NCBI RefSeq assembly: GCF_056746865.1
Contig: NZ_CM163382.1
DNA length: 64,000 bases
Strand: one strand, 5' to 3'
Shown: positions 1 to 64,000 of the stretch, piece after piece
Position numbering within the stretch: position 1 is the first letter of the stretch
How the letters are laid out: each line of letters begins with the position of its first letter
Translations under genes and position numbers: made by a program
The notes under the pieces: generated by a model
Told to the model about the DNA's origin: nothing
Databases searched by the model: none
What the model saw: the letters and a program-made list of their open reading frames with translations, nothing else

Positions 1-28
1 GCGGTAATACCACCGCCCGCTTGCTGAA

Positions 29-1075
29 TTAACGTCCTGCTTTCAGCTTCTGATAATACTCTTCATAAATGCTGCTGGCTGCGCCAACGTCATTCTGCCA
101 TTCACCATTTTTAATGGTTTCAGCATCCGGGTAGAGCGTTTTATCGTTCGCCACTTCCGGACTTAACAGCTTACGCGCCGCAAGGTTTGGCGTTGGATAA
201 CCGATAGTTTCAGCAACCTGTTTTGCCACATCCGGGCGCAGCAGGAAGTTGATCAATTTCAGCGCGCCTTCTTTGTTTTTGGCATTTGCTGGGATCGCCA
301 GGCTGTCCATCCAGAAAATGCCGCCTTCTTTCGGCCACACCACATCAATTGGCGTACCCGCCTGGCGTGCAACGAAAGCAGAACCGTTCCAGATCATGCC
401 GAGGTTAACTTCGCCTTCCATATACGGGTTCGCCGGGTTATCGGAGTTAAACGCCGCGACGTTTGGCATCAGTTTTTTCAGCTCGTTGTATGCAGCTTCA
501 ATCTCTTTCGGATCGGTGGTGTTACCGGAGTAGCCCAGCTTACGCAGCGCCATCTGGAACACTTCACGGGCATCGTCGGTCAGCAGCAGGCTGCCTTTGT
601 ACTCAGGCTTCCACAGATCGGCCCAGCTGGTAACGGATTTGGGATCCACCGCATCACCATTAACACCAATCGCCGTCGCACCCCAGATATACGGAATGGA
701 GTAGTCGTTATTCGGGTCAAACGGCTTATTGAGCATGTCTGGATCGAGGTTGCTGAAATTGCTTAACTTCGACTTGTCGATCTTCTGGATCATCCCTTGT
801 TTACGCATTTTATCGACGTAATAGGTTGAAGGAACCACCAGGTCATAGGCACCGTCTTTGTACGTTTTCAGCTTGGCATACATGGTTTCGTTCGACTCGT
901 AAGTCGAATAGATAACCTTAATACCGGTTTCTTTGGTGAACTGTTCAAGCAGTCCTGGTGGCACGTACTCGGTCCAGTTGTAAAAATACAGCGTGTTGTT
1001 GTCATCGGCGTGAGCGGCGCTCATGCCCAGTGCCAGAGCACCCGCCGCGAGCAGGTGGCGTGACCATTTTTTCAT
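29..1075 (-). CDS. potD: Spermidine/putrescine ABC transporter periplasmic binding protein
   Basis: 348-aa ORF with N-terminal signal peptide (MKKWSRHLLAAGALALGMSAAHA); recognised as PotD; last gene of the pot operon. Confidence 0.92.
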   Translation of the reverse strand: MKKWSRHLLAAGALALGMSAAHADDNNTLYFYNWTEYVPPGLLEQFTKETGIKVIYSTYESNETMYAKLKTYKDGAYDLVVPSTYYVDKMRKQGMIQKIDKSKLSNFSNLDPDMLNKPFDPNNDYSIPYIWGATAIGVNGDAVDPKSVTSWADLWKPEYKGSLLLTDDAREVFQMALRKLGYSGNTTDPKEIEAAYNELKKLMPNVAAFNSDNPANPYMEGEVNLGMIWNGSAFVARQAGTPIDVVWPKEGGIFWMDSLAIPANAKNKEGALKLINFLLRPDVAKQVAETIGYPTPNLAARKLLSPEVANDKTLYPDAETIKNGEWQNDVGAASSIYEEYYQKLKAGR

Positions 1076-1866
1076 TTAACGTCCCCTGTGTTACCTTTCG
1101 TTTTATCACGAGCAATAAGCTGGCTGGCAATTACCATCACCAGCGACAGCACCAGTAATATGGTTGCCAGCGCGTTAACTTCCGGCGATACGCCGACTTT
1201 GACCATCGAATAAATTTTTAACGGCAGAATTTCATAGCTTGGTCCGGTGACGAACGAAGAAACTACTACATCGTCCATCGACAGGGTAAAGCTTAACACC
1301 CAGCCCGCCGCTACCGCTGGCATTGCCAGTGGCAGAATGATTTTTCGCAGAATGGTAAATTCGCTGGCACCGAGATCTTTCGCCGCTTCCAGCATTCGCA
1401 CGTCAAAACCTTTCAGGCGCGAATACACTGTCACCACCACAAATGGCAGGCAGAAGGTGATATGCGAGAACAGCAGCGACCAGAAGCCAAGCTGAATACC
1501 CAGCAGCATAAACAGCACCAGCAGAGAAATCGCCATCACAATATCTGGCGACATCATCACCACAAACAGCATTCCGCTAACGAATGGCTTACCGCGAAAG
1601 CGATAACGGTACAGCGCAACTGCAGTCAGTGAACCGATAAGCGTAGCAAACGTCGCTGAAAACACCGCCATCGTCAATGAATGCTGAGCTGCCTGCAACA
1701 GACTGTCGTTGTTCATCAGCAGGCTATACCATTTAGTGGTAAAACCCTGCCAGTTGATGCCAAAGCGCGAGCTGTTAAAGGAGTTCACAATCAAAATAAT
1801 GATTGGGATATACAGGTACGCGTAGATAGCGGTCATAAAACCGCCGCGAAGCAGTCGACCGATCAT
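1072..1866 (-). CDS. potC: Spermidine/putrescine ABC transporter permease
   Basis: 264-aa polytopic membrane ORF; stop overlaps potD start; RBS GAAGGTGG upstream of the ATG. Confidence 0.92.
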   Translation of the reverse strand: MIGRLLRGGFMTAIYAYLYIPIIILIVNSFNSSRFGINWQGFTTKWYSLLMNNDSLLQAAQHSLTMAVFSATFATLIGSLTAVALYRYRFRGKPFVSGMLFVVMMSPDIVMAISLLVLFMLLGIQLGFWSLLFSHITFCLPFVVVTVYSRLKGFDVRMLEAAKDLGASEFTILRKIILPLAMPAVAAGWVLSFTLSMDDVVVSSFVTGPSYEILPLKIYSMVKVGVSPEVNALATILLVLSLVMVIASQLIARDKTKGNTGDVK

Positions 1867-1874
1867 TCGAGTTC

Positions 1875-1887
1875 CACCTTCTTATTC
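1875..1887. other. Prophage attachment site core, int-proximal (attL); 13-bp CACCTTCTTATTC
   Basis: Exact 13-bp direct repeat of 44579..44591; lies between the potC start and the integrase gene. Confidence 0.6.
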
Positions 1888-2032
1888 ATAAGGCGGGACA
1901 CTTTCAGGATTTTGAATTTATTCAATTTTTCCCTTTCTCCAAAATCTCTCCAAAACGTTTCCCCAAAACTAGGCCACGCATTTTACAACACTTTTTTCCT
2001 GAGATGGTGACGGATATTCCATATGGTGTTTG

Positions 2033-3151
2033 TCAAATAACCAACTTAACCCATTCCTGACCTCGAGTATCGTTATAGCGATCGGTGGTTGCCTGGACTT
2101 TATGTCCTAGTAATGTTTTTGTATCGATACCCTGTGCACGGTACAGCCGTTCTGATAGAGAGCGTTGTTCATGAAATGTTGGCGGAGTTTTTCCTGCTGG
2201 TGGAATTATCCCAGCCAGATCCCGTGCTTTGGCAAAGTAGTCGCTCAGGTTGTCTTTACTCATCGGCTTCGGTTGTTTCTGGTGCCGACTATGGATTAGA
2301 TATGGACTTAATATTCTGTCTCGGCACCCATCAATAACTTCTTTTAACGTTATCCCAATGGCATCACAGCGTAGTGTAAGCGGTAACGCCAGACGCATTC
2401 CGGTTTTTCCCTGGGTGATATGCAAGTGTTCGTTCCACACATCTGAAAAACGCATGTGGCAAATGTCATCACGGCGCTGACCAGTAACAATCGCAAGAAG
2501 CATTGCGTTACGGATAAAGTGTTTTTCAGGCGTTGCATTGTAAATTTTTTGCCAGTCTTCCATGGTGAGCCTGGCTCTGGTTACTTTAGGGATCGGTTTA
2601 CGGGTAGCCTCCGGAGGATTCCATCCAGGAGGAACTTCCCCTGCATGCTGTGCTTCTTTATAAATATCAACCCATAATCCACGATTTACTCTCGCTGTGC
2701 TGACCATGTCTTTATCCAGCCACTCATCCAGTATTAATGCAAAGTCTCTTACTTCCAGTTCTTTCAATGGGTGGTTTCCCAGACGGGAAACCAGGTATGC
2801 AGCCATTCGAGTTTTTTCTTTGTGAGTTGTAGCTGCAATATCTCCATTTTTCAGTCGCGTGTTCTGTATTTTCAGATATCGATCAACCCATGCCTTTAAT
2901 CTGATACCCCGACGTTTTGTTGCTGACGGACTTTCATCAATTTTGCGCATGAAATATTCAGCTTCTGCTGCAGCTATTCGCTGATTGGCTGTGGAAGCGA
3001 TTTTTTCTGCCTTACCTTTGTCTGTTCCGAGTCCGTGAAATTTTCCAGTCACAGGATTTTTATACTGGTAGTAAACTCTGCCAGTTCTGCGATCAAACTT
3101 TTCGTAAAGACCGGCTACGTCAGTGCTGTTTTTTCGTGGCCTCGGTGACAT
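2033..3151 (-). CDS. int: Phage tyrosine integrase (lambda Int family)
   Basis: 372 aa; C-terminal LLGHKVQATTDRYNDTRGQEWVKL resembles the lambda Int catalytic tail; adjacent to att core. Confidence 0.9.
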   Translation of the reverse strand: MSPRPRKNSTDVAGLYEKFDRRTGRVYYQYKNPVTGKFHGLGTDKGKAEKIASTANQRIAAAEAEYFMRKIDESPSATKRRGIRLKAWVDRYLKIQNTRLKNGDIAATTHKEKTRMAAYLVSRLGNHPLKELEVRDFALILDEWLDKDMVSTARVNRGLWVDIYKEAQHAGEVPPGWNPPEATRKPIPKVTRARLTMEDWQKIYNATPEKHFIRNAMLLAIVTGQRRDDICHMRFSDVWNEHLHITQGKTGMRLALPLTLRCDAIGITLKEVIDGCRDRILSPYLIHSRHQKQPKPMSKDNLSDYFAKARDLAGIIPPAGKTPPTFHEQRSLSERLYRAQGIDTKTLLGHKVQATTDRYNDTRGQEWVKLVI

Positions 3152-3389
3152 GAGTTAAAATCTCCTTCAGTGCATCATCATCGCCAGTATGAATTTCCGG
3201 CGCAATTCCCGTTTCACCAGGCCCAACAAATACTGCTCGGCGATCTATCAGCCAACGCCCACGAATTTTTTGTGGTCTTGGAACGATGTATCCTAGTTTT
3301 CCGTATTTCACCAGGGTAGTGTTTGTTATTGGGAGACTGAACCGTTTTGGTTTCCACTCGTCGAGCGTTATCAGGTACTGTTCGCTCAT
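3120..3389 (-). CDS. xis: Excisionase (Xis-like)
   Basis: Small basic ORF directly upstream of int and overlapping it; GGAG 8 nt before the ATG at 3389 (track ORF extends to a GTG at 3398). Confidence 0.65.
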   Translation of the reverse strand: MSEQYLITLDEWKPKRFSLPITNTTLVKYGKLGYIVPRPQKIRGRWLIDRRAVFVGPGETGIAPEIHTGDDDALKEILTHVTEATKKQH

Positions 3390-3450
3390 GGCTATCACTC
3401 CGGAACGCGCCAGTTGCAGAATATCAACGACAACTGGCGACGGTTGAACA

Positions 3451-5889
3451 TTAAAAATCAGCCTGACTCGGGATCAGTTTTTGCCAGATAACTGAAACGT
3501 ATTTTGCCTGGTAACGGGCGTCATCAAGTGCATTATGGCGCTCACCTTCGAATGGAATAGCCGTTCTGGCATCGAAGTCTATGGCTTTCCCCAGCTCAAC
3601 GATTGTGCGTACATCTCGATCGTTGTAGTAACGCCACGGGCAGGGGATCCCCTGCCGTTCGTATGAACGGCGCAAAATCGTGTTGTCGAAGTTGGCTCCA
3701 TTTCCCCAGACCTGAACAAAAAATTCACCGGAGTTTTCGTCGATAAATTCCCGCAATTGTAACAGTGCATCATCTAACGGGATTTCATCGGTCATAATGG
3801 CAGATTGCGCTTCGCGTGATTGCTTAAGCCACCATTTAATGGTGTCCCGATCAATGACCCCGCCAGCAGTTTCCAGATCGATAGTCTTACTAAATTCCGG
3901 TCCCATATCTCCGGTTTGCGGATCGAAAAATATTGCACCTATTGAGATGATCGGGGCATCAGGATTTTTTCCCATGGTTTCAAGGTCGATCATTAGATGG
4001 TCACACGTCCTGCTGGTGGATGTGATAACGTGATGACCGTTCACCGTAATTAAGGGATCTGCCGTCTCGCCAGTTTCACTATCGCTGGCGTGATCCTGAG
4101 CGCTGCCAGCATTCTCCTTGTGTGGATGTTCAGCGCCTTCCATTTCCTTCGGATCATTTTCCTGAACTTCAACCTGATTCTCTTCATCGAATGTTTCCTG
4201 GTATGTTGCGTCGCCCATCACCGCGCCACAATCAGGGCAGTTGCCGCCGCCGGTCTGACCGCAGGCGGTGCAGATCTTTTCCGGTTCCTGTTGCACTACT
4301 GGTTCAGGTTGTTTCGTTTCTGGCTCGTTTTGTAACGCATTTGGGCTGTTTTGTTCCGCTTTCTGGTCGTTCTGTTCCGATTCTTGCTGGTTCTGGTTTA
4401 CAGAATCGCGGGTTTCAATCCCCTTTACCCATTTCGGATCATTCGGGTCGCTAATCCCTGCAACAAATTCTCCGCGAGAGGCAGCAAGCAACTTATCGGC
4501 GTCAGGCTGGCTGATATTGGCTGCCTGCATAATTTTGTTTACTTCGTCAGCGGTAACTTTTACCTGTGACTTGTCATCCAGCGGCTGCGGGTCCTGATGA
4601 TGTTCAACTGTATCCGCTGCCATTGTTTCAGCCGTTGCCTGTTCATCTGCCATTGCGCCAGATGGTTGCGGGTTATCTTCATCATTTTTTTCTTCTTCTG
4701 TTTTGCACTCAGCAGCCAGTCCGCCGTTAATTTCTTCCAGGATATCTTTTTCCGGTGTATGCCGGGCAGCCATGAGCGTTTCAGCTGTGGGATTCTCGTG
4801 ATCAGTTTCTGTCAGGTTGGCATTGATATACCCCTGAAGGCGCCCCGGGTAGTGATAAAACTCAGGGTGGGCGCTTCGGATAAGTGCAAAAATAGCTGCG
4901 CGGGAATAGTCCAGGATACCAGGGGTTGCGCGAAGTGCTGCGGACCATTCCCTGAACGGACTTTCTTTTTTCAGGACGATTTCTTTTGCGCGACGATAAA
5001 CGCTGCCCGGAATTTCATAAATATTAAAATCCATCGGAAGTGTGGCTGCTGCAATCTCCACATCCAGCGCATCGAAGGTGTGTACTAAATTCGGATTGCG
5101 ATCGGTTTTGTTCCCGCCACCGGCATTTGCACCGGAAGCCGTACGGGTGATACGCGAAACACGATTTCCTTTCATCCACTCTTTTGTCAGCAGACCCCGA
5201 TCAGTGTAATCAGCGTCCAGGTATGCCTCGAAAAAAGCAGTTATCAGTCCCAGGTCTGAATTACCGGGATTAGGGAAAACTTTGTCAGTGTCGCGTACCA
5301 GTTTGTGAAGGTCGCGAATCTCCAGCGGGTCGAGCAGCTTTGTTTTGTGAGAAATGGCCAGGGCAGTAACAGCCGGCAGTTCTTCCGCCCGTGCTATATG
5401 TAATGCCTGAAGTTCTTCCCGTGCAACGTGCGTTACTGGTTTTTCGCTGCTGTGTTGCGCAAGCCAGCGAATGGGCAGCTCCTGACCAGAAACCGGCAGG
5501 AGCATATTCTCCTCAATCTCCGTCATGTCTTCGCCGTTGACGTTGGTATTGTCAGTACTGGCTGGTTTCTCCTGCACGGAGGGAGAGGGCGCGATAAATA
5601 CCATTGTAATGCCATCTTCCCCGCCTTTTTCGTATCGGTTGCAGAATTCGGTATCAAACACGCCTTCAGGTGGAAGGTCATTCACAACGGGTAAATGGAC
5701 GCGAACGGGTTTTTTAAAGTCGTCTTCATCATAATCGTTGTCATCCATTGCGGTAATGCAGCGGGAGATGGCAACAGATAATTTTTTTGCTGTAGTCCAG
5801 TAAAAACCACCTTTAATTCCCAGACGTTTTCTGACTTTGTCATTTTTTGCTTCGCAATATAGCGCAAATTCTTCTTTATCAGTGCTCAT
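3451..5889 (-). CDS. Large prophage exonuclease-like protein (DEDDh-type 3'-5' exonuclease C-terminal domain, acidic linker, Cys4 zinc ribbon)
   Basis: 812 aa; C-terminal motifs [23 protein letters not shown] resemble DnaQ-like Exo I/II/III; CTACG...CPDCG zinc ribbon; position equivalent to recE/exo in lambdoid early-left operons. Confidence 0.6.
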
Positions 5890-5981
5890 TGATAAACCTC
5901 ATTACAGATTTAAGGGTGAACAAATCCCTGCCATTGCTGGCATTTTTAATCCGTTGGTATGGTGTTAATATGGCTGGAGGG

Positions 5982-6170
5982 TTATCCAGCCGGTGTTTCG
6001 TTATTCAGGTACAGCGATACTTTTTTTACCGGGAGGCATTCACCAGAAATTTTTTGCTCGTCTCTTGCCTGGAGGCAGGATTCTTTACTGGCATAAATTC
6101 CGGTAATCACATTCTGTGATTCACCCGTTATAAGAAAAACCGTCATCATCAGTGCAAATGCTGAAGTCAT
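5982..6170 (-). CDS. ydfD: YdfD-like small protein
   Basis: 62-aa ORF immediately downstream of dicB-like gene, as in the Qin dicB operon; N-terminal hydrophobic stretch. Confidence 0.45.
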   Translation of the reverse strand: MTSAFALMMTVFLITGESQNVITGIYASKESCLQARDEQKISGECLPVKKVSLYLNNETPAG

Positions 6171-6355
6171 TGACGCTCTCCGAAAATACCAAGTTCAAGA
6201 AGAGCAATTCGGGAAAGTATGGAATTATCATTGAGCAGATAAGGCTCATATTTCCTCATATTAATGGCATCTTCAGTAAACTCCCGGTTACTGAGCAGAA
6301 CACCAATATCAAAACAACCTTCAGACGTATTAACGTTTGGTAATAACGTTTCCAT
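6167..6355 (-). CDS. dicB: DicB-like cell-division inhibitor
   Basis: 62 aa, METLLPNVNTSEGCFDIGV...FTEDAIN closely matches the DicB N-terminus as recalled; sits downstream of a DicF-like sRNA. Confidence 0.75.
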   Translation of the reverse strand: METLLPNVNTSEGCFDIGVLLSNREFTEDAINMRKYEPYLLNDNSILSRIALLELGIFGERQ

Positions 6356-6532
6356 TATCGCGTCCTCAACAATGAATTTTGTGATGCAGTGCCTGGTGCC
6401 TCCAGGTGACGTTAACCAGTTAACAATTAACGCCGGGTTAGTTGATGCTCGTTACGCCAGTAAAAGACCGCCTTACTGCTTTAACTGTTCCGCGTGCGCA
6501 TAGCCGCATTCACCGCATCACAAAATTCACTT

Positions 6533-6590
6533 TAAAAAGGGCGGCAGAGCAGTCACGGAGTAAAACTGATACCGCCAAACGTCACCAGAA
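6533..6590 (-). ncRNA. dicF: DicF small RNA (ftsZ-targeting sRNA) with intrinsic terminator
   Basis: Minus-strand sequence TTTCTGGTGACGTTTGGCGGTATCAGTTTTACTCCGTGACTGCTCTGCCGCCCTTTTT matches DicF as recalled; GC hairpin plus T-run; conserved position upstream of dicB. Confidence 0.75.
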
Positions 6591-6895
6591 AATTGATAAC
6601 AGAGGGCGTTGCAGCGGGGTTGTCACTTAAGCGTATGGTCAACCTGACAACCCGGTGTCCTCAACGGGGAAGGAATAACCCCGTCATACTTACCGCCGCG
6701 CCATTTCGCGGAGTGTCACAACCGGAAGCGCACGGTCGACGAAAATTTAACGACAGGCTATCTATGAACCAGCTACCTCGCCGTGCGCTTTCGCGTTATG
6801 GTCTGACTTTTCATGGAAATATCCTTTCAGTAAACTGTCAGTGCCGGATTCTTATCCGTGTCCGGCGCACGCACTCTACCTCACCTGTGAATAAA

Positions 6896-7270
6896 TTAAT
6901 GATTAATTGATATTTTGTTGTTTGATTCAACTTTCCCATCGGATGTGTGATGCTTTAAATCACAGGAATTAATACTGCTTGCTGTAAAATGATTTTCAAG
7001 GGGAGCTATTCGAATCCCTTTCTTTTTCATTAACAAGCCAAATCCTTTATTAATGATGTCCATTAATTCCAGAAAGTATTTTTCATGTAAATCCTGGTTA
7101 TCAGAGAGCTGCTTCTCTTCGTACAGCCCGATAAAGGCTCGGCGTACGTTACCGGATATATTGTCGATGGTTTCTTTTTCTACGGTACTCAGGTCAAGAG
7201 TCGCCAGTTGAGAGCGAACCACATTCGCTGCCATTTCCTGGAATGGCATTGGTAAATCTTTAAATTCCAT
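6896..7270 (-). CDS. Hypothetical protein, 124 aa
   Basis: ORF in the early-left operon between ydfC-like gene and dicF; no recognisable motif. Confidence 0.4.
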   Translation of the reverse strand: MEFKDLPMPFQEMAANVVRSQLATLDLSTVEKETIDNISGNVRRAFIGLYEEKQLSDNQDLHEKYFLELMDIINKGFGLLMKKKGIRIAPLENHFTASSINSCDLKHHTSDGKVESNNKISINH

Positions 7271-7292
7271 TATTAGCCTCGTTGGTTAGCTA

Positions 7293-7511
7293 TTAACGCG
7301 GGTATGTAATCATTCTGGCAATGCTTAATGCCGCTGCTTTTTCCAGCCTGGTGATATCCTGCTCCAGAGCGGACAGATTTTCAGCCTGCTTAGCCCTGGC
7401 TTCATTGGCCCATTTCAGGTCCTGCGCAGCCTTAATTTTCTGGTGTATCCACTCATAAAGTTCATCATCGGTATAGTCTGGCGCGATGATGACGGGTTCT
7501 CGTTTCTGCAT
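7293..7511 (-). CDS. ydfC: YdfC-like protein
   Basis: 72 aa; operon position after ydfA/ydfB homologues as in Qin. Confidence 0.5.
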   Translation of the reverse strand: MQKREPVIIAPDYTDDELYEWIHQKIKAAQDLKWANEARAKQAENLSALEQDITRLEKAAALSIARMITYPR

Positions 7512-7540
7512 ACTGATTCCTCGCGGTGCTGTTTCGCTTA

Positions 7541-7669
7541 TCAGCCGTTAGATTTTGCCGAACTGGAAAGCGCCTGTTTAAACTCACTGAAGCTGAGGGC
7601 TTCTTCGCCTTCGGCAAGGCCTTCGAAGTATTCTTCGTAAGCCTTTTCCATGATTGTGTTGAAATCCAT
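7541..7669 (-). CDS. ydfB: YdfB-like small protein (42 aa)
   Basis: Minus-strand ORF MDFNTIMEKAYEEYFEGLAEGEEALSFSEFKQALSSSAKSNG found by manual translation; below the 60-aa track cutoff. Confidence 0.5.
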   Translation of the reverse strand: MDFNTIMEKAYEEYFEGLAEGEEALSFSEFKQALSSSAKSNG

Positions 7670-7670
7670 A

Positions 7671-7826
7671 TCACTCACCTGAGTTTCTTTCCAGCCAGCG
7701 ACGGGCACCATTTTCGGTTTTAAACGTTTTGCTTTTGGTATACGTCATCGCGGTGAACGTACCGTCCTGGTTGGGGAACACGCCACATACCAGAGATTCG
7801 CTGTTGCCAAGATCGATAGTATCCAT
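7671..7826 (-). CDS. ydfA: YdfA-like small protein (51 aa)
   Basis: Internal Met of track ORF 7671..7907 (MDTIDLGNSESLV...); GAGG RBS upstream; first gene of the leftward early operon. Confidence 0.5.
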   Translation of the reverse strand: MDTIDLGNSESLVCGVFPNQDGTFTAMTYTKSKTFKTENGARRWLERNSGE

Positions 7827-8070
7827 GCTGACCTCATTTCCCCTTAACGCCGGGGTAGCGGAACAAAAACCTGCTGCATAGTTATTAAAGTTGAACCCTG
7901 CCGTCATGTTCTTACGCCTCGGGCTGGCTACTTAACCCCTGACCACTGCCGGGTAACTCGAAGTATTTCCCTGCGTTCTGTGGGGCGGGGTGGGTTGGTA
8001 TGTTGTTAATGTAACAAGAGTTACCTTTCGAGTCAATACAATGTTGCAAAAGGTACATTTGAGGGCATAA

Positions 8071-8095
8071 AAAACCCGCAATGAATGCGGGTTCT
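8071..8095 (-). terminator. Intrinsic terminator downstream of repressor gene
   Basis: Hairpin ACCCGCA-ttca-TGCGGGT followed by T-run on the minus strand, immediately 3' of cI stop. Confidence 0.5.
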
Positions 8096-8098
8096 GAC

Positions 8099-8872
8099 TC
8101 AGTCTAAGTATTGATGTATTTGTGAAACTTTACCTTTAATGGTGTAACCACCATTCAGTTCGATGGGTTTGTAAAGCGGATTCAGTGACAACAAATAGAT
8201 GTTTGGTCCGTCAATCGCAACTTTTTTTAGTGTTACGTTTGGCGTTCCTTCCAATTGGATTAAGATTATTTTTCCCACCAGTTCTCTAATGTTACTTGAG
8301 CATGGTGTGATCAGCACGGTAGATCCGTCGGGGATGGTTGGGAGGCCGTTAGAGTTTGTCATCGCATCTCCCTCAACATGCAATAAAAAAGAGTTTTCAG
8401 CGGTTTTTGTCATGACATCAACCCAGTTATTAATACCAGGAATCTTGGTTACTGGACAACTCATATCCCAATAACCAGCCTGTTCCCACGTTAAAACGGG
8501 CAACCGGGCGATGTTGTCACTAATGTAAGGGTACTGATTCAGACGCAGATCATCGGTTTTATCGTGACAGTCCTTTCCATAAAGAATCCATTCAGGAGAT
8601 TTGGAAAGCAATTTTGACAGTAGATACAAATTCTCACCGTCAGGTTTTGAAGAGCCATTTTCCCATTTTGTTACGGATACACGAGATATGCCGATTGCTT
8701 TCGCAACCTGCTGTTGGGTTAATCCAACGTCTTTTCGACGATTCCGAATACGTTCGCTGATAGTGTTTTTCATGTAACCAATGTTACTACCAAGTGATGT
8801 TGCTATGGTTGACATTGTTATGTAACTATTGTTACCCTTCTGCTCGAAATAACAGGAGAGTTTTATGTTCAA
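8099..8872 (-). CDS. cI: CI-like phage repressor (XRE HTH plus S24 LexA-like peptidase domain)
   Basis: HTH region GLTQQQVAKAIGISRVSVTKWENG; C-terminal S24-like region; divergent from cro-like gene; likely true start at ATG 8815 (MSTIATSLG). Confidence 0.85.
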   Translation of the reverse strand: MNIKLSCYFEQKGNNSYITMSTIATSLGSNIGYMKNTISERIRNRRKDVGLTQQQVAKAIGISRVSVTKWENGSSKPDGENLYLLSKLLSKSPEWILYGKDCHDKTDDLRLNQYPYISDNIARLPVLTWEQAGYWDMSCPVTKIPGINNWVDVMTKTAENSFLLHVEGDAMTNSNGLPTIPDGSTVLITPCSSNIRELVGKIILIQLEGTPNVTLKKVAIDGPNIYLLSLNPLYKPIELNGGYTIKGKVSQIHQYLD

Positions 8873-9080
8873 AGATGATGTTCTGCGCTATTTCAAAAAA
8901 AAGCGACTAGTAGCTGAGGCTCTTGGAATTTCACATGTGGCTGTTGTGCGGTGGAAAGCAGTTATTCCCAAACTTCGCGCAATGGAACTGGATGAAATTA
9001 CTAACGGTGAATTGAAATACAACCCAGAACTTTACAAGAAGCAGGATAGCACCTCGAACGAAGGAAAGAATGATTCATGA
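8865..9080 (+). CDS. cro: Cro-like HTH regulator
   Basis: 71 aa, LVAEALGISHVAVVRWK HTH; strong RBS AGGAGAG; divergent from cI. Confidence 0.7.
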   Translation: MFKDDVLRYFKKKRLVAEALGISHVAVVRWKAVIPKLRAMELDEITNGELKYNPELYKKQDSTSNEGKNDS

Positions 9081-9502
9081 AAATCAAGCATGAACACATC
9101 CGCATGGCGATGAATGTCTGGGCGCATCCGGACGGCGAAAAAGTACCGGCTGCGAAAATTACCAAAGCGTATTTCGAGCTGGGAATGACGTTCCCGGAAC
9201 TGTATGACGACAGCCATCCGGAAGCCCTGGCCCGTAATACCCAGAAAATTTTCCGTTGGCTGGATAAAGACACCCCTGATGCTGTTGAAAAAATGCAGGC
9301 TCTGTTACCGGCGATCGAAAAGGCGATGCCGCCTTTGCTGGTGGCCCGTATGCGCAGCCACAGTTCTGAATATTACCGTGAGATCGTCGAACGGAGGGAT
9401 CGGCTGGTGAAGGATGTCGATGATTTTGTTGCGTCAGCGGTTGTTTTGTATGACCAGATGAATCGCGGCGGCCCGGCAGGGAATGCTGTGGTGATGCACT
9501 AA
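9077..9502 (+). CDS. YdaT-like protein (CII-position regulator/toxin family)
   Basis: 141 aa starting MKIKHEHI, as Rac YdaT; ATGA overlap with cro stop. Confidence 0.55.
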   Translation: MKIKHEHIRMAMNVWAHPDGEKVPAAKITKAYFELGMTFPELYDDSHPEALARNTQKIFRWLDKDTPDAVEKMQALLPAIEKAMPPLLVARMRSHSSEYYREIVERRDRLVKDVDDFVASAVVLYDQMNRGGPAGNAVVMH

Positions 9503-9509
9503 AAGCACG

Positions 9510-10487
9510 GTGTTCGGGGGTTTTATGAGCAGCAAGCTTCATGGTCTTGTCTGGGAAGGGTGCGCCTTCACCGGCATGATCTTATCCAGGGTGGCGGTTA
9601 TGGCCCGTCTTGCAGACTACAGCAATGACGAGGGCGTGTCATGGCCTGCCATTGAAACTATCCGGCGTCAGATCGGTGCAAGAAGTGAATCCACAGTGAA
9701 ATCGGCTATTGCAGAACTGGCGAAAGAGGGCTGGCTGACGAAGGAAGAGCGTAAGGTCGGTGGGCGTAATGTAAGCAATATCTATCGGCTTAATGTGGAA
9801 AAACTCGAAGCAGCTGCGGCGGCGGCGCGTGAGTCATATAAACCGAAAAGAAAAATTAGCCCGGCAAAAAATGACCCGTTAACAGTTGACCCGTCAAATA
9901 TTGACCCCTCAACGGTTGACCCGTCAAATTTTGATGGATCAACTGTTGATAAAAAACTGCCGATTAGGGGGGCGATGATTGACCCCGATCCGTCAGTATT
10001 AAAACCTGATCCGTCAGATAAAAGATCTTCTTGTCCGGACGCTTCGCAACCGGACCCGCAGACGGCTGAACAGGATTTTTTAACCCGACACCCTGACGCG
10101 GTTGTGTTCAGTGCGAAAAAACGCCAGTGGGGAAGTCAGGAAGATTTGGTGTGCGCACAGTGGATCTGGGGACGAATCGTGAGTCTTTACGAGCAGGCGG
10201 CCAGCGATGATGGCGAGATCACTAGACCGAAAGAACCCAACTGGACAGCATGGGCCAATGACGTTCGCACAATGCGGATGCTGGATGGCAGAACTCACAG
10301 ACAAATTTGTGAAATGTTTGGGCGTCTCCAGCGGGATTCGTTCTGGGTAAAAAACATCATGAGTCCGGCAAAACTCCGGGAAAAATGGGATGAACTGGTT
10401 ATCCGCCTGGGGCGTTCGCCTGCGCAGCGTTGCGTGAATCACATTTCTGAACCGGACACTGAAATACCGCCGGGATTCAGGGGGTGA
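9510..10487 (+). CDS. Replication initiation protein (lambda O functional analogue, YdaU-like)
   Basis: N-terminal winged-helix-like region; internal DNA iterons; immediately upstream of DnaC-like loader; start may be ATG 9525. Confidence 0.6.
   Translation: MFGGFMSSKLHGLVWEGCAFTGMILSRVAVMARLADYSNDEGVSWPAIETIRRQIGARSESTVKSAIAELAKEGWLTKEERKVGGRNVSNIYRLNVEKLEAAAAAARESYKPKRKISPAKNDPLTVDPSNIDPSTVDPSNFDGSTVDKKLPIRGAMIDPDPSVLKPDPSDKRSSCPDASQPDPQTAEQDFLTRHPDAVVFSAKKRQWGSQEDLVCAQWIWGRIVSLYEQAASDDGEITRPKEPNWTAWANDVRTMRMLDGRTHRQICEMFGRLQRDSFWVKNIMSPAKLREKWDELVIRLGRSPAQRCVNHISEPDTEIPPGFRG
9880..10020. repeat. Iteron cluster (candidate phage origin) inside the replication initiator gene
   Basis: Repeated TTGACCCGTCAAAT / TTGACCCCTCAACGG / TGACCCCGATCCGTCAG units, encoding DPSN/DPST peptide repeats. 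Confidence 0.5.
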
Positions 10488-10493
10488 CGTGTC

Positions 10494-11240
10494 ATGAAAA
10501 ACATTGCGGCAGTTGGGGTTCTTGAACGTATTCGCAGACTTGCACCACAGGGGTCGGTTCCACCGTACCGGACGGTGGAGGAGTGGCGGGAATGGCAACT
10601 TGCTGAAGGACGAAAACGCAGCGAGGAGATTAACCGCCAGAATCGCCAGTTGCGGGTGGAAAAAATCCTGAATCGTTCGGGCATCCAGCCTCTGCACAGC
10701 AAATGCTCGTTTGCAAATTATCAGGTGCAGAACGACGGGCAAAAATACGCGCTGAGCCAGGCCAAATCCATAGCTGACGAACTGATGACCGGGTGCACGA
10801 ATTTTGTGTTCAGCGGTAAAACCGGCACCGGGAAAAATCACCTTGCAGCGGCGATGGGCAACCGGCTGATGGTGAAGGGGCGCAGCGTGATTATCGTCAC
10901 CGTGTCTGACGTCATGAGCGTGTTGCATGACAGCTACGACAACGGCAAATCCGGGGAAAAATTTTTACAGGAGCTTTGCGGGGTTGATTTGCTGGTCCTG
11001 GATGAAATAGGCGTTCAGCGGGAGACGAAAAACGAGCAGGTGGTATTGCACCAGATAATTGATCGCCGGACAGCATCACTGTGCAGTGTCGGGATGTTAA
11101 CAAACCTGAATCATGCCGCAATGAGTACGCTTCTTGGTGAGAGGATTATGGACCGCATGACCATGAACGGTGGTCGATGGGTGACGTTTAACTGGGATAG
11201 CTGGCGTCCAAATGTCAGCAATATGAGGGTTGTGAAGTAA
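10494..11240 (+). CDS. DnaC-like helicase loader (IstB-like AAA+ ATPase)
   Basis: Walker A GKTGTGKNHLAAA and Walker B LLVLDEIG. Confidence 0.85.
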   Translation: MKNIAAVGVLERIRRLAPQGSVPPYRTVEEWREWQLAEGRKRSEEINRQNRQLRVEKILNRSGIQPLHSKCSFANYQVQNDGQKYALSQAKSIADELMTGCTNFVFSGKTGTGKNHLAAAMGNRLMVKGRSVIIVTVSDVMSVLHDSYDNGKSGEKFLQELCGVDLLVLDEIGVQRETKNEQVVLHQIIDRRTASLCSVGMLTNLNHAAMSTLLGERIMDRMTMNGGRWVTFNWDSWRPNVSNMRVVK

Positions 11241-11261
11241 TTTTGTCCGGAGGAAATTTTA

Positions 11262-12032
11262 ATGGAAACCGTATCTGACGCACTGAAAGCACTGAAAAAA
11301 GCCTCTTCACATGTGGTGGCAGCTCGCCTTGGAATCAGTCGTGAAGAGGCTGTCAACGAGCTGTGGGAACTCAAAAGAAATGGCGTCGTTGATAAAACTG
11401 GTCACACCTGGTTTCTGGCTGGCGAAGGTGAATCCCGGGTAACCGAAGAGCGGCCAGTAAAATCTGAAGCACAGGATATGCTGACCGGGGAGGTCGAACA
11501 AAAAGTTACCGCAGACATGATGATTGAGTTTATCGGTCAGGATGGGGCTAAAACGTGTGAGGAACTGGCGGGTAAGTTCGGTGTCAGTACTCGCAAGGTT
11601 GCTTCCACGCTGGCGGTGGTAACCGCAACGGGGCGGCTGGCACGCGTTAATCAGAACGGTAAATTTCGTTACTGCATGCCGGGCGATAATTTACCAGCAG
11701 AGCCGAAAGCCGCGCTGGTAACGGAAAGTGATGGTAAGGCCTTTCCTCAGCCAGCAGGTGCTGCGTTACCAGGCCGGGAAGCCGCAACACAGGAAGAAAT
11801 TAAAACAGAAACTGTGGCGGACATTGTGCAGTCGTTGCCATCGTTTACCGAAACGCAAGCAGATGAGCTGATTTTTCCGTCCCTGCGCAGGGCAAACCTG
11901 GCGCTGCGCAGGGCGAAAAGTGATGTTCAGAAGTGGGAGCGAGTCTGCGCCGCGCTGCGGGAGCTGAACAAGCACCGGGATATTGTTCGACAGATTACTG
12001 ATTCTTCCCGCCGTGTTGTATCGGAAAAGTGA
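11262..12032 (+). CDS. Hypothetical protein with two winged-helix-like repeats
   Basis: 256 aa; internal repeats AARLGISREEAVNELWELKRNGVV and LAGKFGVSTRKVASTLAVVTATGRLARV. Confidence 0.5.
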   Translation: METVSDALKALKKASSHVVAARLGISREEAVNELWELKRNGVVDKTGHTWFLAGEGESRVTEERPVKSEAQDMLTGEVEQKVTADMMIEFIGQDGAKTCEELAGKFGVSTRKVASTLAVVTATGRLARVNQNGKFRYCMPGDNLPAEPKAALVTESDGKAFPQPAGAALPGREAATQEEIKTETVADIVQSLPSFTETQADELIFPSLRRANLALRRAKSDVQKWERVCAALRELNKHRDIVRQITDSSRRVVSEK

Positions 12033-12047
12033 TTGCCGGAGGCGCTT

Positions 12048-12470
12048 ATGGCAAAAGTATTTACACAAGAAGAGCGGGAAAAAATTAAAGGGCAGGTTGT
12101 TGAACTTGTACGTCTGAGCGGTCGCGAGACGTTGCGGCAACTGGAAGCCAAGACAGGTGCGACAAGATATCTGATGAGTGTTCTCGCCAGAGAGCTGGTT
12201 GCCAGTGGCGATGTATACAACTCTGGTTACGGGTTATTCCCGTCTGAACAGGCGCGTAAGGACTGGCAAAACGCCCGCAAAAAACTCTCAAGGGCAAATC
12301 TGAAGAAACCATCTGTGGTTGATCCTGACCTTATCTGGCCATTACCAGACGGCGAAATACGCCGCTACGACAGGCGTCAAAACATAATCTGTAGCGAGTG
12401 CCGGAAGAGCGAAGCTATGCAGCGTGTACTGGCTTTCTATCAGGGTAATTTTCAGAAGGTGCTGTTGTGA
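12048..12470 (+). CDS. Hypothetical protein, putative wHTH
   Basis: ATG at 12048 with GGAGG RBS (track ORF starts at an upstream TTG, 12033). Confidence 0.5.
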   Translation: MAKVFTQEEREKIKGQVVELVRLSGRETLRQLEAKTGATRYLMSVLARELVASGDVYNSGYGLFPSEQARKDWQNARKKLSRANLKKPSVVDPDLIWPLPDGEIRRYDRRQNIICSECRKSEAMQRVLAFYQGNFQKVLL

Positions 12471-12575
12471 GCCAAATTAACAATCGGAACTTCGTGAAGA
12501 GAAAGCATAATCCAAATCTGAATAATTAAGTTCAGCACTGTAAATAAAATTTAATCCTTAACTGGAGGTATATCT

Positions 12576-12686
12576 ATGTCAAATACACAGAAAATTATTA
12601 ACACTGAAAAATATAACGAGTGGGTGAAAAATTCTCTGAGCAGATTTTTAAAATTACTGGCGACGAGAATGTGGCAAAAAATGAAT
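12576..12686 (+). CDS. Small basic protein (36 aa), hypothetical
   Basis: Manual translation MSNTQKIINTEKYNEWVKNSLSRFLKLLATRMWQKMN; GGAGG RBS 8 nt upstream; below track cutoff. Confidence 0.3.
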
Positions 12687-12819
12687 TAGAACCGTGGACA
12701 CCTGAAGGAAACGCACCAAATTATTGCTGGTGGGAGGTTGATCCGGTTGATGCTGCAAATGAAGCCATGAGTTACCACAACGATTAATGTCGGGAGGCCG
12801 CCCGAAAGGGCGGTAAGAA

Positions 12820-13038
12820 ATGACTACATTATTCAGAAAAGAATATCCGCAAAAAAGTAGGGCGACAGAATTTTTGTTTCTCATTCTGTTTATCGTATTG
12901 ATGATACCGATATCCCCTCTAATTTTTGTCTGGGCAATCGGGAAAATAATTGAGCCAGTTTCTGAATTGTATAACGACGTGGTGTGGGCGTCATTCAACA
13001 CACTGCACAATAAAATTAATCCGTATAAGGAAAACTGA
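12820..13038 (+). CDS. Small membrane protein, hypothetical
   Basis: 72 aa with one long hydrophobic segment; start preceded by GGAGG and a GNRA hairpin. Confidence 0.4.
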   Translation: MTTLFRKEYPQKSRATEFLFLILFIVLMIPISPLIFVWAIGKIIEPVSELYNDVVWASFNTLHNKINPYKEN

Positions 13039-13039
13039 T

Positions 13040-13243
13040 ATGGCAACTTTGACAAAAAAAGAACGGGCATGGTTGAACGAATTACAGGAAGTTCTTGATC
13101 GCTGTCCATCACCGAAAAAATTGGCTTTTACACCATTGGCGATAAAAGCATTTACCTGTATGACCTACGCCGCATGGATGAAATCATGGAGGCTCTTGAT
13201 AATCGTTCGTCGATGGATTGGTGTGTTGCTGTTCATGATATGA
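13040..13243 (+). CDS. Hypothetical small protein (67 aa)
   Basis: ATG overlapping the previous stop (TGATATG); internal Met of track ORF 12950..13243. Confidence 0.35.
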   Translation: MATLTKKERAWLNELQEVLDRCPSPKKLAFTPLAIKAFTCMTYAAWMKSWRLLIIVRRWIGVLLFMI

Positions 13244-13433
13244 ATGCAGGGTTTGATGAAAAGATTTTGTTCCCCTCATCAGTTGAAAGCACTGCGGGTT
13301 AAGGAGTAACACATGACCACTATTACCAAAGAACGTATTGAATTGTTCATTAAATTTTCAGGAGGCGGTACTGTGAGTGAAATTAGCTATCAGGCTTCAA
13401 TTACCGCTGGCATTCGCATCAAAGGAGAGGAGC

Positions 13434-13790
13434 ATGGAAATAAAACCAGAGGATGAGTTAAGCAATATCGTTTTATTTCCGGTAAAAGAGGATGACCCTC
13501 GTAATCAGGTTAATTTTCTTTATGAGCCATCGGAAAGACCATATTGTCATCACGCCTCTGTCCGGGTTGACGAAAAAGAGCGTCAGGTCCGCTGTAAAAT
13601 CTGCGGTGCAGTTGTGGAACCATTTGACTGGATGCTCTCTGTGGCGAAAAGAGAAACCAGACTGGCAGATGATGTAAGGCTCTTGCGTCAGGAGGAGCGG
13701 GAAAGGCGAAAAAATATAGAAAAGCTAATTCAGATTGAGCGTAACGCGAAAGCGCGGATACGCAGGGCGACAAAATCCAGAACTGAATAA
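13434..13790 (+). CDS. Hypothetical zinc-ribbon protein
   Basis: Start MEIKPEDE after AAAGGAGAGGAG RBS; CHH...CKICG motif; basic C-terminus. Confidence 0.45.
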   Translation: MEIKPEDELSNIVLFPVKEDDPRNQVNFLYEPSERPYCHHASVRVDEKERQVRCKICGAVVEPFDWMLSVAKRETRLADDVRLLRQEERERRKNIEKLIQIERNAKARIRRATKSRTE

Positions 13791-13883
13791 TTAAATTTAG
13801 CTCTGTTAAAAATTTAATCCTTAACCGGAGGGATTTCTGCACCCTCAGAACATCAGGAGGCCGCCCGAAAGGGCGGTAGTTAA

Positions 13884-14066
13884 ATGCGAAAGTTTAAAAT
13901 AATTATTGAAACGGGAATAGCCGGTGGAGATTTCGAGGATGAATTCGAAGTGGATGATGATGCGACGCCTGATGAAATACATGACGAAGCAAAAGATATT
14001 TTCTTTAACTACTGCAATTACTCATATCACGAAATAAAAGACGAAGAGGAAGAACAAAATGGCTGA
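13884..14066 (+). CDS. Small acidic protein, hypothetical
   Basis: 60 aa, highly acidic; start preceded by the second GGAGG/GNRA-hairpin module. Confidence 0.4.
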   Translation: MRKFKIIIETGIAGGDFEDEFEVDDDATPDEIHDEAKDIFFNYCNYSYHEIKDEEEEQNG

Positions 14067-14235
14067 TTTTGGTTCAACTAAATACAACGTCGGTTTTGAA
14101 GAATGGCATGAACTGTTAATGGACTATGCAGAGTTACGTGGTGGCAGTGCTGCTGATGCTGAAGCATGGCGTGATGATTATGAAGCAGGAAAAACTCCGG
14201 TCGAAGCATATTGTGATGAGTGGGGCGATGAATGA
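14059..14235 (+). CDS. Small acidic protein (58 aa), hypothetical
   Basis: Manual translation MADFGSTKYNVGFEEWHELLMDYAELRGG...; overlaps previous stop. Confidence 0.3.
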   Translation: MADFGSTKYNVGFEEWHELLMDYAELRGGSAADAEAWRDDYEAGKTPVEAYCDEWGDE

Positions 14236-14717
14236 GCGAGGTTAATTATCAGGAAGGGCATGAAACGGCGGGGCAAGCAAAAACAGTGGCATGGCGATAT
14301 CGCTACGTGAAAAAAAGGCGTTACGGACTTTCAGGGGAAGTAGTGGTCTGGTGACTGGAAATATGTACCGAAAAAAGAGGATTGTAACGACAGGCCGAAC
14401 TATGAAATTCAGGCCTTATTCACTGCCCCGCCAGTCCCGGTTACATCAGAAGAACTGGTTAAAGCTGTGCACTTTTATGAACAACTAAAATGCGAAAATC
14501 CACCAGCATCCGGAAACCTGATTACAGATTCCCAGATAAGGCAATGAGCTACCTGGCGCAGAACGGGCTGATAAGTATGGGGAATGTTTTACGATGAATA
14601 TTTAGACTAAAGAGTTTGTAACGCTATGTAAGTGATTTTTTCTGGTTTAGATATTTATATGTCCGGCTAAATTGAGGTGTGTTTAAATGTTATTGCACAT
14701 TGATTGTAGGGGGAATA

Positions 14718-14897
14718 ATGAAAAACGCATTGCAGTTTTTGTTTGTTGCGTTCTGGTTGTTCGCATCATGTATGCCCATCATCTTCACAGCAAGGTATAT
14801 GGAAAAAGTTGATGTTTTGATATTAATGTTTGGACATATAAATGCCCTTTTTTTAGGGGTGTTCATGGCGGTCATGTGCATTGAATACTGGCGGTAA
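14718..14897 (+). CDS. Small hydrophobic membrane protein, hypothetical
   Basis: Internal Met MKNALQFLFVAFWLF...; AT-rich surroundings. Confidence 0.3.
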   Translation: MKNALQFLFVAFWLFASCMPIIFTARYMEKVDVLILMFGHINALFLGVFMAVMCIEYWR

Positions 14898-15155
14898 ATA
14901 CAGCGAACGCCATTGGTTTAGTTGGATATTTACTGTGCCGGACAAAAACGGTTTGCGGGGAAATCTTAGTTAAGTAGAATGACTGCGGGTGCTTGAGGCT
15001 ATCTGTCTCAGGCATGAACACCAAAAGGCAGATAGAGAAAAGCCCCAGTTAACATTACGCGTCCTGCAAGACGCTTAACATTAATCTGAGGCCATATCTA
15101 TGCGACACATAGAGATTAGCCTCTTACGGACCGAAAGGTCAAGGAGAAGCAGGCT

Positions 15156-15311
15156 ATGAAGCAGCAAAAGGCGATGTTAATCGCCCTGATCGTCATCTGT
15201 TTAACCGTCATAGTGACGGCACTGGTAACGAGGAAAGACCTCTGCGAGGTACGAATCCGAACCGGCCAGACGGAGGTCGCTGTCTTCACAGCTTACGAAC
15301 CTGAGGAGTAA
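15156..15311 (+). CDS. hok: Hok/Gef-family type I toxin
   Basis: 51 aa MKQQKAMLIALIVICLTVIVTALVTRKDLCEVRIRTGQTEVAVFTAYEPEE, Hok-like TM helix plus CE(I/V)R motif; AAGGAG RBS; short overlapping upstream leader ORF (mok-like). Confidence 0.85.
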   Translation: MKQQKAMLIALIVICLTVIVTALVTRKDLCEVRIRTGQTEVAVFTAYEPEE

Positions 15312-15380
15312 GAGACCAGGCGAGGGGGAAATCCCTCGCCACCTCTGATGAGTCAGGCATCCTCAACGCACCCGCACTTA

Positions 15381-15407
15381 ACCCGCTTCGGCGGGTTTTG
15401 TTTTTTC
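15381..15407 (+). terminator. Intrinsic terminator after hok
   Basis: ACCCGC-ttcg-GCGGGT hairpin followed by TTTGTTTTTT. Confidence 0.6.
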
Positions 15408-15478
15408 CTGGCATTCTGGTTTACAATTCGCACGTCAGCCTGAACACCTGACACCTGCTGCGCCAGTAGAGAAAACAG

Positions 15479-15751
15479 ATGGCGCACAAAACCAAATTTC
15501 ACAATTCTGATACCGACCTTGCCATCCGGCATGGGCGGCGTTCACACGCATTTAAAACCGACTGGTACCAACACCCACCATGTACTGAAGAACAGGCCGA
15601 ATGGCTAATTCATAACTACCGCAGACGCGGATACGAGATTAAGAAAGCCCTCAGCCTCGATTATCGTCACTGGATAATCTATGTCAGGCTCCCTTATTCC
15701 GAACGCTCACCGCGCCCATCCCGCACATTCCAGCAACGCATCTGGAGGTAA
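15479..15751 (+). CDS. Hypothetical protein (90 aa), overlaps the DUF968 gene out of frame
   Basis: ORF overlapping 15681..16802 by 71 nt in another frame. Confidence 0.3.
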   Translation: MAHKTKFHNSDTDLAIRHGRRSHAFKTDWYQHPPCTEEQAEWLIHNYRRRGYEIKKALSLDYRHWIIYVRLPYSERSPRPSRTFQQRIWR

Positions 15752-16802
15752 CGTGCGGATATTACTTCGACCTGTTCTGGTACCGGAACTCGGGCTGGTG
15801 GTCCTTAGGCCGGGCCGTGAATCCATGCCGGTATTCCACAATACCCGGGTACTGGTGGAGCCTGAACCGAAAAGCATGCACGGTCTGCCGTCCGGAGTCG
15901 TCCCTGCCGTTCGCCAGCCGCTGGCGGAGGATAAATCATTTCTGCCATTTTTCAGCGATGAGCGGGTGATTCGTGCTGCTGGCGGCGCTGGGGCACTGTC
16001 TGACTGGCTGTTGCGTCATGTCAAATCCTGCCAGTGGCCTCATGGTGACTATCATCACAGTGAAATCGTCATACATCGTTACGGTACCGGCGCGATGGTG
16101 TTGTGCTGGCACTGCGACAACCAGTTGCGCGACCAGACCTCCGAATCACTCGGGCAACTTGCTCATCAAAACCTGTCAGCATGGATGATTGACGTCATAC
16201 GCCATGCAATGAATGGCACGCAGGAGCGGGAATTGTCGCTGGCTGAATTATCCTGGTGGGCGGTCCGCAATCAGGTGGCGGACGCGCTACCGGAAGTGGT
16301 ATTACGTCGTTCGCTGGGGTTGCGTGCGGAAAAAATCCGCTCAATGTACCGTGAAAGCGACATCGTACCGGGAGAGCAGACCGCCACCAGCATACTGAAA
16401 CAGCGCACAAAAAATATTGCGCCGCTGCCTCACGCCCACCAGCAACAGAACCCACCACAGGAAAAGACGGTGGTCAGCATTGCCGTTGATCCTGAGTCTC
16501 CGGAATCTTTCATGAAACGACCTAAACGTCGCCGCTGGGTTAACGAGAAATACAAACGCTGGGTGAAGACACAGCCGTGTGCGTGTTGTGGTAAGCCAGC
16601 CGACGATCCCCATCACCTGATTGGTCATGGTCAGGGCGGAATGGGGACAAAATCTCACGATATTTTCACGCTACCGCTGTGTCGGGAGCATCACAACGAG
16701 CTTCATGCGGATCCTCTGGCGTTCGAACAAAAGCATGGTTCTCAGGTTGATTTAATTTTTCGTTTTCTTGATCACGCCTTTGCAACTGGCGTGCTTGGGT
16801 AA
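15681..16802 (+). CDS. DUF968-like protein (Cys/His-rich C-terminal domain)
   Basis: C-terminal CACCGK...HHLIGHGQGGMGTKSHD...CREHHNELH region typical of prophage DUF968/YdfU-like proteins; start uncertain (alternative ATG 15825). Confidence 0.55.
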   Translation: MSGSLIPNAHRAHPAHSSNASGGNVRILLRPVLVPELGLVVLRPGRESMPVFHNTRVLVEPEPKSMHGLPSGVVPAVRQPLAEDKSFLPFFSDERVIRAAGGAGALSDWLLRHVKSCQWPHGDYHHSEIVIHRYGTGAMVLCWHCDNQLRDQTSESLGQLAHQNLSAWMIDVIRHAMNGTQERELSLAELSWWAVRNQVADALPEVVLRRSLGLRAEKIRSMYRESDIVPGEQTATSILKQRTKNIAPLPHAHQQQNPPQEKTVVSIAVDPESPESFMKRPKRRRWVNEKYKRWVKTQPCACCGKPADDPHHLIGHGQGGMGTKSHDIFTLPLCREHHNELHADPLAFEQKHGSQVDLIFRFLDHAFATGVLG

Positions 16803-16814
16803 AAGAGGTGACTG

Positions 16815-17174
16815 ATGCTCATAGATTTGGTTTTACCTTACCCGCCGACGGTGAACACTTACTGGCGACGCCGTGGCAGCACATATTTTATTTCGGAGGA
16901 GGGAAAGCGTTATCGCCGGGCTGTGGCGCTTATTGTTCGCCAGCAGCGGCTGAAATTAAGCCTGTCCGGAAGGCTGGCGATAAAGGTGATTGCAGAGCCA
17001 CCGGATAAGCGTCGTCGCGACCTGGACAATATCCTGAAAGCACCGCTGGATGCGCTGACGCATGCGGGAGTGTTAATGGACGATGAGCAGTTTGATGAAA
17101 TCAATATTGTACGTGGTCAGCCAGTATCTGGTGGACGGCTGGGTGTGAAGATTTACAAAATTGAGAGTGAGTGA
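16815..17174 (+). CDS. rusA: Holliday junction resolvase RusA
   Basis: 119 aa; LPYPPTVNTYWRRRG and RRRDLDN motifs match RusA. Confidence 0.9.
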   Translation: MLIDLVLPYPPTVNTYWRRRGSTYFISEEGKRYRRAVALIVRQQRLKLSLSGRLAIKVIAEPPDKRRRDLDNILKAPLDALTHAGVLMDDEQFDEINIVRGQPVSGGRLGVKIYKIESE

Positions 17175-17737
17175 GCGTAAATATGATATATCCGGAAATT
17201 ACAGGCAAAAGCGGCGAGCATTTACGTCTAAAAACGCTGGAAGCAGTCTGGATCCAGGGGAAATTACGGATGTGGGGGCGGTGGCCGTATATTGGCGGCG
17301 GTAAGACGGGAAATATGTTCAACCAATTACTGACCTCTAAAAAGCTGACAAAAACGGCAATTAACGAGGCGCTCCGGAGGATGAAAAAAGCTGGTCTGGA
17401 CAAACCTGAACTTGAGGCTTTTTTGCGGGATATGATCAACGGCAATCAAAAAAGCTGGCTGGCACATTGTACCGATTCAGAGGCGTTAATAATCGACAGG
17501 GTTATTGGTGAAGTCCTGGCAGGCTATCCCGGGCTGCTCAATGTCCTGAGTCAGCGTTATGTGGGGCGGGGGATGACTAAGCGCAAAATGGCTGAACTGC
17601 TGAATGATGCACACCCGGAATGGAGTTTAAGAACCTGTGAAAGACGCATTGAGCATTGGCTAAAGGTGGCAGAATTTATTTTGTACAAACCAATGGTTAT
17701 GGCTTTTGGTATAGAGAAAAAAGTTATTGCTTTTTGA
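17171..17737 (+). CDS. Q: Late antitermination protein Q (lambdoid Q-like)
   Basis: 188 aa directly after rusA and followed by a strong intrinsic terminator (tR'-like). Confidence 0.65.
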   Translation: MSVNMIYPEITGKSGEHLRLKTLEAVWIQGKLRMWGRWPYIGGGKTGNMFNQLLTSKKLTKTAINEALRRMKKAGLDKPELEAFLRDMINGNQKSWLAHCTDSEALIIDRVIGEVLAGYPGLLNVLSQRYVGRGMTKRKMAELLNDAHPEWSLRTCERRIEHWLKVAEFILYKPMVMAFGIEKKVIAF

Positions 17738-17814
17738 CGTAAAAACTGCTTCAATTCCGGTACGCTTCGCAAAGCTGTACCACGAGGCGAATAGCAGACA
17801 TGGACATTTGAAAG

Positions 17815-17839
17815 AGCCCGCTTTTTGCGGGTTTTTTTA
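17815..17839 (+). terminator. tR'-like intrinsic terminator downstream of Q
   Basis: GCCCGC-ttttt-GCGGG hairpin followed by TTTTTTT. Confidence 0.65.
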
Positions 17840-17961
17840 TGCCTGAAAAACGGCACAGAACATTAAACGCGCTGGTGGTTGCGAATACCGGTCTTTCAGC
17901 TTGCTGGCTTTTCCGACAAGAGTTATTGGTATGTTACGTTAACCAGAAAAGGGAAAAAGAC

Positions 17962-18159
17962 ATGCTAAAACAGCAGGATATGACCGAAACCGCCAGAGTG
18001 GTGTTTAATGAGTTAAGCGTCACCGAACCGGCGACAGTCGGGGAGATTGCACAGAATACTTACCTTTCACGCGAACGCTGCCAGTTAATACTGACCCAGC
18101 TTGTTATGGCGGGTCTGGCAGACTATCAGTTTGGTTGTTACAGACACCTTCAGTCCTGA
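17962..18159 (+). CDS. Hypothetical small wHTH-like protein
   Basis: Internal Met MLKQQDMTETARV...; motif TVGEIAQNTYLSRERCQLILTQL; followed by hairpin plus T-run at 18147..18173. Confidence 0.35.
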   Translation: MLKQQDMTETARVVFNELSVTEPATVGEIAQNTYLSRERCQLILTQLVMAGLADYQFGCYRHLQS

Positions 18160-18295
18160 AGGCTTTTTTATTTGTGGTAAATGGGCGGCTGGTGGGTGTG
18201 GTGGTAGACTGGCCCCCTGAATCTCCAGACAACCAATATCACTTATTTAAGTGATAGTCTTAATACTAGTTTTTAGACTAGTCATTGGAGAACAG

Positions 18296-18661
18296 ATGAT
18301 TGATGTCTTAGGGCCGGAGAAACGCAGACGGCGTACCACACAGGAAAAGATCGCAATTGTTCAGCAGAGCTTTGAACCGGGGATGACGGTCTCCCTCGTT
18401 GCCCGGCAACATGGTGTAGCAGCCAGCCAGTTATTTCTCTGGCGTAAGCAATACCAGGAAGGAAGTCTTACTGCTGTCGCCGCCGGAGAACAGGTTGTTC
18501 CTGCCTCTGAACTTGCTGCCGCCATGAAGCAGATTAAAGAACTCCAGCGCCTGCTCGGCAAGAAAACGATGGAAAATGAACTCCTCAAAGAAGCCGTTGA
18601 ATATGGACGGGCAAAAAAGTGGATAGCGCACGCGCCCTTATTGCCCGGGGATGGGGAGTAA
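18296..18661 (+). CDS. insC: IS2 transposase OrfA (InsC)
   Basis: [40 protein letters not shown]... matches InsC. Confidence 0.9.
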
Positions 18662-19524
18662 GCTTAGTCAGCCGTTGTCTCCGGGTGTCGCGTGCGCAGT
18701 TGCACGTCATTCTCAGACGAACCGATGACTGGATGGATGGCCGCCGCAGTCGTCACACTGATGATACGGATGTGCTTCTCCGTATACACCATGTTATCGG
18801 AGAGCTGCCCACGTATGGTTATCGTCGGGTATGGGCGCTGCTTCGCAGACAGGCAGAACTTGATGGTATGCCTGCGATCAATGCCAAACGTGTTTACCGG
18901 ATCATGCGCCAGAATGCGCTGTTGCTTGAGCGAAAACCTGCTGTACCGCCATCGAAACGGGCACATACAGGCAGAGTGGCAGTGAAAGAAAGTAATCAGC
19001 GATGGTGCTCTGACGGGTTCGAGTTCCGCTGTGATAACGGAGAAAAACTGCGAGTCACGTTCGCGCAGGACTGCTGTGACCGTGAGGCACTGCACTGGGC
19101 GGTCACTACGGGCGGCTTCAACAGTGAAACAGTACAGGACGTCATGCTGGGAGCGGTGGAACGCCGCTTCGGCAACGAGCTTCCGGCGTCTCCAGTAGAG
19201 TGGCTGACGGATAATGGTTCATGCTACCGGGCTAATGAAACACGGCAGTTTGCCCGGATGTTGGGGCTTGAACCGAAGAGCACGGCGGTGCGGAGTCCGG
19301 AGAGTAACGGCATAGCAGAGAGCTTCGTGAAAACGATAAAGCGTGACTACATCAGTGTCATGCCCAAACCAGACGGGTTAACGGCAGCAAAGAACCTTGC
19401 AGAGGCGTTCGAGCATTATAACGAATGGCATCCGCATAGTGCACTGGGTTATCGCTCGCCACGGGAATATCTACGGCAGCAAGCCAGTAATGGGTTAAGT
19501 GATAACAGGTGTCTGGAAATATAG
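18619..19524 (+). CDS. insD: IS2 transposase OrfB (InsD), DDE domain
   Basis: 301-aa ORF overlapping orfA in -1 frame, typical IS3-family frameshift arrangement. Confidence 0.9.
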
Positions 19525-19879
19525 GGGCAAATCCAGGTGGTTGTTGCTTTCCCGTTGCTGAAAAAGAAAACGCCAGACTGTTAGCCGGGTATCAGTTATC
19601 TGGAGAAATTTTTAAATACCTCACAATTCAGGCGGTTGACTGTTGTCTGGTTTGCGGGGAGTTTGTTAAAAGAAACTGGCATGGTGAATCCCCCTGTGCG
19701 GAGGGGCAATCAGCAACTGGTGTTTTGTCACCGACCCTTATCCTTTCTGTGCGGGTTCAGGTGCTGATACTGAACTCACCGGGAGGCACCCGGCATCATG
19801 CAATGGCACATAGCGCCACTCTCCAGCCCCTCTCCGGAGGGGCTGTTTATATTGATTTTGTCAGATGTGAGTAAACTCC

Positions 19880-20215
19880 TTATGGACTTTGTTGTTTTAG
19901 TCCATAAGGACATATTTGCAGAGTGCAACGGTTATTAAAGCATTCATTCAATACGTTATCTGTATTTGTAGGACATTCCTGGCTGTTTTTGATTAAATTC
20001 CAGAATGTTTTATTGAATGGTACTACGTTGTAAATGGTTAAAGGTAGCACTTTGTTATTGAGCATGATACCTGTGTGAGTCAGTGTAAATATACTTTCAG
20101 GAGGTAAGAAAGCATCCGATTGATACCAGATTATTAATTTTATTTTACTCCATATGACTGAAAAAGATATTCCGCATGATGGCTGGATAACTGTATCAAT
20201 CACAATCCACTTCAT
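19880..20215 (-). CDS. IraM-like anti-adaptor protein paralogue (prophage-borne)
   Basis: 111 aa, [22 protein letters not shown]...ICPYGLK; alignable over full length with the chromosomal iraM at 57426..57749; AT-rich. Confidence 0.7.
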
Positions 20216-20460
20216 TTAGTTTCCTTGTTTATGTCTTGCTGGTGATGTTCTGAAAAGTATAAATGATATTTTTGAATGTAAACCATAGAGCAGAATTATT
20301 TTTCTGATGTTGTTTATTGTTTATTTAAATGCAGGGTGGTTTATATCTCGTCTTGTAGTTTATCCATGCATATCTGCTTGATGATGAGGTTTTTATTTAA
20401 GGTATGGTTTTGTGTTTTTTCTGTATTACATGTCAGGTATTTTAAAGAATTATTTTTCAG

Positions 20461-22437
20461 ATGGTGGAAAGAACCATGGCATTTAAACACTATGATGTTG
20501 TCAGGGCGGCATCGCCGTCAGACCTTGCGAAACGACTGACACAAAAACTGAAGGAGGGGTGGCAGCCATTTGGCAGTCCGGTGGCCATCACGCCTTATAC
20601 CCTGATGCAGGCCATTGCGGCGGAAGGTGATGTCACCACACCTGTGGTGGTGAAGCCGTCGGATGGAGAAGGCGCAGTTATCAGCACCACCAGCAACCCG
20701 GAGTATTACTTTGTTGTTGCCCTGGCCGGGCAGTCAAACGGTATGGCGTATGGTGAAGGGCTTCCGCTGCCGGAGACATATGACCGTCCGGACCCGCGTA
20801 TTAAACAGCTGGCGCGTCGCAGCACTGTCACGCCGGGTGGTGCGTCCTGTAACTACAATGACATTATTCCTGCGGACCACTGCCTGCATGATGTTCAGGA
20901 TTTGAGTAAGTTTTCACACCCGAAAGCCAGCGCAGCTCAGTATGGATGCGTGGGGCAGGGATTACATATCGCGAAGAAATTGTTGCCGTTTATTCCGGCG
21001 AATGCCGGTATTCTTCTGGTTCCGTGCTGCCGTGGTGGTTCTGCATTTTTGGCGGGCGATGAAGGTACCTTCAGCGAATCCACCGGCGCAAGCGAGACCT
21101 CGGCACGCTGGGGTGTAGATAAGCCACTGTACAAGGACCTGCTTACCCGTACTCAGGCCGCACTGAAGGCCAACCCTAAAAATATTCTGCTTGCAGTGGT
21201 CTGGATGCAGGGCGAGTTTGATTTGAAACAGGGTGCATACGCCACTCAGCCGGGGCTGTTTGATTCCATGGTGGAAAAATATCGTTCTGACCTGTCGGAA
21301 TTCGGAGGTCAGTGTCTCGGGGGCTCTCCGTCATCAGTTCCCTGGATTTGTGGCGACACGACCTACTACTGGAAGCAGACTTATTCTTCGCAATACGATG
21401 CGGTGTATGGTGCATACAAGACGAAATCCGCAAAAAAAATCTTCTTTGTGCCGTTTATGACGGATGAAAACGGGCGAAATGTGGGTACCAACGAGCCGTC
21501 AGAAGATCCGGATGTTGCGGATATTGGGTATTACGGAGCCGGTGGTCGAACGGACGCCAAAACCTGGACGACGGCTGACCGTAAAACGCATTTTGGATCA
21601 TGGGCACGTCGTGGGATTATTTCCGACCGTCTGGCAACGGCGATTCTTGTGCATGCCGGGAGAAACGCTGAATTCATTACCGGAAAACAGCCTGATACGG
21701 TGAAGCCCACCGGACCTTCCGGTGAAGGTACGGAGAGAGAGCCGGGAGCCCCGGTCAGTAACCGAACCCTGATGAGTCTGCTGGCGTCCGGCGAAGACCT
21801 GGCATCACAGGGCTGGCGCTATTATCACAAACCGGCGAGCGGAGACAATGTTAACAAAAACATTGCTGAAGCGGTGGTCAGTGATGCGGGGGCTACGGGA
21901 GGTAAGGCCCTGCAACTGAATAAACCGGAAAACCACATCTGGTTTCTGGAGCATGATGCAGCCGGACAGGGAGTGGAGTTACTGAAGAAGGGGGGACGTG
22001 TGAGCGTACGGTTTAAGTTGCCGGGTTCACTGGTGCCGAATCAGTTTGCCCTGGGCATTTACTGGCAGTTGTCGTCCCTGCCGGAGGGAGTGACGCTGGC
22101 AGAGGAAGGCAACGACATGCTGATGTCCTTCTTTCTGCAGACGGATGCGACGAACCTGAACGCGATGCACCACAAGAAGCCGAATGCGAAGCTGGAAACG
22201 TTCGGGGTCTTTGATAACGGATGGCACACACTGGCTTTTGAGTTTGCCGGAAACAACAGCATTCAGGTGACGCCGGTACTGGATGAGAAACGGGGGACGC
22301 CGTTCACACTGGTGAAATCTCCGGCATCAGGGGCGGCGGACAAACTGCAACTGACAGGCATATCAAAGGCGGCGACATATACGCTGCTGATTGACAGTGT
22401 GAAGGTGGAAGTGAACAACGCGGACATCGCGGCATGA
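20461..22437 (+). CDS. nanS-p: NanS-p-type prophage sialate O-acetylesterase (SGNH hydrolase)
   Basis: 658 aa; N-terminal MAFKHYDVV (DUF1737-like), GQSN catalytic block; typical position downstream of Q in EHEC-type lambdoid prophages; likely start ATG 20476. Confidence 0.75.
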   Translation: MVERTMAFKHYDVVRAASPSDLAKRLTQKLKEGWQPFGSPVAITPYTLMQAIAAEGDVTTPVVVKPSDGEGAVISTTSNPEYYFVVALAGQSNGMAYGEGLPLPETYDRPDPRIKQLARRSTVTPGGASCNYNDIIPADHCLHDVQDLSKFSHPKASAAQYGCVGQGLHIAKKLLPFIPANAGILLVPCCRGGSAFLAGDEGTFSESTGASETSARWGVDKPLYKDLLTRTQAALKANPKNILLAVVWMQGEFDLKQGAYATQPGLFDSMVEKYRSDLSEFGGQCLGGSPSSVPWICGDTTYYWKQTYSSQYDAVYGAYKTKSAKKIFFVPFMTDENGRNVGTNEPSEDPDVADIGYYGAGGRTDAKTWTTADRKTHFGSWARRGIISDRLATAILVHAGRNAEFITGKQPDTVKPTGPSGEGTEREPGAPVSNRTLMSLLASGEDLASQGWRYYHKPASGDNVNKNIAEAVVSDAGATGGKALQLNKPENHIWFLEHDAAGQGVELLKKGGRVSVRFKLPGSLVPNQFALGIYWQLSSLPEGVTLAEEGNDMLMSFFLQTDATNLNAMHHKKPNAKLETFGVFDNGWHTLAFEFAGNNSIQVTPVLDEKRGTPFTLVKSPASGAADKLQLTGISKAATYTLLIDSVKVEVNNADIAA

Positions 22438-22793
22438 TAAAAAAAGCCGCCAGCGGCAGGAATGGAAGCTGGCGGAGGTAATCCCAATGGAGAATGTAAA
22501 GAAAAGATGCTTTCGACATCAATCATTTCTAAATGAAAACAGTTCTCATTGTCAACCATAACGGTAAGAAATTATGACATTTATTCATCAGGTAATGCTG
22601 TACTTCTGTATGGCAGTTTGTGTTATGTATCTTCTTTCGGGTGGGTACAGGGCAGTGCGCGATTTCTGGCGCAGGCAGATTGATAAAAGGGCCGCTGAGA
22701 GAATCAGCGCCAGTCAGTCAGCCGGAAGCAAACCCGAAGATCCGCTCATTCCGTAGTCACTTTCTTGACAACACCTTTCAACGAGAAAATCCC

Positions 22794-23039
22794 ATGTCAG
22801 AAATCACATCCCTGGTCACTGCTGAGGCAGTGAAGGAAGTCCTGCGCTCTGAAGAAGTCCTGAGCGCACTGAAACAGAAACTCCGCCAGAACCTTGAGTC
22901 GCGTCTTGATGCAGAAGTGGATGCCATTCTGGATGAGCTGCTGGGCGTACCAGCGGTTCCGGAGCCGGAAGGTATCGCGGGTGACGGGAGTGCTTCAGAT
23001 GGCGGTGAACCCACACCTGACAGCGACATGATGATGTAA
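22794..23039 (+). CDS. Hypothetical acidic protein (81 aa)
   Basis: Internal Met [13 protein letters not shown]... of track ORF 22620..23039; between nanS-p and holin. Confidence 0.4.
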
Positions 23040-23115
23040 GCCTGCGCAAGGGACCATCGGTGTGTGCCGGTGGTCTTTATATTGTTGTGAGCTTCCGGAT
23101 AACGGGAGACGGGGT

Positions 23116-23331
23116 ATGTACCAGATGGAAAAAATCACAACAGGTGTGTCATACACCACGTCAGCGGTGGGAACGGGCTACTGGTTCCTGCAGTTGCTGG
23201 ACAGGGTTTCCCCGTCTCAGTGGGCGGCAATAGGCGTGCTGGGGAGTCTGCTGTTTGGGCTGCTGACGTACCTGACTAACCTGTATTTCAAAATCAAAGA
23301 GGACCGGCGTAAGGCGGCGCGGGGAGAGTAA
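23116..23331 (+). CDS. S: Holin S (lambdoid, 933W/phage-21 type)
   Basis: 71 aa [28 protein letters not shown]...; TM segments; charged C-terminus. Confidence 0.85.
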
Positions 23332-23332
23332 A

Positions 23333-24226
23333 GTGATGAATAAAAAATATGAACTGGTTGTTAAGGGGATAAATAATTACGGGGATAAGGTTACTGTTAC
23401 TGTGAAGCCGGAAGGTGACGGGCAAGCGTCGCTGTTGTTGCCAGATGTGGCGATTAGTCTTGACCGTACTGAAGGTGCCACGCTGGAGTTTTACGAAGCT
23501 GAGGCGAAAAAGCAGGCGAAGCAGTTTTTCATGGATGTTGCTGCCGGGTTATGTGAATGGAACGAACCGTTGCCGGAAAAGCGCCCCGTAATTTTAGAGG
23601 CGCAGGATGTGTTGATAACCTACAAAGGAAAGCTACCGGGAAGAATTACTTGTTCTCTGAAGATGCCGCCGTCAACACTGCGGTCAGAAAAAGATGATGT
23701 TGAATCACGTATTGAAAAACTGGAGAGCTACGTCGTTGAGCTGAATAAGAAATGGTCGATATTGGTGCCTTCTGGCGATGAAAAGCAGTTTGCTGCGTTT
23801 GACGATTATTGTCGGAAAGTGATGAGCAGAAATCTCGCAGAGTGTTTCAGTATTCATAATGATAATTTCAGTGACCCGGAATGGGAGTGTAACCGGCCAT
23901 CCTTTGTTGTATCCGGTGATGCTGGGAAAATAACCATCTCAGAAAATGGGAAAGTAACACCTCCATCGCACCAGCACAGTGAGGAGCTCATTGAATTTGC
24001 CATTGATTACCTGAAGAACAATAAAAAGCAGGGGCTGATGAAGCGCGTTGGCCGTTGCATGGGATATCTTCAGGTAGCCGCTGAGATTGAAGCGCTGGCC
24101 AGTGGTGCTGATAAGGATGCAATTGTGCGGGAGGCTCTTCTTCGTGATTTTAATACTCCACCCTTTAAAAAAGTGCCGGCTTACTGGCTTCATCCGGGGC
24201 TGACTTATCTTAAAGTGCGTATTTAG
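23333..24226 (+). CDS. Unknown 297-aa protein inserted between holin and endolysin
   Basis: ORF begins 2 nt after holin stop (GTG 23333 / ATG 23336); no TM, no signal peptide, no motif recognised. Confidence 0.6.
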   Translation: MMNKKYELVVKGINNYGDKVTVTVKPEGDGQASLLLPDVAISLDRTEGATLEFYEAEAKKQAKQFFMDVAAGLCEWNEPLPEKRPVILEAQDVLITYKGKLPGRITCSLKMPPSTLRSEKDDVESRIEKLESYVVELNKKWSILVPSGDEKQFAAFDDYCRKVMSRNLAECFSIHNDNFSDPEWECNRPSFVVSGDAGKITISENGKVTPPSHQHSEELIEFAIDYLKNNKKQGLMKRVGRCMGYLQVAAEIEALASGADKDAIVREALLRDFNTPPFKKVPAYWLHPGLTYLKVRI

Positions 24227-24262
24227 TGGGCCAGGGACAGCGGCTGAATATTTAATATATCC

Positions 24263-24796
24263 ATGAACACCAAAATCAAATACGGCCTGTCGGCTGCCGT
24301 TCTGGCGCTGATTGCCGCTGGTGCGCCTGCGCCTGACATTCTCGACCAGTTTCTGGATGAAAAGGAAGGCAACCACACCACGGCATACCGTGATGGTGCA
24401 GGTATCTGGACCATCTGCCGTGGTGCCATCATGGTGGATGGCAAACCTGTCGTTCCGGGCATGAAGTTGTCGAAGGAAAAATGCGACCAGGTTAACGCCA
24501 TTGAGCGTGATAAAGCGCTGGCGTGGGTGGAGAAAAACATCAGAGTGCCGCTGACCGAACCCCAGAAAGCGGGGATCGCGTCATTCTGTCCGTACAACAT
24601 TGGTCCCGGTAAGTGTTTCCCGTCGACGTTTTACAGACGAATTAATGCAGGTGATCGAAAAGGTGCCTGCGAAGCGATTCGCTGGTGGATTAAGGACGGT
24701 GGCAGAGACTGCCGTATTCGTTCAAACAACTGTTACGGTCAGGTATCCCGTCGTGACCAGGAGAGCGCGCTGGCGTGCTGGGGTATCGACAGATAA
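24263..24796 (+). CDS. R: Endolysin R, lysozyme with N-terminal SAR (signal-anchor-release) segment
   Basis: 177 aa; YGLSAAVLALIAAGAPAPDIL SAR segment; EGNHTTAYRDGAGIWTICRG lysozyme catalytic region. Confidence 0.9.
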   Translation: MNTKIKYGLSAAVLALIAAGAPAPDILDQFLDEKEGNHTTAYRDGAGIWTICRGAIMVDGKPVVPGMKLSKEKCDQVNAIERDKALAWVEKNIRVPLTEPQKAGIASFCPYNIGPGKCFPSTFYRRINAGDRKGACEAIRWWIKDGGRDCRIRSNNCYGQVSRRDQESALACWGIDR

Positions 24797-24919
24797 GCAG
24801 AATATTTTGCTGAAAAATGAGGAATGGCCACGCGGGCGGATAACACGAAATCCTGCGAACTGGCGAAACGTAAGTGAATAAAAGTAAAAACCCCGTTTGT
24901 TGGCACCAAGCGAGGTTTT

Positions 24920-25135
24920 GTGTTTCTGACCTTGAGTAAGGCAAGGGAGAACATGGCGAAGTGTAAACGAATTCTGTTGAGGTTGACTATGAAAAATGGC
25001 CTTGAACTGAAAGCGCCTGTAACTGATGACATCAGCAGAGCACTGGCTTTTGCCATTAAGTGGGTGGCGGTCGGTGTTGCTGTGTCCCCGATGCTGTATG
25101 GGCTGGCAAAACTGGTCATTGCGTTGAAATCGTGA
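24920..25135 (+). CDS. Hypothetical protein between R and Rz
   Basis: 71-aa ORF; C-terminal hydrophobic segment. Confidence 0.35.
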
Positions 25136-25149
25136 AGGGAGGATTAAGC

Positions 25150-25281
25150 ATGTCAGACAAACTCATAACGCTGGCGAAGATCCTCTGTGTAATTGTCGGC
25201 ATTTCATTTTCACTAATGCTGGTTGCTCTTTTTCTTTCCATGGCCTGGATGATGTTGTCTTCGTCGGGGTTGCTGGGGTGA
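25150..25281 (+). CDS. Small membrane protein (43 aa), hypothetical
   Basis: [51 protein letters not shown]. Confidence 0.3.
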
Positions 25282-25751
25282 ACATAAACCGAATGCTTTC
25301 CGCGTTTATCGTTATTCTGCTGGTGGCCTGTGGTGCGCTGTGGATGGCAACAGACCATTACCGTGATAACGCGATTACCTACAAAGCGCAGCGCGATAAC
25401 AAAGCCAGTGAACTGAAGCTGGCGAACGCAACCATTACTGATATGCAGGTGCGCCAGCGCGATGTTGCTGCGCTCGATGCAAAATACTCGAGGGAATTAG
25501 CCGATGCGAGAGCTGAAAATGAAACTCTTCGCGCTGACGTTGCCGCTGGTCGTAAGCGCCTGCGGATCAACGCCACCTGTCCAGGCTCCGTGCGTGAAGC
25601 CCCCACCACCTCCGGCGTGGATAATGCAACCGGCCCCCAACTGGCAGACACCGTTACACGGGATTATTTCACCCTCAGAGAGCGGCTGATGACGATGCAC
25701 AAGCAACTGGAAGGGGCACAGGACTATATCCGCACTCAGTGCCTGAAATAA
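25278..25751 (+). CDS. Rz: Spanin inner-membrane subunit Rz
   Basis: 157 aa; N-terminal TM; coiled-coil periplasmic region; embedded Rz1. Confidence 0.85.
25519..25689 (+). CDS. Rz1: Spanin outer-membrane lipoprotein Rz1 (embedded in Rz, +1 frame)
   Basis: [15 protein letters not shown] lipobox, proline-rich mature peptide. Confidence 0.75.
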
Positions 25752-26061
25752 GTTTTGTTGATGCGCCGTATCGTCGCTATATTCCCTCATTAACAGAGAC
25801 CGCAGCCCGACAGGGAGACTCCTCTGCGCGAGTGTGCGGGGATAATTAAAAACGATGCACACCGGGTTTTTACCGCGTTAATGATTCGCGGGTTTATCCC
25901 GGTGCGATGGTGGAAGAAACAGGAAGCTGTATTACAGAAAGTGCTACTACTGTATCCCGATGCGATGTATGTAATGTGAGTCAGATAATGGCACAGGATG
26001 TGGTGATGTGGCAGTCTGGAACACAGGATATATTGTCAGAATAAGACCCGTAGGAATAAAA

Positions 26062-26388
26062 ATGAAAAGACGCCTTTTACTACTTTTTCTGTTATCTGTC
26101 CTGGCAGTGGGATGCTCGCAGCAAAAAGCTGATGAGCCCCGGCAATTAGTGACGGTGTATCCACGATATCCGGAATATGCTGCAGCAAATTATATCAAGG
26201 GGCTGGTTGAGGTTAAGTTCGATATTGGTGCTGATGGGACTGTGACACGGATCGTTTTTCTCCGCTCAGAGCCTCATAATTTGTTTCGTGATGAAGTGGT
26301 GAAGGCCATGGCGAAATGGCGATTTGAAAAGAATCGCCCCTGTCAGGGAGTGAAGAGACAATTTATCTTTACGCCGTCACGTCCTTGA
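26062..26388 (+). CDS. Lipoprotein with TonB C-terminal-like domain
   Basis: MKRRLLLLFLLSVLAVGCSQQ lipobox; YPRYPEYAAANYIKGLVEVKFDIGADGTV resembles TonB_C. Confidence 0.55.
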   Translation: MKRRLLLLFLLSVLAVGCSQQKADEPRQLVTVYPRYPEYAAANYIKGLVEVKFDIGADGTVTRIVFLRSEPHNLFRDEVVKAMAKWRFEKNRPCQGVKRQFIFTPSRP

Positions 26389-26510
26389 TGCTTCCAGGTA
26401 GAGAGGGGCTGGACGCAGGAGAAAAATGAAAGAGCCAGCGGTTATATTTTTGTCATGGCTGACGAGGAATGATGGAAGAAGGCGTTGTATGCCACACAAC
26501 GCCTCACTGT

Positions 26511-27003
26511 TCATTTCTTCTTTTTCTCTGGTGGAACCCGATGAATAAGAGTTGCACTGGTTTCCGATGAGATGGCGATATACTCGGGCAAAGTATGCTG
26601 GCAGTTTTCCAACTGGTCAAAAATACCTGCTCTCGTCTGTTGCAATGCCTGCAGCATGCGGCGGCAATGCGCCTTGCTTTTACTAACCATCTTTCCTTCC
26701 TCTATCAGTCGCTGCGTGAACTCATCATGTAATACCAGGTAAATGCGGATGTTATCGGTTTTGGCTACGCAGCATAGTACAAAACGGACAGGGGCATCCC
26801 GGGACGGGGGAGGCGTCACATGTCCCTGTGATGGTTGTTCCGGGTAATGCACTGTGTGGGGCATAAAAATGTCCGATAATTTTACTTTCTACCGCAGTTA
26901 GTTGATTCGTTGGTCCTGGTAGCACATTGGGCGAGGATTTAAATGCCAGGCAACTGAAGGATGATGTTGCAAGGGAGATAGCGAGAATATTTCTGATTTT
27001 CAT
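26511..27003 (-). pseudogene. Possible frameshifted secreted-protein gene (two overlapping minus-strand ORFs)
   Basis: Track ORFs 26752..27072 (signal peptide MKIRNILAISLATSSFSCLA) and 26511..26864 overlap in different frames. Confidence 0.3.
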
Positions 27004-27151
27004 TTGATGATGCCTCTGTGTGAAATGACGGTAAACGACGCACTTGTGCCGGCACATAATAGCAAGCACCATAATAGATCAGATTCGATTCTTGCTGTAA
27101 GTGATAATTATTCTCGTTTTCGGGTCCTTTCCGTCGATCCAACAGGTTACG

Positions 27152-27163
27152 GGGCGGCGACCT
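27152..27163. other. cos: cosN cohesive-end site (GGGCGGCGACCT)
   Basis: ACGGGGCGGCGACCTCGCGCGTTTTCGCTATTTATGA matches lambda cos as recalled; about 220 bp upstream of Nu1. Confidence 0.7.
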
Positions 27164-27379
27164 CGCGCGTTTTCGCTATTTATGAGATTTTTTGAGGGGG
27201 TGGTTGTTGTTTAATTGTTTGGTATATCTACTTGATAAGTAAGGTGAAAATAAAATAAATACAACAACCTTACGATGTATTTTGATGTCATTAATGTGAA
27301 AAAATTCAATGATATCAAATGGTTTTGTAAAAACACATGGTTGTTGTATCGCTTTTTATCGATGACTTATGGAGAGGAG

Positions 27380-27886
27380 ATGGCCTTTTTATTGAATAAA
27401 AGTGATATGGCCTCCTCCATTGGTATCTCTGTTCAGGCATTTGATAAATGGGGCGTTCCTCCTGTTGAGCGTCGGGGTAGGGAGGTTTTTTATGACGTTA
27501 AAACTGTACTGGAGATAGATCGCGAGCGGCGACAATACAATCAGAGAACACCTGATGACGGGGGCGATCTGGAGGAAAGACTGCTTCGGGCCAGAGCTGA
27601 ACTGACAGAAGAACAGGCTGTAGCTCAAAAACTTAAAAATCAGGTAACCGAAGGTAAGCTCATCGATTCAGACTTCTGCGTTTTCGCCCTCAGCAAACTG
27701 GCGATGGCATTGTCCAGTACGCTTGATTCCATTCCGTTATCCATGCAGCGACAGTTCCCGGATTTAACGCCACGTCATATTGACCATCTGAAAACCCTTA
27801 TTGCAAAGGGCGCAAATCAGTGTGCGCGGGCGGGGGATAAATTACCGGATTTACTCGATGAATATATCAGAGCAACAACTGAATAA
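27380..27886 (+). CDS. nu1: Terminase small subunit (Nu1-like)
   Basis: Alignable with lambda Nu1 (FALSKLA...LDSIPLSMQRQFPDL); start ATG 27380 with GGAGAGGAG RBS. Confidence 0.8.
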   Translation: MAFLLNKSDMASSIGISVQAFDKWGVPPVERRGREVFYDVKTVLEIDRERRQYNQRTPDDGGDLEERLLRARAELTEEQAVAQKLKNQVTEGKLIDSDFCVFALSKLAMALSSTLDSIPLSMQRQFPDLTPRHIDHLKTLIAKGANQCARAGDKLPDLLDEYIRATTE

Positions 27887-29786
27887 TATGATGAGTGCTG
27901 TCACAACAGCATTACAGCCCCTGATAAGGGCATTGCCGGTGACGCCAGTTGAATGGGCTGATCAAAATTATTATCTGCCTAAAGAATCTTCATATGGTGA
28001 GGGAGAATGGAAAACGCTGCCGTTCCAGATCGCCATCATGAACAGTATGGGGAATGATCAGATCCGCACTGTTAATCTGATTAAATCTGCCCGTGTTGGC
28101 TATACAAAGATGTTGCTGGGAGTCGCCGGGTATTTTATTGAGCATAAATCCCGAAACAGTCTGCTTTTTCAGCCCACGGATTCTGCCGCTGAAGATTTTA
28201 TGAAGTCTCACGTGGAGGCGACGATTCGGGACGTGCCATGCCTGAAAGATCTTTCCCCGTGGCTGGGTCGTAAACATCGTGACAATACTCTCACGCTGAA
28301 ACGCTTTTCATCGGGCGTGGGCTTCTGGTGCCTGGGCGGGGCTGCCGCTAAAAACTACCGTGAAAAATCCGTGGATGTGGTCTGTTATGACGAGCTTTCC
28401 TCGTTCGAACCGGATGTTGAAAAAGAGGGTTCGCCAACCCTGCTGGGGGATAAACGTATTGAGGGCTCTGTATGGCCCAAATCCATTCGCGGCTCGACGC
28501 CTAAAATCAAAGGCTCCTGCCAGATCGAAAAAGCCGCTAACGAGTCGGCACACTTCATGCGTTTTTATGTGCCCTGTCCGCACTGTGGGGAGGAGCAGTA
28601 TCTGAAATTTGGCGATGATGCCTCGCCTTTCGGTCTTAAGTGGGAGAAGAATAAGCCAGAAAGTGTTTTCTACCTTTGTGAGCATCATGGCTGTGTGATC
28701 CATCAGTCTGAGCTTGACCAGAGTAACGGGCGGTGGATCTGTGAAAACACGGGCATGTGGACCCGTGACGGCCTGACGTTTTTCAGCGCTGCGGGTAATG
28801 AAATTCCGCCGCCGCGCTCCATCACGTTCCATATCTGGACGGCGTACAGTCCGTTCACCACCTGGGTACAGATAGTCTATGACTGGCTGGATGCACTGAA
28901 AGATCCCAACGGCCTGAAAACCTTTGTGAACACCACGCTGGGCGAGACCTGGGAAGAGGCTGTGGGCGAAAAACTCGATCACCAGGTACTGATGGATAAG
29001 GTTGTGCGTTACACGGCGGCGGTGCCTGCCCGGGTGGTTTATCTGACGGCGGGCATTGACTCGCAGCGAAACCGTTTTGAGATGTATGTCTGGGGATGGG
29101 CACCGGGAGAGGAAGCTTTTCTGGTGGATAAAATCATCATTATGGGCCGTCCCGATGAGGAAGAGACGCTGTTACGTGTGGATGCGGCGATCAACAAAAA
29201 ATACTGCCATGCAGACGGAACCGAAATGACCATTTCCCGTGTCTGCTGGGACACCGGGGGGATCGATGGTGAAATTGTCTATCAGAGGTCAAAAAAACAC
29301 GGTGTTTTCCGGGTGCTGCCGGTAAAAGGCGCATCTGTCTATGGCAAGCCGGTGATCACCATGCCGAAAACCCGCAATCAGCGGGGCGTGTATCTGTGTG
29401 AAGTGGGGACGGACACCGCAAAAGAAATTCTCTATGCCCGTATGAAAGCCGAGCCCACGCCTGCGGATGAAGCCACGTCGTATGCCATCCGTTTTCCTGA
29501 TGATCCGGAGATTTTTTCGCAGACAGAGGCGCAGCAACTGGTCGCGGAAGAGCTTGTGGAGAAGTGGGAAAAAGGAAAGATGCGTCTGCTGTGGGATAAC
29601 AAAAAGCGGCGTAACGAAGCGCTGGACTGCCTGGTGTATGCCTACGCGGCATTACGTGTGTCCGTGCAACGCTGGCAGCTTGATCTGGCTGTACTGGCAA
29701 AATCCCGGGAAGAAGAGACGACCCGGCCAACCCTTAAAGAACTGGCAGCGAAGCTGTCCGGAGGAGTGAATGGTTACAGTCGCTGA
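27858..29786 (+). CDS. A: Terminase large subunit (gpA-like)
   Basis: Extensive similarity to lambda gpA (VEWADQNYYLPKESSYGEGEWKTLPFQ, Walker A-like region, CPHCGEEQYLKFGD). Confidence 0.92.
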   Translation: MNISEQQLNNMMSAVTTALQPLIRALPVTPVEWADQNYYLPKESSYGEGEWKTLPFQIAIMNSMGNDQIRTVNLIKSARVGYTKMLLGVAGYFIEHKSRNSLLFQPTDSAAEDFMKSHVEATIRDVPCLKDLSPWLGRKHRDNTLTLKRFSSGVGFWCLGGAAAKNYREKSVDVVCYDELSSFEPDVEKEGSPTLLGDKRIEGSVWPKSIRGSTPKIKGSCQIEKAANESAHFMRFYVPCPHCGEEQYLKFGDDASPFGLKWEKNKPESVFYLCEHHGCVIHQSELDQSNGRWICENTGMWTRDGLTFFSAAGNEIPPPRSITFHIWTAYSPFTTWVQIVYDWLDALKDPNGLKTFVNTTLGETWEEAVGEKLDHQVLMDKVVRYTAAVPARVVYLTAGIDSQRNRFEMYVWGWAPGEEAFLVDKIIIMGRPDEEETLLRVDAAINKKYCHADGTEMTISRVCWDTGGIDGEIVYQRSKKHGVFRVLPVKGASVYGKPVITMPKTRNQRGVYLCEVGTDTAKEILYARMKAEPTPADEATSYAIRFPDDPEIFSQTEAQQLVAEELVEKWEKGKMRLLWDNKKRRNEALDCLVYAYAALRVSVQRWQLDLAVLAKSREEETTRPTLKELAAKLSGGVNGYSR

Positions 29787-29970
29787 ACTACAGGCGCTGC
29801 GTCAGGCGCGCCTTGATTTATTAACCGGTAAACGGGTGGTGTCTGTCCAGAAAGATGGTCGCAGAATTGAATATACGGCGGCTTCTCTGGATGAGCTTAA
29901 CCGGGCGATCAATGATGCGGAGTCGGTACTGGGGACAACCCGCCGTCGTCCGCTGGGAGTGAGGTTATGA
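29770..29970 (+). CDS. W: Head-tail joining protein gpW
   Basis: 66 aa; LTGKRVVSVQKDGRRIEYTAASLDEL matches lambda W. Confidence 0.8.
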   Translation: MVTVAELQALRQARLDLLTGKRVVSVQKDGRRIEYTAASLDELNRAINDAESVLGTTRRRPLGVRL

Positions 29971-31559
29971 AACGAACGCCTGTCCTGATTGATGTGAACG
30001 GCGTTCCGCTTCGTGAGAGTCTCAGCTACAACGGGGGCGGCGCAGGATTTGGCGGGCAAATGGCTGAGTGGTTGCCACCGGCGCAGAGTGCCGATGCGGC
30101 CCTGCTGCCCGCGTTGCGTCTGGGGAATGCCCGGGCAGATGATCTGGTGCGCAATAACGGAATAGCGGCTAATGCGGTGGCTCTGCATAAGGATCACATT
30201 GTCGGGCATATGTTTCTGATCAGCTACCGTCCGAACTGGCGCTGGCTGGGGATGCGGGAGACCGCAGCAAAAAGCTTTGTCGATGAGGTGGAGGCGGCCT
30301 GGTCGGAATACGCCGAAGGGATGTTTGGCGAGATCGACGTGGAAGGAAAACGCACGTTCACGGAATTTATCCGTGAAGGTGTGGGCGTTCATGCGTTTAA
30401 CGGCGAAATCTTTGTGCAGCCGGTCTGGGATACGGAAACCACGCAGTTATTCCGTACGCGTTTTAAAGCCGTGAGTCCGAAACGGGTGGACACGCCTGGA
30501 CACGGTATGGGGAACCGTTTTCTGCGGGCCGGTGTGGAGGTCGATCGATATGGCCGTGCCGTCGCGTACCATATTTGTGAGGATGATTTTCCGTTCTCTG
30601 GTAGTGGACGATGGGAACGGATCCCGCGTGAACTTCCCACCGGGCGTCCGGCCATGCTGCATATTTTCGAGCCGGTGGAGGACGGGCAGACCCGTGGGGC
30701 TAATCAGTTTTACAGCGTCATGGAACGGCTGAAGATGCTCGATTCCCTGCAGGCAACACAGCTTCAGTCGGCCATAGTGAAGGCGATGTATGCAGCGACG
30801 ATTGAAAGTGAACTTGATACCGAAAAGGCCTTTGAATATATCGCCGGCGCGCCACAGGAGCAGAAGGATAATCCGCTTATTAATATTCTGGAGAAGTTCT
30901 CCAGCTGGTATGACACGAATAACGTGACACTGGGCGGTGTCAAAATTCCGCACCTTTTCCCTGGTGATGATCTGAAACTACAGACTGCGCAGGATTCAGA
31001 CAATGGATTTTCGGCGCTTGAACAGGCGCTGCTGCGGTATATCGCCGCCGGTCTTGGCGTTTCCTACGAACAGTTGTCCCGTGATTACTCGAAGGTCAGT
31101 TACTCAAGTGCCCGCGCCTCCGCCAATGAGTCGTGGCGCTATTTTATGGGGCGGCGAAAATTTATTGCGGCCCGGCTGGCCACGCAGATGTTTTCCTGCT
31201 GGCTGGAAGAGGCACTTCTTCGGGGGATTATTCGTCCGCCACGGGCACGTTTTGATTTTTATCAGGCGCGATCAGCCTGGTCACGGGCAGAGTGGATTGG
31301 TGCCGGAAGAATGGCCATTGACGGGCTCAAGGAAGTCCAGGAATCAGTGATGCGCATTGAGGCCGGACTGAGCACGTATGAGAAAGAGCTGGCGCTGATG
31401 GGCGAGGATTATCAGGACATTTTCCGCCAGCAGGTCAGGGAATCTGCAGAGCGGGAAAAAGCCGGACTCTCACGTCCGGTGTGGATAGCGCAGGCGTATC
31501 AGCAGCAGATAGCGGAGAGTCGCAGGCCGGAAGAGGAGACAACACCACGTGAGACGTAA
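29967..31559 (+). CDS. B: Portal protein (gpB-like)
   Basis: 530 aa at the lambda B position; ATGA overlap with W. Confidence 0.9.
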   Translation: MKRTPVLIDVNGVPLRESLSYNGGGAGFGGQMAEWLPPAQSADAALLPALRLGNARADDLVRNNGIAANAVALHKDHIVGHMFLISYRPNWRWLGMRETAAKSFVDEVEAAWSEYAEGMFGEIDVEGKRTFTEFIREGVGVHAFNGEIFVQPVWDTETTQLFRTRFKAVSPKRVDTPGHGMGNRFLRAGVEVDRYGRAVAYHICEDDFPFSGSGRWERIPRELPTGRPAMLHIFEPVEDGQTRGANQFYSVMERLKMLDSLQATQLQSAIVKAMYAATIESELDTEKAFEYIAGAPQEQKDNPLINILEKFSSWYDTNNVTLGGVKIPHLFPGDDLKLQTAQDSDNGFSALEQALLRYIAAGLGVSYEQLSRDYSKVSYSSARASANESWRYFMGRRKFIAARLATQMFSCWLEEALLRGIIRPPRARFDFYQARSAWSRAEWIGAGRMAIDGLKEVQESVMRIEAGLSTYEKELALMGEDYQDIFRQQVRESAEREKAGLSRPVWIAQAYQQQIAESRRPEEETTPRET

Positions 31560-33054
31560 TCTTTCACACATTATTGCCGCAGCATTCAATGAACCGCTGC
31601 TTCTGGAGCCCGCCTATGCGCGGGTTTTCTTTTGCGCGCTCGGGCGCGAGATGGGGGCAGCAAGTCTTTCGGTACCACAACAGCAGGTACAGCTTGATGC
31701 TCCCGGAATGCTGGCTGAAACGGACGAGTACATGGCCGGAGGTAAACGACCGGCCCGTGTTTACCGGGTGGTGAACGGTATTGCGGTACTGCCGGTGACC
31801 GGCACGCTGGTGCACCGGCTGGGGGGGATGCGGCCATTTTCCGGAATGACTGGCTATGACGGTATTGTCGCCTGTCTTCAGCAGGCAATGGCAGATAGCC
31901 AGGTGCGGGGCATACTGCTGGACATTGACAGTCCGGGCGGGCAGGCCGCCGGCGCGTTTGACTGCGCTGACATGATTTACCGCCTCCGTCAGCAGAAGCC
32001 GGTCTGGGCACTGTGCAATGACACGGCCTGTTCTGCAGCCATGCTGCTGGCGTCGGCCTGCTCCCGACGGCTGGTTACCCAGACATCCCGTATCGGCTCC
32101 ATTGGCGTGATGATGAGCCATGTCAGCTATGCCGGTCATCTGGCGCAGGCCGGTGTGGATATTACGCTGATTTATGCCGGGGCGCACAAGGTGGATGGCA
32201 ATCAGTTTGAAGCGTTGCCGGCAGAGGTTCGCCAGGATATGCAGCAGCGGATTGATGCGGCGCACCGGATGTTTGCCGAAAAAGTGGCGATGTATACCGG
32301 GTTGTCTGTGGATGCGGTCACGGGAACAGAGGCCGCCGTTTTTGAAGGTCAGTCCGGCATTGAGGCCGGGCTGGCGGATGAATTAATCAATGCGTCGGAT
32401 GCCATCAGTGTGATGGCCACGGCGCTGAACAGTAATGTCAGAGGAGGCACTATGCCGCAATTAACTGCAACGGAAGCCGCCGTGCAGGAGAACCAGCGAG
32501 TGATGGGGATCCTGACATGCCAGGAAGCGAAAGGACGTGAACAGCTTGCCACGATGCTGGCAGGGCAACAGGGCATGAGCGTTGAACAGGCCCGGGCGAT
32601 TCTGGCCGCGGCGGCACCGCAGCAGCCGGTGGCATCCGCACAGAGTGAAGCCGATCGCATTATGGCGTGTGAAGAAGCGAACGGTCGTGAACAACTGGCA
32701 GCAACGCTGGCGGCGATGCCGGAGATGACGGTGGAAAAAGCCCGCCCGATCCTGGCTGCTTCACCGCAGGCGAATGCCGGACCATCACTCCGTGATCAGA
32801 TCATGGCACTGGATGAGGCAAAAGGGGCTGAGGCGCAGGCTGAACAGCTGGCTGCCTGCCCGGGAATGACTGTGGAGAGCGCCCGGGCTGTGCTGGCTGC
32901 GGGATCAGGTAAGGCAGAACCGGTCTCTGCATCCACAACCGCCCTGTTTGAACATTTCATGGCGAACCATTCACCGGCTGCGGTCCAGGGGGGCGTGTCA
33001 CAGGCGTCAGAAGACGGTGATGCGGACGTGAAAATGCTCATGGCCATGCCATGA
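31549..33054 (+). CDS. C: Prohead protease / scaffold (gpC with nested Nu3-like C-terminal region)
   Basis: 501 aa, ClpP/S49-like N-terminal half, Ala/Gln-rich repetitive C-terminal half. Confidence 0.88.
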   Translation: MRRNLSHIIAAAFNEPLLLEPAYARVFFCALGREMGAASLSVPQQQVQLDAPGMLAETDEYMAGGKRPARVYRVVNGIAVLPVTGTLVHRLGGMRPFSGMTGYDGIVACLQQAMADSQVRGILLDIDSPGGQAAGAFDCADMIYRLRQQKPVWALCNDTACSAAMLLASACSRRLVTQTSRIGSIGVMMSHVSYAGHLAQAGVDITLIYAGAHKVDGNQFEALPAEVRQDMQQRIDAAHRMFAEKVAMYTGLSVDAVTGTEAAVFEGQSGIEAGLADELINASDAISVMATALNSNVRGGTMPQLTATEAAVQENQRVMGILTCQEAKGREQLATMLAGQQGMSVEQARAILAAAAPQQPVASAQSEADRIMACEEANGREQLAATLAAMPEMTVEKARPILAASPQANAGPSLRDQIMALDEAKGAEAQAEQLAACPGMTVESARAVLAAGSGKAEPVSASTTALFEHFMANHSPAAVQGGVSQASEDGDADVKMLMAMP

Positions 33055-33090
33055 AGTCAGTGCTGACCATCAATATGAGGTTTTAACAAA

Positions 33091-33438
33091 ATGGTGACGA
33101 AAACCATCACTGAACAGCGTGCGGAAGTACGTATTTTTGCCGGTAATGATCCGGCTCATACCGCCACAGGCAGCAGCGGGATTTCTTCTGCAACACCGGC
33201 TCTGACGCCCCTGATGCTGGATGAAGCCACCGGGAAACTGGTGGTCTGGGATGGACAGAAAGCCGGTAGTGCGGTTGGCATACTGGTACTGCCGCTTGAA
33301 GGCACAGAGACGGTGCTGACCTATTACAAGTCGGGGACCTTTGCGACGGAGGCAATCCGCTGGCCTGACAGTGTGGATGAACACAAAAAGGCAAATGCCT
33401 TTGCCGGCACAGCCCTGAGTCACGCGGCGCTGCCGTAA
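33091..33438 (+). CDS. D: Head decoration protein gpD
   Basis: 115 aa; DPAHTATG...PLMLD...VGILV...YKSGTF similar to lambda gpD. Confidence 0.85.
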   Translation: MVTKTITEQRAEVRIFAGNDPAHTATGSSGISSATPALTPLMLDEATGKLVVWDGQKAGSAVGILVLPLEGTETVLTYYKSGTFATEAIRWPDSVDEHKKANAFAGTALSHAALP

Positions 33439-33495
33439 CACGTTATCAGGCCACCATGGCGGCCTGACTGATTTCTGAATGAAAGGAACTGATTT

Positions 33496-34416
33496 ATGGG
33501 ATTGTTTACGACCCGCCAGTTACTCGGTTATACCGAACAAAAAGTGAAATTCCGTGCGCTGTTTCTGGAGCTGTTTTTCCGCCGTACGGTGAATTTCCAC
33601 ACCGAAGAGGTGATGCTGGACAAAATTACCGGAAAAACGCCGGTGGCGGCCTATGTCTCCCCAATCGTTGAAGGAAAAGTGCTTCGCCATCGCGGTGGTG
33701 AAACCCGCGTGTTACGTCCGGGCTACGTCAAGCCCAAACACGAATTTAGCACGCCGGAGGGGGAGCGGTATATCCCTTGTGTGAATATTTCCGCGGAGCC
33801 GGAGGCGTATTTTCGTATCGCACCGGAAGACTGGCTGCGGGCAGAGATGCAGGGGGAGATTGTGGCACTGGTCCACAGTCATCCCGGTGGGCTGCCCTGG
33901 CTGAGCGAGGCTGACCGGCGGCTGCAGATAAAAAGCGCACTGCCCTGGTGGCTGGTCTGCCGGGGTGACATTCACAAATTCCGCTGTGTGCCACATCTGA
34001 CGGGACGGCGCTTTGAGCACGGGGTGACGGACTGTTACACGCTGTTCCGGGATGCTTATCATCTGGCGGGGACTGAAATGCCGGATTTTCATCGCGAGGA
34101 TGACTGGTGGCGCAACGGCCAGAACCTGTACCTGGACAACCTGGCGGAAAACGGCTTTTGCCGGGTGTCTCCGTCCTCTGCACAGGCAGGCGATGTGCTG
34201 CTGTGCTGCTTTGGATCATCGGTGCCGAATCATGCCGCCGTTTACTGTGGTGACGGCGAGCTGCTGCACCATATTCCTGAACAACTGAGTAAACGGGAGA
34301 GGTATTCCGAAAAATGGCAACGACGAACGCATTCAGTCTGGCGTCACCGCCACTGGCACGCATCCGCCTTTACGGGGATTTACAACGATTTGGCCGCCGC
34401 CTCAGCCTGTATGTGA
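33496..34416 (+). pseudogene. In-frame chimera: N-terminal ~84 aa of major capsid protein E fused to C-terminal ~220 aa of tail protein K
   Basis: Residues 1-84 align with lambda gpE N-terminus (QLL...FRRTVNF...YVSPIV...PGYVKPKHE); remainder aligns with lambda gpK (STPEGERY.PCVNIS.EPEAYFR, HSHPGG JAMM motif); junction near 33745. Confidence 0.8.
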
Positions 34417-34994
34417 ACACGGCAGCGGAAGCCATTCGCGCCCTGTCGATGCAGATGCCGGGCTTTCGCCGTCAGATGAACGAAGGCTGGTACCAGATAC
34501 GTATTGCCGGTGATGACACGGCACCGGAGGCGGTGTACGCCCGTCTTCACGAACAGCTGGGTGAGGGAACGGTCATCCATATTGTGCCGCGACTGGCCGG
34601 GGCCGGAAAGGGTGGACTGCAGATTGTGCTGGGGGCGGCAGCCATCGTGGGCTCTTTCTTCACTGCCGGTGCCTCGATGGCGTTATGGGGTACAGCCCTG
34701 AGTGCCGGCGGTTTTTCTGCCACCACGATGCTGTTTTCACTGGGGGCCAGCATGATACTGGGCGGTGTGGCCCAGATGCTGGCCCCGAAGGCAAAAACAC
34801 CGGATTACCGCGCAACGGATAACGGCAGACAGAACACGTACTTTTCCTCGCTGGATAACATGATTGCCCAGGGGAACCCGATGCCGGTGCCTTACGGGGA
34901 AATGCTGGTTGGCTCCCGCCGTATATCCCAGGACATCAGCACCCGTGATGAAGGCGGGGGCGGAAAGGTCGTGGTTATCGGGCGGCAGGGGTAA
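34314..34994 (+). CDS. I: Tail assembly protein I
   Basis: 226 aa; RLYGDLQRFGRR...QNTYFSSLDNM...GEMLVGSRRISQ similar to lambda gpI; overlaps K end as in lambda. Confidence 0.85.
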   Translation: MATTNAFSLASPPLARIRLYGDLQRFGRRLSLYVNTAAEAIRALSMQMPGFRRQMNEGWYQIRIAGDDTAPEAVYARLHEQLGEGTVIHIVPRLAGAGKGGLQIVLGAAAIVGSFFTAGASMALWGTALSAGGFSATTMLFSLGASMILGGVAQMLAPKAKTPDYRATDNGRQNTYFSSLDNMIAQGNPMPVPYGEMLVGSRRISQDISTRDEGGGGKVVVIGRQG

Positions 34995-35170
34995 AAAGAA
35001 TAAAAAAATCCCGCAGTGATCGCGGACAGGAACTGCGGGAGAGTTACGAAGATTAAGTGTAAGGAATTATTCTTATGTCACGACAAAAAAATTAACGCAG
35101 AGAAATTATACGCGCCACAGTCAGTTTGTGAAAATGTGAAGATATTCAGAATTTTTATTCAGTCATGATA

Positions 35171-35200
35171 CAGGCATCCTCCGGGGTGCCTGTTGTTTTT
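35171..35200 (+). terminator. Candidate intrinsic terminator in the I-J intergenic insert
   Basis: CAGGCA.CC-tccg-GG.TGCCTG hairpin followed by TTGTTTTTTGGG. Confidence 0.45.
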
Positions 35201-35244
35201 TGGGCATAAACAGATTCAGACATCAGACAGGAGAGGGGGAGCGA

Positions 35245-38200
35245 GTGGGTAAAGGTGGCGGTAAGGCGCACACACCGCGCGAGGCGAAGGATAATCTCAA
35301 ATCCACGCAGATGATGAGTGTGATTGATGCGATTGGTGAGGGACCGATAGAAGGTCCGGTGAAGGGACTGCAGAGTATCCTGGTGAACAAAACCCCGCTG
35401 ACGGACACGGACGGTAATCCCGTGATACACGGTGTGACCGCGGTCTGGCGTGCCGGGGAGCAGGAGCAGACACCACCGGAAGGCTTTGAGTCCTCCGGAG
35501 CTGAAACCGGACTGGGCGTGGAAGTGACGAAGGCAAAACCGGTGACGCGCACCATTACGTCCGCGAACATTGACCGCCTGCGGGTTACCTTCGGGGTGCA
35601 GTCACTGGTGCAGACCACGTCAAAGGGTGACCGTAACCCGACATCCGTCCGCCTGCTGATTCAGTTACAGCGTAACGGTAACTGGGTGACAGAAAAGGAC
35701 GTCACCATTAACGGCAAGACCACCTCACAGTTCCTGGCCTCGGTGATTCTGGATAATCTGCCTCCCCGGCCCTTTAACATCCGGATGGTCAGGGAGACGG
35801 CGGACAGCACCACGGACCAGCTGCAGAATAAGACGCTGTGGTCGTCATACACCGAAATCATCGATGTGAAACAGTGCTACCCGAACACGGCCATTGTGGG
35901 GCTGCAGGTGGATGCGGAGCAGTTCGGCGGCCAGCAGATGACGGTGAACTACCATATCCGCGGTCGCATCATCCAGGTGCCGTCAAACTATGACCCGGAA
36001 AAACGCACGTACAGTGGTATCTGGGACGGCAGCCTGAAACCGGCATACAGCAACAACCCGGCCTGGTGTCTGTGGGACATGCTGACTCACCCGCGCTACG
36101 GCATGGGAAAACGTCTGGGGGCGGCGGATGTGGACAAGTGGGCGCTGTATGCCATCGGGCAGTACTGCGACCAGACGGTCCCGGATGGTTTCGGGGGGAC
36201 CGAGCCGCGGATGACCTTTAATGCGTACCTGGCACAACAGCGTAAGGCGTGGGACGTTCTCAGTGATTTCTGCTCTGCGATGCGCTGTATGCCGGTATGG
36301 AACGGCCAGACGCTGACGTTCGTTCAGGACCGTCCGTCGGATGTGGTGTGGCCGTACACCAACAGCGATGTGGTGGTGGATGATAACGGCGTGGGTTTCC
36401 GCTACAGCTTCAGTGCCCTGAAGGACCGGCACACGGCAGTGGAGGTGAATTACACCGACCCGCAGAACGGCTGGCAGACCTCCACGGAACTGGTGGAAGA
36501 CCCGGAAGCCATACTGCGCTACGGACGCAACCTGCTGAAGATGGACGCGTTCGGCTGTACCAGCCGCGGTCAGGCCCACCGTGCCGGGCTGTGGGTGATA
36601 AAGACCGAACTGCTGGAAACGCAGACGGTGGATTTCACGCTCGGGTCACAGGGGCTGCGTCACACACCCGGTGACATCATTGAAATCTGTGATAACGACT
36701 ATGCCGGGACCATGACCGGCGGACGTGTCCTGTCCATCGATGCCGCCAGCCGTACCCTGACGCTGGACCGGGAGGTGACACTGCCGGAGACCGGCACGGC
36801 CACTGTTAATCTGATTAACGGCAGCGGTAAGCCGGCGAGCGTGGCCATCACCGCACACCCCGCGCCTGACCGGATACAGGTCAGCACCCTGCCGGATGGT
36901 GTGGAGACATACGGTGTGTGGGGACTCTCCCTGCCGTCACTGCGTCGTCGCCTGTTCTGCTGTGTCTCCATCCGGGAAAACACGGACGGCACGTTCGCCA
37001 TCACGGCGGTGCAGCACGTACCGGAAAAAGAAGCCATTGTGGATAACGGGGCCAGCTTTGAGCCGCAGTCAGGCAGCCTGAACAGCGTTATCCCACCGGC
37101 AGTGCAGCACCTGACGGTGGAGGTGAGTGCAGCTGACGGTCAGTATCTGGCACAGGCGAAATGGGACACGCCGCGGGTGGTGAAGGGTGTGCGCTTCAGT
37201 CTGCGTCTGACCAGCGGAAGCGGAGAAGACAGCCGTCTGGTGAGCACCGCCATCACCGCAGACACGGAGCACCGTTTCAGTGGTCTGCCGCTGGGGGAAT
37301 ACACCCTGACGGTGCGGGCCATTAACAGCTACGGCCAGCAGGGCGAACCTGCGACCACCACCTTCCGGATTAACGCGCCTGCAAAACCCGCCACCATTGA
37401 GCTGACGCCGGGGTATTTTCAGATAACGGCGGTCCCGCGTCTTGCGGTGTATGACCCGACGGTACAGTTTGAATTCTGGTTCTCAGAAAAACGCATCACG
37501 AACACGGCACAGGTGGAAAAATCTGCCCGTTATCTGGGGACCGGCAGTCAGTGGACTGTCCAGGGGAGCCGGATTAAGCCGGGGACGGATTTCTGGTTTT
37601 ACGTGCGAAGCGTCAACCTGGTGGGAAAATCTGCTTTTGTGGAAGCCAGCGGGCAGCCCAGCAATGATGGTGAAGGGTATCTGGAAATTTTCCGGGGGCT
37701 GATAGATGAGACGCTTCTGGGCCAGGCACTGAAAGAGCGCATTGATGCTTCAGCGCTGCGTACGGAGGTCACGCAACTGGAAGAAGACATCCGTCAGCGG
37801 ATGGACACGGATATCGCAGAAGTGACCCGGAAAATCGGGGAGGCGGAAAACAGCCTCACGCAGCTGGTTGCGAAAAAGAATGAGGACCAGACACTGGCCA
37901 TCGCGCAGGTGAGCCAGAAAGTGGACCGGGTGAGCAGTGAAATCTCACAGACTGTCAGCCAGGGGCAGTCAGAAAATGCCCGACAGATAGCACAGGTCCG
38001 CCAGTACGTGGATAAAAAAGGGAGTGAAATTACCTCGACCACGGATAAAAAACTGGGTGACCAGGCCGTGACCATACAGCAAATCCAGCGGGTTCAGTCA
38101 GACACGCGCAATGAGCTGAATGCCATGTATATGCTGAAGGTGCAGAAAACAAAAAACGGTATTCCCTATGTGGCCGGGATTGGTGCGGGGATTGAGGATG

Positions 38201-38937
38201 TTGATGGTCAGACGCTGAGCAGTATTCTGCTGCAGGCTGACCGTATCGCGATGATTACCCCGGAGAACGGCAACACCACGCCGCTGTTTGTGGCGCAGGG
38301 GAATCAGCTGTTCATGAACGACGTGTTCCTGAAGCGACTGTTTGCGGTGAGCATCACGTCATCCGGCAATCCTCCGACGTTTTCCCTGACGCCGGATGGC
38401 AGGCTGACAGCCCGCAATGCGGATATCAGTGGAGCCATCACGGCGAATACCGGCACGCTCAATAATGTCACCATTAACGAGAACTGTGTCATCAGAGGGA
38501 AACTGTCTGCAAACCAGATTGAAGGCGATCTCGTTAAAACAGTGGGTAAGGCTTTCCCTCGTGACTCCCGTGCACCGAAGCGGTGGCCATCAGGAACCAT
38601 TACCGTCAGGGTTTATGACGATCAGCCGTTTAACCGGCAGATTGTTATTCCGGCGGTGGCTTTCAGCGGTGCCAGACATGAGCGGGAGAACAGCGATACT
38701 TATTCGTCATGCCGCCTGATAGTGAAGAAAAACGGTGCTGAAATTTATAACCGTACCGCGCTGGATAATACGCTGATTTACAGTGGTGTTATTGATATGC
38801 CAGCTGGTCGCGGCCACATGACGCTGGAGTTTTCTGTATCAGCATGGTGGGTAAATGGCTGGTATCCCACAGCAAGTATCAGCGATTTGCTGGTTGTTGT
38901 GATGAAGAAAGCCACTGCAGGCATCACGATTAGCTGA
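35245..38937 (+). CDS. J: Host-specificity / central tail fibre protein J
   Basis: About 1230 aa, GTG start ([21 protein letters not shown] as lambda J); collinear with lambda J with an extra coiled-coil-like segment. Confidence 0.92.
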
Positions 38938-38957
38938 ATTTTATAACCCCAATACGG

Positions 38958-38985
38958 GCGCCAGAAATGGTGCCTTTTTTATTGC
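38958..38985 (+). terminator. Candidate intrinsic terminator between J and lom
   Basis: GGCGCC-agaaat-GGTGCC hairpin followed by TTTTTT. Confidence 0.5.
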
Positions 38986-39004
38986 AGAAAAGCGAGAGGT
39001 AATT

Positions 39005-39604
39005 ATGCGTAAAGTTTGTGCAGCCATTTTGTCCGCAGCCATCTGTCTGTCCGTATCCGGTGCGCCTGCATGGGCGTCTGAACATCAGTCCACACTGAGC
39101 GCAGGGTATCTTCATGCCCGTACGAACGCTCCCGGCAGCGATAATCTGAACGGGATTAACGTGAAATACCGTTATGAGTTTACGGACGCGCTGGGGCTGA
39201 TTACGTCCTTCAGTTATGCCAATGCTGAGGATGAGCAAAAAACGCACTACAGCGATACCCGCTGGCATGAAGATTCCGTGCGTAACCGCTGGTTCAGCGT
39301 GATGGCGGGGCCGTCTGTACGCGTGAATGAATGGTTCAGCGCGTATGCGATGGCGGGTGTGGCTTACAGCCGTGTGTCGACTTTCTCCGGGGATTATCTC
39401 CGCGTAACTGACAACAAGGGGAAAAAGCACGATGTGCTGACCGGAAGTGATGACGGTCGCCACAGCAACACGTCTCTGGCGTGGGGAGCTGGCGTGCAGT
39501 TTAACCCGACCGAATCCGTGGCCATTGATGTCGCTTATGAAGGCTCCGGCAGCGGTGACTGGCGTACCAACAGTTTCATCGTTGGTGTCGGTTATAAGTT
39601 CTGA
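39005..39604 (+). CDS. lom: Outer-membrane protein Lom (Ail/Lom family)
   Basis: 199 aa, signal peptide, beta-barrel pattern ending GVGYKF. Confidence 0.9.
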   Translation: MRKVCAAILSAAICLSVSGAPAWASEHQSTLSAGYLHARTNAPGSDNLNGINVKYRYEFTDALGLITSFSYANAEDEQKTHYSDTRWHEDSVRNRWFSVMAGPSVRVNEWFSAYAMAGVAYSRVSTFSGDYLRVTDNKGKKHDVLTGSDDGRHSNTSLAWGAGVQFNPTESVAIDVAYEGSGSGDWRTNSFIVGVGYKF

Positions 39605-39630
39605 TTAGCCAGGTAACACAGTGTTATGAC

Positions 39631-39657
39631 AGCCCGCCGGTTCAGGCGGGCTTTTTT
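39631..39657 (+). terminator. Intrinsic terminator after lom
   Basis: GCCCGCC-ggttca-GGCGGGC plus TTTTTT. Confidence 0.7.
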
Positions 39658-39662
39658 GTGGA

Positions 39663-42600
39663 GTGGATATGGCAGCAGTAAAAATCTCAGGTGTGCTGAA
39701 AGATGGCACAGGAAAACCAGTACAGAACTGCACCATTGTGCTGAAGGCCAGACGAACCAGCAGCACGGTGGTGGTGAACACGGTGGCCTCTGAAAATCCG
39801 GATGAAGCCGGACGTTACAGCATGGATGTTGAGCATGGCCAGTACAGCGTCACCCTGCTGGTTGAAGGTTTTCCGCCTTCACATGCCGGGACCATTACCG
39901 TCTATGAAGGTTCCAGACCAGGTACGCTGAATGATTTTCTCGGTGCCATGACGGAGGATGATGTCCGACCGGAGGCACTGCGCCGCTTTGAGCAGATGGT
40001 GGAAGAGGTGTCACGTAACGCCTCCGCGGTTGCACAGAATACGGCAGCCGCGAAAAAATCAGCCAGCGATACCAGTGCATCAGCCAGCGAGGCGGCAACT
40101 CATGCAACCGATGCTGCAGCCTCAGCACGTGCCGCCAGCACGTCAGCCGGACAGGCCGCGTCGTCGGCTCAGTCAGCGTCTTCCAGCGCAGGAACGGCAT
40201 CGACAAAGGCCCGTGAAGCAGCAAAAAGTGCTGCTGCTGCAGAGTCATCAAAAAGCGCGGCAGCTACCAGCGCCAGTGCCGCGAAAACGTCAGAAACGAA
40301 TGCCGCAGCATCACAAAAATCGGCAGCCACTTCTGCATCCACAGCGACCACGAAGGCGTCAGAAGCTGCCACCTCGGCACGGGGTGCGGCGGCCTCAAAA
40401 GAGGCAGCGAAATCTTCAGAAACGAATGCATCATCAAGTGCCAGTAGTGCAGCTTCCTCGGCAACGGCGGCAGGAAATTCCGCGAAGGCGGCAAAAACGT
40501 CCGAGACGAACGCTAAGTCTTCTGAAACAGCAGCGGGACAGAGCGCCTCAGCTGCGGCAGGTTCAAAAACAGCGGCTGTATTATCTGCCAGTGCCGCGTC
40601 AACAAGTGCCGGGCAGGCCTCAGCCAGTGCCACCGCCGCCGGAAAATCGGCAGAAAGCGCCGCATCATCCGCTTCAACAGCCACAACGAAGGCTGGCAAA
40701 GCCACTGAGCAAGCCACTGCAGCAGCGAGGTCTGCTTCTGCAGCAAAAACCTCTGAAACAAATGCAAAGACTTCAGCAGACAATGCTGCTTCCTCTAAGG
40801 CGGCAGCCGCATCGTCAGCCAGTTCAGCGGCGTCATCGGCATCATCTGCGTCTGCTTCAAAAGATGAGGCGACCAGACAAGCGTCAGCAGCGAAAGGTAG
40901 TGCCACGACAGCAACAACGAAAGCATCAGAGGCGGCAGGCAGTGCGACGGCTGCATCTCAGAGCAAAGTTGCTGCTGAATCCGCGGCAACGCGCGCCGAG
41001 ACAGCAGCAAAACGGGCAGAGGATATTGCATCCGCCGTGGCGCTGGAGGATGCGAGCACGACGAAAAAGGGGATAGTACAGCTCAGCAGTGCAACAAACA
41101 GCACCAGTGAAAAGCTGGCGGCAACGCCAAAGGCAGTTAAAACTGTTAAAGATAGTTCAGTTCAAAAAACTGGCGACACAATGGGAGGGCAGTTAAAAAT
41201 CAGCACGATAAATGCTCTTCGAATATTCAACCAAGCCTTTGGCCTTATTTTTAGGCGTTCCGAAGATCATCTTCATCTTATTCCGACTAATGAAGGGGAG
41301 GGGGAAAATGGAGACATCGGTTCATTAAGACCATTCTCTATAAACTTAAGATCAGGGTTGGTGTCCATCGGTAATGGACTAAAAGTTGGTGGTAGTGTTA
41401 CTGGTAATTTGACCGGAAACGCAGATACTGCGACCAAGATCAAGACAGCACGTAAGATTGGGGGCGTGGCATTTGATGGATCGGCAGATATCAACTTGCC
41501 TGGAGTCAACGCTACCGGTAATCAAAACACTACAGGTAATGCTGCGACCGCCACGAAACTTCAGGCAGCCAGAACGATTAACGGTGTGTCATTTGATGGT
41601 AGTGCAAATATCACATTGACCCCTTCAAATATTGGGGCATTGGCATTAACTGGAGGGACTCTTTCAGGTGGTTTAACTGCTGCTGGTGAGGTTATTTCAA
41701 GGTCAGCAAATGGTCTGCGTATTGCCTATGGCAACTATGGATTCTTTATCCGAAATGATGGATCAAACACATATTTTATGTTGACAGATTCGGGTAACAG
41801 TCTTGGTACGCACAATAGCTTAAGGCCGTTTATAATTAGTAACCATACTGGCAATGTTACAATTGCAACTAAATTAAACGCGAGTGGTGGTATCACTGGA
41901 TCTTTATCGGGTAATGCAAGCACAGCAACCAAATTGCAAACTGCAAGGACAATTAACGGCGTAAAATTTGACGGCTCGGCAAATATTGAAGCGTTTCCGC
42001 CAGGTGTTCCGCTGCCGTGGCCATCAGATACACCACCTGCAGGTTATGCAATCATGCAGGGGCAGACGTTTGATAAGGCAGCATATCCGAAACTGGCTAT
42101 TGCCTATCCTTCAGGTGTTATTCCAGATATGCGCGGCTGGACAATCAAGGGCAAACCCGCCAGTGGCCGGGCCGTATTGTCTCAGGAACAGGACGGCATT
42201 AAATCGCACACCCACAGCGCCAGCGCATCCAGTACGGATTTGGGGACGAAAACCACATCGTCGTTTGATTACGGCACTAAATCCACGAATAACACCGGGG
42301 CGCATACGCACAGTCTGAGTGGCTCTACGGGGTCTGCCGGTGTTCATACTCATGGTAATGGTATTCGTTGGCCAGGAGGCGGCGGTTCTGCGTTAGCATT
42401 TTATGATGGCGGTGGGTTCACTTATGTCCAGAATTCACAGTATCAAGTAAGCCCGGAGACTTCTTCCTATAGATCGTATTATCAACGTATTCAGACACAG
42501 TCAGCAGGTGCTCATACCCACTCGCTGTCTGGTACTGCAGCAAGTTCTGGCGCACATGCACATACTGTAGGTATTGGTGCGCATACGCACTCCGTTGCGA

Positions 42601-42698
42601 TTGGTTCACATGGACACACCATCACCGTTAACGCTGCGGGTAACGCGGAAAACACCGTCAAAAACATCGCATTTAACTATATTGTGAGGCTTGCATAA
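39663..42698 (+). CDS. stf: Side tail fibre protein Stf
   Basis: 1011 aa; N-terminus [23 protein letters not shown] and C-terminus ...[18 protein letters not shown] as lambda Stf; long Ala/Ser-rich repeats. Confidence 0.9.
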
Positions 42699-43282
42699 TG
42701 GCATTCAGAATGAGTGAACAACCACGGACCATAAAAATTTATAATCTGTTGTCCGGAACTAATGAATTTATTGGTGAAGGTGATGCATATATTCCGCCTC
42801 ATACAGGTCTGCCAGCAAACAGTACCGATATTGCACCGCCAGATATTCCGGCTGGCTTCGTGGCTGTTTTCAATAGTGATGAGTCATCGTGGCATCTCGT
42901 TGAAGACCATCGGGGTAAAACGGTTTATGACGTAGCGTCAGGGGACGAGTTATTTATTTCTGAACTCGGTCCGTTACCGGAAAATGTTACCTGGTTATCG
43001 CCGGAAGGGGAGTTTCAGAAGTGGAACGGCACAGCCTGGGTGAAGGATACGGAAGCAGAAAAACTGTTCCGGATCCGGGAGGCGGAAGAAACAAAAAACA
43101 ACCTGATGCAGGTAGCCAGTGAGCATATTGCGCCGCTTCAGGATGCTGCAGATCTGGAAATTGCAACGGAGGAAGAAACCTCATTGCTGGAAGCCTGGAA
43201 AAAGTATCGGGTGTTGCTGAACCGTGTTGATACATCAACTGCACCTGATATTGAGTGGCCTACGAACCCTGTCAGGGAGTAA
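42698..43282 (+). CDS. tfa: Tail fibre assembly protein Tfa
   Basis: 194 aa, [18 protein letters not shown]... as lambda Tfa. Confidence 0.9.
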
Positions 43283-43336
43283 TCATTGGGATTATGCCGC
43301 AGCACGTCTTAAGCAAGAACGTGCTGCGGTTGGATG

Positions 43337-44005
43337 CTATTTTTTCCCTGAAGCGGAAAACATTACTACAGTACCTTGAACCTTGGTTTTAACATTCTCG
43401 AAATGCTCTGAGAGTATATGTGTTAAGCCTTCTTCGGAATCTTTTGTGTTTGAAAAGATGCCTTTCTGATTGTAAATGCGCATCAGTTTTTGACCGAAGC
43501 TATTGTGCACAACTCCATCGCCAAGAATTGTGGCTCCGTATAGAGTTCCATCGTCAGTTAAGGCCTGCGCCGCATTGCGTATTACACAGCTTTTTGTAGA
43601 TATATTTCCAGGCAGGCAGTGAAGAAGGTAAAACATGGAAATGGAATCAAATTGACCATGTAACGCCGCGGGATAAGGTTCAAAAACATCATGGCTAATT
43701 TTATGTTTAATTTTTGATTCCCCAGCCCTTGTAGATGCCGCGTTCAGGCTAGCTTCGTTCAAATCCATTAAAGATATCAGACTACTCTCAGGTACGTGAG
43801 TAAGGTAAAACCCAGTTCCAACACCAATATCCAGATGGTTGTTACCTAAATGTTCCAGAAAGTGTGGAAGAAGGTGTTCCTTTGTAGGACATCCCCATGC
43901 AAGCCGATTTGATACTCCCAAAACCCACCAGTCATAAAGCTTTAGGGTAAGTGGTGTGTAAATTTTAGCCCCATCATCTGTGTTTTTTTTCATTGATTTC
44001 ACCAT
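43337..44005 (-). CDS. Class I SAM-dependent methyltransferase-like cargo protein
   Basis: 222 aa; motif-I-like LDIGVGTGFY; AT-rich relative to flanks; opposite strand to the tail genes. Confidence 0.6.
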   Translation of the reverse strand: MVKSMKKNTDDGAKIYTPLTLKLYDWWVLGVSNRLAWGCPTKEHLLPHFLEHLGNNHLDIGVGTGFYLTHVPESSLISLMDLNEASLNAASTRAGESKIKHKISHDVFEPYPAALHGQFDSISMFYLLHCLPGNISTKSCVIRNAAQALTDDGTLYGATILGDGVVHNSFGQKLMRIYNQKGIFSNTKDSEEGLTHILSEHFENVKTKVQGTVVMFSASGKK

Positions 44006-44061
44006 GTTATAGTTTTATTTGTAAATTAAATCAATTATGGCGATGAATTACAAGGGGTTAA

Positions 44062-44328
44062 ATGCTGCCGCAGCATAGCGATATTGAAATAGCCTGGTAT
44101 GCTTCGATACAGCAGGAGCCGAATGGCTGGAAGACCGTCACCACACAGTTCTACATCCAGGAATTCAGTGAGTATATTGCGCCACTGCAGGATGCTGTAG
44201 ATCTGGAAATCGCAACGGAGGAAGAAAGATCGTTGCTGGAGGCATGGAATAAATATCGGGTGTTGTTGAATCGTGTTGATACATCAACTGCACCTGATAT
44301 TGAGTGGCCGACTTCACCTGCAGAGTAA
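44062..44328 (+). pseudogene. Duplicate 3' fragment of tail fibre assembly gene (tfa remnant)
   Basis: C-terminal 53 aa nearly identical to Tfa C-terminus; DNA 44174..44310 repeats 43124..43260. Confidence 0.6.
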
Positions 44329-44560
44329 TCAACGGCGCAGGGATGATATTTTGTGCTTGAAGTGCCTCCCCGACCATTCAGATAGTCGGGGAGGGGGGAT
44401 TGGGATTATACGCAATCAGTTTTAGTTAAAGACCGAAGTTCTCGAAAAATCTTTCTCCAAAACCAGAATGCAATTGATTGATTTTGATAGGATCTATAAT
44501 GCCGTTACCTTAAACGGCAAAACCACTCAAAAACAAACCTAATGCATTGAATATAAAGGA

Positions 44561-45424
44561 TTAATCATCTAATTCGCTCACCTTCTTATTCAGCAAACGA
44601 GAAGCGCGCCAGTAAACCAGCAACATCAGGCCCATTACGATAGTCAGCGTAATGCTGGTGGCTGCACCAAACGGCCAGTCACGAATATTGAGGAACTGTA
44701 CTTTGATGACGTTACCGATCAGCAGGTTTTTCGCACCGCCCATCAGGTCGGACACATAGAACAGGCCCATCGCTGGCAGCATCACCAACAGGCATCCGGC
44801 AATAATCCCCGGCATCGTCAGTGGGATAATGATACGGATAAAGGTCTGCAACTTGCTGGCACCGAGATCGCGCGCCGCCTCCAGCAACGGCTTATCCAGT
44901 TTTTCGATACTCGAGTACAGCGGCATCACCATAAACGGCAGCAGAATGTAAACCAGACCGATAATCACCGCACTGGGTGTGAACATGATGCGAATTGGTG
45001 TATCGATAACGCCCAGCCAGAGCAAAAACTCGTTGAGATAGCCTTTGGTGCTGAGGAAAATTTTCAGCCCGTAGATACGAATCAATGAGTTGGTCCAGAA
45101 CGGAACAATCAGCAGAAACAGCAGCAGCGGACGCACCTTGTGTGGCAGCTTCGCCAGAAACCAGGCAAAAGGATAGCCCAGCACCAGGCAGGCGAGGGTG
45201 GCGATCAGCGCCATATTCAGCGAGTGCAATAGCACTTCAAAATAGAGCGGATCGAGCAGACGCGTGTAGTTATCCAGCGTAAAGACCATTTTGACGAAAC
45301 TGGCGTCGTCGCGGGTCAAAAAGCTGGTGCCAATGATCATCAGGTTGGGCAGAAAGACAAACAACACAAGCCAACCGACAATAGTGACAATCACTACATT
45401 CTGGAACTTACTTGTGTTCTTCAT
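44561..45424 (-). CDS. potB: Spermidine/putrescine ABC transporter permease PotB (3' end supplied by prophage sequence)
   Basis: Polytopic membrane ORF overlapping potA stop; C-terminal codons lie on the phage side of the att core; start may be the downstream GTG (about 45394). Confidence 0.9.
44579..44591. other. Prophage attachment site core, distal (attR); 13-bp CACCTTCTTATTC
   Basis: Exact direct repeat of 1875..1887; lies within the 3' end of potB. Confidence 0.6.
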
Positions 45425-46544
45425 CAGCCAGTACGACCTCCCAGCTTTCTACCCAATTAATGGCCATTTTTTGGTCGAGAGAGTGGTCAAAGTCAGGATC
45501 GTCTTCATTGAAGAATTCGCTGACCATCACCATCTTGCCATTTTCCAGTTCAACAACCGACTCCAGCGTCATGCCTTTGTAGTTACGCTCGCGAACGTAA
45601 CCAATCAGCCCTTCAGCGTGGTTGTCGTCGTTAATCTCTTCAACACGTAAGTCTTCCGGGCGCAGCAGAACATGCAGTTTTTGCCCCGGTTCAACGGCGA
45701 AGTTAACGTAGATATTACATTCGCGGCCTTCAACGTTGGCGCGTACGCGCTGCTCGTCGAGACGTTCGATGACAGTGGCGTTAAACATATTGATTTCGCC
45801 AATAAACCCAGCAACAAACAGGTTTTTCGGCTCTTCATAGATTTCACGCGGCGTGCCGTCTTGCTCAATGCGACCATCGCGCATCACCACAATCCTGTCC
45901 GACATGGTGAGTGCTTCTTCCTGGTCGTGAGTCACGAAGACGAATGTAATGCCAAGCTTACGCTGTAACGCTTTCAGCTCGTTCTGCATTTGCTTGCGCA
46001 GTTTGTAATCCAGCGCTGAGAGCGACTCATCCAGCAACAACAGACGAGGCTTGTTAACCACCGCGCGGGCAATGGCGACGCGTTGCTGTTGACCACCAGA
46101 GAGCTGATGCGGTTTGCGTTGAGCGAAGGTTTCCAGCTGCACCATCCGCAGGGCTTCCATCACGCGGGGCGTAATTTCAGCAGCGGGGGTTTTTTGCATG
46201 CGTAACCCAAAGGCCACATTTTCGAACACGGTCATGTGGGGGAAAAGTGCGTAGCTTTGGAAAACAGTGTTCACATAGCGGTTTTCCGCCGGAACGTGGG
46301 TGATGTCCTCGTTATCCAGCATGATGCGTCCGGAATCAACAGTTTCCAGACCTGCAATCAGGCGAAGAACGGTTGTTTTACCGCAGCCAGAAGGGCCAAG
46401 CAGCGTGAGGAACTCGCCATTGTTGATAGTCAGATCCAGCTGGGGAATGACCTCTTTACCATCAAAGCATTTGCGAATTCCCGCCAATTGCACCAGCGGT
46501 GAAAGCGAACTCGGTTGTTTATTCAATTTTTTACTCTGTCCCAT
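45408..46544 (-). CDS. potA: Spermidine/putrescine ABC transporter ATPase PotA
   Basis: 378 aa; Walker [13 protein letters not shown] signature LSGGQQQR, Walker B LLLLDE. Confidence 0.93.
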
Positions 46545-46793
46545 GTAAACGCAACGGATGGCTTACCGATGCGGGGTTTGTGGTTAACCACCTTGGTGAC
46601 TCTTAATGAGGGCGGTAATTCTACGGCAAACCGCTTGAATCGCCAATCTTTGTTGTGAATTACTGGCTTAGCTTTATATTCATTAAGGTAATGCTGATAA
46701 ATATTCCCGCTTGCAGGGGTAAAAGTGACCTGACGCAATATTTGTCTTTTCTTGCTTCTTAATAATGTTGTCACAAAAAGTGAGGGTGACTAC

Positions 46794-48020
46794 ATGGATA
46801 AACTACTTGAGCGATTTTTGAACTACGTGTCTCTGGATACCCAATCAAAGGCAGGGGTGAGACAGGTTCCCAGCACGGAAGGCCAATGGAAGTTATTGCA
46901 TCTGCTGAAAGAGCAGCTCGAAGAGATGGGGCTTATCAATGTGACCTTAAGTGAGAAGGGCACTTTGATGGCGACGTTACCGGCTAACGTCCCTGGCGAT
47001 ATCCCGGCGATTGGCTTTATTTCTCATGTGGATACCTCACCGGATTGCAGCGGCAAAAATGTGAATCCGCAAATTGTTGAAAACTATCGCGGTGGCGATA
47101 TTGCGCTGGGTATCGGCGATGAAGTTTTATCACCGGTTATGTTCCCGGTGCTGCATCAGCTACTGGGTCAGACGCTGATTACCACCGATGGTAAAACCTT
47201 GTTAGGTGCCGATGACAAAGCAGGTATTGCAGAAATCATGACCGCGCTGGCGGTATTACAACAAAAAAACATTCCGCATGGTGATATTCGCGTCGCCTTT
47301 ACCCCGGATGAAGAAGTGGGTAAAGGGGCGAAACATTTTGATGTTGACGCCTTCGATGCCCGCTGGGCTTACACCGTTGATGGTGGTGGCGTAGGCGAAC
47401 TGGAGTTTGAAAACTTCAACGCTGCGTCGGTCAATATCAAAATTGTAGGCAATAACGTTCACCCAGGCACAGCGAAAGGTGTAATGGTGAATGCGCTGTC
47501 GCTGGCGGCACGTATTCATGCGGAAGTTCCGGCGGATGAAAGCCCGGAAATGACAGAAGGCTATGAAGGTTTCTATCACCTGGCGAGCATGAAAGGCACC
47601 GTTGAACGGGCCGATATGCACTACATCATCCGTGATTTCGACCGTAAACAGTTTGAAGCGCGTAAACGTAAAATGATGGAGATCGCCAAAAAAGTGGGCA
47701 AAGGGTTACATCCTGATTGCTACATTGAATTGGTGATTGAAGACAGTTACTACAATATGCGCGAGAAAGTGGTTGAGCATCCGCATATTCTCGATATCGC
47801 CCAGCAGGCGATGCGTGACTGCGATATTGAACCGGAACTGAAACCGATCCGCGGCGGTACCGACGGCGCGCAGTTGTCGTTTATGGGATTACCGTGCCCG
47901 AACCTGTTCACTGGCGGTTACAACTATCATGGTAAGCATGAGTTTGTGACTCTGGAAGGTATGGAAAAAGCGGTGCAGGTGATCGTCCGTATTGCCGAGT
48001 TAACGGCGCAACGGAAGTAA
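46794..48020 (+). CDS. pepT: Peptidase T (tripeptide aminopeptidase)
   Basis: Start [18 protein letters not shown] (internal Met of track ORF); M20 peptidase. Confidence 0.9.
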
Positions 48021-48068
48021 GCGAAAAGGGATGCGGCATGTGATGCCGCATCCGGCTTAAATCCAAAC

Positions 48069-49190
48069 TTACCCTTCGAAGAACCAATACCCGCTATTGA
48101 CCAGCGCCGCGAGCATCGCGAGGAATGACGGATCTTCCAGCGCATCGCCAAAATTCTCCGCAGTCAGCGCAATGTTGCTGGCGAGTGCATCCAGTGCCGG
48201 ACGGTGCGGGGAATCGATCTTCTCACCATTGGTATACACGTCGTCGCCAATGCGCAATACGCGCAGACCACCCAGACGCACCAGCACTTCACCTTGTTTC
48301 AGCGCATCGTAGATTTCATCCGGCTGATAAGGCGGCTCTGGCGGCGCGATATCCAGTTCATGGCGTGACTGGGATATAAACTCGCCAAACCATTGCTTAA
48401 AGTGTTCCGGCTGGTTGATCAATTCGAGCATCATCTCACGCAGTTTATCCATCTCTTGCGGCAGAACATCCGCAGGATGAGCGCGAGGTGAAACATCAGG
48501 ATCGCTGTAGTAGTTGCCGCCCAGTTCACGTTGCAGCACATAATCGGCAAATCCGCTAATCAGTTCCCGCGTATTTGGTGCGCGAAAACCGACGGAATAG
48601 TTCATCGCATTTTCCAGCGCGTAGCCTTCATGGGGGAATCCTGGCGGAATATAAAGAATATCGCCTGGCTCCAGTTCTTCATCAATGATGGCTTCGAACG
48701 GATCGACCTGTAACAGATCCGGATGTGGGCAGTGCTGTTTCATTTGCAGCTTTTCGCCCACTCGCCAGCGACGACGTCCGGTACCCTGAATGATAAACAC
48801 GTCGTACTGATCGAGATGCGGGCCGACGCCGCCGCCAGGTACAGAAAAAGAGATCATCAGATCATCAATACGCCAGTCCGGTAGTTCACGGAACGGTCGC
48901 ATCAGCGCGGCGGTCGGCTCATGCCAGTGATTCACTGCTTGCACTAACAATGACCAGTTAGTTTCACCGAGATGATCGTAGCTTTCGAACGGACCGTGGC
49001 TGACCTGCCATTTGCCATCCTGGTGACTGACCAGTCGACTGTCGACTTCGCTTTCCATCGCCAGACCCGCCAACTCGTCTGGAGAGATCGGGTCAATAAA
49101 ATTATTAAAGCCGCGTTTTAACACCACCGGGCGTTTCTGCCAGTGACGTTCAAGAAAATCGGGCCAGTTAAGAGTGAGTTGGTATTCCAT
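48069..49190 (-). CDS. roxA: JmjC-domain ribosomal protein hydroxylase RoxA (YcfD)
   Basis: Start MEYQLTLNWPDFLERHWQKRP; cupin/JmjC-like. Confidence 0.85.
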   Translation of the reverse strand: MEYQLTLNWPDFLERHWQKRPVVLKRGFNNFIDPISPDELAGLAMESEVDSRLVSHQDGKWQVSHGPFESYDHLGETNWSLLVQAVNHWHEPTAALMRPFRELPDWRIDDLMISFSVPGGGVGPHLDQYDVFIIQGTGRRRWRVGEKLQMKQHCPHPDLLQVDPFEAIIDEELEPGDILYIPPGFPHEGYALENAMNYSVGFRAPNTRELISGFADYVLQRELGGNYYSDPDVSPRAHPADVLPQEMDKLREMMLELINQPEHFKQWFGEFISQSRHELDIAPPEPPYQPDEIYDALKQGEVLVRLGGLRVLRIGDDVYTNGEKIDSPHRPALDALASNIALTAENFGDALEDPSFLAMLAALVNSGYWFFEG

Positions 49191-49265
49191 GTTAAGCATC
49201 CACAGGCTGGTATCTGCAACCGATTATAACGGATGCTTAACGTAATGCGTGAAGTATGGACATAT

Positions 49266-50726
49266 TTATTCATCTTTCGGCGTAGAATGCTGGCGACCAA
49301 AAATCACCTCCATCCGCGCACCGCCAAGCATGCTCTCTCCGGCGACGATTTTACCCTCATATTGCTCGGTGATTTCGCGGGCTACCGCCAGCCCTACACC
49401 TTGCCCAGGGCGTAAAGTATCAACCCGTTGACCACGGTCGAAAATGACCTCTCGCTTGCTTAATGGAATACCGGGGCCATCATCCTCGACCACAATATAG
49501 AGATGCTCGTCTGTTTGCCTTGCAGATATTTCGACAAACTCGAGGCAATATTTACAGGCATTATCCAGCACGTTGCCCATCACCTCGACAAAATCGTTCT
49601 GCTCACCGACAAAGCTGATCTCTGGCGAAATATCGAGAGAGATATTGACCCCTTTGCGTTGATACACTTTGTTCAGCGCCGAGGTGAGATTGTCCAGCAG
49701 TGGGGCGACCGGATGCAGCTCGCGGCTGAGCAATGTCCCGCCGCGCATACTGGCACGATGCAGGTAGTAGCCAATTTGCTGTGAAATGCGGCTGATTTGC
49801 TCCAGCATTACCGGTTCAGCATCACTGACGCTCATCTTCTCACTACGCAGAGAACGCAGCGTACTTTGCAGCACCGCCAGTGGCGTTTTCAGACTATGGG
49901 TCAGGTCGGTGAGCGTTGTACGATATTTGTCGTAACGTTCGCGTTCACTTTTTAACAATCGGTTCAGGTTTCGTACCAGACTGGTCAGTTCTCGCGTTGT
50001 GGCTGGATTGAGCAATTCGCGGTTATGTTCTTCCAGTTCGCGGACTTCTTTTGCCAGGGCTTCGATGGGGCGTAAACTCCACCAGGCGGCGACCCACAGC
50101 AGCGGGATCACTAACAGCAGATTGGCTGAGAGCACATAGATAAACCAGCTCCAGACCATATAGGAACTTTTTAGCTCCACCGGAATGGTATCCACCACCA
50201 CAATGGTTAACTTTGGCATCCGCGATGTTGCCGGGTAGACGTTTACCGCCACCGAGTGGGTCATCTCCGCGTCGTCATCATCTTCCCGCACTTCCTGCAA
50301 CTGTTGCTGTATCGTATGATCTCCACTCAGCAAGAGGCTGGTATCGTTAACATCCGCTTCAATTTCATGAAAACCATTCGATTTCAGCCAGTCAGGCTGG
50401 ATCATCTTCATCAGCCAGGGCACGTCACGTTGCGCCCATAAAAGCTGCCCGTTCTCATCATAAATTAGCGTCATGGTGGGGCTTTGCTTGTCGATATTTT
50501 CGGGTAACTCGACATGCAACTTATTGTTTTCCCACTTCGCAAGGGTATAGAACAGATTGCTCTCGCCACGTAACAGCCGAAACGTAGTTTTATCGAAACT
50601 GACGCTATAACCGATCAGCGCGACCATTCCGTAGGCAAGCGAAAGCACCAGTACTACCGCTGCCGTTGCCAACAGAAAACGTACCCGCAGCGAGAGCGGG
50701 AAAAAAAGACGTAGTAATTTTTTCAT
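49266..50726 (-). CDS. phoQ: Sensor histidine kinase PhoQ
   Basis: 486 aa, two TM segments, H-box, HATPase domain; downstream of phoP. Confidence 0.93.
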
Positions 50727-51397
50727 CAGCGCAATTCGAACAGATAGCCCTGGCCGCGAACGGTGGTAATCACTTCTTGCGGATATTGTGCCTGAATTTT
50801 TTTGCGCAGACGTCCCATCAGTACATCAATGGTATGGCTTTCCCGCAGCTCCGCATCCGGATAGAGTTGGAGCATTAACGAATCTTTGCTCACCACTTTG
50901 CCATTATTGCGTATCAACGTTTCCATAATGGTGTATTCGAACGCGGTCAGTTTGATCACTTCGTCATTAATAGATAATTCACGGCGAGAGAGATCAACCT
51001 GAAACGGGGGTAGCGAAATGACCTGTGAAGCCAGACCGCTATTACGCCGCATTAATGCCTGCATTCGCGCCATCACCTCTTCAATATGAAATGGTTTAGT
51101 CACGTAATCATCAGCGCCAGCACTTAATACTTCGACTTTGTCCTGCCAGCTTTCACGGGCGGTTAATACCAGAATCGGCAGTGAAACATCATTGCTACGC
51201 CAGCGGCGAATCAGTGACAGACCGTCCTCGTCTGGCAATCCCAGATCGACAATCGCAATATCCGGTAAATGTTCATTGAGATAATAATCGGCTTCTTTGG
51301 CATCTTCTGCGTCATCGACCTGATGACCAGCATCCTGAATCTGAACTTTAAGGTGGTGACGTAACAACGCATTGTCTTCAACAACCAGTACGCGCAT
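50726..51397 (-). CDS. phoP: Response regulator PhoP (OmpR family)
   Basis: 223 aa [28 protein letters not shown]... Confidence 0.93.
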
Positions 51398-51457
51398 TTT
51401 TATTTCTCCCTGTCTTAATTATTAAAATAGTGTAACGCGATTATGTGGTTATGGGGG

Positions 51458-64000: not shown

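What the first reader, a model, noticed from the sequence alone, without database searches (positions are those of the whole stretch)
11262..12470. Family of small winged-helix-like proteins recurring in the prophage
The 256-aa protein contains two internal repeats resembling a winged-helix recognition unit. Similar modules occur in the adjacent 140-aa protein (ETLRQLEAKTGATRYLMSVLARELVASG) and in the small ORF after tR' (17962..18159, TVGEIAQNTYLSRERCQLILTQL). Their function is unknown; repeated DNA-binding-like modules around the replication and late-control regions could be regulators or antirepressors.
Basis: inference. Interest (0 to 1): 0.35.

Follow-up and report, generated by a model that had tools for sequence, protein, structure and literature searches.

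The report
Known winged-helix phage accessory proteins
The flagged genes are three already catalogued accessory proteins of an E. coli lambdoid prophage (DUF1627, a lambda Ren homologue, and a small regulator-like protein); at least two of them, and probably the third, contain the very common winged-helix fold, so this is an ordinary, well-populated part of phage genomes whose exact function is still untested.

Summary
The window is an E. coli chromosome carrying a Rac/Qin-like lambdoid prophage. The 256-aa protein (11262-12032) is a DUF1627 (PF07789) member. AlphaFold2 gives two confident winged-helix (WH) domains (aa 1-55 and 82-140), disordered linkers and a long basic C-terminal helix. The two WH units are related at profile level (HHalign E 2e-6, z=14) although BLASTP sees nothing. 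The 140-aa neighbour (12048-12470) is DUF977/YdaW/LygF, a homologue of lambda Ren: an N-terminal WH plus the conserved C-terminal ECRxSxAMxRVLxxY motif. The 65-aa ORF (17962-18159) is the protein NCBI names 'TrmB family transcriptional regulator'. Its WH fold is only weakly supported here. In related phages a DNA methyltransferase follows it; that gene is missing here, and the homology stops where IS2 begins.

So WH modules are present, but the three proteins do not form one family:
- DUF1627 WH2 resembles the Ren WH remotely (z=7).
- The 65-aa protein resembles DUF1627 WH1 only weakly.
- The 65-aa protein shows no similarity to DUF977.

No evidence points to antirepressors. The best reading is delayed-early accessory proteins in the 'ren slot' after the replication genes, plus a remnant of a late-operon regulator/methylase cassette. 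All three are identical or near-identical to annotated database proteins, so interest is low.

The parts
11262..12032 (+). DUF1627 gene (256 aa; RefSeq WP_000451003). GGAGGA at 11249-11254 lies 7 nt before the ATG.
   Evidence: PF07789 324 bits against a 28.1-bit cut-off, matching aa 91-245. phrog_630 E 1.5e-132. PGAP annotation.
11262..11426 (+). WH1 (aa 1-55). Acidic winged helix, not covered by the Pfam DUF1627 model.
   Evidence: AF2 gives H4-11, b13-15, H16-23, H27-39, b43-46, b49-52 at pLDDT 96-98. phrog_16668 E 1.6e-25 and HTH_Crp_2 E 9e-5. Family mean net charge is -1.9 and W50 is nearly invariant.
11427..11504 (+). Variable, disordered linker 1 (aa 56-81).
   Evidence: pLDDT 46-71. 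Length and sequence vary across the alignment.
11505..11681 (+). WH2 (aa 82-140). Basic winged helix and the candidate DNA-binding unit.
   Evidence: AF2 gives H84-94, H99-106, H110-123, b127-131, b134-138 at pLDDT 96-97. Position 111 is K/R in 100% of sequences and position 128 in 98%; family mean net charge is +4. HHalign to WH1 gives E 1.7e-6 and to the lambda Ren WH P 7e-5.
11682..11813 (+). Variable Pro/Ala/Glu-rich linker 2 (aa 141-184).
   Evidence: pLDDT 54-73. Poorly aligned across the family.
11814..12026 (+). Conserved C-terminal region (aa 185-255): an IPsF...P motif followed by a long basic amphipathic helix at aa 208-255. It is the likely oligomerisation or partner-binding element.
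   Evidence: pLDDT 90-96 over aa 210-250. Conserved R216, R217, K219, R233, K237 with heptad-spaced hydrophobic residues; mean net charge +6.5. phrog_29124 and phrog_1888 matches.
12048..12470 (+). DUF977 / YdaW / LygF gene (140 aa; WP_064580229), a lambda Ren homologue. GGAGG at 12038-12042. It lies in the same frame as DUF1627, separated by TGA 12030-12032.
   Evidence: PF06163 105.7 bits against a 22.1-bit cut-off. phrog_142 'Ren-like exclusion protein' E 1.6e-47. Collinear alignment with lambda Ren.
12066..12242 (+). WH domain of DUF977 (aa 7-65).
   Evidence: AF2 on the chimeric construct gives pLDDT 75-90 with H-b-H-H-b-b topology. Foldseek hits are GntR, MarR, ArsR and IclR. Published HHpred/COMPASS assignment in PMC2686095.
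12381..12440 (+). Ren-type C-terminal motif NIICSECRKSEAMQRVLAFY (aa 112-131).
   Evidence: BLASTP to lambda Ren aa 73-92: 12/20 identical, E 9e-7.
17816..17838 (+). tR'-like intrinsic terminator after the Q-like gene (GCCCGC-TTTTT-GCGGGT followed by a T run).
   Evidence: Read directly from the sequence. The consensus scan did not list it.
17962..18159 (+). 65-aa ORF (WP_000917765; phrog_331), a probable single WH/HTH protein. Many homologues are named 'TrmB family transcriptional regulator' by NCBI.
   Evidence: phrog_331 E 5.5e-37. Source names. Pfam TrmB 18 bits, below cut-off. AF2 gives three helices at low pLDDT. A terminator-like hairpin at 18147-18162 overlaps its stop codon.
18205..19535 (+). 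IS2 (IS3 family) insertion that ends the homology to phiP27 and sits where the DNA methyltransferase usually follows the 65-aa ORF. Outer limits are approximate.
   Evidence: Homology to phiP27 stops at 18199 and no methyltransferase is found in the window. Terminal inverted repeats at 18214-18245 and 19496-19527. PGAP annotation 'IS3 family transposase'.

Best explanation
Shown.
The finding covers three distinct, already catalogued accessory proteins of a lambdoid E. coli prophage. Two contain winged-helix (WH) domains on structural evidence; for the third the fold is only weakly supported.

(1) DUF1627 is a 'beads-on-a-string' protein:
- an acidic WH1;
- a basic WH2 that arose with WH1 by internal duplication (the family holds 1 to 3 WH copies);
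- a basic amphipathic C-terminal helix.
In related phages it sits directly after the last replication gene, which is a DnaC-like loader, a lambda-P-like loader or an O-like initiator.

(2) DUF977/YdaW/LygF is the homologue of lambda Ren: a WH domain plus the conserved C-terminal ECRxSxAMxRVLxxY helix. It occupies the ren position.

(3) The 65-aa ORF after tR' is a small, probably WH-type protein. In relatives it forms a two-gene cassette with an N6/N4 DNA methyltransferase. In this window the methyltransferase gene is absent, and the homology stops where IS2 begins.

Inferred mechanism.
- DUF1627 and DUF977 are co-transcribed from pR with the replication genes as delayed-early, non-essential accessory proteins.
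- DUF1627 oligomerises through its C-terminal helix. It contacts DNA through WH2 (R111, R128 and the basic wing) and uses the acidic WH1 for protein contacts.
- DUF977 acts like Ren, modulating or protecting the replication phase against host or prophage exclusion systems of the Rex or retron-toxin kind.
- The 65-aa protein controls, or assists, the adjacent methyltransferase in intact phages.
For: Identity of the locus: 100% identical to E. coli CFSAN061770, with PGAP annotation.

Family assignments: PF07789, PF06163, phrog_630, phrog_142, phrog_331.

Structures:
- AF2 of DUF1627 gives two WH domains at pLDDT 96-98 and a C-terminal helix at 90-96.
- Foldseek hits are WH and tandem-WH proteins.
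- The DUF977 N-terminus is a WH at pLDDT 75-90.

Internal duplication:
- HHalign E 1.7e-6, z=14.
- Architectures among 150 cluster representatives: WH1-WH2-C 52, WH1-C 15, WH2-C 9, WH1-WH2-WH2-C 2, and three WH2 copies 1.

Ren homology: BLASTP E 9e-7 on the C-terminal motif; collinear alignment. WH2 against the Ren WH gives P 7e-5, z=7, while controls from the same prophage give P 0.018-0.9.

Charge and conservation pattern.

Gene position:
- 56 of 79 IMG/VR loci carrying DUF977 have DUF1627 19-20 nt upstream. In 22 of the other 23 an O-like initiator is directly upstream, and in one a lambda-P-like loader.
- Upstream of DUF1627 lies a DnaC-like gene in 39 loci, a lambda-P-like gene in 12 and an O-like gene in 1.
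- Distant homologues lie after DnaC-like, after P, or after RecE-like genes.
- No promoter-like or terminator-like site lies on the + strand between 11000 and 12470.

Literature:
- DUF977 assigned to WH by HHpred/COMPASS (PMC2686095).
- Rac ydaW is a blocker of the retron-Sen2 toxin RcaT (bioRxiv 2020.06.22.160242).
- Ren shows two-hybrid interaction with Rex proteins and is 'likely involved in DNA replication' (bioRxiv 2021.04.19.439022).
- ren is dispensable (PMC10695390).

65-aa cassette:
- 68 of 76 IMG/VR loci have the N6_N4_Mtase homologue within 600 nt downstream. Three different Q types occur upstream.
- The same arrangement occurs in phiP27 and in mEp460, whose homologue is 52% identical.
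Against: - No experiment addresses DUF1627, so DNA binding by WH2 and oligomerisation by the C-terminal helix rest only on charge, conservation and a monomer model.
- Some DUF1627 homologues follow a RecE-like exonuclease rather than replication genes, so the link to replication is positional and not universal.
- The WH fold of the 65-aa protein is not confidently predicted (pLDDT 43-66, no wing), and its Pfam TrmB score is below the cut-off.
- The DUF977 model came from a chimeric construct with a shallow alignment (at least 86% identity), and its C-terminal half is of low confidence.
- The IMG/VR loci used for synteny counts are close relatives of each other, so the counts are not independent events.
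- The Ren mechanism itself is unknown, so 'acts like Ren' transfers a phenotype, not a mechanism.
Confidence: 0.6

Rival explanations
1. One reading: the modules form one family of small sequence-specific DNA-binding regulators or antirepressors that control phage transcription around the replication and late regions.
For: - All three proteins contain WH-type or probable WH-type modules.
- Weak in-register profile similarities link most of them.
- YdaW is listed among predicted E. coli transcription factors (PMC9308461).
- NCBI names the 65-aa protein a TrmB family regulator.
Against: - They are three different Pfam/PHROG families.
- BLASTP among them is not significant.
- DUF977 N-terminus against the 65-aa protein scores at the null level (z=-0.1).
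- The C-terminal parts are unrelated.
- No antirepressor family matched in Pfam, PHROGs or NCBIfam.
- WH1 is acidic.
- lambda Ren has no known transcriptional role.
Confidence: 0.12
2. The WH domains of DUF1627 and DUF977 are purely protein-interaction modules, as in ScpB, ESCRT-II or DDRGK1. They bind replication proteins or host defence proteins, and DNA binding plays no part.
For: - Top structural matches include the protein-binding tandem-WH proteins ScpB, ESCRT-II and DDRGK1/UFL1.
- WH1 is acidic.
- Ren gives two-hybrid signals with Rex proteins.
- ydaW blocks a retron toxin.
Against: - WH2 has an invariant basic residue at the start of the recognition helix and a basic wing, and the C-terminal helix is strongly basic. 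This pattern is typical of nucleic-acid binders.
- The two WH domains are joined by a disordered linker rather than packed as in ScpB-type (kite) proteins.
Confidence: 0.2
3. The resemblance is chance: the segments are generic helical sequence with no WH fold and no relationship.
For: Raw pairwise BLASTP finds nothing. The WH1/WH2 alignment is only 11% identical.
Against: - AF2 gives pLDDT 96-98 for two WH domains, with Foldseek rmsd 0.8-2 A to solved WH domains.
- HHalign z=14 for WH1 against WH2.
- Several independent HTH/WH profile hits fall in the same register.
Confidence: 0.03

Closest known systems
Bacteriophage lambda Ren (96 aa; gene after P in the pR operon)
   Same: - The 140-aa protein shares the ren position, after the replication genes.
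- Both have an N-terminal WH with a TGAT turn.
- Both carry the C-terminal ECRxSxAMxRVLxxY motif (12/20 identical, E 9e-7).
- PHROGs places both in phrog_142.
- DUF1627 WH2 also resembles the Ren WH remotely.
   Different: - DUF977 has an insertion of about 40 aa between the WH and the C-terminal motif.
- Here it is preceded by the extra DUF1627 gene.
- The Ren phenotype (escape from Rex exclusion) has not been tested for DUF977.
Rac prophage YdaW / 'LygF' (Pfam DUF977, PF06163)
   Same: Same Pfam family (105.7 bits). Same Rac-type order Cro, YdaT, O-like, DnaC-like, then the gene. The WH assignment is published.
   Different: According to the literature read here, YdaW length differs between MG1655 and O55:H7. 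The window copy is a full-length 140-aa protein.
Pfam DUF1627 (PF07789) / phrog_630
   Same: The 256-aa protein is a full member (324 bits; phrog_630 E 1.5e-132). It is identical to RefSeq WP_000451003.
   Different: The Pfam model covers only aa 91-245 (WH2 plus the C-terminal region). WH1 (aa 1-55) lies outside it and corresponds to the separate phrog_16668.
Tandem winged-helix proteins (SelB C-terminus, ScpB/kite proteins, ESCRT-II subunits, DDRGK1-UFL1) and minimal WH domains (Zalpha, FeoC)
   Same: Fold level only. Two WH domains in one chain; single domains superpose at rmsd 0.8-2 A.
   Different: - In DUF1627 the WH domains are separated by a disordered linker of about 25 aa rather than packed together.
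- There is no sequence relationship.
- By my reading of the family columns, using the Zalpha residue numbering from memory, the Z-DNA contact residues of Zalpha (Asn173/Tyr177 in helix 3, the Pro-Pro-x-Trp wing) have no conserved equivalents.
TrmB / MarR-type small WH regulators, and controller (C) proteins of restriction-modification systems
   Same: - The best Pfam hits of the 65-aa protein are TrmB, MarR_2, DprA_WH and HTH_24, all in one register.
- NCBI names it a TrmB family regulator.
- Like a C protein, it is a small HTH-type ORF directly upstream of a DNA methyltransferase.
   Different: - All Pfam scores are below the curated cut-offs.
- It lacks the TrmB C-terminal sensor domain.
- C proteins are Xre-type HTH, not WH (established knowledge).
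- No restriction enzyme gene appears in the annotated flanks of the two phages examined.
- In this window the methyltransferase is absent.

Membership tests
Pfam DUF1627 (PF07789) | Score above the curated gathering threshold over the full model | tested here: met
   324.3 bits against 28.1; model positions 1-155 of 155 match aa 91-245.
Pfam DUF977 (PF06163) / YdaW / LygF | Score above the gathering threshold over the full model | tested here: met
   105.7 bits against 22.1; model positions 1-134 of 134. Annotated DUF977/LygF in RefSeq and phage records.
lambda Ren family (phrog_142) | Sequence homology to lambda Ren, including the C-terminal motif | tested here: met
   phrog_142 E 1.6e-47. 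BLASTP to lambda Ren E 9e-7 over the C-terminal motif. Collinear alignment at 33% identity.
lambda Ren family (phrog_142) | Gene located downstream of the replication genes in the rightward early operon | tested here: met
   The order is Cro, YdaT, O-like, DnaC-like, DUF1627, DUF977. In IMG/VR loci DUF977 follows DUF1627, an O-like gene or a P-like gene.
lambda Ren family (phrog_142) | Confers escape from Rex exclusion (the ren phenotype) | not testable with these tools
   Needs plating of ren-/DUF977-complemented phage on rex+ lysogens.
Winged helix-turn-helix fold | H1-(b1)-H2-H3-b2-b3 topology predicted with confidence and matching solved WH structures: DUF1627 WH1 and WH2 | tested here: met
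   pLDDT 96-98. Foldseek to Zalpha, FeoC, MarR and ArsR at rmsd 0.8-2 A.
Winged helix-turn-helix fold | Same topology: DUF977 N-terminus | tested here: met
   pLDDT 75-90 with H7-24, H29-36, H40-53, b56-58, b63-65, from a chimeric construct with a shallow alignment. Foldseek hits are GntR, MarR, ArsR and IclR. Published HHpred/COMPASS result.
Winged helix-turn-helix fold | Same topology: 65-aa ORF | tested here: inconclusive
   Three helices at aa 4-18, 26-33 and 37-52, no wing predicted, pLDDT 43-66. HHalign to WH1 gives z=6.2.
TrmB family (PF01978) | Score above the Pfam gathering threshold | tested here: not met
   18.0 bits against 25.6, E 0.0027. No NCBIfam model reaches its cut-off. The name comes from source annotations only.
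   WH1-WH2 z=14. WH2-Ren WH z=7. WH1-65aa z=6.2. WH2-65aa z=3.8. WH1/WH2-DUF977N z=2.5-3.1. DUF977N-65aa z=-0.1. BLASTP shows nothing in any pair.
Zalpha (Z-DNA-binding WH) | Conserved Asn/Tyr in helix 3 and a Pro-Pro-x-Trp wing | tested here: not met
   Read from the family columns. Only the wing aromatic residue (W50; Y/W137) is conserved. The helix-3 equivalents are E36 in WH1 and M119 in WH2, and there is no Pro-Pro. The Zalpha residue numbering is from memory.
Known anti-phage defence proteins (PADLOC) | Significant match to a defence-system model | tested here: not met
   Only weak matches covering WH segments (Csa3, CARF, SWIM_XIII; E about 1e-3), and none for DUF977 or Ren.

The most novel reading that the evidence does not exclude
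DUF1627 and Ren/DUF977 belong to one diverged superfamily of 'ren-slot' proteins: one to three WH beads plus a short conserved C-terminal helix. The two act together as an anti-exclusion module. They would shield the phage replication complex from abortive-infection systems (Rex-like systems, retron toxins), with the acidic WH1 acting as a decoy or adaptor. Separately, the 65-aa protein could be a new WH-type controller of a phage orphan methyltransferase.
Probability: 0.15. Interest if true: 0.45.

Novelty: already known. Interest (0 to 1): 0.15.

Why it matters
As it stands, little. The genes are identical or near-identical to annotated RefSeq proteins. The region matches 4598 of 5426 complete E. 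coli genomes. The families and the WH nature of DUF977 are already on record.

Three modest points are added here:
- A domain map for DUF1627: acidic WH1, basic WH2, basic C-terminal helix, and a variable number of WH copies.
- A remote link between DUF1627 WH2 and the lambda Ren WH.
- The 65-aa ORF normally travels with a DNA methyltransferase. That gene is missing here, and the homology ends where IS2 begins.

If the ren-slot proteins prove to be counter-defence factors, these very common prophage genes would become relevant to phage-host arms-race studies and to Stx-phage biology.

Tried and rejected
1. Pairwise BLASTP of the modules: nothing significant, so profile methods and structure prediction were needed.
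2. Programmed TGA read-through or fusion of DUF1627 and DUF977. The two ORFs are in frame across a single TGA, and two ENA singleton clusters (P0002, P0004) are fusions. However, the spacing in related loci is either 19 or 20 nt, so the frame relationship is not conserved. Rejected as a designed feature.
3. Shared C-terminal domain between DUF1627 and DUF977 (both have a D.LI.P...RR stretch): HHalign scores at the null level, z=0.7. Rejected.
4. Zalpha-like Z-DNA binding, suggested by the 2l54, 4wcg and 1qbj hits: the contact residues are not conserved. Rejected.
5. Equivalence of the 65-aa ORF with lambda orf-64, which holds the same position after Q: no similarity.
6. Genes downstream of distant DUF1627 homologues as hidden Ren/DUF977 relatives: none is related.
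7. PADLOC defence models: only weak matches to WH segments.
8. Sequence-only PDB searches with single sequences and small profiles: all E > 0.07, though the top hits are WH domains in register.
9. Attempts to obtain diverse DUF977 and 65-aa homologues: the search for homologous proteins and the search for related loci return only the closest 80-120. Their profiles and AF2 alignments therefore stayed shallow.
10. One literature search on Ren wording returned only irrelevant papers, and Thomason & Court 2022 (PMC9529316) is not held.
Full report
**Locus.** The stretch 11000-12700 is 100% identical to the chromosome of E. coli CFSAN061770. It matches 4598 of 5426 complete E. coli genomes, 1080 of them over at least 80% of its length. 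PGAP annotation of that genome, together with my ORF and Pfam scans, gives a Rac/Qin-type lambdoid prophage. The gene order is:
- a LexA-family repressor on the minus strand;
- Cro, 8865-9080;
- YdaT-like, 9077-9502;
- an O-like initiator (HTH_36), 9510-10487;
- a DnaC-like loader, 10494-11240;
- DUF1627, 11262-12032;
- DUF977, 12048-12470;
- a run of small nin-like ORFs including hokD/sok;
- DUF968, RusA and a Q-like DUF1133 protein, the last at 17171-17737;
- a tR'-like terminator, 17816-17838;
- the 65-aa ORF, 17962-18159;
- IS2.

Both DUF1627 and DUF977 have good Shine-Dalgarno sequences. No promoter-like or terminator-like site separates them from the replication genes. They are therefore most simply part of the rightward early operon; this last step is an inference.

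**The 256-aa protein.** It is a full member of Pfam DUF1627 (324 bits) and of phrog_630. A search of 1.84 billion cluster representatives found only 153 relatives. A 49-sequence alignment of these gave an AlphaFold2 model with three ordered parts:
- a winged-helix (WH) domain at aa 1-55, pLDDT 96-98;
- a second WH domain at aa 82-140, pLDDT 96-98;
- a long helix at aa 208-255, pLDDT 90-96.

The parts are joined by low-confidence linkers of variable sequence. Foldseek against the PDB returns minimal WH domains at rmsd 0.8-2 A (Zalpha, FeoC, MarR, ArsR) and tandem-WH proteins (SelB, ScpB, ESCRT-II, DDRGK1-UFL1). BFVD returns many uncharacterised phage tandem-WH proteins.

The two WH units cannot be detected as repeats by BLASTP. 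Their family profiles, however, align in register over 46-47 columns with HHalign probability 90% and E 1.7e-6, which is z=14 against 100 column-shuffled nulls. The copy number of the unit varies in the family. Among the cluster representatives the architectures are WH1-WH2-C in 52, WH1-C in 15, WH2-C in 9, WH1-WH2-WH2-C in 2, and three WH2 units in 1. The internal-repeat observation is therefore real and reflects domain duplication.

Column statistics give a charge and conservation pattern:
- WH1 is acidic (family mean net charge -1.9).
- WH2 is basic (+4). Position 111, at the start of the recognition helix, is K/R in 100% of sequences, and position 128 in the wing in 98%.
- The C-terminal helix is very basic (+6.5) and has heptad-spaced hydrophobic residues.

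From this I infer, but have not shown, that WH2 contacts nucleic acid and that the helix mediates oligomerisation or partner binding.

**The 140-aa protein.** It is DUF977 (105.7 bits), known as YdaW or LygF, and a member of phrog_142 'Ren-like exclusion protein' (E 1.6e-47). I fetched lambda ren. The C-terminal motif matches at 12/20 identities, E 9e-7. The two proteins align collinearly, WH then C-terminal motif, with an insertion of about 40 aa in DUF977.

The structure came from a chimeric AF2 job (DUF977, a Gly-Ser linker, then the 65-aa protein), run this way because only one prediction job remained and with alignments of low diversity. It gives a WH topology for aa 7-65 at pLDDT 75-90. 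Foldseek hits to it are GntR, MarR, ArsR and IclR. This agrees with the published HHpred/COMPASS assignment of DUF977 to the WH fold (PMC2686095).

Literature read here says the following:
- ren is dispensable (PMC10695390).
- Ren is 'likely involved in DNA replication' and gives two-hybrid signals with Rex proteins (bioRxiv 2021.04.19.439022).
- Rac ydaW scored as a blocker of the retron-Sen2 toxin RcaT (bioRxiv 2020.06.22.160242).

**Is there one family?** BLASTP among the three proteins is not significant. At profile level the picture is mixed:
- The shallow DUF977 N-terminal profile matches WH1 and WH2 only marginally (z 2.5-3.1; 1-3 of 100 shuffles reach the score).
- The WH2 profile matches the lambda Ren WH at P 7e-5, z=7.0, 0/200 shuffles. 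Eight control proteins from the same prophage and locus give P 0.018-0.9.
- phrog_142 matches the WH2 fragment at E 6e-4.
- The C-terminal regions of DUF1627 and DUF977 are unrelated.
- The 65-aa profile matches WH1 at z=6.2 and WH2 at z=3.8, and does not match DUF977 or Ren.

Each module also hits generic bacterial WH/HTH families in the same register: HTH_Crp_2, PafC, FeoC, MntR, ArsR and TrmB. My reading is a genuine remote link between the DUF1627 WH units and the Ren-type WH, and only fold-level resemblance for the 65-aa protein.

**Context.** In 79 IMG/VR loci carrying close DUF977 relatives, DUF1627 lies 19-20 nt upstream in 56. Its identity to the window copy ranges from 46 to 100% while DUF977 stays at 91% or more, which marks a mosaic junction. 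In 22 of the other 23 loci an O-like initiator is directly upstream, and in one a lambda-P-like loader.

Upstream of DUF1627 lies a DnaC-like loader in 39 loci, a lambda-P-like loader in 12 (Pfam-confirmed) and an O-like gene in 1. Distant homologues (23-30% identity) follow a DnaC-like gene, a lambda P gene or, in two cases, a RecE-like exonuclease. DUF1627 is thus an optional insert between the replication module and the ren homologue.

**The 65-aa ORF.** It belongs to phrog_331. NCBI names many homologues 'TrmB family transcriptional regulator', although the Pfam TrmB score is below the cut-off. Its AF2 confidence is low: three helices, no wing.

In phiP27 and mEp460 (52% identical) it lies about 150 nt upstream of an N6_N4 DNA methyltransferase. 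The same holds in 68 of 76 IMG/VR loci, downstream of three different Q types. These loci are close relatives of each other, so the counts are not independent.

In the window, homology to phiP27 ends at 18199, where IS2 begins (inverted repeats at 18214-18245 and 19496-19527). No methyltransferase is present. The ORF here is therefore the orphaned half of a cassette.

**Verdict.** The WH modules are real, and the internal duplication in DUF1627 is well supported. The 'single recurring family' and 'antirepressor' readings are not supported. All three proteins belong to catalogued families and are identical or nearly identical to annotated database entries. The finding is ordinary.

The classification (three known families, plus the DUF1627 internal duplication) is secure; I put it at about 0.9. 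The mechanistic proposals are inferences, at about 0.3. These proposals are a DNA-binding, oligomeric DUF1627; a Ren-like role for DUF977 in protecting replication or countering exclusion; and a methyltransferase-regulator role for the 65-aa protein.

Noticed in passing
window 12030-12050: DUF1627 and DUF977 are in the same reading frame, separated by a single TGA. Two ENA singleton protein clusters (P0002, 403 aa; P0004, 372 aa) are DUF1627-DUF977 fusions. Spacing in related loci is 19 or 20 nt, so the in-frame arrangement is not conserved.
   Followed up: yes
window 18205-19535: An IS2 (IS3 family) copy begins where homology to phage phiP27 stops (18199). It sits where the N6_N4 DNA methyltransferase usually follows the 65-aa ORF, and no methyltransferase remnant was found anywhere in the window.
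   Followed up: partly
window 9851-9949: About five to six tandem copies of a 15-nt unit (TGACCCnTCAAnAnT-like) lie inside the O-like initiator gene. They encode the repeated peptide DPSNIDPSTVDPSNF and are probably the origin iterons of this prophage.
   Followed up: no
window 6539-6590 (-), 14987-15158 (+), 19650-19854 (+), 43041-43239 (+): Rfam gathering-level hits: DicF sRNA; sok antitoxin RNA next to hokD (15156-15311); STnc100 just after IS2; and IS009.
   Followed up: no
protein clusters P0327, P0351, P0388, P0367: Some DUF1627 relatives carry three WH units (WH1-WH2-WH2-C, or three WH2 units), and 15 clusters carry only one (WH1-C). The WH unit therefore behaves as a module of variable copy number.
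   Followed up: yes
IMG/VR loci L009-L088: DUF977 stays at 91% identity or more to the window copy, while the DUF1627 gene 19-20 nt upstream ranges from 46 to 100% identity. This marks a sharp mosaic recombination boundary at the intergenic GGAGG region.
   Followed up: partly
phage record PP818812.1 (Actinobacillus phage vB_Apl-pPE4), 10050-10806: A record attributed to an Actinobacillus pleuropneumoniae phage carries a DUF1627 gene that is 84% identical in DNA and 78% in protein to this E. coli prophage gene. That is an odd host assignment for such close similarity.
   Followed up: no
window 12576-12787, 13040-13302, 14232-14597 (from locus L001 annotation): PGAP marks three small ORFs just downstream of DUF977 as frameshifted or internally stopped pseudogenes. 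An IS4 copy lies in the leftward early region (about 4568-5914). The prophage is decaying.
   Followed up: no
L003 6001-6768 and L005 3550-4278: Distant DUF1627 homologues (about 28% identity) overlap the end of a RecE-like Exonuc_VIII gene in non-lambdoid early operons. One of these operons has a Phage_GPA initiator. The family is therefore not strictly tied to O/P-type replication modules.
   Followed up: partly

What the first reader, a model, noticed from the sequence alone, without database searches (positions are those of the whole stretch)
12510..13880. Duplicated ~55-bp intergenic module and GNRA-loop hairpins overlapping ribosome-binding sites
Two similar segments (12510..12565 and 13775..13832, both with CTGAATAATTAA...AAATTTAATCCTTAAC.GGAGG) each precede a GGAGG followed by the hairpin GCCGCCC-GAAA-GGGCGGT (12797..12814 and 13859..13876) only 5-7 nt upstream of a start codon (12820 and 13884). 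Neither hairpin is followed by a T-run, so they are unlikely to be terminators. They may be RNA-processing or translational control elements, or cassette boundaries marking where small genes were shuffled.
Basis: seen in the sequence. Interest (0 to 1): 0.45.

Follow-up and report, generated by a model that had tools for sequence, protein, structure and literature searches.

The report
Portable prophage gene linker with hairpin-bridged ribosome site
The two repeats are copies of a conserved intergenic linker found in prophages of about 44% of complete E. coli genomes; different small accessory genes are joined at it, and it ends in a ribosome-binding sequence, a very stable hairpin and then the start codon, which probably act together as a hairpin-bridged ribosome-binding site.

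Summary
The window, a Rac/Qin-type lambdoid prophage of E. coli, has two copies of a ~70-nt AT-rich module. It also has two copies of AGGAGG/GGGAGG followed by the hairpin CCGCCC-GAAA-GGGCGG, 5-6 nt before the ATGs at 12820 and 13884.

One correction: in copy A a frameshifted 70-codon gene lies between module and hairpin. In copy B they are contiguous.

The unit occurs at 3,466 places in 2,411 of 5,426 complete E. coli genomes. Among 201 IMG/VR copies, 13 upstream and 16 downstream flank types combine freely. Stx phage ArgO145 carries the reciprocal partner combination. So it is a mosaic joint, the "cassette boundary" reading.

The linker starts with CTGAATAATTAA, which has stops in all three frames. 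The strong SD lies 22-23 nt from the AUG, and the hairpin (-14.4 kcal/mol) reduces this to about 6-7 nt. The spacers have no SD of their own. Distant homologues of the downstream genes lack the linker and use ordinary SDs. This matches the split ribosome-binding sites of T4 genes 38 and 25, but that function is inferred, not shown.

Covariation is uninformative because the stems hardly vary. It is not a terminator, a nut site or any Rfam family. I rate it a new member of known kinds, of moderate interest.

The parts
12447..12485 (+). Repeat D3, copy 1, at the 3' end of the DUF977/Ren-like gene. It is a second homology patch: strain 146 joins this sequence directly to the region equivalent to 13353 onward.
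   Evidence: D3, 77% to 13353-13391; strain 146 lacks the equivalent of 12486-13352.
12506..12575 (+). Linker module, copy A. It holds the AT-rich stretch with CTGAATAATTAA (12518-12529, stop codons in all three frames, also the 5' half of the weak palindrome CTGAAT-AATTAA-GTTCAG), then AAATTTAATCCTTAAC, then SD1 GGAGG (12564-12568) 7 nt before the ATG at 12576.
   Evidence: (D2, D4).
12576..12787 (+). "Gene70" (phrog_4659, unknown function), frameshifted here: an A5 run at 12627-12631 where intact copies have A6. It is the only gene type found between module and hairpin, giving the "occupied" form of the linker.
   Evidence: PGAP: frameshifted; 39 occupied copies, a single flank cluster; intact copy in ArgO145.
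12792..12797 (+). SD2 of copy A (GGGAGG). Its last G is shared with the G.U closing pair of the hairpin.
   Evidence: -9.7 kcal/mol against the anti-SD.
12797..12814 (+). Hairpin A, G CCGCCC GAAA GGGCGG U: six G-C pairs, a G.U closing pair and a GAAA tetraloop.
   Evidence: -14.4 kcal/mol; pair probabilities 0.89-1.0 in context.
12815..13038 (+). 5-nt spacer AAGAA, then the DUF4014 gene (ATG 12820, 72 aa, phrog_1832). The spacer has no SD of its own.
13353..13391 (+). Repeat D3, copy 2.
13434..13790 (+). 118-aa gene (phrog_1621). Its stop codon, TAA at 13788-13790, is one of the three stops of the linker's CTGAATAATTAA.
13771..13838 (+). Linker module, copy B. CTGAATAATTAA lies at 13783-13794. 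The orphan SD1 GGAGGG lies at 13827-13832 and has no gene after it.
13828..13846 (+). Small hairpin of the "empty" form, GAGGG (13828-13832) paired with CCCTC (13842-13846). It sequesters the orphan SD1. An alternative pairing, AAUCCUU with AGGGAUU, fits equally well.
   Evidence: in the centroid structure; both alternatives are about 97.5-98% paired, with no covariation.
13855..13860 (+). SD2 of copy B (AGGAGG).
13860..13877 (+). Hairpin B, identical in sequence to hairpin A.
13878..14066 (+). 6-nt spacer AGTTAA, then the DUF7167 gene (ATG 13884, 60 aa, phrog_1997).

Best explanation
The repeats are two copies of a conserved, portable intergenic linker. It is used in arrays of small accessory genes in E. 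coli lambdoid prophages and Stx phages.

The linker has three working parts. It begins with an AT-rich stretch, CTGAATAATTAA, that carries stop codons in all three frames and ends the upstream gene. Its middle is AT-rich. It ends with a strong Shine-Dalgarno sequence immediately followed by a very stable 6-7-bp GC hairpin with a GAAA loop. The start codon of whichever gene follows lies 5-11 nt after the hairpin.

Shown here: the shared sequence is the patch at which non-homologous neighbouring genes are joined in many combinations.

Inferred: the exchanges happen by homologous recombination at this patch, by RecA or by the Rad52-type recombinases these phages carry.

Inferred from geometry and from precedent: on the mRNA the hairpin loops out 16-18 nt. 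The SD is 22-23 nt from the AUG in linear sequence, and looping out brings it to an effective 5-7 nt. That is a split (noncontiguous) ribosome-binding site of the kind proven for T4 genes 38 and 25. The linker therefore supplies a ready-made translation start to any gene placed behind it.
For: Mosaic joint:
- The unit occurs at 3,466 places in 2,411 of 5,426 complete E. coli genomes, with up to 7 copies per genome.
- Among 201 copies in IMG/VR contigs, 13 upstream and 16 downstream flank clusters combine freely. One upstream type is paired with 11 different downstream types.
- Similarity ends within a few nucleotides after the hairpin.
- ArgO145 has module-gene70-hairpin-DUF7167 and module(empty)-hairpin-DUF4014. 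That is the reciprocal of the window's arrangement.
- Among loci that share the DUF7167 gene, the 64-nt core has no column of high diversity (per-column diversity 0.25 or more), whereas about 12 of 150 columns in the adjacent coding sequence do.
- Real upstream genes use two of the three stop frames of CTGAATAATTAA.
- Rad52-like recombinases of lambdoid phages recombine short, diverged homologies, including with Rac and Qin (PMC3945230). Short conserved boundary sequences are an established proposal for how lambdoid mosaics form (PMC3029335, citing Clark 2001 and Susskind & Botstein 1978).

Split ribosome-binding site:
- AGGAGG or GGGAGG directly abuts the hairpin in about 90% of the 201 copies.
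- The distance from the hairpin core to the start codon is 6-11 nt in 173 of the 201 copies, across at least five unrelated gene families.
- The spacers have no anti-SD complementarity (-1.2 to +2.2 kcal/mol), with one exception (UGGAGAUAAUA, -6.4). The upstream SD gives -9.7.
- The hairpin is -14.4 kcal/mol and forms with probability about 1.0 in both window contexts.
- It is the only architecture of this kind in the 64 kb.
- Nine distant homologues of DUF4014 and DUF7167 lack both linker and hairpin: eight abut or overlap the upstream gene (37P2 has no annotated gene upstream), and the seven whose SD was scored give -7 to -11 kcal/mol at 5-9 nt from the start (the two unscored are near-identical to scored ones). 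They come from 933W, D6, g341c, epsilon15, ES18, HK225 and three Klebsiella phages.
- Precedent: in T4 gene 38 a hairpin reduces a 22-nt SD-AUG spacing to 5 nt, and mutations that destabilise the structure lower translation (PMC3014915, PMC7297116).
Against: - There is no direct evidence of translation, RNA structure or recombination at this element.
- Covariation gives no support. The stems are about 97% paired but almost invariant, the observed scores are matched by 64-152 of 500 shuffles, and there is only one fully compensatory G-C to A-U change.
- In the hairpin core, 16 changed cells preserve pairing and 12 break it. That is only mildly better than a transition-biased expectation, and cells are not independent events.
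- The GNRA loop is not strictly kept: GGCA and UAAA variants exist.
- The high conservation could reflect recent spread and homogenisation by recombination rather than selection on RNA function.
- In about 8 of the 201 copies the hairpin is followed by non-coding sequence instead of a start codon, so the hairpin travels with the upstream unit whatever follows it.
- One downstream family (MEITKERLL) has its own GGAG in the spacer.
- How so many unrelated genes first acquired the same 5' linker, with breakpoints within a few nucleotides of each other, is not explained.
Confidence: 0.55

Rival explanations
1. The unit is a passive homology patch only. It is a shared intergenic sequence that persists and spreads because recombination happens in it. 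The hairpin has no RNA-level role, or is mildly inhibitory, and the downstream genes start translation without an SD from their A-rich spacers.
For: No significant covariation. The element is confined to E. coli prophages and is very uniform, which fits recent spread. The hairpin also occurs without an adjacent start codon.
Against: The strong SD is kept exactly at the 5' foot of the hairpin in about 90% of copies. The hairpin-to-AUG distance is held at 6-11 nt across unrelated genes. The core varies less than neighbouring synonymous sites. Homologues without the linker all have an ordinary strong SD, so these genes appear to need one.
Confidence: 0.2
2. The unit is an mRNA processing and stability element. 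RNase E cuts in the AU-rich part of the linker. The GC hairpin then sits near the new 5' end and protects the downstream cistron, or it acts as a 3' barrier protecting the upstream one. Each accessory gene would thus get its own mRNA half-life.
For: An AU-rich single-stranded stretch lies next to stable stem-loops. The element is intercistronic inside long early operons. There is no terminator tail.
Against: Nothing here tests it. In the occupied form the hairpin lies only 9 nt after the stop codon of a translated gene and has no AU-rich leader. The idea does not explain the conserved SD abutting the stem or the tight spacing to the AUG. The stem is too short (6-7 bp) for RNase III.
Confidence: 0.1
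3. The hairpin is a shared operator for an RNA-binding regulator. This could be an N-type antiterminator (a boxB-like site) or a translational repressor that covers the hairpin between SD and AUG, putting several accessory genes under one control.
For: The hairpin has a GC stem with a GNRA-type loop and is conserved in sequence, not only in structure. The same hairpin fronts many different genes.
Against: It has a 4-nt loop on a 6-7-bp stem, not the 5-nt GNRNA loop on a 5-bp stem of lambda boxB (established knowledge). The boxA-like GCTCT in copy B is not conserved; most copies have GCACT, GTTCT or GTGTT. The copies lie kilobases from the immunity region, and there is no copy near the cI/cro promoters. 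The loop varies to GGCA and UAAA. No candidate binding protein was identified.
Confidence: 0.07
4. The unit is a site-specific cassette-exchange site, analogous to an integron attC or a homing-endonuclease target. A dedicated enzyme would cut or recombine at the hairpin, which would explain why the breakpoints lie at one position.
For: Similarity breaks sharply at the 3' foot of the hairpin for many unrelated right-hand flanks. An HNH endonuclease gene lies near a copy in ArgO145 and next to a DUF4014 homologue in HK225.
Against: No recombinase or nuclease is consistently linked to the unit, and the window has none nearby. No attC-type R/L core sites are evident on inspection of the sequence. 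The left-hand breakpoints are spread over several positions in the module. For DUF4014 the joint lies inside the first two codons, not at the stem. HK225 has the HNH gene but no linker.
Confidence: 0.04
5. The hairpins are intrinsic terminators or attenuators that divide up transcription of the accessory genes.
For: The stem-loop is GC-rich and stable.
Against: There is no U-run on either strand after the stem, and the terminator scan finds nothing at either site. The hairpin sits between an SD and its start codon inside an operon.
Confidence: 0.03

Closest known systems
Split (noncontiguous) translation-initiation regions of phage T4 genes 38 and 25 (Gold 1988; Nivinskas 1999; Malys & Nivinskas 2009, as reviewed in PMC3014915 and PMC7297116)
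   Same: The SD is too far from the AUG in linear sequence: 22-23 nt here, 22 nt in gene 38 and 27 nt in gene 25. A stable hairpin lies wholly between SD and AUG. The residual spacing is 5-7 nt here, 5 nt in gene 38 and 11 nt in gene 25. There is no other SD in the spacer.
   Different: The host is a different phage group (temperate lambdoid prophages) and the hairpin sequence is unrelated. Here the arrangement is not tied to one gene: it belongs to a mobile linker placed in front of many unrelated genes and repeated within one genome. The function is untested here.
Conserved boundary ("linker") sequences at mosaic joints of lambdoid phages (Susskind & Botstein 1978; Clark et al. 2001, as cited in PMC3029335); homology-driven mosaicism by Rad52-like recombinases (PMC3945230)
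   Same: It is a short conserved intergenic sequence flanked by non-homologous genes in different combinations. It occurs in lambdoid phages and in defective prophages of the Rac/Qin type.
   Different: This particular sequence was not found in the searchable literature. It has internal functional anatomy (three-frame stops, SD, hairpin). It occurs both in the pL-distal ea region of Stx phages and downstream of the replication genes in this prophage. It is present as direct repeats within a single prophage.
Lambda-type nut sites (boxA + boxB)
   Same: A GC-stemmed hairpin with a GNRA-type loop on an early-operon transcript.
   Different: The loop and stem dimensions are wrong, there is no conserved boxA, the position is wrong (not promoter-proximal), and there are multiple copies, each directly in front of a start codon.
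Promoter-early stem-loop (PeSL) cassettes of T4-type phages (Arbiol et al. 2010; recalled from memory, not checked with the tools)
   Same: Repeated intergenic regulatory motifs containing a stem-loop that flank small accessory genes and are proposed to mediate modular shuffling.
   Different: PeSLs carry an early promoter. No promoter is detectable in this linker. The stem-loop here sits between SD and AUG, not after a gene.

Membership tests
Split (noncontiguous) ribosome-binding site, T4 gene 38/25 type | The SD is separated from the start codon by more than a functional linear distance (over about 13 nt) | tested here: met
   22 nt (12798-12819) in copy A and 23 nt (13861-13883) in copy B lie between GGAGG and ATG.
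Split (noncontiguous) ribosome-binding site, T4 gene 38/25 type | A stable hairpin is contained entirely between the SD and the start codon | tested here: met
   -14.4 kcal/mol; pair probabilities 0.82-1.0 in 120-nt contexts; present in the centroid structures.
Split (noncontiguous) ribosome-binding site, T4 gene 38/25 type | The spacing left after removing the hairpin falls in the functional range (about 5-11 nt) | tested here: met
   5-7 nt in the window. 6-11 nt from the core in 173 of the 201 related copies.
Split (noncontiguous) ribosome-binding site, T4 gene 38/25 type | There is no alternative, properly spaced SD | tested here: met
   Spacer to anti-SD energies are -1.2 to +2.2 kcal/mol, against -9.7 for the upstream SD. 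The one exception is UGGAGAUAAUA, which is not in the window.
Split (noncontiguous) ribosome-binding site, T4 gene 38/25 type | Destabilising the hairpin lowers translation and compensatory changes restore it | not testable with these tools
   Needs reporter fusions or toeprinting. Natural covariation is uninformative.
Lambdoid mosaic boundary / linker sequence | A short conserved sequence lies between segments that are non-homologous in different genomes | tested here: met
   13 by 16 flank clusters in many combinations; reciprocal arrangement in ArgO145.
Lambdoid mosaic boundary / linker sequence | Exchanges actually occur by homologous recombination within the sequence | not testable with these tools
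   Inferred from the pattern and from PMC3945230. No crossover was mapped here.
Intrinsic (Rho-independent) terminator | A GC-rich stem-loop is followed by a U-tract | tested here: not met
   The tails are UAAGAAAUG and UAGUUAAAUG. The scan reports no terminator at either site.
Lambda-type nut site | A boxB hairpin (5-bp stem, 5-nt GNRNA loop), preceded by a conserved boxA, just downstream of pL or pR | tested here: not met
   4-nt loop on a 6-7-bp stem. The boxA-like GCTCT is not conserved. The copies are more than 3.5 kb from the cI/cro region and no copy lies there.
Any curated RNA family (Rfam 15) | A covariance-model match | tested here: not met
   No match overlaps 12500-13900 even at E up to 10. 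The only strong match in 11500-15500 is sok at 14987-15158.
Integron attC-like recombination site | R''/L''...L'/R' core sites and an associated integron integrase | not tested
   No core sites are evident on inspection and no integrase gene is adjacent in the annotation. No formal attC model was run.

The most novel reading that the evidence does not exclude
The linker is a naturally evolved, standardised "expression adaptor". It has a three-frame stop to end whatever lies upstream and an insulated SD-hairpin-AUG start to express whatever lies downstream. It would be selected because it makes any captured ORF expressible, and because as a repeated homology patch it turns the accessory region of E. 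coli prophages into a cassette array driven by homologous recombination. That would be a functional analogue of integron cassettes without a dedicated recombinase.
Probability: 0.2. Interest if true: 0.65.

Novelty: new member of a known kind. Interest (0 to 1): 0.4.

Why it matters
If the hairpin does bridge the SD and the AUG, this would be a very widespread natural example of a split ribosome-binding site outside T4. It occurs in thousands of copies across E. coli, and it is modular rather than tied to one gene. That is relevant to gene annotation, because start sites here have an SD that looks too distant. It is also relevant to RBS-strength predictors and to the design of context-insulated translation starts.

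As a recombination patch it gives a concrete, countable case of the long-debated "linker" model of phage mosaicism. One 60-110-nt sequence joins many accessory genes in Stx phages and in cryptic prophages. The exchange of accessory (moron-like) genes between Stx phages and resident defective prophages could be traced through it.

Tried and rejected
- **Rfam.** A scan of 11500-15500 at E up to 10 found nothing at the element.
- **Promoters and terminators.** The scan found none in the module or at the hairpins.
- **Covariation.** I tested three helices and one alternative helix on 81 distinct copies. The result was not significant because the sequences are too uniform. I did not build a covariance model, since the result would have been circular.
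- **Literature.** A full-text search for the hairpin sequence gave 0 papers. Concept searches returned only general work on mosaicism and on the T4 split ribosome-binding sites.
- **Species-representative genomes.** The scan for the 23-mer gave only two "Collinsella" MAG contigs. These are misbinned E. coli prophage DNA, 91-96% identical to the window at 45-47% GC.
- **Close relatives of DUF7167.** The IMG/VR search returned 80 identical copies, and all 76 whose upstream sequence could be read carry the hairpin, so it was uninformative. The tblastn route to distant homologues was the useful one.
- **boxA/nutL resemblance.** Copy B's GCTCTGTTAAAAATTTAA resembles lambda boxA/nutL. I rejected this because GCTCT is not conserved across the family.
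- **Small ORF across the hairpin.** A stop codon follows the stem in one frame, so I considered this. I rejected it because that frame is closed by TAA at CCTTAAC and has no start codon (read).
- **P2-like phage contig.** The exact 21-mer in L002 lies inside the coding sequence of a 218-aa ORF that follows a capsid-like gene. It is coincidental.
- **Origin of the 14-nt filler.** I could not decide whether the filler of the empty form is a deletion remnant of gene70.
Full report
**What the window is.** The 1.7 kb around the finding is 100% identical to the chromosome of E. coli CFSAN061770. The RefSeq annotation places it in a Rac/Qin-type lambdoid prophage. Upstream lie ydfC/ydfB, a LexA-family repressor, cro, ydaT and replication genes including a DnaC-like ATPase, DUF1627 and DUF977. 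Then comes a run of small ORFs, followed by hokD, DUF968 and rusA. The finding lies in the run of small ORFs. All of these belong to PHROG families of unknown or accessory function.

**Checking the observation.** Both repeats are real.
- The module copies are 12506-12575 and 13771-13838. They fall into two blocks of 81% and 90% identity with a 2-nt indel between them (D2 and D4).
- The SD+hairpin copies are 12790-12815 and 13853-13878, identical at 25 of 26 bases (D5).
- The 17-mer hairpin occurs exactly twice in 64 kb even when 3 mismatches are allowed. The chance expectation is 0.11.
- The hairpins lie at 12797-12814 and 13860-13877. The start codons follow after 5 and 6 nt. There is no T-run and no terminator call.
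- A scan of the whole window, both strands, for [quoted passage not shown] returns only these two sites.

In copy A the module's own GGAGG (12564-12568) serves a 70-codon gene (12576-12787). That gene is frameshifted here by the loss of one A from an A6 run. The SD+hairpin follows that gene. In copy B only 14 nt (13839-13852) separate the module from the SD+hairpin.

**How widespread the unit is.** The 116-nt copy-B unit matches 3,466 places in 2,411 of 5,426 complete E. coli genomes. Almost all are chromosomal, with up to 7 per genome. It also matches 21 phage records, mostly Escherichia and Stx phages. An exact 23-mer scan of one genome per species across GTDB found only two contigs labelled Collinsella. 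They are 91-96% identical to this prophage at 45-47% GC, so they are misbinned E. coli DNA. The element is therefore essentially a feature of E. coli prophages.

**It is a mosaic joint.** Two IMG/VR scans gave about 210 loci. The consensus unit is CTGAATAATTAAATTYAG...AAATTTAATCCTTAACCGGAGGGATTTCTGCACCCTCAGAACATCAGGAGG-CCGCCCGAAAGGGCGG-T. It is followed within 6-11 nt by the start codon of unrelated genes:
- DUF7167 (MRKFKIII);
- DUF4014-like (MTTLFRKEYP, MKHYLEKNYP);
- Ead/Ea22-like (MTELTKEQLI, MAELTKEW, MEITKERLL);
- MQEIKENIRQ;
- MLTLKHFIDIP.

I clustered the flanks of 201 copies. This gave 13 upstream and 16 downstream types in many combinations, and one upstream type is joined to 11 different downstream types. 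Of the 201 copies, 160 have the "empty" form and 39 the "occupied" form. The occupied form always holds the same gene70 family.

Stx phage ArgO145 gives a direct illustration. It has module-gene70-hairpin-DUF7167 and module(empty)-hairpin-DUF4014. That is the reciprocal of the window's pairing. In ArgO145 the array lies in the pL-distal ea region, while in the window it follows the replication genes.

A neighbouring joint uses another patch. E. coli strain 146 lacks the equivalent of window 12486-13352, and the junction is the 39-nt D3 repeat.

**Anatomy of the linker.** CTGAATAATTAA holds TGA, TAA and TAA, one in each reading frame. Real upstream genes terminate in two of these frames: 67 distinct contexts use the TAA at offset 5 and 13 use the TAA at offset 9.

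The 3' end is a strong SD. AGGAGG or GGGAGG is present in about 90% of copies, and its last G is shared with the G.U closing pair of the hairpin.

In the empty form the orphan first SD can pair in a small hairpin, GAGGG with CCCTC. An alternative pairing fits equally well.

**Is the RNA structure supported?** Thermodynamically, yes. The hairpin is -14.4 kcal/mol and its pair probabilities are about 1.0 in 120-nt contexts. Each region folds better than its shuffles, with z-scores of -2.0 and -3.5.

Evolutionarily, the evidence is inconclusive. On 81 distinct copies the stems are about 97% paired but nearly invariant. The covariation measures are reached by 64-152 of 500 shuffles. There is one fully compensatory change, GCCACCC/GGGTGGT. 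In the core, 16 changed cells keep pairing through G.U and 12 break it. The loop is GAAA in most copies but GGCA or UAAA in a few.

Among loci that share the DUF7167 gene, the 64-nt core has no column of high diversity (per-column diversity 0.25 or more), against about 12 of 150 in the adjoining coding sequence. This shows constraint or homogenisation but does not say which.

**Most likely mechanism.** Two things can both be true.

First, the unit is the homology patch at which accessory genes are exchanged. The pattern is shown here. The mechanism is inferred: homologous recombination by RecA or by phage Rad52-type recombinases, which act on short diverged homologies including those with Rac and Qin (PMC3945230). 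Conserved boundary sequences are an established proposal for lambdoid mosaicism (PMC3029335, citing Clark et al. 2001 and Susskind & Botstein 1978).

Second, the 3' end has the geometry of a split ribosome-binding site.
- The SD lies 22-23 nt from the AUG.
- A hairpin takes up 16-18 of those nucleotides and leaves 5-7.
- The spacers have no anti-SD complementarity (-1.2 to +2.2 kcal/mol), against -9.7 for the upstream SD.
- This is the arrangement shown experimentally for T4 gene 38 (22 nt reduced to 5) and gene 25 (PMC3014915, PMC7297116).

A natural comparison supports functional equivalence. Nine distant homologues of DUF4014 and DUF7167 were examined, from 933W, D6, g341c, epsilon15, ES18, HK225 and three Klebsiella phages. 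All lack both the linker and the hairpin. Eight abut or overlap the upstream gene (37P2 has no annotated gene upstream). The seven whose SD was scored give -7 to -11 kcal/mol at 5-9 nt from the start. The translational function is nonetheless inferred, not shown.

**Rivals.** I considered five alternatives:
- a passive homology patch with no RNA role (0.2);
- a processing or stability element (0.1), which is untestable here, with RNase III unlikely for a 6-7-bp stem;
- an operator for an RNA-binding regulator or a boxB-like site (0.07), for which the dimensions, the lack of boxA and the position all fail;
- site-specific cassette exchange (0.04), for which no enzyme is linked and the left-hand breakpoints are scattered;
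- a terminator (0.03), which fails for lack of a U-tract.

**What remains unexplained.** I cannot say how many unrelated genes first acquired the same linker with right-hand breakpoints within a few nucleotides of each other. I also cannot say whether the empty form derives from the occupied form by deletion or the reverse. About 8 of 201 copies have non-coding sequence after the hairpin.

**Verdict.** The "cassette boundary" reading is well supported, and the "translational element" reading is plausible and now specific. The element is not in Rfam, and its sequence is not in the searchable literature. Both of its aspects belong to known kinds, so I rate it a new member of known kinds, of moderate interest.

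Noticed in passing
window 14987-15311: A complete hok/sok-type toxin-antitoxin locus. The sok RNA matches Rfam RF01794 at 106.7 bits (14987-15158), next to hokD (15156-15311).
   Followed up: no
window 15320-15401: A weak, sub-threshold match to the isrK Hfq-binding sRNA (26 bits, E=0.009). It ends in an intrinsic-terminator-like hairpin at 15380-15397, just downstream of hokD.
   Followed up: no
window 12576-12787, 13040-13302, 14232-14597: Three of the small accessory ORFs in this array are frameshifted pseudogenes according to PGAP. The first has lost one A from an A6 run at 12627-12631. The prophage is decaying in this region.
   Followed up: partly
window 12447-12485 and 13353-13391: A 39-nt direct repeat (77% identity). 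E. coli strain 146 lacks the equivalent of 12486-13352, with this repeat at the junction. This makes it a second recombination patch, and it fuses the 3' end of a DUF977-like gene to a different 5' part at 13313.
   Followed up: yes
window 12518-12535 and 13783-13800: The stop-codon stretch is also a near-perfect AT-rich palindrome, CTGAAT-AATTAA-(A/G)TT(C/T)AG. A sequence-divergent version of the linker keeps CTGA...TCAG. It could be a weak RNA hairpin or a protein-binding site; this is unresolved.
   Followed up: partly
related loci, e.g. L124 2364-2481 and L151 299-416; variants listed: Some copies replace the loop of the small GAGGG/CCCTC hairpin with G-runs of variable length (GGAGGGGGGGCTGCACCCTC, GGAGGGGGGGGGAGGCGCCCTC) while keeping the stem ends. 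This looks like homopolymer slippage inside the linker.
   Followed up: no
L082 1180-1300, L092 12039-12160, L140 11033-11150: In about 8 copies the hairpin is followed by 80 nt or more of AT-rich non-coding sequence (for example CGGTTCCATTGTTTAACTATCTAATATTGTGCTAAATC...) before the next gene. It may be a different cassette with its own promoter.
   Followed up: partly
L002 11456-11476: The exact 21-mer GGAGGCCGCCCGAAAGGGCGG occurs inside the coding sequence of a 218-aa ORF (...QAQEAARKGGN...) that follows a capsid-like gene in a P2-like phage contig. This is a coincidental coding match, not the linker.
   Followed up: yes
L213, L214 (JAIHTM010000290.1, JAIJJM010000167.1): Two short contigs binned as Collinsella sp. 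MAGs are 91-96% identical to this E. coli prophage and have 45-47% GC. They are likely binning contamination in public MAGs.
   Followed up: yes
PP818812.1 11316-12584 (hits H13, H68, H132, H187): A record named "Actinobacillus phage vB_Apl-pPE4" carries the linker (92.5% identity) with DUF7167 and DUF4014 genes typical of E. coli lambdoid prophages. The host assignment looks doubtful.
   Followed up: no
window about 18296-19524 (L001 11897-13125): An IS3-family transposase is inserted in the prophage downstream of the rusA/DUF1133 genes.
   Followed up: no

What the first reader, a model, noticed from the sequence alone, without database searches (positions are those of the whole stretch)
14236..14717. 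Apparently decayed coding region in the nin-like segment
About 480 bp lack an ORF of 60 codons or more, apart from the weak track ORF 14291..14488, but contain several short reading-frame fragments interrupted by stops. This suggests gene remnants rather than true intergenic DNA.
Basis: seen in the sequence. Interest (0 to 1): 0.2.

Follow-up and report, generated by a model that had tools for sequence, protein, structure and literature searches.

The report
Decayed prophage gene, already annotated pseudogene
The gap is mostly the broken remains of one small phage gene of unknown function, followed by 120 bases of real spacer; this is ordinary prophage decay and public E. coli genome annotations already mark it as a pseudogene.

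Summary
Window 14232-14597 (+ strand) is a single pseudogene. Its three reading-frame fragments match, in collinear order, one 171-aa hypothetical protein of lambdoid E. coli prophages (PHROG family phrog_660, function unknown). That protein is intact at the same position in other prophages, for example E. coli 55989 WP_001290001.1.

Against the intact gene the window copy carries four lesions:
- an A6-to-A7 expansion at 14310-14316, which shifts the frame;
- a TAG stop at 14341-14343;
- a 90-bp in-frame deletion between short direct repeats, within 14494-14506;
- a 61-bp out-of-frame deletion at 14513/14514.

The lengths agree: 516 - 90 - 61 + 1 = 366 bp.

The 65-codon ORF at 14291-14488 is an out-of-frame artefact. 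The last 120 bp of the finding (14598-14717) are not decayed coding. They are a near-identical AT-rich spacer that also follows the intact gene and precedes a small 59-aa ORF at 14718-14897.

NCBI's PGAP pipeline already annotates 14232-14597 as "frameshifted; internal stop" in an identical genome. The same deletion junction occurs in 693 of 5426 complete E. coli genomes. This is ordinary, already known and of low interest.

The parts
14059..14235 (+). Intact upstream 58-aa gene (phrog_519). Its TGA stop overlaps the pseudogene's ATG as ATGA.
   Evidence: ORF list; phrog_519 E 5.5e-22; annotated as an intact CDS, WP_000753057.1.
14232..14597 (+). Pseudogene: the decayed copy of a 171-aa phrog_660-family prophage gene. 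It is 366 bp against 516 bp for the intact gene.
   Evidence: PGAP pseudogene CA696_RS30675, 'frameshifted; internal stop', at the equivalent coordinates; alignment A3 to the intact gene L067:3001-3516; tblastn.
14232..14315 (+). Fragment 1: codons 1-28 of the parent gene, in the frame of the ATG.
   Evidence: tblastn, 96% identity to P0037 residues 1-28; phrog_660 positions 34-61.
14310..14316 (+). A7 homopolymer. Intact genes have A6, so the extra A shifts the frame. Other E. coli strains and IMG/VR viral contigs have A8.
   Evidence: Alignments A1 and A3; allele survey: with the shared junction, A8 in 38 loci, A7 in 14 loci plus the window, A6 in 8 loci.
14341..14343 (+). TAG nonsense codon in the ancestral frame. 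Intact relatives have CCG or CAG here. By inference from the protein GKQWSGDW in P0048, TAG is one C-to-T step from CAG.
   Evidence: Alignment A3; the '*' inside the tblastn match; P0048 sequence.
14344..14505 (+). Fragment 2: the stretch of the ancestral frame downstream of the TAG, matching parent residues ~38-91. It is shifted by one base relative to the ATG.
   Evidence: The tblastn match to residues 27-91 (85% identity) spans 14311-14505 across the stop; phrog_660 positions 73-124, E 8e-16.
14291..14488 (+). The 65-codon 'weak track' ORF: an out-of-frame artefact of the same gene, not a gene in its own right.
   Evidence: No PHROG match. It lies in the third frame of the pseudogene. In A8 alleles this frame is fused to the ATG (an 85-aa CDS is called in phage 640R1).
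14494..14506 (+). The single remaining copy of the direct repeat GA(G/A/C)AATCC(G/A)CCAG, which encodes ENPP/DNPP. A 90-bp in-frame deletion occurred across this repeat.
   Evidence: Alignment A3, columns 281-370. The same deletion is present in an open 141-aa ORF, P0038/L069.
14513..14514 (+). Junction of a 61-bp deletion, which puts the C-terminal module out of frame. Phage PhiR42_1 retains 57 of these bases.
   Evidence: Alignments A1 and A3. The exact junction is found in 56 IMG/VR contigs and in 693 of 5426 complete E. coli genomes.
14514..14597 (+). Fragment 3: the last 27 codons (KPDYRFPDKAMSYLAQNGLISMGNVLR) and the original TGA stop of the parent gene.
   Evidence: tblastn to residues 145-171, E 1.2e-8; phrog_660 positions 166-193, E 7e-7.
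14598..14717 (+). Genuine intergenic spacer: 120 nt, about 31% GC. It holds the Shine-Dalgarno sequence AGGGGGA for the next ORF and an AU-rich hairpin of doubtful significance.
   Evidence: Near-identical 120-nt spacer after the intact gene in L067; no protein match in any frame; no Rfam hit of note; GC profile; fold z-score -1.8.
14718..14897 (+). A 59-aa hydrophobic small ORF downstream. It is not part of the remnant but sets its right-hand boundary.
   Evidence: ORF list; called as a gene in L067; homologues only in E. coli and Shigella.

Best explanation
Window 14232-14597 is a dead copy of one small accessory gene in the nin-like (replication-to-antiterminator) segment of a lambdoid E. 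coli prophage. The parent is a 171-aa protein of family phrog_660, whose function is unknown. It is modular: a confidently predicted N-terminal beta domain, a helical middle module and a helical C-terminal module.

The copy was inactivated in steps:
1. A 90-bp in-frame deletion between two 13-nt direct repeats removed the second helix of the middle module. That allele can still be an open ORF.
2. A 61-bp deletion threw the C-terminal module out of frame, leaving an open 104-aa ORF that still exists in some prophages.
3. A C-to-T change created a TAG stop.
4. The A6 run upstream, no longer under constraint, slipped to A7 here and to A8 in most relatives.

The DNA probably still lies within the early-right transcription unit. 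Because of the ATGA overlap with the upstream gene, it probably yields only a 40-aa peptide with no expected function.

The remaining 120 bp (14598-14717) are the normal spacer before the next small ORF.

Shown: the homology, the synteny, the four lesions and the allele distribution. Inferred: the order of the events, the transcription and translation of the remnant, and the lack of function of the peptide.
For: - Three raw frame fragments hit phrog_660 collinearly, and tblastn gives three ordered matches to the 171-aa protein.
- A syntenic intact gene exists. In L067 the order is DUF7167, the 171-aa gene, the 59-aa ORF, Hok, Rem, DUF968, RusA and an antiterminator. The intact gene is annotated as WP_001290001.1 in E. 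coli 55989.
- The base-level lesion map comes from alignment A3, and the arithmetic 516 - 90 - 61 + 1 = 366 matches 14232-14597.
- PGAP annotates the identical sequence as a pseudogene, 'frameshifted; internal stop'. The window is at least 99.99% identical to that genome over window 1439-33205, apart from that genome's IS4 copy.
- Intermediate alleles exist: an open 141-aa ORF with only the 90-bp deletion (P0038), and an open 104-aa ORF with both deletions, A6 and no TAG (8 IMG/VR loci, P0057/P0059).
- The A-run length varies (A7 in 14 loci, A8 in 38) on the TAG haplotype, as expected once constraint is lost.
- The same prophage segment has two further PGAP 'frameshifted' genes, and an IS3 lies a few kb downstream.
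Against: - No expression or function data are available here.
- The order of events is inferred from allele combinations, and recombination between haplotypes is evident, so the order could differ.
- The decayed allele is common, in 693 of 5426 complete genomes. That could be read as retention, although hitch-hiking within a widespread prophage explains it.
- One allele (P0063) appears to have restored an open frame through a compensating insertion. This hints at some residual selection for the N-terminal part in some lineages.
Confidence: 0.93

Rival explanations
1. A fusion of remnants of two separate genes. The 5' part of a 119-aa phrog_660 gene would be joined to the 3' end of a separate 114-aa gene by a deletion of about 1.2 kb, which also removed Ea22- and EaA-like genes, as in the layout of phage vB_EcoS-689R5.
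For: In 689R5 the two homologous parts lie in separate genes about 1.2 kb apart (L010:500-859 and 1741-2085). This was my first reading.
Against: - A single 171-aa gene containing both parts exists at exactly this position, with the same downstream spacer and 59-aa ORF.
- The phrog_660 profile itself spans both modules.
- Only 151 bp of deletion are needed relative to that gene.
- The 3' fragment is only 79% identical to the 689R5-type gene.
Confidence: 0.04
2. A live recoded gene: the A-run acts as a programmed ribosomal or transcriptional slippage site that restores the frame and gives a functional product.
For: - A8 alleles carry the dnaX-type heptamer A AAA AAG in the zero frame, read directly from the sequence.
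- The A-run length is polymorphic.
- The gene is translationally coupled to its upstream neighbour.
Against: - In the window (A7) restoring the frame needs a +1 or -2 shift, not -1.
- In every A7 or A8 allele seen, the restored frame meets the TAG (14341-14343 in the window) eight codons after the run, so no full-length product is possible.
- The C-terminal module is out of frame again because of the 61-bp deletion.
- Intact relatives use plain A6.
- No stimulatory structure or terminator was found.
- PGAP treats it as a pseudogene, not as a programmed frameshift.
Confidence: 0.02
3. True non-coding regulatory or intergenic DNA throughout, with the frame fragments arising by chance.
For: The last 120 bp are indeed intergenic and AT-rich.
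Against: For 14232-14597 the E-values against phrog_660 and P0037 go down to 8e-16 and 9e-45. The segments retained in the window align with the intact gene's DNA without further gaps.
Confidence: 0.005
4. An assembly or sequencing error in a homopolymer, in which case the gene would really be intact.
For: Homopolymer length errors are common in some sequencing technologies.
Against: - The identical A7 allele is present in 11 independent complete genomes and in 14 IMG/VR contigs.
- The TAG and the 61-bp out-of-frame deletion are independent of the A-run and are each disabling.
Confidence: 0.005

Closest known systems
RefSeq/PGAP pseudogene CA696_RS30675 (E. coli CFSAN061770, NZ_CP023142.1 2988608-2988973), with equivalents VYI63_RS01440 and ACI3ME_RS04805
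   Same: The sequence and coordinates are identical to window 14232-14597. It is annotated 'hypothetical protein; frameshifted; internal stop'.
   Different: Nothing of substance. The public annotation does not say which lesions are present or name the parent gene; this report adds both.
Intact 171-aa hypothetical protein WP_001290001.1 (E. coli 55989) and P0037
   Same: It holds the same genomic position, between the DUF7167 and 58-aa genes and the hokD locus. In the P0037 locus (L067) the downstream spacer and 59-aa ORF also match. The retained parts are 59-96% identical at protein level.
   Different: The window copy has the A7 frameshift, the TAG, and the 90-bp and 61-bp deletions. The 171-aa form covers at least 80% of its length in only 295 of 5426 complete E. 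coli genomes.
PHROG family phrog_660 (unknown function)
   Same: All three fragments match the profile collinearly.
   Different: The window has no open reading frame across the profile. The family itself is a mosaic of modules that also occur in other proteins, including some named Ead/Ea22-like or DUF551.
dnaX-type -1 programmed frameshifting at A AAA AAG
   Same: There is a run of A's followed by G, and A8 alleles reproduce the heptamer.
   Different: The frame restored by slippage ends at a TAG after eight codons. The window's A7 would need a +1 shift. The resemblance is in sequence only.

Membership tests
phrog_660 (lambdoid prophage protein family, unknown function) | Significant match to the family HMM | tested here: met
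   Raw fragments: E 0.0028, 8e-16 and 7e-7 at profile positions 34-61, 73-124 and 166-193. Repaired translation: E 1.5e-26.
phrog_660 (lambdoid prophage protein family, unknown function) | A single uninterrupted ORF encoding the protein, that is, a functional member | tested here: not met
   A7 frameshift, TAG at 14341-14343 and a 61-bp out-of-frame deletion. It is a pseudogene member only.
Pseudogene derived from a syntenic intact gene | An intact orthologue at the same position in related genomes, with identifiable disabling lesions | tested here: met
   L067 and E. coli 55989 carry the intact 516-bp gene between the same neighbours. Four lesions are mapped.
Programmed ribosomal frameshift or transcriptional slippage gene | Slippage restores a long conserved ORF | tested here: not met
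   The restored frame ends at TAG eight codons after the A-run in all A7 and A8 alleles.
Programmed ribosomal frameshift or transcriptional slippage gene | The slippery site and the frame relationship are conserved among relatives | tested here: not met
   Intact relatives have A6 in frame. The run length varies A6/A7/A8 among close alleles.
Programmed ribosomal frameshift or transcriptional slippage gene | Shifted product detected experimentally | not testable with these tools
   This needs proteomics or ribosome profiling.
Known non-coding RNA (Rfam) | Match at or above the gathering score within 14236-14717 | tested here: not met
   The only hit is a chance-level one to ceN65 (19.6 bits, E 0.33). 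The sok match lies outside the interval, at 14987-15158.

The most novel reading that the evidence does not exclude
The A6/A7/A8 run could be a slippage-prone contingency switch that toggles a prophage accessory gene on and off. Alleles such as P0063, inferred to be A8 plus a compensating +1 insertion, would then be evidence that the N-terminal beta domain is repeatedly rescued by selection. Alternatively, the dead ORF could be kept because translation through it couples expression of the downstream 59-aa ORF and the hok locus.
Probability: 0.03. Interest if true: 0.35.

Novelty: already known. Interest (0 to 1): 0.07.

Why it matters
It matters little beyond correct annotation. The work shows that an ORF-free stretch in a densely coded prophage segment is a multiply disabled gene and not a hidden regulatory element or RNA. 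It also identifies the intact parent, a 171-aa phrog_660 protein.

The region gives a tidy example of stepwise prophage gene decay: a repeat-mediated deletion, a second out-of-frame deletion, a nonsense mutation and then homopolymer drift, with intermediate alleles still circulating. The allele is frequent, present in about 13% of complete E. coli genomes.

The parent family is widespread and uncharacterised, so any interest lies in that family and not in this dead copy.

Tried and rejected
1. **Two-gene fusion.** This was my first model, from comparison with phage 689R5. I dropped it once single proteins covering both parts turned up and the phrog_660 profile proved to span both modules.
2. 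**Programmed frameshift at the A-run.** Rejected from the sequence: the restored frame meets a TAG, and the window's A7 needs a +1 shift.
3. **RF2-like +1 shift at TGG TGA C (14349-14355).** I considered this from the sequence. tRNA-Trp cannot re-pair in the +1 frame, and the Shine-Dalgarno-like AGGGG lies about 10 nt upstream of the TGG codon where RF2 has about 3. Rejected.
4. **Family libraries.** Pfam and NCBIfam scans of the parent and neighbouring proteins found nothing.
5. **RNA and signals.** The Rfam scan found nothing inside the interval. The promoter and terminator scan found nothing on the + strand in 14000-15400. The fold of the spacer is marginal, z -1.8.
6. **Function of the parent protein.** The AlphaFold2 model is mediocre overall (pLDDT 65, pTM 0.33), with a confident beta domain at residues ~18-63. 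Searches of PDB sequences and folds gave only sub-threshold hits to the phage anti-activator Aqs1 (E 0.28; probability 0.77 and target-normalised TM-score 0.59). The viral fold library gave one uncharacterised protein and an Ead/Ea22-like protein with poor TM-scores. No function can be assigned.
7. **Literature.** One search gave only general papers on prophage decay.
8. **Selection on the 59-aa ORF.** All 6 polymorphisms are nonsynonymous but conservative. This is too few to decide.

Full report
**Observation.** The ORF list shows three + strand ORFs of at least 30 codons in 14236-14717: 14232-14354 (40 aa), 14291-14488 (65 aa) and 14490-14597 (35 aa). On the - strand none of that size lies wholly inside the interval. 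The sequence shows that the first ORF's ATG overlaps the stop of the upstream 58-aa gene as ATGA. It also shows that the next substantial ORF starts at 14718, behind a good Shine-Dalgarno sequence (AGGGGGA).

**Context.** The window is a lambdoid E. coli prophage integrated next to potC. It is at least 99.99% identical over window 1439-33205 to strain CFSAN061770, apart from an IS4 copy that only that strain carries. The finding lies between the replication genes (an O-like gene, a DnaC-like gene, DUF1627, DUF977) and hokD, DUF968, RusA and a DUF1133 gene.

**What the fragments are.**
- DNA searches show that the region is widespread: 2228 of 5426 complete E. coli genomes have a match.
- In the identical genome PGAP annotates 14232-14597 as a pseudogene, "hypothetical protein; frameshifted; internal stop". 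It makes the same call in two other strains.
- Related phages carry open genes here. One is a 119-aa gene in vB_EcoM-606R7 and vB_EcoS-689R5. A related 155-aa gene occurs in mEp460.
- Without any repair, the three frame fragments hit one PHROG family, phrog_660 (function unknown), in collinear order. They match profile positions 34-61, 73-124 and 166-193, with E-values of 0.0028, 8e-16 and 7e-7.
- The 65-aa ORF at 14291-14488 hits nothing. It is the third frame of the same gene.

**Finding the parent.** I first thought the 3' fragment came from a second gene, because in 689R5 its homologue is the end of a separate 114-aa gene about 1.2 kb downstream. That reading was wrong. A protein search with the joined fragments found single proteins that cover both parts, of 171, 141, 132 and 122 aa. 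The 171-aa protein P0037 is encoded at exactly this position in L067, in the order DUF7167, the 171-aa gene, a 120-nt spacer, a 59-aa ORF, Hok, Rem, DUF968, RusA and an antiterminator. In E. coli 55989 it is annotated as an intact CDS, WP_001290001.1.

**Lesion map** (alignment A3, checked by tblastn).
1. The A6 run is A7 at 14310-14316, which shifts the frame.
2. TAG at 14341-14343 replaces CCG or CAG in the ancestral frame.
3. A 90-bp in-frame deletion lies between the direct repeats GA(G/A/C)AATCC(G/A)CCAG, of which one copy remains at 14494-14506.
4. A 61-bp deletion at 14513/14514 puts the last 27 codons out of frame with the middle part.

The lengths agree: 516 - 90 - 61 + 1 = 366 bp, which is 14232-14597. 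Residues 92-144 of the parent are missing.

**Spacer.** Window 14598-14717 is near-identical to the 120-nt spacer that follows the intact gene in L067. It has no protein similarity in any frame and no Rfam match. The consensus scan found no promoter or terminator on the + strand. It is about 31% GC. This part of the finding is real intergenic DNA, not decayed coding sequence.

**Population and order of events.**
- The exact 61-bp-deletion junction occurs in 56 IMG/VR viral contigs and in 693 of 5426 complete E. coli genomes. The full-length 171-aa form covers at least 80% of its length in only 295 genomes.
- Among the junction-bearing contigs, 38 have A8 with TAG and 14 have A7 with TAG. Another 8 have A6 without TAG, which gives an open 104-aa ORF (P0057/P0059).
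- An open 141-aa ORF carrying only the 90-bp deletion also exists (P0038).
- PhiR42_1 has A6 with TAG, keeps 57 of the 61 deleted bases, and carries its own 4-bp deletion and a stop.
- Together these alleles suggest, by inference, the order: deletions first, then the nonsense mutation, then drift of the A-run once constraint was lost.
- The haplotype table also shows recombination. The 5' part differs by about 20 sites between the open and the TAG haplogroups, while their 3' parts are nearly identical.
- One protein cluster (P0063, 105 aa) looks like an A8 allele rescued by a compensating +1 insertion. This is inferred from the protein sequence only.

**Rivals.**
- Programmed slippage fails. 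In every A7 or A8 allele the restored frame ends at the TAG eight codons later, and the window's A7 would need a +1 shift.
- Sequencing error fails. The identical allele recurs in 11 complete genomes, and two other lesions are independently disabling.
- A regulatory or RNA reading has no support inside the interval.

**Parent protein.**
- It has no Pfam or NCBIfam family.
- An exhaustive HMMER search found 455 representative proteins at E <= 0.001. Most share only one module (roughly residues 15-70, 60-115 or 108-171) in varied architectures, so the family is a mosaic.
- The AlphaFold2 model has a confident small beta domain at residues ~18-63 and low-confidence helices.
- Sequence-profile and fold searches gave only sub-threshold hints to the phage anti-activator Aqs1 for the helical middle module. 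The viral fold library gave poor matches that include an Ead/Ea22-like protein.
- Function remains unknown. The window copy can at most make a 40-aa peptide that contains only the first strand of the beta domain.

**Verdict.** This is an ordinary prophage pseudogene that is already annotated, plus a normal spacer. Interest is low.

Noticed in passing
window 14718-14897 (+): A 59-aa hydrophobic ORF with a strong Shine-Dalgarno sequence. PGAP does not annotate it in the identical genome, but it is called as a gene in L067 and in 36 protein clusters, those with a source name all from E. coli or Shigella. All 6 polymorphisms among 26 haplotypes are nonsynonymous but conservative. In other phages (689R5, L069) a different 36-aa hydrophobic ORF occupies this slot.
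   Followed up: partly
window 14987-15311 (+): A complete hok/sok-type toxin-antitoxin locus. Rfam sok (RF01794) matches 14987-15158 at 106.7 bits, and hokD lies at 15156-15311.
   Followed up: partly
window 15320-15401 (+): A sub-threshold Rfam match to the Hfq-binding small RNA isrK, just downstream of hokD (26 bits against a gathering score of 50; E 0.0047).
   Followed up: no
window 12576-12787 and 13040-13302 (+): Two further genes in the same nin-like segment are annotated by PGAP as 'frameshifted' pseudogenes in the near-identical genome. Each appears in the window as a pair of overlapping short ORFs. Decay in this segment is therefore not limited to the gene studied.
   Followed up: no
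window ~18296-19524, and the window 5928-5939 junction: An IS3-family element lies a few kb downstream, after the DUF1133 gene. Strain CFSAN061770 has an additional IS4 copy, absent from the window, at the position matching window ~5930.
   Followed up: partly
window 14310-14316 and homologous loci L002-L066: The homopolymer length is polymorphic (A6, A7, A8) among otherwise very similar prophages. A8 alleles recreate the dnaX-like heptamer A AAA AAG. Gene callers then produce spurious proteins, such as an 85-aa CDS in phage 640R1 and a 152-aa Shigella protein that starts at the equivalent of the internal ATG at 14291.
   Followed up: yes
window 14594-14660 (+): A long AU-rich inverted repeat sits directly after the pseudogene's stop codon. 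The RNA fold has z -1.8 and there is no U-tract typical of a terminator. Its significance is unclear.
   Followed up: partly
L007 2126-2377 (-), equivalent to window ~14625-14876 (-): Phage records vB_EcoS-640R1 and 813R8 annotate a minus-strand CDS named 'hornerin' across the spacer and the 59-aa ORF. This is almost certainly a spurious call.
   Followed up: no
P0037 residues ~72-117 (parent protein; only the first helix survives, at window ~14450-14505): Two independent but non-significant hints point to the phage quorum-sensing anti-activator Aqs1: an HMM profile hit at E 0.28, and a Foldseek hit with probability 0.77 and rmsd 2.4 A over 49 columns. This is a lead for the uncharacterised family, not a finding.
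   Followed up: partly

What the first reader, a model, noticed from the sequence alone, without database searches (positions are those of the whole stretch)
15000..15410. hok-family type I toxin locus in the nin-like region
A 51-aa Hok/Gef-like ORF (15156..15311) has a strong RBS, a short overlapping upstream leader ORF (15101..15160, mok-like) and a strong intrinsic terminator (15381..15407). A Sok-like antisense RNA would be expected on the minus strand across 15080..15160, but I cannot delimit it by eye. The locus may stabilise the prophage or act in abortive infection.
Basis: partly seen in the sequence, partly recalled or inferred. Interest (0 to 1): 0.4.

Follow-up and report, generated by a model that had tools for sequence, protein, structure and literature searches.

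The report
Intact hokD/sok toxin-antitoxin locus in prophage
This is an ordinary, already known small-toxin/antisense-RNA "host killing" module (hokD type, near-twin of hokW-sokW of Shiga-toxin phages) in the early region of a Qin-like E. coli prophage, with all its RNA control elements intact.

Summary
ORF 15156..15311 encodes a 51-aa Hok/Gef protein (Pfam E=1.2e-23). It is identical in DNA to E. coli K-12 hokD (relF) and is annotated hokD in identical RefSeq genomes.

K-12 hokD lost its leader to relBE. This copy keeps the whole canonical hok/sok apparatus:
- a full-length Rfam hit over the leader, 14987..15158;
- a 5' element (tac) that can pair with three mutually exclusive partners: a nascent hairpin, the 3' fbi box at 15361-15375, and ucb at 15040-15046;
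- a terminator at 15380-15406.

The Sok antisense RNA is placed by homology to annotated, experimentally validated sokW at 15106->15038 on the minus strand. Its promoter is at 15113-15142.

Context is the nin-equivalent region of a Qin-like lambdoid prophage. Transcription, toxicity and biological role were not testable here.

Verdict: correct call, already known, low interest. Minor extras are natural variation in the mok reading frame and a hypervariable Sok 5' tail among prophage copies.

The parts
14975..14980 (+). hok/mok promoter -10 box TAGAAT. A weak -35 candidate TTTGCG lies at 14952-14957.
   Evidence: Read. The box is conserved in 63-65 of 67 relatives, while sequence upstream of about 14968 diverges. 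It sits 7 nt upstream of the 5' end inferred from the Rfam and R1 alignments. The generic promoter scan did not call it, so the assignment rests on homology only.
14987..15404 (+). Full-length mok-hok mRNA (inferred ends)
   Evidence: The Rfam RF01794 match starts at 14987. The block conserved among 67 relatives runs from about 14975 to about 15378 plus the terminator. MFE -177.7 kcal/mol, z=-8.3.
14987..14998 (+). tac (translational activator element), 5' GGGUGCUUGAGG. It has three alternative pairing partners.
   Evidence: Pairs with fbi in the full-length fold, with ucb in the 3'-truncated fold, and with 15005-15015 in the nascent 32-nt fold. Near-invariant in relatives: entropy 0.02 bits.
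15005..15015 (+). 3' arm of the metastable 5' hairpin, pairing with 14989-14999 in the nascent transcript
   Evidence: 11 bp, -16.9 kcal/mol, z=-4.3. 99.7% of cells are paired across 67 relatives. The two polymorphic sites (15006 U/C, 15010 A/G) keep pairing through wobble.
15040..15046 (+). ucb (upstream complementary box, the mok anti-SD), AAGCCCC
   Evidence: Its core 15042-15044 pairs with the mok SD region in the full-length fold. The whole box 15040-15046 pairs with tac in the truncated fold. The same tac-ucb helix is in the Rfam consensus structure. 99.8% paired in relatives but invariant, so uninformative for covariation.
15038..15106 (-). Sok antisense RNA (69 nt): 13-nt 5' tail, 49-nt hairpin, U4 tail. 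It covers the mok SD and the mok AUG.
   Evidence: The annotated sokW of phage 933W (71 nt) maps to these window coordinates. Fold -31.7 kcal/mol, z=-5.3, hairpin followed by UUUU. Three hairpin pairs carry compensatory double changes in 4 relatives. Transcription not tested here.
15113..15142 (-). Sok promoter: -35 TTGACC (15142->15137), 18-nt spacer, -10 TAATCT (15118->15113)
   Evidence: Positionally homologous to the hexamers I read as the Sok promoter in the R1-type sequence, TTGCGC-17-TATCCT (alignment). That these are the R1 Sok promoter is from my own knowledge, not from any annotation seen here. The predicted start, 6-7 nt downstream, equals the mapped sokW 5' end. Low variability: 0.14-0.18 bits. 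Not called by the generic scan because the -10 matches only 3 of 6.
15088..15091 (+). mok Shine-Dalgarno GAGG, 8 nt before the mok ATG
   Evidence: Invariant in 67 relatives. Sequestered by the ucb region in the full-length fold. Pairs with dcb 15119-15123 in the truncated fold.
15100..15159 (+). mok leader ORF: 19 codons plus TGA, which overlaps the hok ATG (ATGA)
   Evidence: Translation. The ATG is invariant in 67 relatives. The offset to the hok ATG is 56 nt here, against 57 (in-frame 70-aa fusion) or 58 (R1-like frame) elsewhere.
15119..15150 (+). Hairpin that sequesters the hok SD (CCUCUU paired with AAGGAG; GAAA-tetraloop stem 15129-15140). Its 5' end, GCCUC 15119-15123, doubles as dcb.
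   Evidence: Present in the full-length MFE. Local fold -13.0 kcal/mol, z=-2.7. 100% paired in relatives (helix 6). dcb pairing with the mok SD is seen.
15156..15311 (+). hok (hokD) coding sequence, 51 aa
   Evidence: 100% nt identity to K-12 hokD. Annotated hokD in identical RefSeq genomes.
15294..15297 (+). TACG motif at Tyr47, the known TadA A-to-I (Tyr->Cys) recoding site of hok genes
   Evidence: Invariant in 67 relatives and in the R1-type hok. Editing of hokD mRNA (6%) is reported in PMC12214031. A local hairpin is not supported by folding: z=+0.2.
15319..15340 (+). GC-rich 3'-UTR hairpin, probable protective 3' end of the processed (truncated) mRNA
   Evidence: 9 bp, -18.6 kcal/mol, z=-3.7. 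99.5% paired with one-sided changes in relatives (helix 16). The role is inferred from the R1 model (PMC9841398).
15361..15375 (+). fbi (fold-back inhibitory element), CCUCAACGCACCCGC, complementary to tac
   Evidence: 14-bp helix with 14985-14998 in the full-length MFE. 99.0% paired in 67 relatives, with one pair changed on both sides (C-G to U-A, 2 sequences). The R1-type locus has its own matching tac/fbi pair, GGCGCUU/AAGCGCC.
15380..15406 (+). Intrinsic terminator of hok mRNA

Best explanation
This is a complete hok/sok-type type I toxin-antitoxin module. It is the non-rearranged form of E. coli hokD and a near-twin of hokW-sokW-mokW of Stx phages 933W/Sp5. It sits in the nin-equivalent region of a Qin-like lambdoid prophage.

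Inferred mechanism, taken from the R1 paradigm and matched element by element here:
1. A weak promoter (-10 at 14975-14980) makes a stable mRNA of about 420 nt.
2. While nascent, the 5' tac element is held in a metastable hairpin.
3. Once transcription is complete, tac pairs with the 3' fbi box. The mok SD is sequestered by ucb, and the hok SD is sequestered by CCUCUU. The mRNA can then neither be translated nor be bound by Sok.
4. Slow 3' trimming removes fbi. tac switches to ucb, and the mok start region becomes accessible.
5. The short-lived 69-nt Sok RNA (15106->15038, from its own promoter inside mok) pairs across the mok SD and AUG. This blocks mok translation and triggers RNase III cleavage.
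6. When Sok supply stops, ribosomes translate the 19-codon mok leader and melt the hok-SD hairpin. They terminate at the UGA overlapping the hok AUG and reinitiate. Sok supply would stop on prophage loss, transcription shut-off or prophage induction.
7. The 51-aa Hok inserts into the inner membrane and kills or depolarises the cell.

Shown here: gene identity, all sequence elements, the three alternative tac pairings in silico, and their conservation. Inferred: transcription, processing, toxicity in this strain, and the biological role. The most likely role is helping lysis and phage release or stabilising the prophage.
For: Protein family: Pfam HOK_GEF E=1.2e-23; PHROG 251.

Identity: 100% nt identity to RefSeq hokD loci, and at least 80% of the query covered in 2783 of 5426 complete E. 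coli genomes. The CDS is identical to K-12 hokD.

Leader: RF01794 full-length hit, 106.7 bits.

Homology to an experimentally validated system: about 91% nt identity over the aligned ~90% of the locus to 933W/Sp5 hokW-sokW-mokW. Sp5 HokW is toxic and is neutralised by sokW in an RNase III- and Hfq-dependent way (PMC8621323).

Sok: mapped at 15106->15038, hairpin plus U-tail, z=-5.3.

Alternative tac pairings: tac-fbi in the full-length MFE, z=-8.3; tac-ucb and mok SD-dcb in the truncated MFE; metastable hairpin.

Conservation: 96.7% of cells paired in 67 distinct relatives; 8 pairs and 28 cells with double changes against 6.1 cells in shuffles; slid controls 35-43% paired.

mok: SD and ATG are invariant while the downstream frame varies. 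This fits the published finding that mok only needs to be translated up to the hok SD (PMC9841398).

Context: prophage nin-like region.
Against: No expression data exist for this strain. The generic sigma-70 scan calls neither promoter, so both are assigned by homology only.

The tested structures were derived from the window's own MFE. That inflates the 'percent paired' figure relative to the slid controls. The relatives are close, so real covariation is sparse: most pairs never vary.

Chromosomal hok loci tested in the literature (hokA, hokB, hokC) did not give post-segregational killing (preprint 10.1101/2025.08.07.668861).

The 19-codon mok is the minority form (18 of 82 loci) and has not itself been tested.
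Confidence: 0.9

Rival explanations
1. The locus is a silent relic. Like the K-12 chromosomal hok loci, it is carried along in a decaying prophage and no longer produces toxin under any condition.
For: K-12 hokA, C, D and E are regarded as inactivated (PMC12214031). Tested chromosomal hok loci did not mediate PSK. The surrounding prophage carries IS elements and frameshifted ORFs.
Against: Every element disrupted in the K-12 copies is intact here: leader, Sok promoter and terminator, mok SD and ATG, tac, fbi and ucb. The Hok protein is identical to toxic HokD. Structure-preserving changes occur in relatives. A ~91%-identical phage copy is functional.
Confidence: 0.12
2. The 2-nt deletion after the mok ATG created the 19-codon leader. 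On this view it is a disabling frameshift that uncouples or weakens hok translation relative to the common 70-codon in-frame form.
For: Offset 57 (70-aa Mok-Hok fusion) is the majority, 54 of 82 loci, against 18 of 82 for the window's form. Premature mok stops upstream of the hok start abolish toxicity in R1.
Against: The stop here lies after the hok SD and overlaps the hok AUG (ATGA). In R1, mok translation is required only up to the hok SD, and stops beyond the hok start have no effect (PMC9841398). The form recurs in 17 further loci (16 IMG/VR contigs plus the source genome's own copy) with otherwise intact elements, which is not what a dead allele would show.
Confidence: 0.1
3. Role: a prophage addiction (post-segregational killing) or abortive-infection module, rather than a lysis helper.
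For: The R1 hok/sok paradigm is plasmid PSK. hok genes are enriched four-fold in prophages, and a role in phage defence has been reported for Hok (preprint).
Against: Deleting the close homologue hokW-sokW from Sp5 did not affect growth. It delayed lysis and halved phage release after mitomycin C. No enrichment of hok near defence systems was found. Nothing in the sequence discriminates between these roles.
Confidence: 0.35

Closest known systems
hokW-sokW-mokW of Stx2 phage 933W / Sakai prophage Sp5
   Same: About 91% nt identity over the aligned ~90% of the locus, with the same order of elements. Hok is 51 aa. Sok is annotated at the homologous position. It lies in a lambdoid phage. Experiments show it is a toxic type I TA whose Sok depends on RNase III and Hfq (PMC8621323).
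   Different: mokW is a 70-aa in-frame N-terminal extension of Hok (offset 57). Here mok is a separate 19-codon ORF (offset 56), caused by a 2-nt deletion after the ATG plus a 1-nt insertion at 15139. The Sok 5' tail differs, and the Sok promoter spacer is 18 nt rather than 17. The 933W copy lies at a different place in its genome and lacks the same terminator.
hokD (relF) of E. coli K-12 cryptic prophage Qin
   Same: The coding sequence is 100% identical at nucleotide level, and the 3' UTR is 93% identical. The prophage family is the same: dicB, dicF, ydfB and ydfC are nearby.
   Different: K-12 hokD is fused downstream of relBE and has no homology upstream of the CDS. It therefore has no Sok, mok, tac or ucb, and gives no Rfam hit. 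The window carries the unrearranged locus with its own regulation.
hok/sok (parB) of plasmid R1
   Same: The architecture and the conserved boxes are the same: tac GG.GCUUGAGGCU, AGCCCC, UAGCCUCUUAC, CAAGGAGAAG..AUGAA and GCUUACGAA. Each locus has its own self-complementary tac/fbi pair. The Sok promoter is at the same position. The same Rfam model hits at 87 bits.
   Different: The Hok proteins share only about 44% identity (figure reported for HokW against R1 Hok in PMC8621323). R1 mok is 70 codons in the +1 frame (offset 58). The Sok hairpin sequence differs. R1 is plasmid-borne with demonstrated PSK.

Membership tests
[quoted passage not shown] | Small (about 50 aa) hydrophobic Hok/Gef-domain toxin | tested here: met
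   PF01848 E=1.2e-23, covering profile positions 1-42 of 42. PHROG 251 E=2.8e-33.
[quoted passage not shown] | Conserved structured 5' leader of the hok mRNA (Rfam RF01794) | tested here: met
   106.7 bits against a gathering score of 59, model positions 1-157 of 157, at 14987..15158 on the + strand.
[quoted passage not shown] | Cis-encoded antisense Sok RNA with its own promoter and terminator, overlapping the mok translation initiation region | tested here: met
   Met at sequence level. The annotated sokW maps to 15106->15038. There is a hairpin plus U4 tail, z=-5.3. The promoter TTGACC-18-TAATCT is homologous to the R1 promoter. Actual transcription is not testable with these tools.
[quoted passage not shown] | mok leader ORF whose translation reaches the hok SD or start (translational coupling) | tested here: met
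   The ORF is 15100..15159 with an invariant SD and ATG, and its stop overlaps the hok ATG. The hok SD is held in a hairpin that the leader ORF traverses. Coupling itself is inferred.
[quoted passage not shown] | Long-range 5'-3' tac/fbi pairing in the full-length mRNA | tested here: met
   A 14-bp helix, 14985-14998 with 15361-15375, appears in the MFE and the centroid structure. It is 99% paired in 67 relatives with one compensatory pair.
[quoted passage not shown] | Refolding after 3' truncation (tac-ucb stem, mok SD-dcb stem) and a metastable 5' hairpin | tested here: met
   In silico only.
[quoted passage not shown] | Toxicity of Hok, neutralisation by Sok, 3' processing, and RNase III cleavage of the duplex | not testable with these tools
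   The identical protein (K-12 HokD) and the close homologue HokW are reported toxic.
K-12-type relBE-hokD (relBEF) operon | hokD lies immediately downstream of relE, is co-transcribed with it, and has no Sok/mok leader | tested here: not met
   There is no relBE here. The leader is homologous to hokW and R1 instead. K-12-type loci share no homology upstream of the CDS.
IsrK sRNA (Rfam RF01394) | Score at or above the Rfam gathering threshold (50 bits) | tested here: not met
   26 bits at 15320..15401. 33.2 and 25.1 bits at the homologous hok 3' UTRs of phage Rac and K-12.

The most novel reading that the evidence does not exclude
Two readings are not excluded by the evidence.

(1) The 20-nt stretch 15093-15112 (Sok 5' tail, equal to mok codons 2-5) is hypervariable. 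It may act as an address code that makes the many co-resident prophage and plasmid hok/sok copies mutually orthogonal. On this reading, the three naturally occurring mok frames (19-codon uORF, 70-aa Mok-Hok fusion, 68-aa overlapping ORF) are interchangeable ways of delivering ribosomes to hok.

(2) More speculatively, the hok 3' UTR (15320-15401) is the evolutionary source of, or acts like, the Gifsy-1 sRNA IsrK. It might then influence the downstream nin/Q genes.
Probability: 0.25. Interest if true: 0.4.

Novelty: already known. Interest (0 to 1): 0.13.

Why it matters
It matters little beyond correct annotation. RefSeq annotates only the hokD CDS here, so Sok, mok and the mRNA elements go unmarked. 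The Rfam family name 'sok' would mislead on strand and extent.

The locus is a natural example of what K-12 hokD looked like before relBE displaced its leader. [quoted passage not shown]

If the prophage is inducible, the module may affect lysis timing and phage yield, as shown for hokW-sokW.

Tried and rejected
- **Generic promoter scan of 14800-15550.** It found no promoter on either strand. Both promoters are therefore assigned by homology, not by consensus score.
- **Local hairpin around the TadA motif (15282-15308).** Not supported: -3.3 kcal/mol, z=+0.2. I keep only the motif and the literature report.
- **IsrK membership.** The hits recur but are sub-threshold (26-33 bits against 50). 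The IsrK paper does not mention hok. Kept as a lead only.
- **Do co-resident copies carry different Sok tails?** I compared copies from the same IMG genome (L057/L058, L071/L072, L074/L075, L077/L078). All differ. However, random pairs would differ about 89% of the time given the variant frequencies (my estimate, no call), so this says nothing.
- **Is the downstream 90-aa ORF (15479..15751) the K-12 neighbour Rem?** No similarity. It matches only PHROG 1212, of unknown function.
- **Upstream hydrophobic ORF.** No match in Pfam (72-aa form 14679..14897) or PHROGs (59-aa form 14718..14897).
- **The term 'sokD'.** It does not occur in the searched literature.
- **Covariation.** It is real but thin, because the 80 IMG/VR loci were chosen for 100% Hok identity. 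The low variability of the CDS is therefore partly by construction and was not used as evidence.

Full report
**Observation**

The sequence at 14940-15420 contains the 51-aa ORF 15156..15311, MKQQKAMLIALIVICLTVIVTALVTRKDLCEVRIRTGQTEVAVFTAYEPEE. It is a full-length Hok/Gef domain protein (PF01848, E=1.2e-23; PHROG 251 'MokW-like host killing'). AAGGAG lies 9 nt upstream of the ATG.

The short upstream ORF is real but sits at 15100..15159, not 15101..15160. It has 19 codons, and its TGA overlaps the hok ATG as ATGA. The terminator is confirmed: stem 15380-15397 plus a T-run.

**Identity and context**

Megablast against complete E. coli genomes finds 100% identical copies annotated 'type I toxin-antitoxin system toxin HokD'. 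At least 80% of the query is covered in 2783 of 5426 genomes.

Window 5928..24450 is 100% identical to E. coli CFSAN061770, so that annotation transfers. Reading left to right it shows:
- dicB, ydfC and ydfB;
- cI- and cro-like repressors;
- replication genes and small ORFs;
- hokD;
- a DUF968 protein, RusA and a DUF1133 (Q-like) protein;
- holin and lysozyme.

DicF RNA is also present.

**Relation to K-12 hokD**

In K-12, hokD lies 71 nt downstream of relE. Its CDS is 100% identical in DNA to the window's. Upstream of the CDS, however, similarity falls to chance level (37-50%), and K-12 gives no Rfam leader hit.

The literature treats K-12 hokD as inactivated by rearrangement or relBE integration (PMC12214031; PMC6379469). 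The window therefore carries the unrearranged locus.

**Closest studied relative**

Phage 933W/Sp5 hokW-sokW-mokW is about 91% identical over the aligned ~90% of the locus and is annotated with all three genes. In Sp5, HokW is toxic. sokW (71 nt) neutralises it in an RNase III- and Hfq-dependent way. Deleting the locus delays lysis and halves phage release after mitomycin C (PMC8621323).

**Anatomy of the RNA apparatus**

*Leader.* Rfam RF01794 matches 14987..15158 full length at 106.7 bits. This family, named 'sok antitoxin', matches the plus strand and ends at the hok AUG. It therefore models the hok mRNA leader, not the antisense RNA.

*Sok.* The real Sok is placed by mapping annotated sokW through the alignment: 15106->15038 on the minus strand. 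That RNA folds into a 13-nt 5' tail, a 49-nt hairpin and a U4 tail (-31.7 kcal/mol, z=-5.3). It covers the mok SD (15088-15091) and the mok AUG.

*Sok promoter.* TTGACC (15142->15137), an 18-nt spacer, then TAATCT (15118->15113). In the R1-type alignment this lines up with TTGCGC-17-TATCCT, which I take to be the R1 Sok promoter from my own knowledge.

*hok promoter.* The -10 box TAGAAT (14975-14980) is conserved in relatives, whereas sequence further upstream is not. The generic promoter scan called neither promoter.

**The structural switch**

Folding reproduces the R1 model summarised in PMC9841398:
- The first 32 nt form an 11-bp metastable hairpin that occupies tac.
- The full-length RNA (14985-15404) has a 14-bp tac/fbi helix, 14985-14998 with 15361-15375. 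The mok SD and the hok SD are both paired (MFE -177.7 kcal/mol, z=-8.3).
- An RNA cut before fbi (14987-15358) switches to tac/ucb (14987-14994 with 15040-15046). A mok SD/dcb stem forms (15088-15092 with 15119-15123), and the hok SD is released.

**Conservation**

A search of IMG/VR returned 80 loci, all with an identical Hok. These give 67 distinct leader-containing sequences (alignment A2).

The full-length structure is 96.7% paired, against 35-43% when the partners are slid. Eight pairs and 28 cells have changes on both sides, against 6.1 cells in shuffles. The double changes include A-U to G-C in the 5' hairpin (6 sequences), three pairs in the Sok/target hairpin (4 sequences), and one tac/fbi pair (2 sequences).

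The tac-ucb and mok SD-dcb helices are invariant, so they are uninformative. The metastable hairpin is 99.7% paired, and its two polymorphic sites keep pairing by wobble.

Two caveats apply. The structures came from the window's own MFE, and the relatives are close.

**mok variation**

Among 82 loci, the distance from the mok ATG to the hok ATG takes these values:

| Offset | Form | Loci |
|---|---|---|
| 57 | in-frame 70-aa Mok-Hok fusion, as in 933W | 54 |
| 56 | the window's 19-codon ORF | 18 |
| 58 | R1-like frame, 68 aa | 4 |
| 63 | K-12-like, no leader | 4 |
| none | no mok ATG found | 2 |

The mok SD and ATG are invariant. This agrees with the experimental result that mok must be translated only up to the hok SD. 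The 19-codon form should therefore be functional, probably through termination-reinitiation at ATGA.

**Hypervariable spot**

Within the transcript, variability peaks at 15093-15112, which is the Sok 5' tail and mok codons 2-5. Mean entropy there is 0.74 bits, against 0.02-0.22 in the other leader elements, with 18 variants in 67 sequences. This could diversify Sok specificity. I could not test that idea.

**Verdict**

The locus is a known kind and a known gene. It is interesting mainly as the intact counterpart of K-12 hokD.

Function in vivo was not testable, and neither was the biological role (lysis helper, prophage addiction or phage exclusion). The only direct evidence from a close homologue favours assistance in lysis after induction.

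Noticed in passing
window 14987..15158 (+): Rfam family RF01794 is named 'sok antitoxin', but it matches the sense strand and ends at the hok AUG. It therefore models the hok mRNA leader. Taken literally, it would place the antitoxin on the wrong strand and with the wrong extent.
   Followed up: yes
window 15093..15112; loci L002-L084: This is the most variable stretch of the transcript among 67 relatives (0.74 bits per site; 18 variants). It corresponds to the Sok 5' tail and mok codons 2-5, and it is flanked by an invariant mok SD/ATG and a conserved Sok -10 box. It may be a specificity determinant between co-resident hok/sok copies.
   Followed up: partly
window 15100..15159 versus L002 1632..1844 and L003 1638..1844: Close relatives with an identical Hok carry mok in three different frames, produced by two small indels (2 nt after the ATG; 1 nt at 15139). 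The forms are a 19-codon uORF, a 70-aa in-frame Mok-Hok fusion and a 68-aa overlapping ORF.
   Followed up: yes
window 15320..15401 (+); L003 1860..1940; L004 1530..1611 (-): Sub-threshold but recurrent full-length matches to the Salmonella Gifsy-1 sRNA IsrK (RF01394: 26, 33 and 25 bits against a gathering score of 50). They fall exactly on the hok 3' UTR plus terminator. IsrK may derive from a hok 3' UTR. The IsrK paper does not mention hok.
   Followed up: partly
window 15294..15297 (+): A TACG motif at Tyr47 is invariant in all relatives and in the R1-type hok. It is the reported TadA A-to-I recoding site (Tyr->Cys) of hokC, hokD and hokE. No convincing local hairpin was predicted.
   Followed up: partly
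window 14718..14897 (+) (or from GTG 14679): An unannotated ORF of 59-72 aa encodes a very hydrophobic, two-segment small protein with a GGGGG SD. It lies in an AT-rich stretch (38% GC) just upstream of the hok promoter. It has no Pfam or PHROG match, and the identical RefSeq genome has no annotated feature over this stretch.
   Followed up: partly
window 15353..15532 (-): RefSeq annotates a 59-aa hypothetical protein (WP_001112736.1, PHROG 2947) antisense to the hok fbi/terminator and to the start of the next gene. It is possibly a spurious call.
   Followed up: no
window 19650..19854 (+), 6539..6590 (-), 43041..43239 (+): Other Rfam hits above threshold: STnc100 sRNA (133.5 bits), DicF (76.7 bits) and IS009 (225.2 bits).
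   Followed up: no
loci L023, L034, L048, L073: A subgroup of relatives replaces the long Sok/target hairpin with one about 21 nt shorter. The flanking base pairs carry compensatory changes (GUUA/UAAUC to CCCG/CGAAG).
   Followed up: partly

What the first reader, a model, noticed from the sequence alone, without database searches (positions are those of the whole stretch)
15479..16802. Overlapping out-of-frame ORFs at the DUF968 gene suggest a frameshift or unusual start
A 90-codon ORF (15479..15751) overlaps by 71 nt, in a different frame, the 373-codon ORF whose C-terminus is the Cys/His-rich DUF968-like domain. Either the DUF968 gene begins at an internal ATG (for example 15825), or one ancestral gene has been split by a frameshift.
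Basis: seen in the sequence. Interest (0 to 1): 0.3.

Follow-up and report, generated by a model that had tools for sequence, protein, structure and literature searches.

The report
Two adjacent prophage genes, no frameshift
The apparent out-of-frame overlap comes from calling the longest possible ORF: a small conserved prophage gene ends one base before the real GTG start of a YdfU-type HNH nuclease gene, so this is an ordinary pair of tightly packed genes and not a broken gene.

Summary
The two ORFs exist exactly as described: 15479..15751 (90 aa) and 15681..16802 (373 aa) overlap by 71 nt in different frames. The overlap is not biological.

- **Real start.** The DUF968/YdfU-type gene starts at GTG 15753 and encodes 349 aa. 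The junction reads GGAGG-TAA-C-GTG, so the upstream stop lies one base before the start.
- **Junction conservation.** The stop, the one-base spacer and the GTG are the same in all 68 distinct homologous loci; the GGAGG and the spacer base each vary in one. ATG 15681 occurs in only 11 of them, where a synonymous TAT codon of the upstream gene creates it.
- **Selection.** Between 15681 and 15748, substitutions fit the upstream frame (pN/pS 0.13) and not the DUF968 frame (4.9). The phase switches at the GTG.
- **Distant homologues.** YdfU relatives at 47-56% identity all begin (M/V/L)RxLL, at ATG, GTG or TTG. Most have no ORF90-like gene upstream.
- **ORF90 family.** ORF90 belongs to a family of stand-alone proteins of about 66 aa (phrog_1212).
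- **Only fusion found.** One K-12-like assembly carries a 13-nt deletion that fuses the two genes.

The frameshift reading is refuted, and the internal-start reading is right except for the codon. RefSeq already annotates the genes this way. Interest is low.

The parts
15479..15751 (+). ORF90, a small conserved prophage gene (90 aa; family phrog_1212; function unknown). Residues 25-90 are the conserved 66-aa core. Residues 1-24 are a variable N-terminal extension seen here only in Escherichia/Shigella homologues.
   Evidence: PGAP annotates it as WP_023148805.1 in a 100% identical record. It is intact in 65 of 68 distinct homologues by the script; two of the other three are alignment offsets at the start codon, as read from the translations, and one is a recombinant. 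pN/pS is 0.28 overall, 0.16 for residues 25-90 and 0.78 for residues 1-24. It matches phrog_1212 at E=1e-35. A profile search found 75 relatives, most of them about 66 aa. The AlphaFold2 (AF2) model is beta-alpha-beta-beta plus a C-terminal helix, with pLDDT below 50 for residues 1-20.
15681..15752 (+). Spurious 5' extension of the DUF968 ORF (24 codons, 'MSGSLIPNAHRAHPAHSSNASGGN'). It is not coding in this frame; 15681-15751 is read in the ORF90 frame.
   Evidence: ATG 15681 is present in 11 of 68 distinct homologues; the others have CCG, ACG, CTG or CAG. Changes by codon position in 15681-15748 are 5, 7, 23 in the ORF90 frame (chi-square p=2e-4). pN/pS is 4.9 in the DUF968 frame against 0.13 in the ORF90 frame. 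By direct reading, no Shine-Dalgarno (SD) sequence precedes ATG 15681 (CTGGATAATCT-ATG).
15744..15748 (+). SD sequence GGAGG for the DUF968 gene. It lies inside the last two codons (TGG AGG = W R) of ORF90, 4 nt before the GTG.
   Evidence: The sequence is. GGAGGTAAC occurs in 66 of 68 homologues, GGAGATAAC in one and GGAGGTAAT in one.
15721..15758 (+). Predicted RNA hairpin that pairs CCGCAC with GUGCGG (start codon) and UUCCAG with CUGGAG (SD). It is a candidate RBS-occluding structure for translational coupling (inferred).
   Evidence: dG is -15.3 kcal/mol, z = -3.1, and 1 of 200 shuffles folds as well. The outer stem that pairs the start codon is predicted in all 19 junction sequence variants; pairing across the SD is rearranged or weaker in about five of them; dG -12 to -21. 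There is no covariation because the sequence is nearly invariant.
15753..16802 (+). YdfU-type DUF968 gene (349 aa, GTG start). The C-terminal domain is a His-Me finger (HNH) nuclease domain. The N-terminal domain has a second HNH-like Cys/His motif.
15156..15311 (+). Context: hokD toxin gene. The hok leader/sok region lies at 14987-15158, and the hok mRNA terminator lies at 15380-15397 followed by a T run.
   Evidence: Pfam HOK_GEF matches at 82.9 bits. Rfam sok RF01794 matches at 106.7 bits.
16815..17174 (+). Context: rusA Holliday-junction resolvase gene. It is followed by a Q-like antiterminator gene (DUF1133) at 17183..17737.
   Evidence: Pfam RusA matches at 64.5 bits and DUF1133 at 349 bits.

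Best explanation
Two separate, tightly packed genes lie in the region of an E. coli lambdoid prophage just upstream of the Q antiterminator gene. ORF90 (15479..15751) encodes a small conserved protein of unknown function. The YdfU-type DUF968 gene encodes a 349-aa His-Me finger (HNH) nuclease. It starts at GTG 15753, one base after the ORF90 stop codon, and its SD sequence GGAGG is formed by the last two ORF90 codons. The 71-nt overlap exists only because, in this allele, a synonymous TAT codon of ORF90 followed by G creates an in-frame ATG 24 codons upstream of the real start.

Shown here: the gene boundaries, the reading frame used in the overlap, and the independence of the two gene families.

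Inferred: the two genes are translationally coupled. Ribosomes terminating at TAA 15749-51 would open a hairpin that sequesters the SD and the GTG, and then start or restart at the GTG.
For: - **Annotation.** RefSeq PGAP annotates exactly 15479..15751 and 15753..16802 in a 100% identical record and in two diverged ones. K-12 YdfU starts at the same GTG and has the same length.
- **Junction.** The stop, the 1-nt spacer and the GTG are the same in all 68 distinct homologues; the SD and the spacer base each vary in one (GGAG[G/A]-TAA-[C/T]-GTG). ATG 15681 occurs in 11 of 68.
- **Substitution phase.** In 15681-15748, changes at codon positions 1, 2, 3 are 5, 7, 23 in the ORF90 frame. After the GTG they are 116, 69, 292 in the DUF968 frame.
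- **pN/pS.** The overlap gives 0.13 in the ORF90 frame and 4.9 in the DUF968 frame. DUF968 codons 2-24 give 0.40 in their own frame.
- **Family profile.** PHROG 96 begins at residue 1 of the GTG-started protein.
- **Divergent homologues.** Nineteen divergent YdfU loci all begin (M/V/L)RxLL, with ATG 12 times, GTG 6 times and TTG once, most of them preceded by an SD-like purine-rich stretch. Only 2 of the 19 have an ORF90-family gene upstream. M1 and R2 are invariant down to 47% identity.
- **ORF90 relatives.** They are stand-alone proteins of about 66 aa. Where they precede a YdfU homologue, the junctions are TAG-CGG-ATG (same frame) or TGATG (1-nt overlap), so the frame offset is not conserved.
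- **Hairpin.** The junction hairpin has z = -3.1; its outer stem over the start codon is predicted in all 19 junction variants.
Against: - There is no experimental mapping of the N-terminus or of ribosome initiation for this allele.
- The SD-to-GTG spacer is short (4 nt after GGAGG).
- AF2 gives low confidence (pLDDT below 50) for residues 1-52 of the 349-aa protein, so structure does not confirm that the first 24 residues are part of a fold.
- Some database entries and phage records use other starts: 373-377 aa, 326 aa and 316 aa.
- Coupling through the hairpin rests on thermodynamic prediction only. There is no covariation, and one distant relative (L087) shows no significant structure.
Confidence: 0.93

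Rival explanations
1. One ancestral gene was split by a frameshift, so ORF90 is the detached N-terminus of a longer DUF968 protein and the locus is a pseudogene.
For: There are two out-of-frame ORFs with a 71-nt mechanical overlap. The prophage carries real frameshifted pseudogenes about 1 kb upstream. One 438-aa fused protein exists in the databases (P0164).
Against: - P0164 is a singleton made by a 13-nt deletion (CTGGAGGTAACGT) in a K-12-like background. It lacks the IWR tail, so it is derived and not ancestral.
- None of the 120 listed ORF90-family clusters (146 found) is longer than 148 aa.
- YdfU homologues down to 47% identity start at MRxLL, and 17 of 19 have unrelated upstream genes.
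- ORF90 relatives are stand-alone 66-aa proteins.
- Both genes show purifying selection, with pN/pS of 0.28 and 0.12.
- The frame offset differs among relatives.
Confidence: 0.01
2. The DUF968 gene really starts at ATG 15681 (373 aa) and genuinely overlaps ORF90 by 71 nt.
For: ATG is the stronger start codon and gives the longest ORF. Several database entries of 373-377 aa begin MSGSLIPNAH....
Against: - The ATG is absent from 57 of 68 distinct homologues, including K-12.
- pN/pS of the extension in that frame is 4.9.
- By direct reading, no SD precedes it.
- The PHROG 96 profile and all divergent homologues start 24 codons later.
- A minor amount of initiation at this ATG in this particular allele cannot be excluded, but it would not be a conserved feature.
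Confidence: 0.03
3. The DUF968 gene starts at the internal ATG 15825 (325 aa), as the first reader suggested and as some phage annotations have it.
For: ATG 15825 is present in 64 of 68 homologues. Phage HannyBb annotates the equivalent start, giving 326 aa.
Against: - Codons 2-24 upstream of it are conserved in the DUF968 frame, with pN/pS of 0.40 against 5.6 in an alternative frame. M1, R2, G14, V16 and G21 are invariant to 47% identity.
- K-12 and 3 other homologues have ATA or CTG at this codon.
- The equivalent residue (Met25) is Met, Leu or Ile in the aligned homologues, so it is an ordinary internal residue.
- The ATG/GTG/TTG interchange occurs at position 1 and not here.
Confidence: 0.03
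4. A programmed +1 ribosomal frameshift at the end of ORF90 makes an ORF90-YdfU fusion protein.
For: The DUF968 frame is +1 relative to ORF90. It is open from 15678 onward (the last in-frame stop is TAA 15675-77). An SD-like GGAGG and a rare AGG codon lie next to the stop, which loosely recalls the prfB arrangement (the comparison with prfB is from general knowledge).
Against: - By direct reading (no pattern scan was run), there is no known +1 shift motif. UGG-AGG-UAA gives the P-site tRNA no way to re-pair, and the SD overlaps the shift site instead of lying 3 nt upstream as in prfB.
- The GTG is invariant although it would be a freely variable Val codon in a fusion.
- The start position switches among ATG, GTG and TTG in relatives.
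- The frame offset is 0, +1 or +2 in different relatives, and most YdfU genes lack the upstream partner.
Confidence: 0.01

Closest known systems
E. coli K-12 Qin prophage YdfU (b1560, NP_416078.4; Pfam DUF968)
   Same: 84% identical over the full length, same length (349 aa) and the same GTG start with the same GGAGGTAACGTG junction. It lies in the same region, downstream of hokD and upstream of a Q-like antiterminator.
   Different: K-12 has rem between hokD and the ORF90 homologue and has no rusA between ydfU and the Q gene. K-12 lacks ATG 15681 (it has CTG), so it shows no long overlap.
His-Me finger (HNH) superfamily group 7: DUF968 plus DUF1364, including DLP12 YbcO (PDB 3g27); also P1 Ref nuclease (PDB 3plw)
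   Different: No nuclease activity has been shown for any YdfU-type protein (none found). This protein has an extra N-terminal domain of about 250 residues with a second Cys/His motif that YbcO and Ref lack. No lambda Orf-like N-domain of the kind reported for Gram-positive DUF968 proteins (PMC4118853) was detected here (no Pfam hit outside DUF968).
phrog_1212, a family of about 66-aa phage proteins of unknown function (ORF90)
   Same: ORF90 residues 25-90 match the whole 66-position profile at E=1e-35. Relatives share the F/W..H...T.E(Q/E)A..L...Y..RG...K.L..D...W.V...LP...PR....QQ(R/K)xW(R/G) pattern.
   Different: ORF90 has a poorly conserved 24-26 residue N-terminal extension, predicted to be disordered, that was seen only in Escherichia/Shigella.
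orf45-anrP translational coupling in Salmonella Gifsy-1 (Hershko-Shalev et al. 2016, PMC4825925)
   Same: It is a working analogy only. A small upstream ORF in a prophage regulatory region has its stop codon next to the start of the downstream gene (AUGA there, UAA-C-GUG here), and translation of the small ORF is needed to translate the downstream gene.
   Different: There is no sequence relationship. The orf45 peptide sequence is not conserved, whereas the ORF90 core is under purifying selection. That locus lies downstream of antQ, while this one lies upstream of Q. The isrK match in this window is below threshold (26 bits against 50) and coincides with the hok mRNA 3' end. Coupling here is untested.

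Membership tests
Pfam DUF968 (PF06147) / YdfU-type proteins | Match to the family HMM above the curated gathering score | tested here: met
   255.2 bits against a cut-off of 27.8, covering profile positions 1-171 of 171. PHROG 96 matches at E=2.7e-174 over the full length.
Pfam DUF968 (PF06147) / YdfU-type proteins | N-terminus and length as in characterised-locus members (K-12 YdfU: 349 aa, starting MRVLLRP) | tested here: met
   GTG 15753 gives 349 aa starting (M)RILLRP, 84% identical to K-12 YdfU.
His-Me finger (HNH) nucleases | Beta-beta-alpha-metal fold with a catalytic His and a Cys/His zinc site | tested here: met
His-Me finger (HNH) nucleases | Metal-dependent nuclease activity | not testable with these tools
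   This needs biochemistry. No published assay of a YdfU-type protein was found.
Frameshift-split gene (pseudogene) | Intact homologues exist in which the two parts form one continuous reading frame | tested here: not met
   The only fusion is singleton P0164, caused by a 13-nt deletion. None of the 120 listed ORF90-family clusters (146 found) exceeds 148 aa. YdfU homologues start at MRxLL.
Frameshift-split gene (pseudogene) | Relaxed selection or decay in at least one part | tested here: not met
   pN/pS is 0.28 for ORF90 (0.16 for its core) and 0.12 for DUF968. ORF90 is intact in 65 of 68 distinct homologues by the script; two of the other three are alignment offsets at the start codon.
Programmed ribosomal frameshift | A recognised slippery or shift-prone site in the overlap, and a conserved frame relationship between the two ORFs | tested here: not met
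   By direct reading, the junction UGG-AGG-UAA-C has no known +1 motif; no pattern scan was run. The offset between the two genes is +1 here, 0 in L087/L088 and +2 in L105/L106, and 17 of 19 divergent YdfU genes lack the partner.
Translationally coupled gene pair (termination-reinitiation) | The upstream stop lies within a few nucleotides of the downstream start, and the SD lies inside the upstream coding sequence | tested here: met
   The junction GGAGG-TAA-C-GTG keeps the stop, the 1-nt spacer and the GTG in all 68 homologues, with one variant each in the SD and the spacer base. Distant pairs have TAG-CGG-ATG and TGATG.
Translationally coupled gene pair (termination-reinitiation) | The downstream RBS is occluded by structure that upstream translation opens | tested here: inconclusive
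   The hairpin 15721-15758 pairs the SD and the GTG, with z = -3.1; its outer stem over the start codon is predicted in all 19 junction variants. There is no covariation, and L087 shows no significant structure.
Translationally coupled gene pair (termination-reinitiation) | Downstream translation depends on upstream translation | not testable with these tools
   This needs reporter fusions with ORF90 start or stop mutations.
phrog_1212 small phage protein family (ORF90) | Match to the family profile over its full length | tested here: met
   E=1e-35, with residues 25-90 aligned to profile positions 1-66 of 66. A profile search recovered about 50 relatives of about 66 aa.

The most novel reading that the evidence does not exclude
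ORF90 is more than a neighbour. The conserved small protein family (phrog_1212) may be a dedicated upstream partner of YdfU-type HNH nucleases. Translating ORF90 to its stop codon would melt a conserved hairpin that hides the nuclease gene's SD and GTG, so the nuclease is made only when ORF90 is translated. The ORF90 protein might also bind or restrain the nuclease. The family's conserved C-terminal W-R/W-G dipeptide would then have two roles, as protein sequence and as the SD (TGG-AGG or TGG-GGG). The K-12 copy of this gene, at complement(1644306..1644584), is missing from the MG1655 reference annotation.
Probability: 0.3. Interest if true: 0.25.

Novelty: already known. Interest (0 to 1): 0.08.

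Why it matters
It matters little. The locus is correctly annotated in RefSeq, and the arrangement (stop, one base, GTG, with the SD inside the upstream gene) is a textbook compact operon junction.

The practical value is for annotation:
- Public records use at least four different starts for this nuclease gene (373-377, 349, 326 and 316 aa). The comparative data here fix it at the GTG.
- The same data show that a 92-aa gene under purifying selection lies unannotated between rem and ydfU in the E. coli K-12 MG1655 reference record.

If the inferred translational coupling were confirmed, it would be a small addition to what is known about how lambdoid prophages control a putative nuclease.

Tried and rejected
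- **Solved structures for YdfU by sequence.** The search found none.
- **Related loci for the diverse 66-aa family.** I used a 57%-identical YdfU homologue as the query instead.
- **Antisense 59-aa ORF (15353..15532).** Only 6 distinct gapless homologues with 5 variable sites were available, so coding potential could not be tested.
- **IsrK-like sRNA upstream of ORF90.** The match is 26 bits against a gathering score of 50, and it coincides with the hok mRNA 3' end and terminator. I treated it as not established.
- **Own promoter for ORF90.** No promoter-like site lies on the + strand between the hok terminator and 15479. The two sites found in the region equal the shuffled expectation.
- **Genes next to the 66-aa relatives in L086 and L089.** The downstream genes have no DUF968 match and no Pfam assignment.
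- **Structure as support for residues 1-24.** The AF2 model of the 349-aa protein has pLDDT below 50 for residues 1-52, so structure could not be used to support inclusion of the first 24 residues.
Full report
**Observation.** The ORF list contains ORF 15479..15751 (+, 90 aa) and ORF 15681..16802 (+, 373 aa). They share 71 nt in different frames. The C-terminal half of the longer ORF matches Pfam DUF968 at 255 bits against a cut-off of 27.8.

The 373-aa ORF is only the mechanical "first start codon after the previous stop" ORF. The in-frame stop TAA is at 15675-77, and ATG 15681 follows one codon later. Such extensions are common: 4 of the 11 intact annotated genes around this site have a longest ORF that begins 4-41 codons upstream of the annotated start.

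**What databases say.** The region is a lambdoid prophage segment found in most E. coli genomes. 4777 of 5426 complete genomes have a match, and 12 records are at least 99% identical. In a 100% identical record and in two diverged ones, NCBI's annotation pipeline (PGAP) annotates these genes in order:
- hokD;
- a 273-nt hypothetical gene, equal to 15479..15751;
- a 1050-nt DUF968 gene, equal to 15753..16802;
- rusA;
- a DUF1133 (Q-like) gene.

The DUF968 gene therefore starts at GTG 15753. The sequence there is TGGAGG-TAA-C-GTG. It holds a Shine-Dalgarno (SD) sequence GGAGG at 15744-48, the ORF90 stop at 15749-51, one spacer base, and the start codon. K-12 Qin-prophage YdfU (b1560) is 349 aa, starts at the same GTG and is 84% identical.

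**Comparative test of the reading frame.** I collected 80 IMG/VR loci with a homologue at 92-99% protein identity and added E. coli records. The region was aligned for 68 distinct sequences.
- The stop, the 1-nt spacer and the GTG are the same in all 68; the SD and the spacer base each vary in one (GGAG[G/A]TAA[C/T]GTG).
- ATG 15681 is present in only 11 of 68. It arises where ORF90 uses TAT for a Tyr codon followed by G. The other sequences have TAC, TCC, TCT or TCA there.
- Within 15681-15748, state changes at codon positions 1, 2, 3 of the ORF90 frame are 5, 7, 23 (chi-square p=2e-4). Downstream of the GTG they are 116, 69, 292 in the DUF968 frame.
- Pairwise pN/pS for the overlap is 0.13 in the ORF90 frame and 4.9 in the DUF968 frame.
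- pN/pS is 0.28 for the whole of ORF90, 0.16 for residues 25-90 and 0.78 for residues 1-24. The DUF968 gene gives 0.12.

The overlap is therefore read in the ORF90 frame, and the phase switches at the GTG.

**GTG 15753 against ATG 15825.**
- Codons 2-24 after the GTG give pN/pS 0.40 in the DUF968 frame, against 0.70 and 5.6 in the other two frames.
- The PHROG 96 "HNH endonuclease" profile (334 positions) aligns from position 1 to residue 1.
- Nineteen divergent loci were found with a 57%-identical homologue as the query. In all of them the protein begins (M/V/L)RxLL at the same aligned position. The start codon is ATG 12 times, GTG 6 times and TTG once, and most are preceded by an SD-like purine-rich stretch. 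Only a start codon shows this kind of interchange.
- In the 24-sequence alignment, M1, R2, G14, V16 and G21 are invariant down to 47% identity.
- Codon 15825 is ATA or CTG in 4 of 68 homologues, including K-12.

**Is ORF90 a detached piece of the nuclease? No.**
- ORF90 has 146 homologous clusters. All that carry a name are from Escherichia or Shigella, most are 90-92 aa, and none of the 120 listed is longer than 148 aa.
- A profile search of 1.8 billion representative proteins found 75 relatives. Most are proteins of about 66 aa that align to ORF90 residues 27-90. This matches phrog_1212, which has 66 positions (E=1e-35).
- ORF90 is therefore a 66-aa core plus a variable N-terminal extension that is predicted to be disordered.
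- Some distant 66-aa genes also sit directly upstream of a YdfU homologue, but with different junctions. L087/L088 have ...QQRYWG-TAG-CGG-ATG (same frame). L105/L106 have ...KMWRD-TGATG (1-nt overlap).
- 17 of the 19 divergent YdfU genes have unrelated upstream genes. At least one 66-aa gene (L086) is followed by a gene with no DUF968 match.
- The only fused protein found is P0164 (438 aa). It is a singleton from assembly GCA_903976945.1 and results from a 13-nt deletion (CTGGAGGTAACGT) in a K-12-like sequence.
- Database entries of 373-377 aa are longest-ORF calls that begin MSGSLIPNAH....

**Programmed frameshifting.** This is also unsupported.
- By direct reading (no pattern scan was run), the junction has no recognised +1 shift motif.
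- The GTG is invariant although it would be a free Val codon in a fusion protein.
- The frame offset between the two genes is not conserved among relatives.

**How it most likely works.**

*Shown here:* there are two independent genes with a 1-nt spacer, and the SD for the second gene is formed by the last two codons (TGG AGG) of the first.

*Inferred:* the two genes are translationally coupled. RNA folding puts the SD (CUGGAG pairs with UUCCAG) and the start codon (GUGCGG pairs with CCGCAC) into one hairpin, 15721-15758. Its dG is -15.3 kcal/mol, z is -3.1, and 1 of 200 shuffles folds as well. The outer stem over the start codon is predicted in all 19 junction sequence variants, while pairing across the SD is rearranged or weaker in about five of them. 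The ORF90 stop codon lies inside the hairpin, so terminating ribosomes would open it. There is no covariation to support the structure, and one distant relative shows no significant fold.

*Transcription:* it probably comes from upstream early-operon readthrough. No promoter-like site lies between the hokD terminator (15380-15397 plus a T run) and ORF90. That such readthrough depends on antitermination in lambdoid phages is general knowledge and was not tested here.

**The proteins.** The literature places YdfU and DUF968 in His-Me finger group 7 together with DUF1364 and YbcO, with rusA and Q as typical neighbours (PMC5714182).

The AlphaFold2 (AF2) model of the 349-aa protein has two confident domains.
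- The CxxC...DDPHH...C...H...H residues are invariant.
- The N-terminal domain (residues 60-155, pLDDT about 90) has a beta-hairpin plus helix with invariant C93, Y100, H101, H102, C118 and C121. This resembles a second HNH-like motif.
- Residues 1-52 are conserved in sequence but have low confidence.

The ORF90 model is a small beta-alpha-beta-beta fold with no convincing structural match. No nuclease activity or partner interaction can be tested with these tools.

**Verdict.** The biological overlap is not real.
- The frameshift hypothesis is refuted.
- The internal-start hypothesis is right in kind but wrong in the codon.
- The arrangement is already annotated correctly in RefSeq, so the finding is ordinary.

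Two side results are worth recording. Public records use at least four different starts for this gene. The K-12 MG1655 reference record lacks the intact 92-aa ORF90 homologue, which is under purifying selection, between rem and ydfU.

Noticed in passing
L004 (NC_000913.3 complement 1644306..1644584); homologous to window 15479..15751: E. coli K-12 MG1655 has an intact 92-aa homologue of ORF90 between rem and ydfU, ending TAA-C-GTG(ydfU). The reference record annotates nothing there, although the identical protein is called 'hypothetical/prophage protein' on at least 1000 other contigs.
   Followed up: partly
window 15353..15532 (-): PGAP annotates an antisense 59-aa 'hypothetical protein' (WP_001112736.1; phrog_2947) that spans the hok mRNA terminator and the 5' end of ORF90. 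Homologues have too few variable sites (5) to test whether it codes. A promoter-like site on the minus strand at 15687..15660 points toward it, but that is within chance expectation.
   Followed up: partly
window 15320..15401 (+): There is a sub-threshold Rfam match to the Salmonella Gifsy-1 sRNA IsrK (26 bits against a gathering score of 50, E=0.006, full model length). It coincides with the 3' end and terminator of the hokD mRNA, directly upstream of the ORF90-ydfU pair. In Gifsy-1, isrK precedes a translationally coupled orf45-anrP pair.
   Followed up: partly
window 12600..12787, 13040..13302, 14232..14597; 18296..19524: PGAP flags real frameshifted pseudogenes in the 100% identical record about 1-3 kb upstream. 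The one at 14232-14597 is 'frameshifted; internal stop' and corresponds to overlapping ORFs 14232..14354 and 14291..14488. An IS3-family element lies downstream of the Q-like gene. The prophage is decaying, but not at the site in question.
   Followed up: no
window 15753..16802 (protein residues 60-155 and 1-52): The YdfU-type protein has a confidently modelled N-terminal domain with a beta-hairpin plus helix. It carries invariant C93, Y100-H101-H102 and C118-W-H-C121-D-N-Q-L, which resembles the C-terminal HNH motif and may be an internal duplication. Pfam DUF968 does not cover it. Residues 1-52 are strongly conserved but modelled with pLDDT below 50.
   Followed up: partly
L085 (GCA_903976945.1, CAJDFD010000001.1): A K-12-like assembly carries a 13-nt deletion (CTGGAGGTAACGT) that removes the SD, the stop and the GT of the start codon. 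It fuses the ORF90 homologue in frame to YdfU, giving 438 aa. This is the only fusion seen.
   Followed up: yes
L109 (phage Tritos), L110 (phage HannyBb); proteins P0151, P0178, P0183: Public records use at least four different starts for this nuclease gene: 373-377 aa (upstream ATG or CTG), 349 aa (GTG), 326 aa (the equivalent of ATG 15825) and 316 aa.
   Followed up: yes
L053; proteins P0089, P0117: These sequences show mosaic recombination inside ORF90. In L053 only the last 28 or so codons of ORF90 (with the SD and hairpin) remain attached to ydfU, behind unrelated sequence. Two 'lysis protein' (Rz-family) database entries contain 60-70% of the ORF90 sequence.
   Followed up: no
window 15743..15748 and the equivalent junctions in L087 and L105: The nearly invariant C-terminal W-R / W-G dipeptide of the 66-aa family is encoded by TGG-AGG or TGG-GGG, which also serves as the SD of the downstream gene. 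Its conservation may therefore reflect both protein and RBS constraints.
   Followed up: partly

Follow-up and report, generated by a model that had tools for sequence, protein, structure and literature searches.

Identity and organization of the IS2 element

The stretch of DNA analysed here (the window) comprises 64,000 nucleotides of contig NZ_CM163382.1 and contains a single copy of IS2, a complete 1331-bp isoform of this IS3-family element that occupies positions 18205–19535 on the + strand. The element aligns to K-12 IS2A (NC_000913 381260-382590) with 28 mismatches and no gaps over 1331 bp (97.9% identity), which falls within the ISfinder convention for an isoform (identity above ~90%). 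Its outermost 41 bases at the start and 26 bases at the end are those of K-12 IS2A, without mismatch. The element opens at 18205 with TAGACTGGCCCCC (in a longer quotation, TAGACTGGCCCCCTGAATCTCC) and closes at 19535 with GGGGCAAATCCA. An earlier note, made from the sequence of the window alone, had described a complete 1331-bp IS2 with terminal repeats, and the alignment to K-12 IS2A and the matching ends bear this description out. The window copy is a known element, already annotated in RefSeq genomes with an identical locus, where it carries the label 'IS3 family transposase, programmed frameshift'.

The two ends form imperfect repeats that require one gap to align, as expected for IS2, for which repeat lengths of 42 and 41 bp have been described (PMC3299598). 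IRL (42 bp) spans 18205–18246 and IRR (41 bp), which bears the outward −35 element of Pjunc (PMC3299598; PMC9330008), spans 19495–19535, both on the + strand. Between them, orfA (18296–18661, +) encodes the 121-residue InsC/TnpA repressor, a protein identical to K-12 InsC (NCBIfam NF006928 at 276.4 bits, cut-off 229), and orfB (18619–19524, +) encodes the InsD catalytic part at its full length of 301 residues, with 9 substitutions relative to K-12 (NF006918 at 710.2 bits, cut-off 597). The two frames are joined by the −1 frameshift site A AAA AAG (A6G; 18613–18619, +), a motif described for IS2 (PMC3299598); reading on from this site in the −1 frame yields VDSARAL..., the start of OrfB.

One difference from K-12 lies at the inner edge of IRL, where IS positions 42–43 (18246–18247) are TT in the window and AA in K-12. 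The effect is that of inverting the two bases in the middle of the palindrome CACTTA-NN-TAAGTG, and the two positions fall inside residues 39–48, a stretch reported to contain the sequence bound by the OrfA repressor (PMC3299598). TT at these positions also occurs in strain B2.3, in an unrelated IS2 copy.

The variant is common. Copies at least 99% identical to that of the window are held in 886 records at many different loci, and copies at least 99.9% identical were found at many unrelated loci of other genomes. Judged from these sequence matches, the commonness of the variant suggests that it is active. Like the window copy, the other copies that we checked are flanked by 5-bp duplications.

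The prophage surrounding IS2

IS2 is located within a lambda-like prophage that is inserted between potC and potB and bounded by a 14-bp att core, CACCTTCTTATTCA, at 1875 and 44579. We derived the genetic context from our own searches and from how RefSeq annotates the two closest genomes, CFSAN061770 and EF5-18-41. On the 5' side of IS2 the order is RusA, a DUF1133 protein, a terminator, orf65 and a weak hairpin. On the 3' side it is STnc100, iraM (on the opposite strand), an esterase, holin, lysozyme, Rz, terminase and the head and tail genes. Like IS2, the Q-like gene and all of the holin, lysozyme, Rz, terminase, portal, capsid and tail genes lie on the + strand.

The DUF1133 protein (17183–17737, +; 184 aa) is the candidate Q-like antiterminator. 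It matches Pfam DUF1133 (4.6e-105) and PHROG 753, 'anti-termination protein Q-like' (9.4e-80), and it gave no match to NCBIfam. The earlier note had called it Q: the strong PHROG match favours that name, whereas the Pfam Phage_antitermQ match is weak (3.3e-6). A full-text literature search for DUF1133 returned no paper, and to our knowledge the protein has never been tried as an antiterminator. Downstream of the gene lies a strong tR'-like intrinsic terminator, a hairpin followed by U7 (17810–17838, +; −20.7 kcal/mol, z −4.09), and then orf65 (17962–18159, +), which encodes a 65-residue protein of PHROG 331 (function unknown). A hairpin scan marks a weak terminator-like hairpin at 18147–18172 (+). 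From the end of the strong terminator at 17838 to the start of IS2 is 367 bp, close to the ~360 bp originally estimated.

Promoter searches around the putative late leader were negative. A consensus scan of the + strand over 17000–20600 found no PR'-like site; on the + strand of 17550–17960 there was neither a sigma-70-like site matching at least 8 of 12 positions nor a good −10; looser scans of 17500–18205 returned nothing with both a good −10 and a −35; and neither a sigma-70-like promoter nor a Q-binding site was found between the DUF1133 gene and the terminator (17738–17810). The late promoter of this DUF1133 type of Q may be atypical. By gene order and synteny with characterised lambdoid phages, IS2 would lie inside the late transcript. 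The placement of IS2 in a late-operon leader downstream of Q and tR' thus stands as far as the terminator 367 bp upstream and the co-oriented late genes are concerned, but since no PR'-like promoter was found the term 'late-operon leader' is a statement about gene order.

The STnc100-family sRNA gene (19650–19854, +; Rfam RF02076 at 133.5 bits, gathering score 47) begins 114 bp beyond the end of IS2 and has a terminator hairpin of its own at 19824–19845 (−20.3 kcal/mol, z −4.4). A possible extended −10, TGtTAAAAG, lies at ~19664–19672, within the first 30 positions of the STnc100 model, and the true 5' end of the RNA may be near 19680. We considered whether STnc100 could be the short RNA between PR' and tR', which would put IS2 upstream of the late promoter, and rejected this assignment, because the STnc100 of Stx2 phages is situated downstream of stx2B, well within the late transcript (PMC12370729).

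Next to it on the − strand is a homologue of iraM (19880–20215; NCBIfam NF007393 at 161 bits, cut-off 121). In K-12 the iraM product is an anti-adapter that stabilises RpoS. The prophage homologue runs against the late genes and is typical moron cargo. The esterase gene that follows (20476–22437, +) is of the nanS-p type, with matches to the DUF1737, SASA and DUF6645 domains. IS2 therefore lies upstream of nanS-p and the lysis genes, as the earlier note had it, with the DUF1737 and SASA esterase, holin, lysozyme and Rz all downstream. Between holin and lysozyme (23336–24263) a YdfR-family gene is annotated as truncated and is followed by ~590 bp that are unannotated; this truncation is unrelated to IS2, because it is the same in relatives with an occupied and with an empty site.

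The insertion site

IS2 is flanked on the left (18200–18204) and on the right (19536–19540) by GGTGG, and the flanking repeat stops at 5 bp, with no extension to 6 bp or more. Two random 5-bp flanks match with a probability of 1/1024. Because a flank match alone thus has a chance of about 1/1000, proof of insertion rests chiefly on the empty site. In E. coli ST131 strain 2822 the left flank, one GGTGG and the right flank occur as an exact 110-nt string. The uninterrupted junction is present in 201 of the 5426 complete E. coli genomes (400-nt reconstructed empty site, coverage of at least 80%), in which GGTGG is single. A 3061-bp query spans 1725 bp in the empty-site genomes, exactly the 3061 bp less the element (1331 bp) and one copy of the duplication (5 bp). 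The occupied site was found in one piece, at 99.5–100% identity over the 3-kb junction, in 10 of the 5426 complete genomes. The re-reading of both flanks and the single GGTGG in empty-site relatives confirm the 5-bp duplication of the earlier note, and the comparisons with an IS2 reference (97.9% identity) and with prophages lacking the element (201 empty sites) both fit an insertion. IS3-family copy-out/paste-in transposition would have placed IS2 once into the target GGTGG.

Only one annotated feature is interrupted by IS2, a 24-codon ORF (18174–19584, +), which PGAP labels 'DUF3927 family protein' in empty-site genomes. IS2 splits it after codon 10, and a 15-residue remnant is annotated at 19537–19584. 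We considered the disruption of this ORF as a gene loss and rejected it, since the ORF has no visible resemblance to peptides of the DUF3927 family in related prophages; it is perhaps not a true gene.

An alignment of the region from Q to orf65 with two other prophages shows that a shared module begins right after each phage's own terminator and extends through orf65 up to GGCGGCTGGTGGGTGT, which ends at 18199. Beyond this position, a DNA methyltransferase gene and tRNA-Ile/Arg genes follow in the other prophages, and the STnc100 segment in the lineage of the window. Thousands of genomes have the orf65 and STnc100 modules apart from each other; the two overlap by ~10 bp, TGGTGGGTGT, at ~18190–18199. 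With separate genomes for the two halves and the overlap abutting the target, these sequence comparisons identify the IS2 target (18200–18204) as a mosaic joint between the orf65 module and the STnc100-iraM-esterase module, in a cargo slot. That this is the slot in which Stx phages carry tRNA or toxin genes, as had been proposed, finds support in the relatives with a methylase gene and tRNA-Ile/Arg and in the STnc100 gene downstream. In the window, the stretch from the Q-like gene to the esterase gene (17738–20476) holds no ORFs of note besides orf65, those of IS2 and iraM. No candidate ORF for stx lies in this interval, in agreement with the earlier note, and there are no tRNA genes in the window.

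Origin and probable spread of the insertion

Across the 3-kb junction region, identity among the occupied prophages is 99.5% or more, and their IS copies differ by 0–2 bases. They fall into two groups, one with the window, CFSAN061770 and EF5-18-41 and the other with Z0117EC0013, JKHS006 and others, whose IS copies are 2 bases apart. We profiled the divergence between the window and Z0117EC0013 in 1-kb bins. The chromosome to the left of the prophage differs by 1.6–2.3%, with the last difference at 1735, and the chromosome to the right differs by 1–3%, with dense differences from 44702. In contrast, the prophage differs by no more than ~0.1–0.3%, with zero differences from 1736 to 8010 and 0–0.3% in most of its 1-kb bins. 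On both sides the shift occurs within ~150 bp of the 14-bp att core. The simplest reading of these profiles is that one prophage, with IS2 already aboard, integrated site-specifically into two divergent hosts.

The ten occupied sites could instead mark an insertion hot spot, that is, repeated independent insertions of IS2 at GGTGG. IS2 does occur at different sites of the same Q-to-lysis interval in other prophages, as a hot spot would lead one to expect, but these other insertions come from a search that links pieces on the same strand only and is silent on site preference. All ten occupied sites share position, orientation and IS2 variant (0–2 differences) and belong to one close prophage clade, and in 201 genomes the site is empty. 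Given these empty sites, independent insertion at the same base and in the same orientation in two groups is unlikely, and we regard a hot spot as highly improbable.

The other insertions in this interval number three, are independent and lie in other E. coli prophages. They are found in the gap between iraM and the esterase gene (L007, ~4590–5920), directly upstream of orf65 (L008, ~3110–4440) and within a DUF1327/YdfR gene (L009, 5347–6677). All three are co-oriented, and we considered an orientation bias of IS2 on this account; we rejected it, as the search links only same-strand pieces and the three insertions are uninformative on either site or orientation preference.

If the prophage spread after the insertion, then IS2 did not abolish the ability of the phage to spread. 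Helper phage late proteins could have served this spread, which therefore need not have required the prophage's own late genes to work with IS2 in place. A restored full-length prophage with IS2 would measure ~50.5 kb, near the packaging ceiling of lambda (~105% of 48.5 kb) and within it. Among the sequences of the phage collection we found no sequenced virion with the insertion of the window, only phages with IS2 at other sites.

The prophage copy in the window

The window lacks 7836 bp that are present in both of the closest genomes, CFSAN061770 and EF5-18-41. At the junction (33748, in the interval 33496–34416), the first 84 codons of the major capsid gene run in frame into a gpK-like C40 peptidase gene at its codon 26, and the genes lost are those for head completion and the tail shaft. 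We sought this junction in the complete E. coli genomes of the collection and found it in none. The 7.8-kb deletion could be real or an assembly error; if it is real, the copy in the window cannot make particles, whatever IS2 does. A failure of phage production in the source strain, whose prophage lacks these 7.8 kb of capsid-to-tail genes, would therefore not be attributable to IS2.

Other features of the two prophages are recorded here for completeness. CFSAN061770 carries an IS4 at the position corresponding to ~5928–5939 of the window, which lacks it; the 12-base overlap fits the size of an IS4 target duplication. Further Rfam matches in the window are DicF (6539–6590, −), which adjoins dicB; sok (14987–15158, +), which adjoins hokD (15156–15311); and IS009 (43041–43239, +).

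Possible consequences of IS2 for transcription

We conclude that a single intact IS2 probably inserted once at the GGTGG mosaic joint of a potB/potC lambda-like prophage, where it would be tolerated and would create no fusion promoter. The element would be essentially a passenger, with no credible gene hit, and the prophage could still have spread once it had acquired IS2.

The orientation of IS2 with the late transcript had been noted before, and it is indeed co-oriented with the Q-like, lysis and morphogenesis genes. The earlier note also suggested that IS2 could be polar on Q-dependent late expression. In its strong form, IS2 in the late leader would stop late transcription through its Rho-dependent terminators, and the prophage would be locked in and decay. 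IS2 contains such terminators and is a classic source of Rho-dependent polarity, as in galEP3 (PMC3737525), and the element stands between the Q-like gene and all of the lysis and morphogenesis genes. The nearest copies of the prophage are in fact decayed, with frameshifted small genes, the IS4 in CFSAN061770 and the 7.8-kb deletion in the window. Against this, the second occupied group (Z0117EC0013, JKHS006) is without such decay, and the IS-bearing prophage is shared by two host backgrounds whose divergence stops sharply near the att core. Q-lambda, moreover, suppresses polarity, and complexes with Q show high processivity (PMC12360218). Even without the IS, a Q-modified polymerase would have to pass the hairpins at 17810–17838 and 19824–19845 and the weak site at 18147. 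If late transcription begins upstream of IS2, such a polymerase would pass the Rho-dependent terminators of IS2 as well, as it does with Q-lambda at polar insertions. We therefore consider a polar block quite unlikely. Strong polarity is not borne out, given the suppression of polarity by Q-lambda (PMC12360218) and the evident spread of the prophage after insertion; the suggestion of polarity is probably wrong here, or the effect weak at most.

The opposite kind of effect would be a mobile promoter, in which STnc100 or the esterase gene is switched on in the lysogen by the outward −35 of IRR or by transcripts that start at an IS2 promoter and read out of the element. The −35 of the IS2 IRR has made fusion promoters at ampC, acrEF and neo (PMC9330008), and in the window IRR faces STnc100 at a distance of 114 bp. 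A scan of the junction, however, shows that the right flank, GGTGGTTGTTGC, is without a −10-like hexamer at a spacing of 16–18 bp, the promoter scan of 17000–20600 returned no site on the + strand, and PIRL of IS2 is described as weak (PMC3299598). The idea thus seems far-fetched, and from the junction and promoter scans we infer that IS2 creates no fusion promoter.

An IS2 in the late transcript of a still-infectious phage might amount to a natural demonstration of terminator- and Rho-resistant transcription by a DUF1133 Q-like protein, a speculation that we think unlikely to hold. If it did, prophage induction would drive a read-through burst of the IS2 transposase genes, tying the mobility of IS2 to induction. 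Public strains include matched prophages with and without IS2 at this site, which lend themselves to a natural test of the suppression of IS2 polarity by a DUF1133 Q-like protein.

Comparison with known systems

Few insertion sequences are as well studied as IS2, and the copy in the window matters little beyond bookkeeping; the insertion marks one prophage clade (10 of the 5426 complete genomes). The window copy and K-12 IS2A (insC1/insD1) share their length of 1331 bp, termini, OrfA protein, A6G site and a 5-bp duplication, which is ATTAC in K-12 and GGTGG here. They differ at 28 bases (2.1%), mainly in the distal half of orfB, with 9 amino acid changes as the result; the differences include the AA to TT change at IS positions 42–43.

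Other phages and prophages carry IS2 at sites different from that of the window. The element disrupts an nleG-like effector gene in the Stx2a phages Stx2a_1447 and WGPS2, and the propagated phage PhiR11_1 also carries IS2. The three other insertions in the Q-to-lysis interval belong to strains Ec-2844, E275a and DETEC-E223. None of these IS2 copies occupies the GGTGG joint that separates orf65 from STnc100.

The slot itself resembles that of Stx-converting phages, with the shared order of a Q-type gene, terminator, cargo, STnc100, nanS-p-type esterase and holin. In Stx2 phages stx2B is followed by STnc100 75 nt downstream (PMC12370729), whereas here IS2 is the sole cargo, without stx, tRNA or methylase gene.

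In its placement the insertion is like galEP3, in which IS2 lies at the start of the gal operon and serves as a standard reporter of Rho polarity: a promoter region, then IS2, then co-oriented genes (PMC3737525). The polymerase that meets IS2 in gal is unmodified, whereas any late transcript here would be made by a Q-type antiterminated complex, and a complex of this kind is expected to disregard such terminators (PMC12360218).
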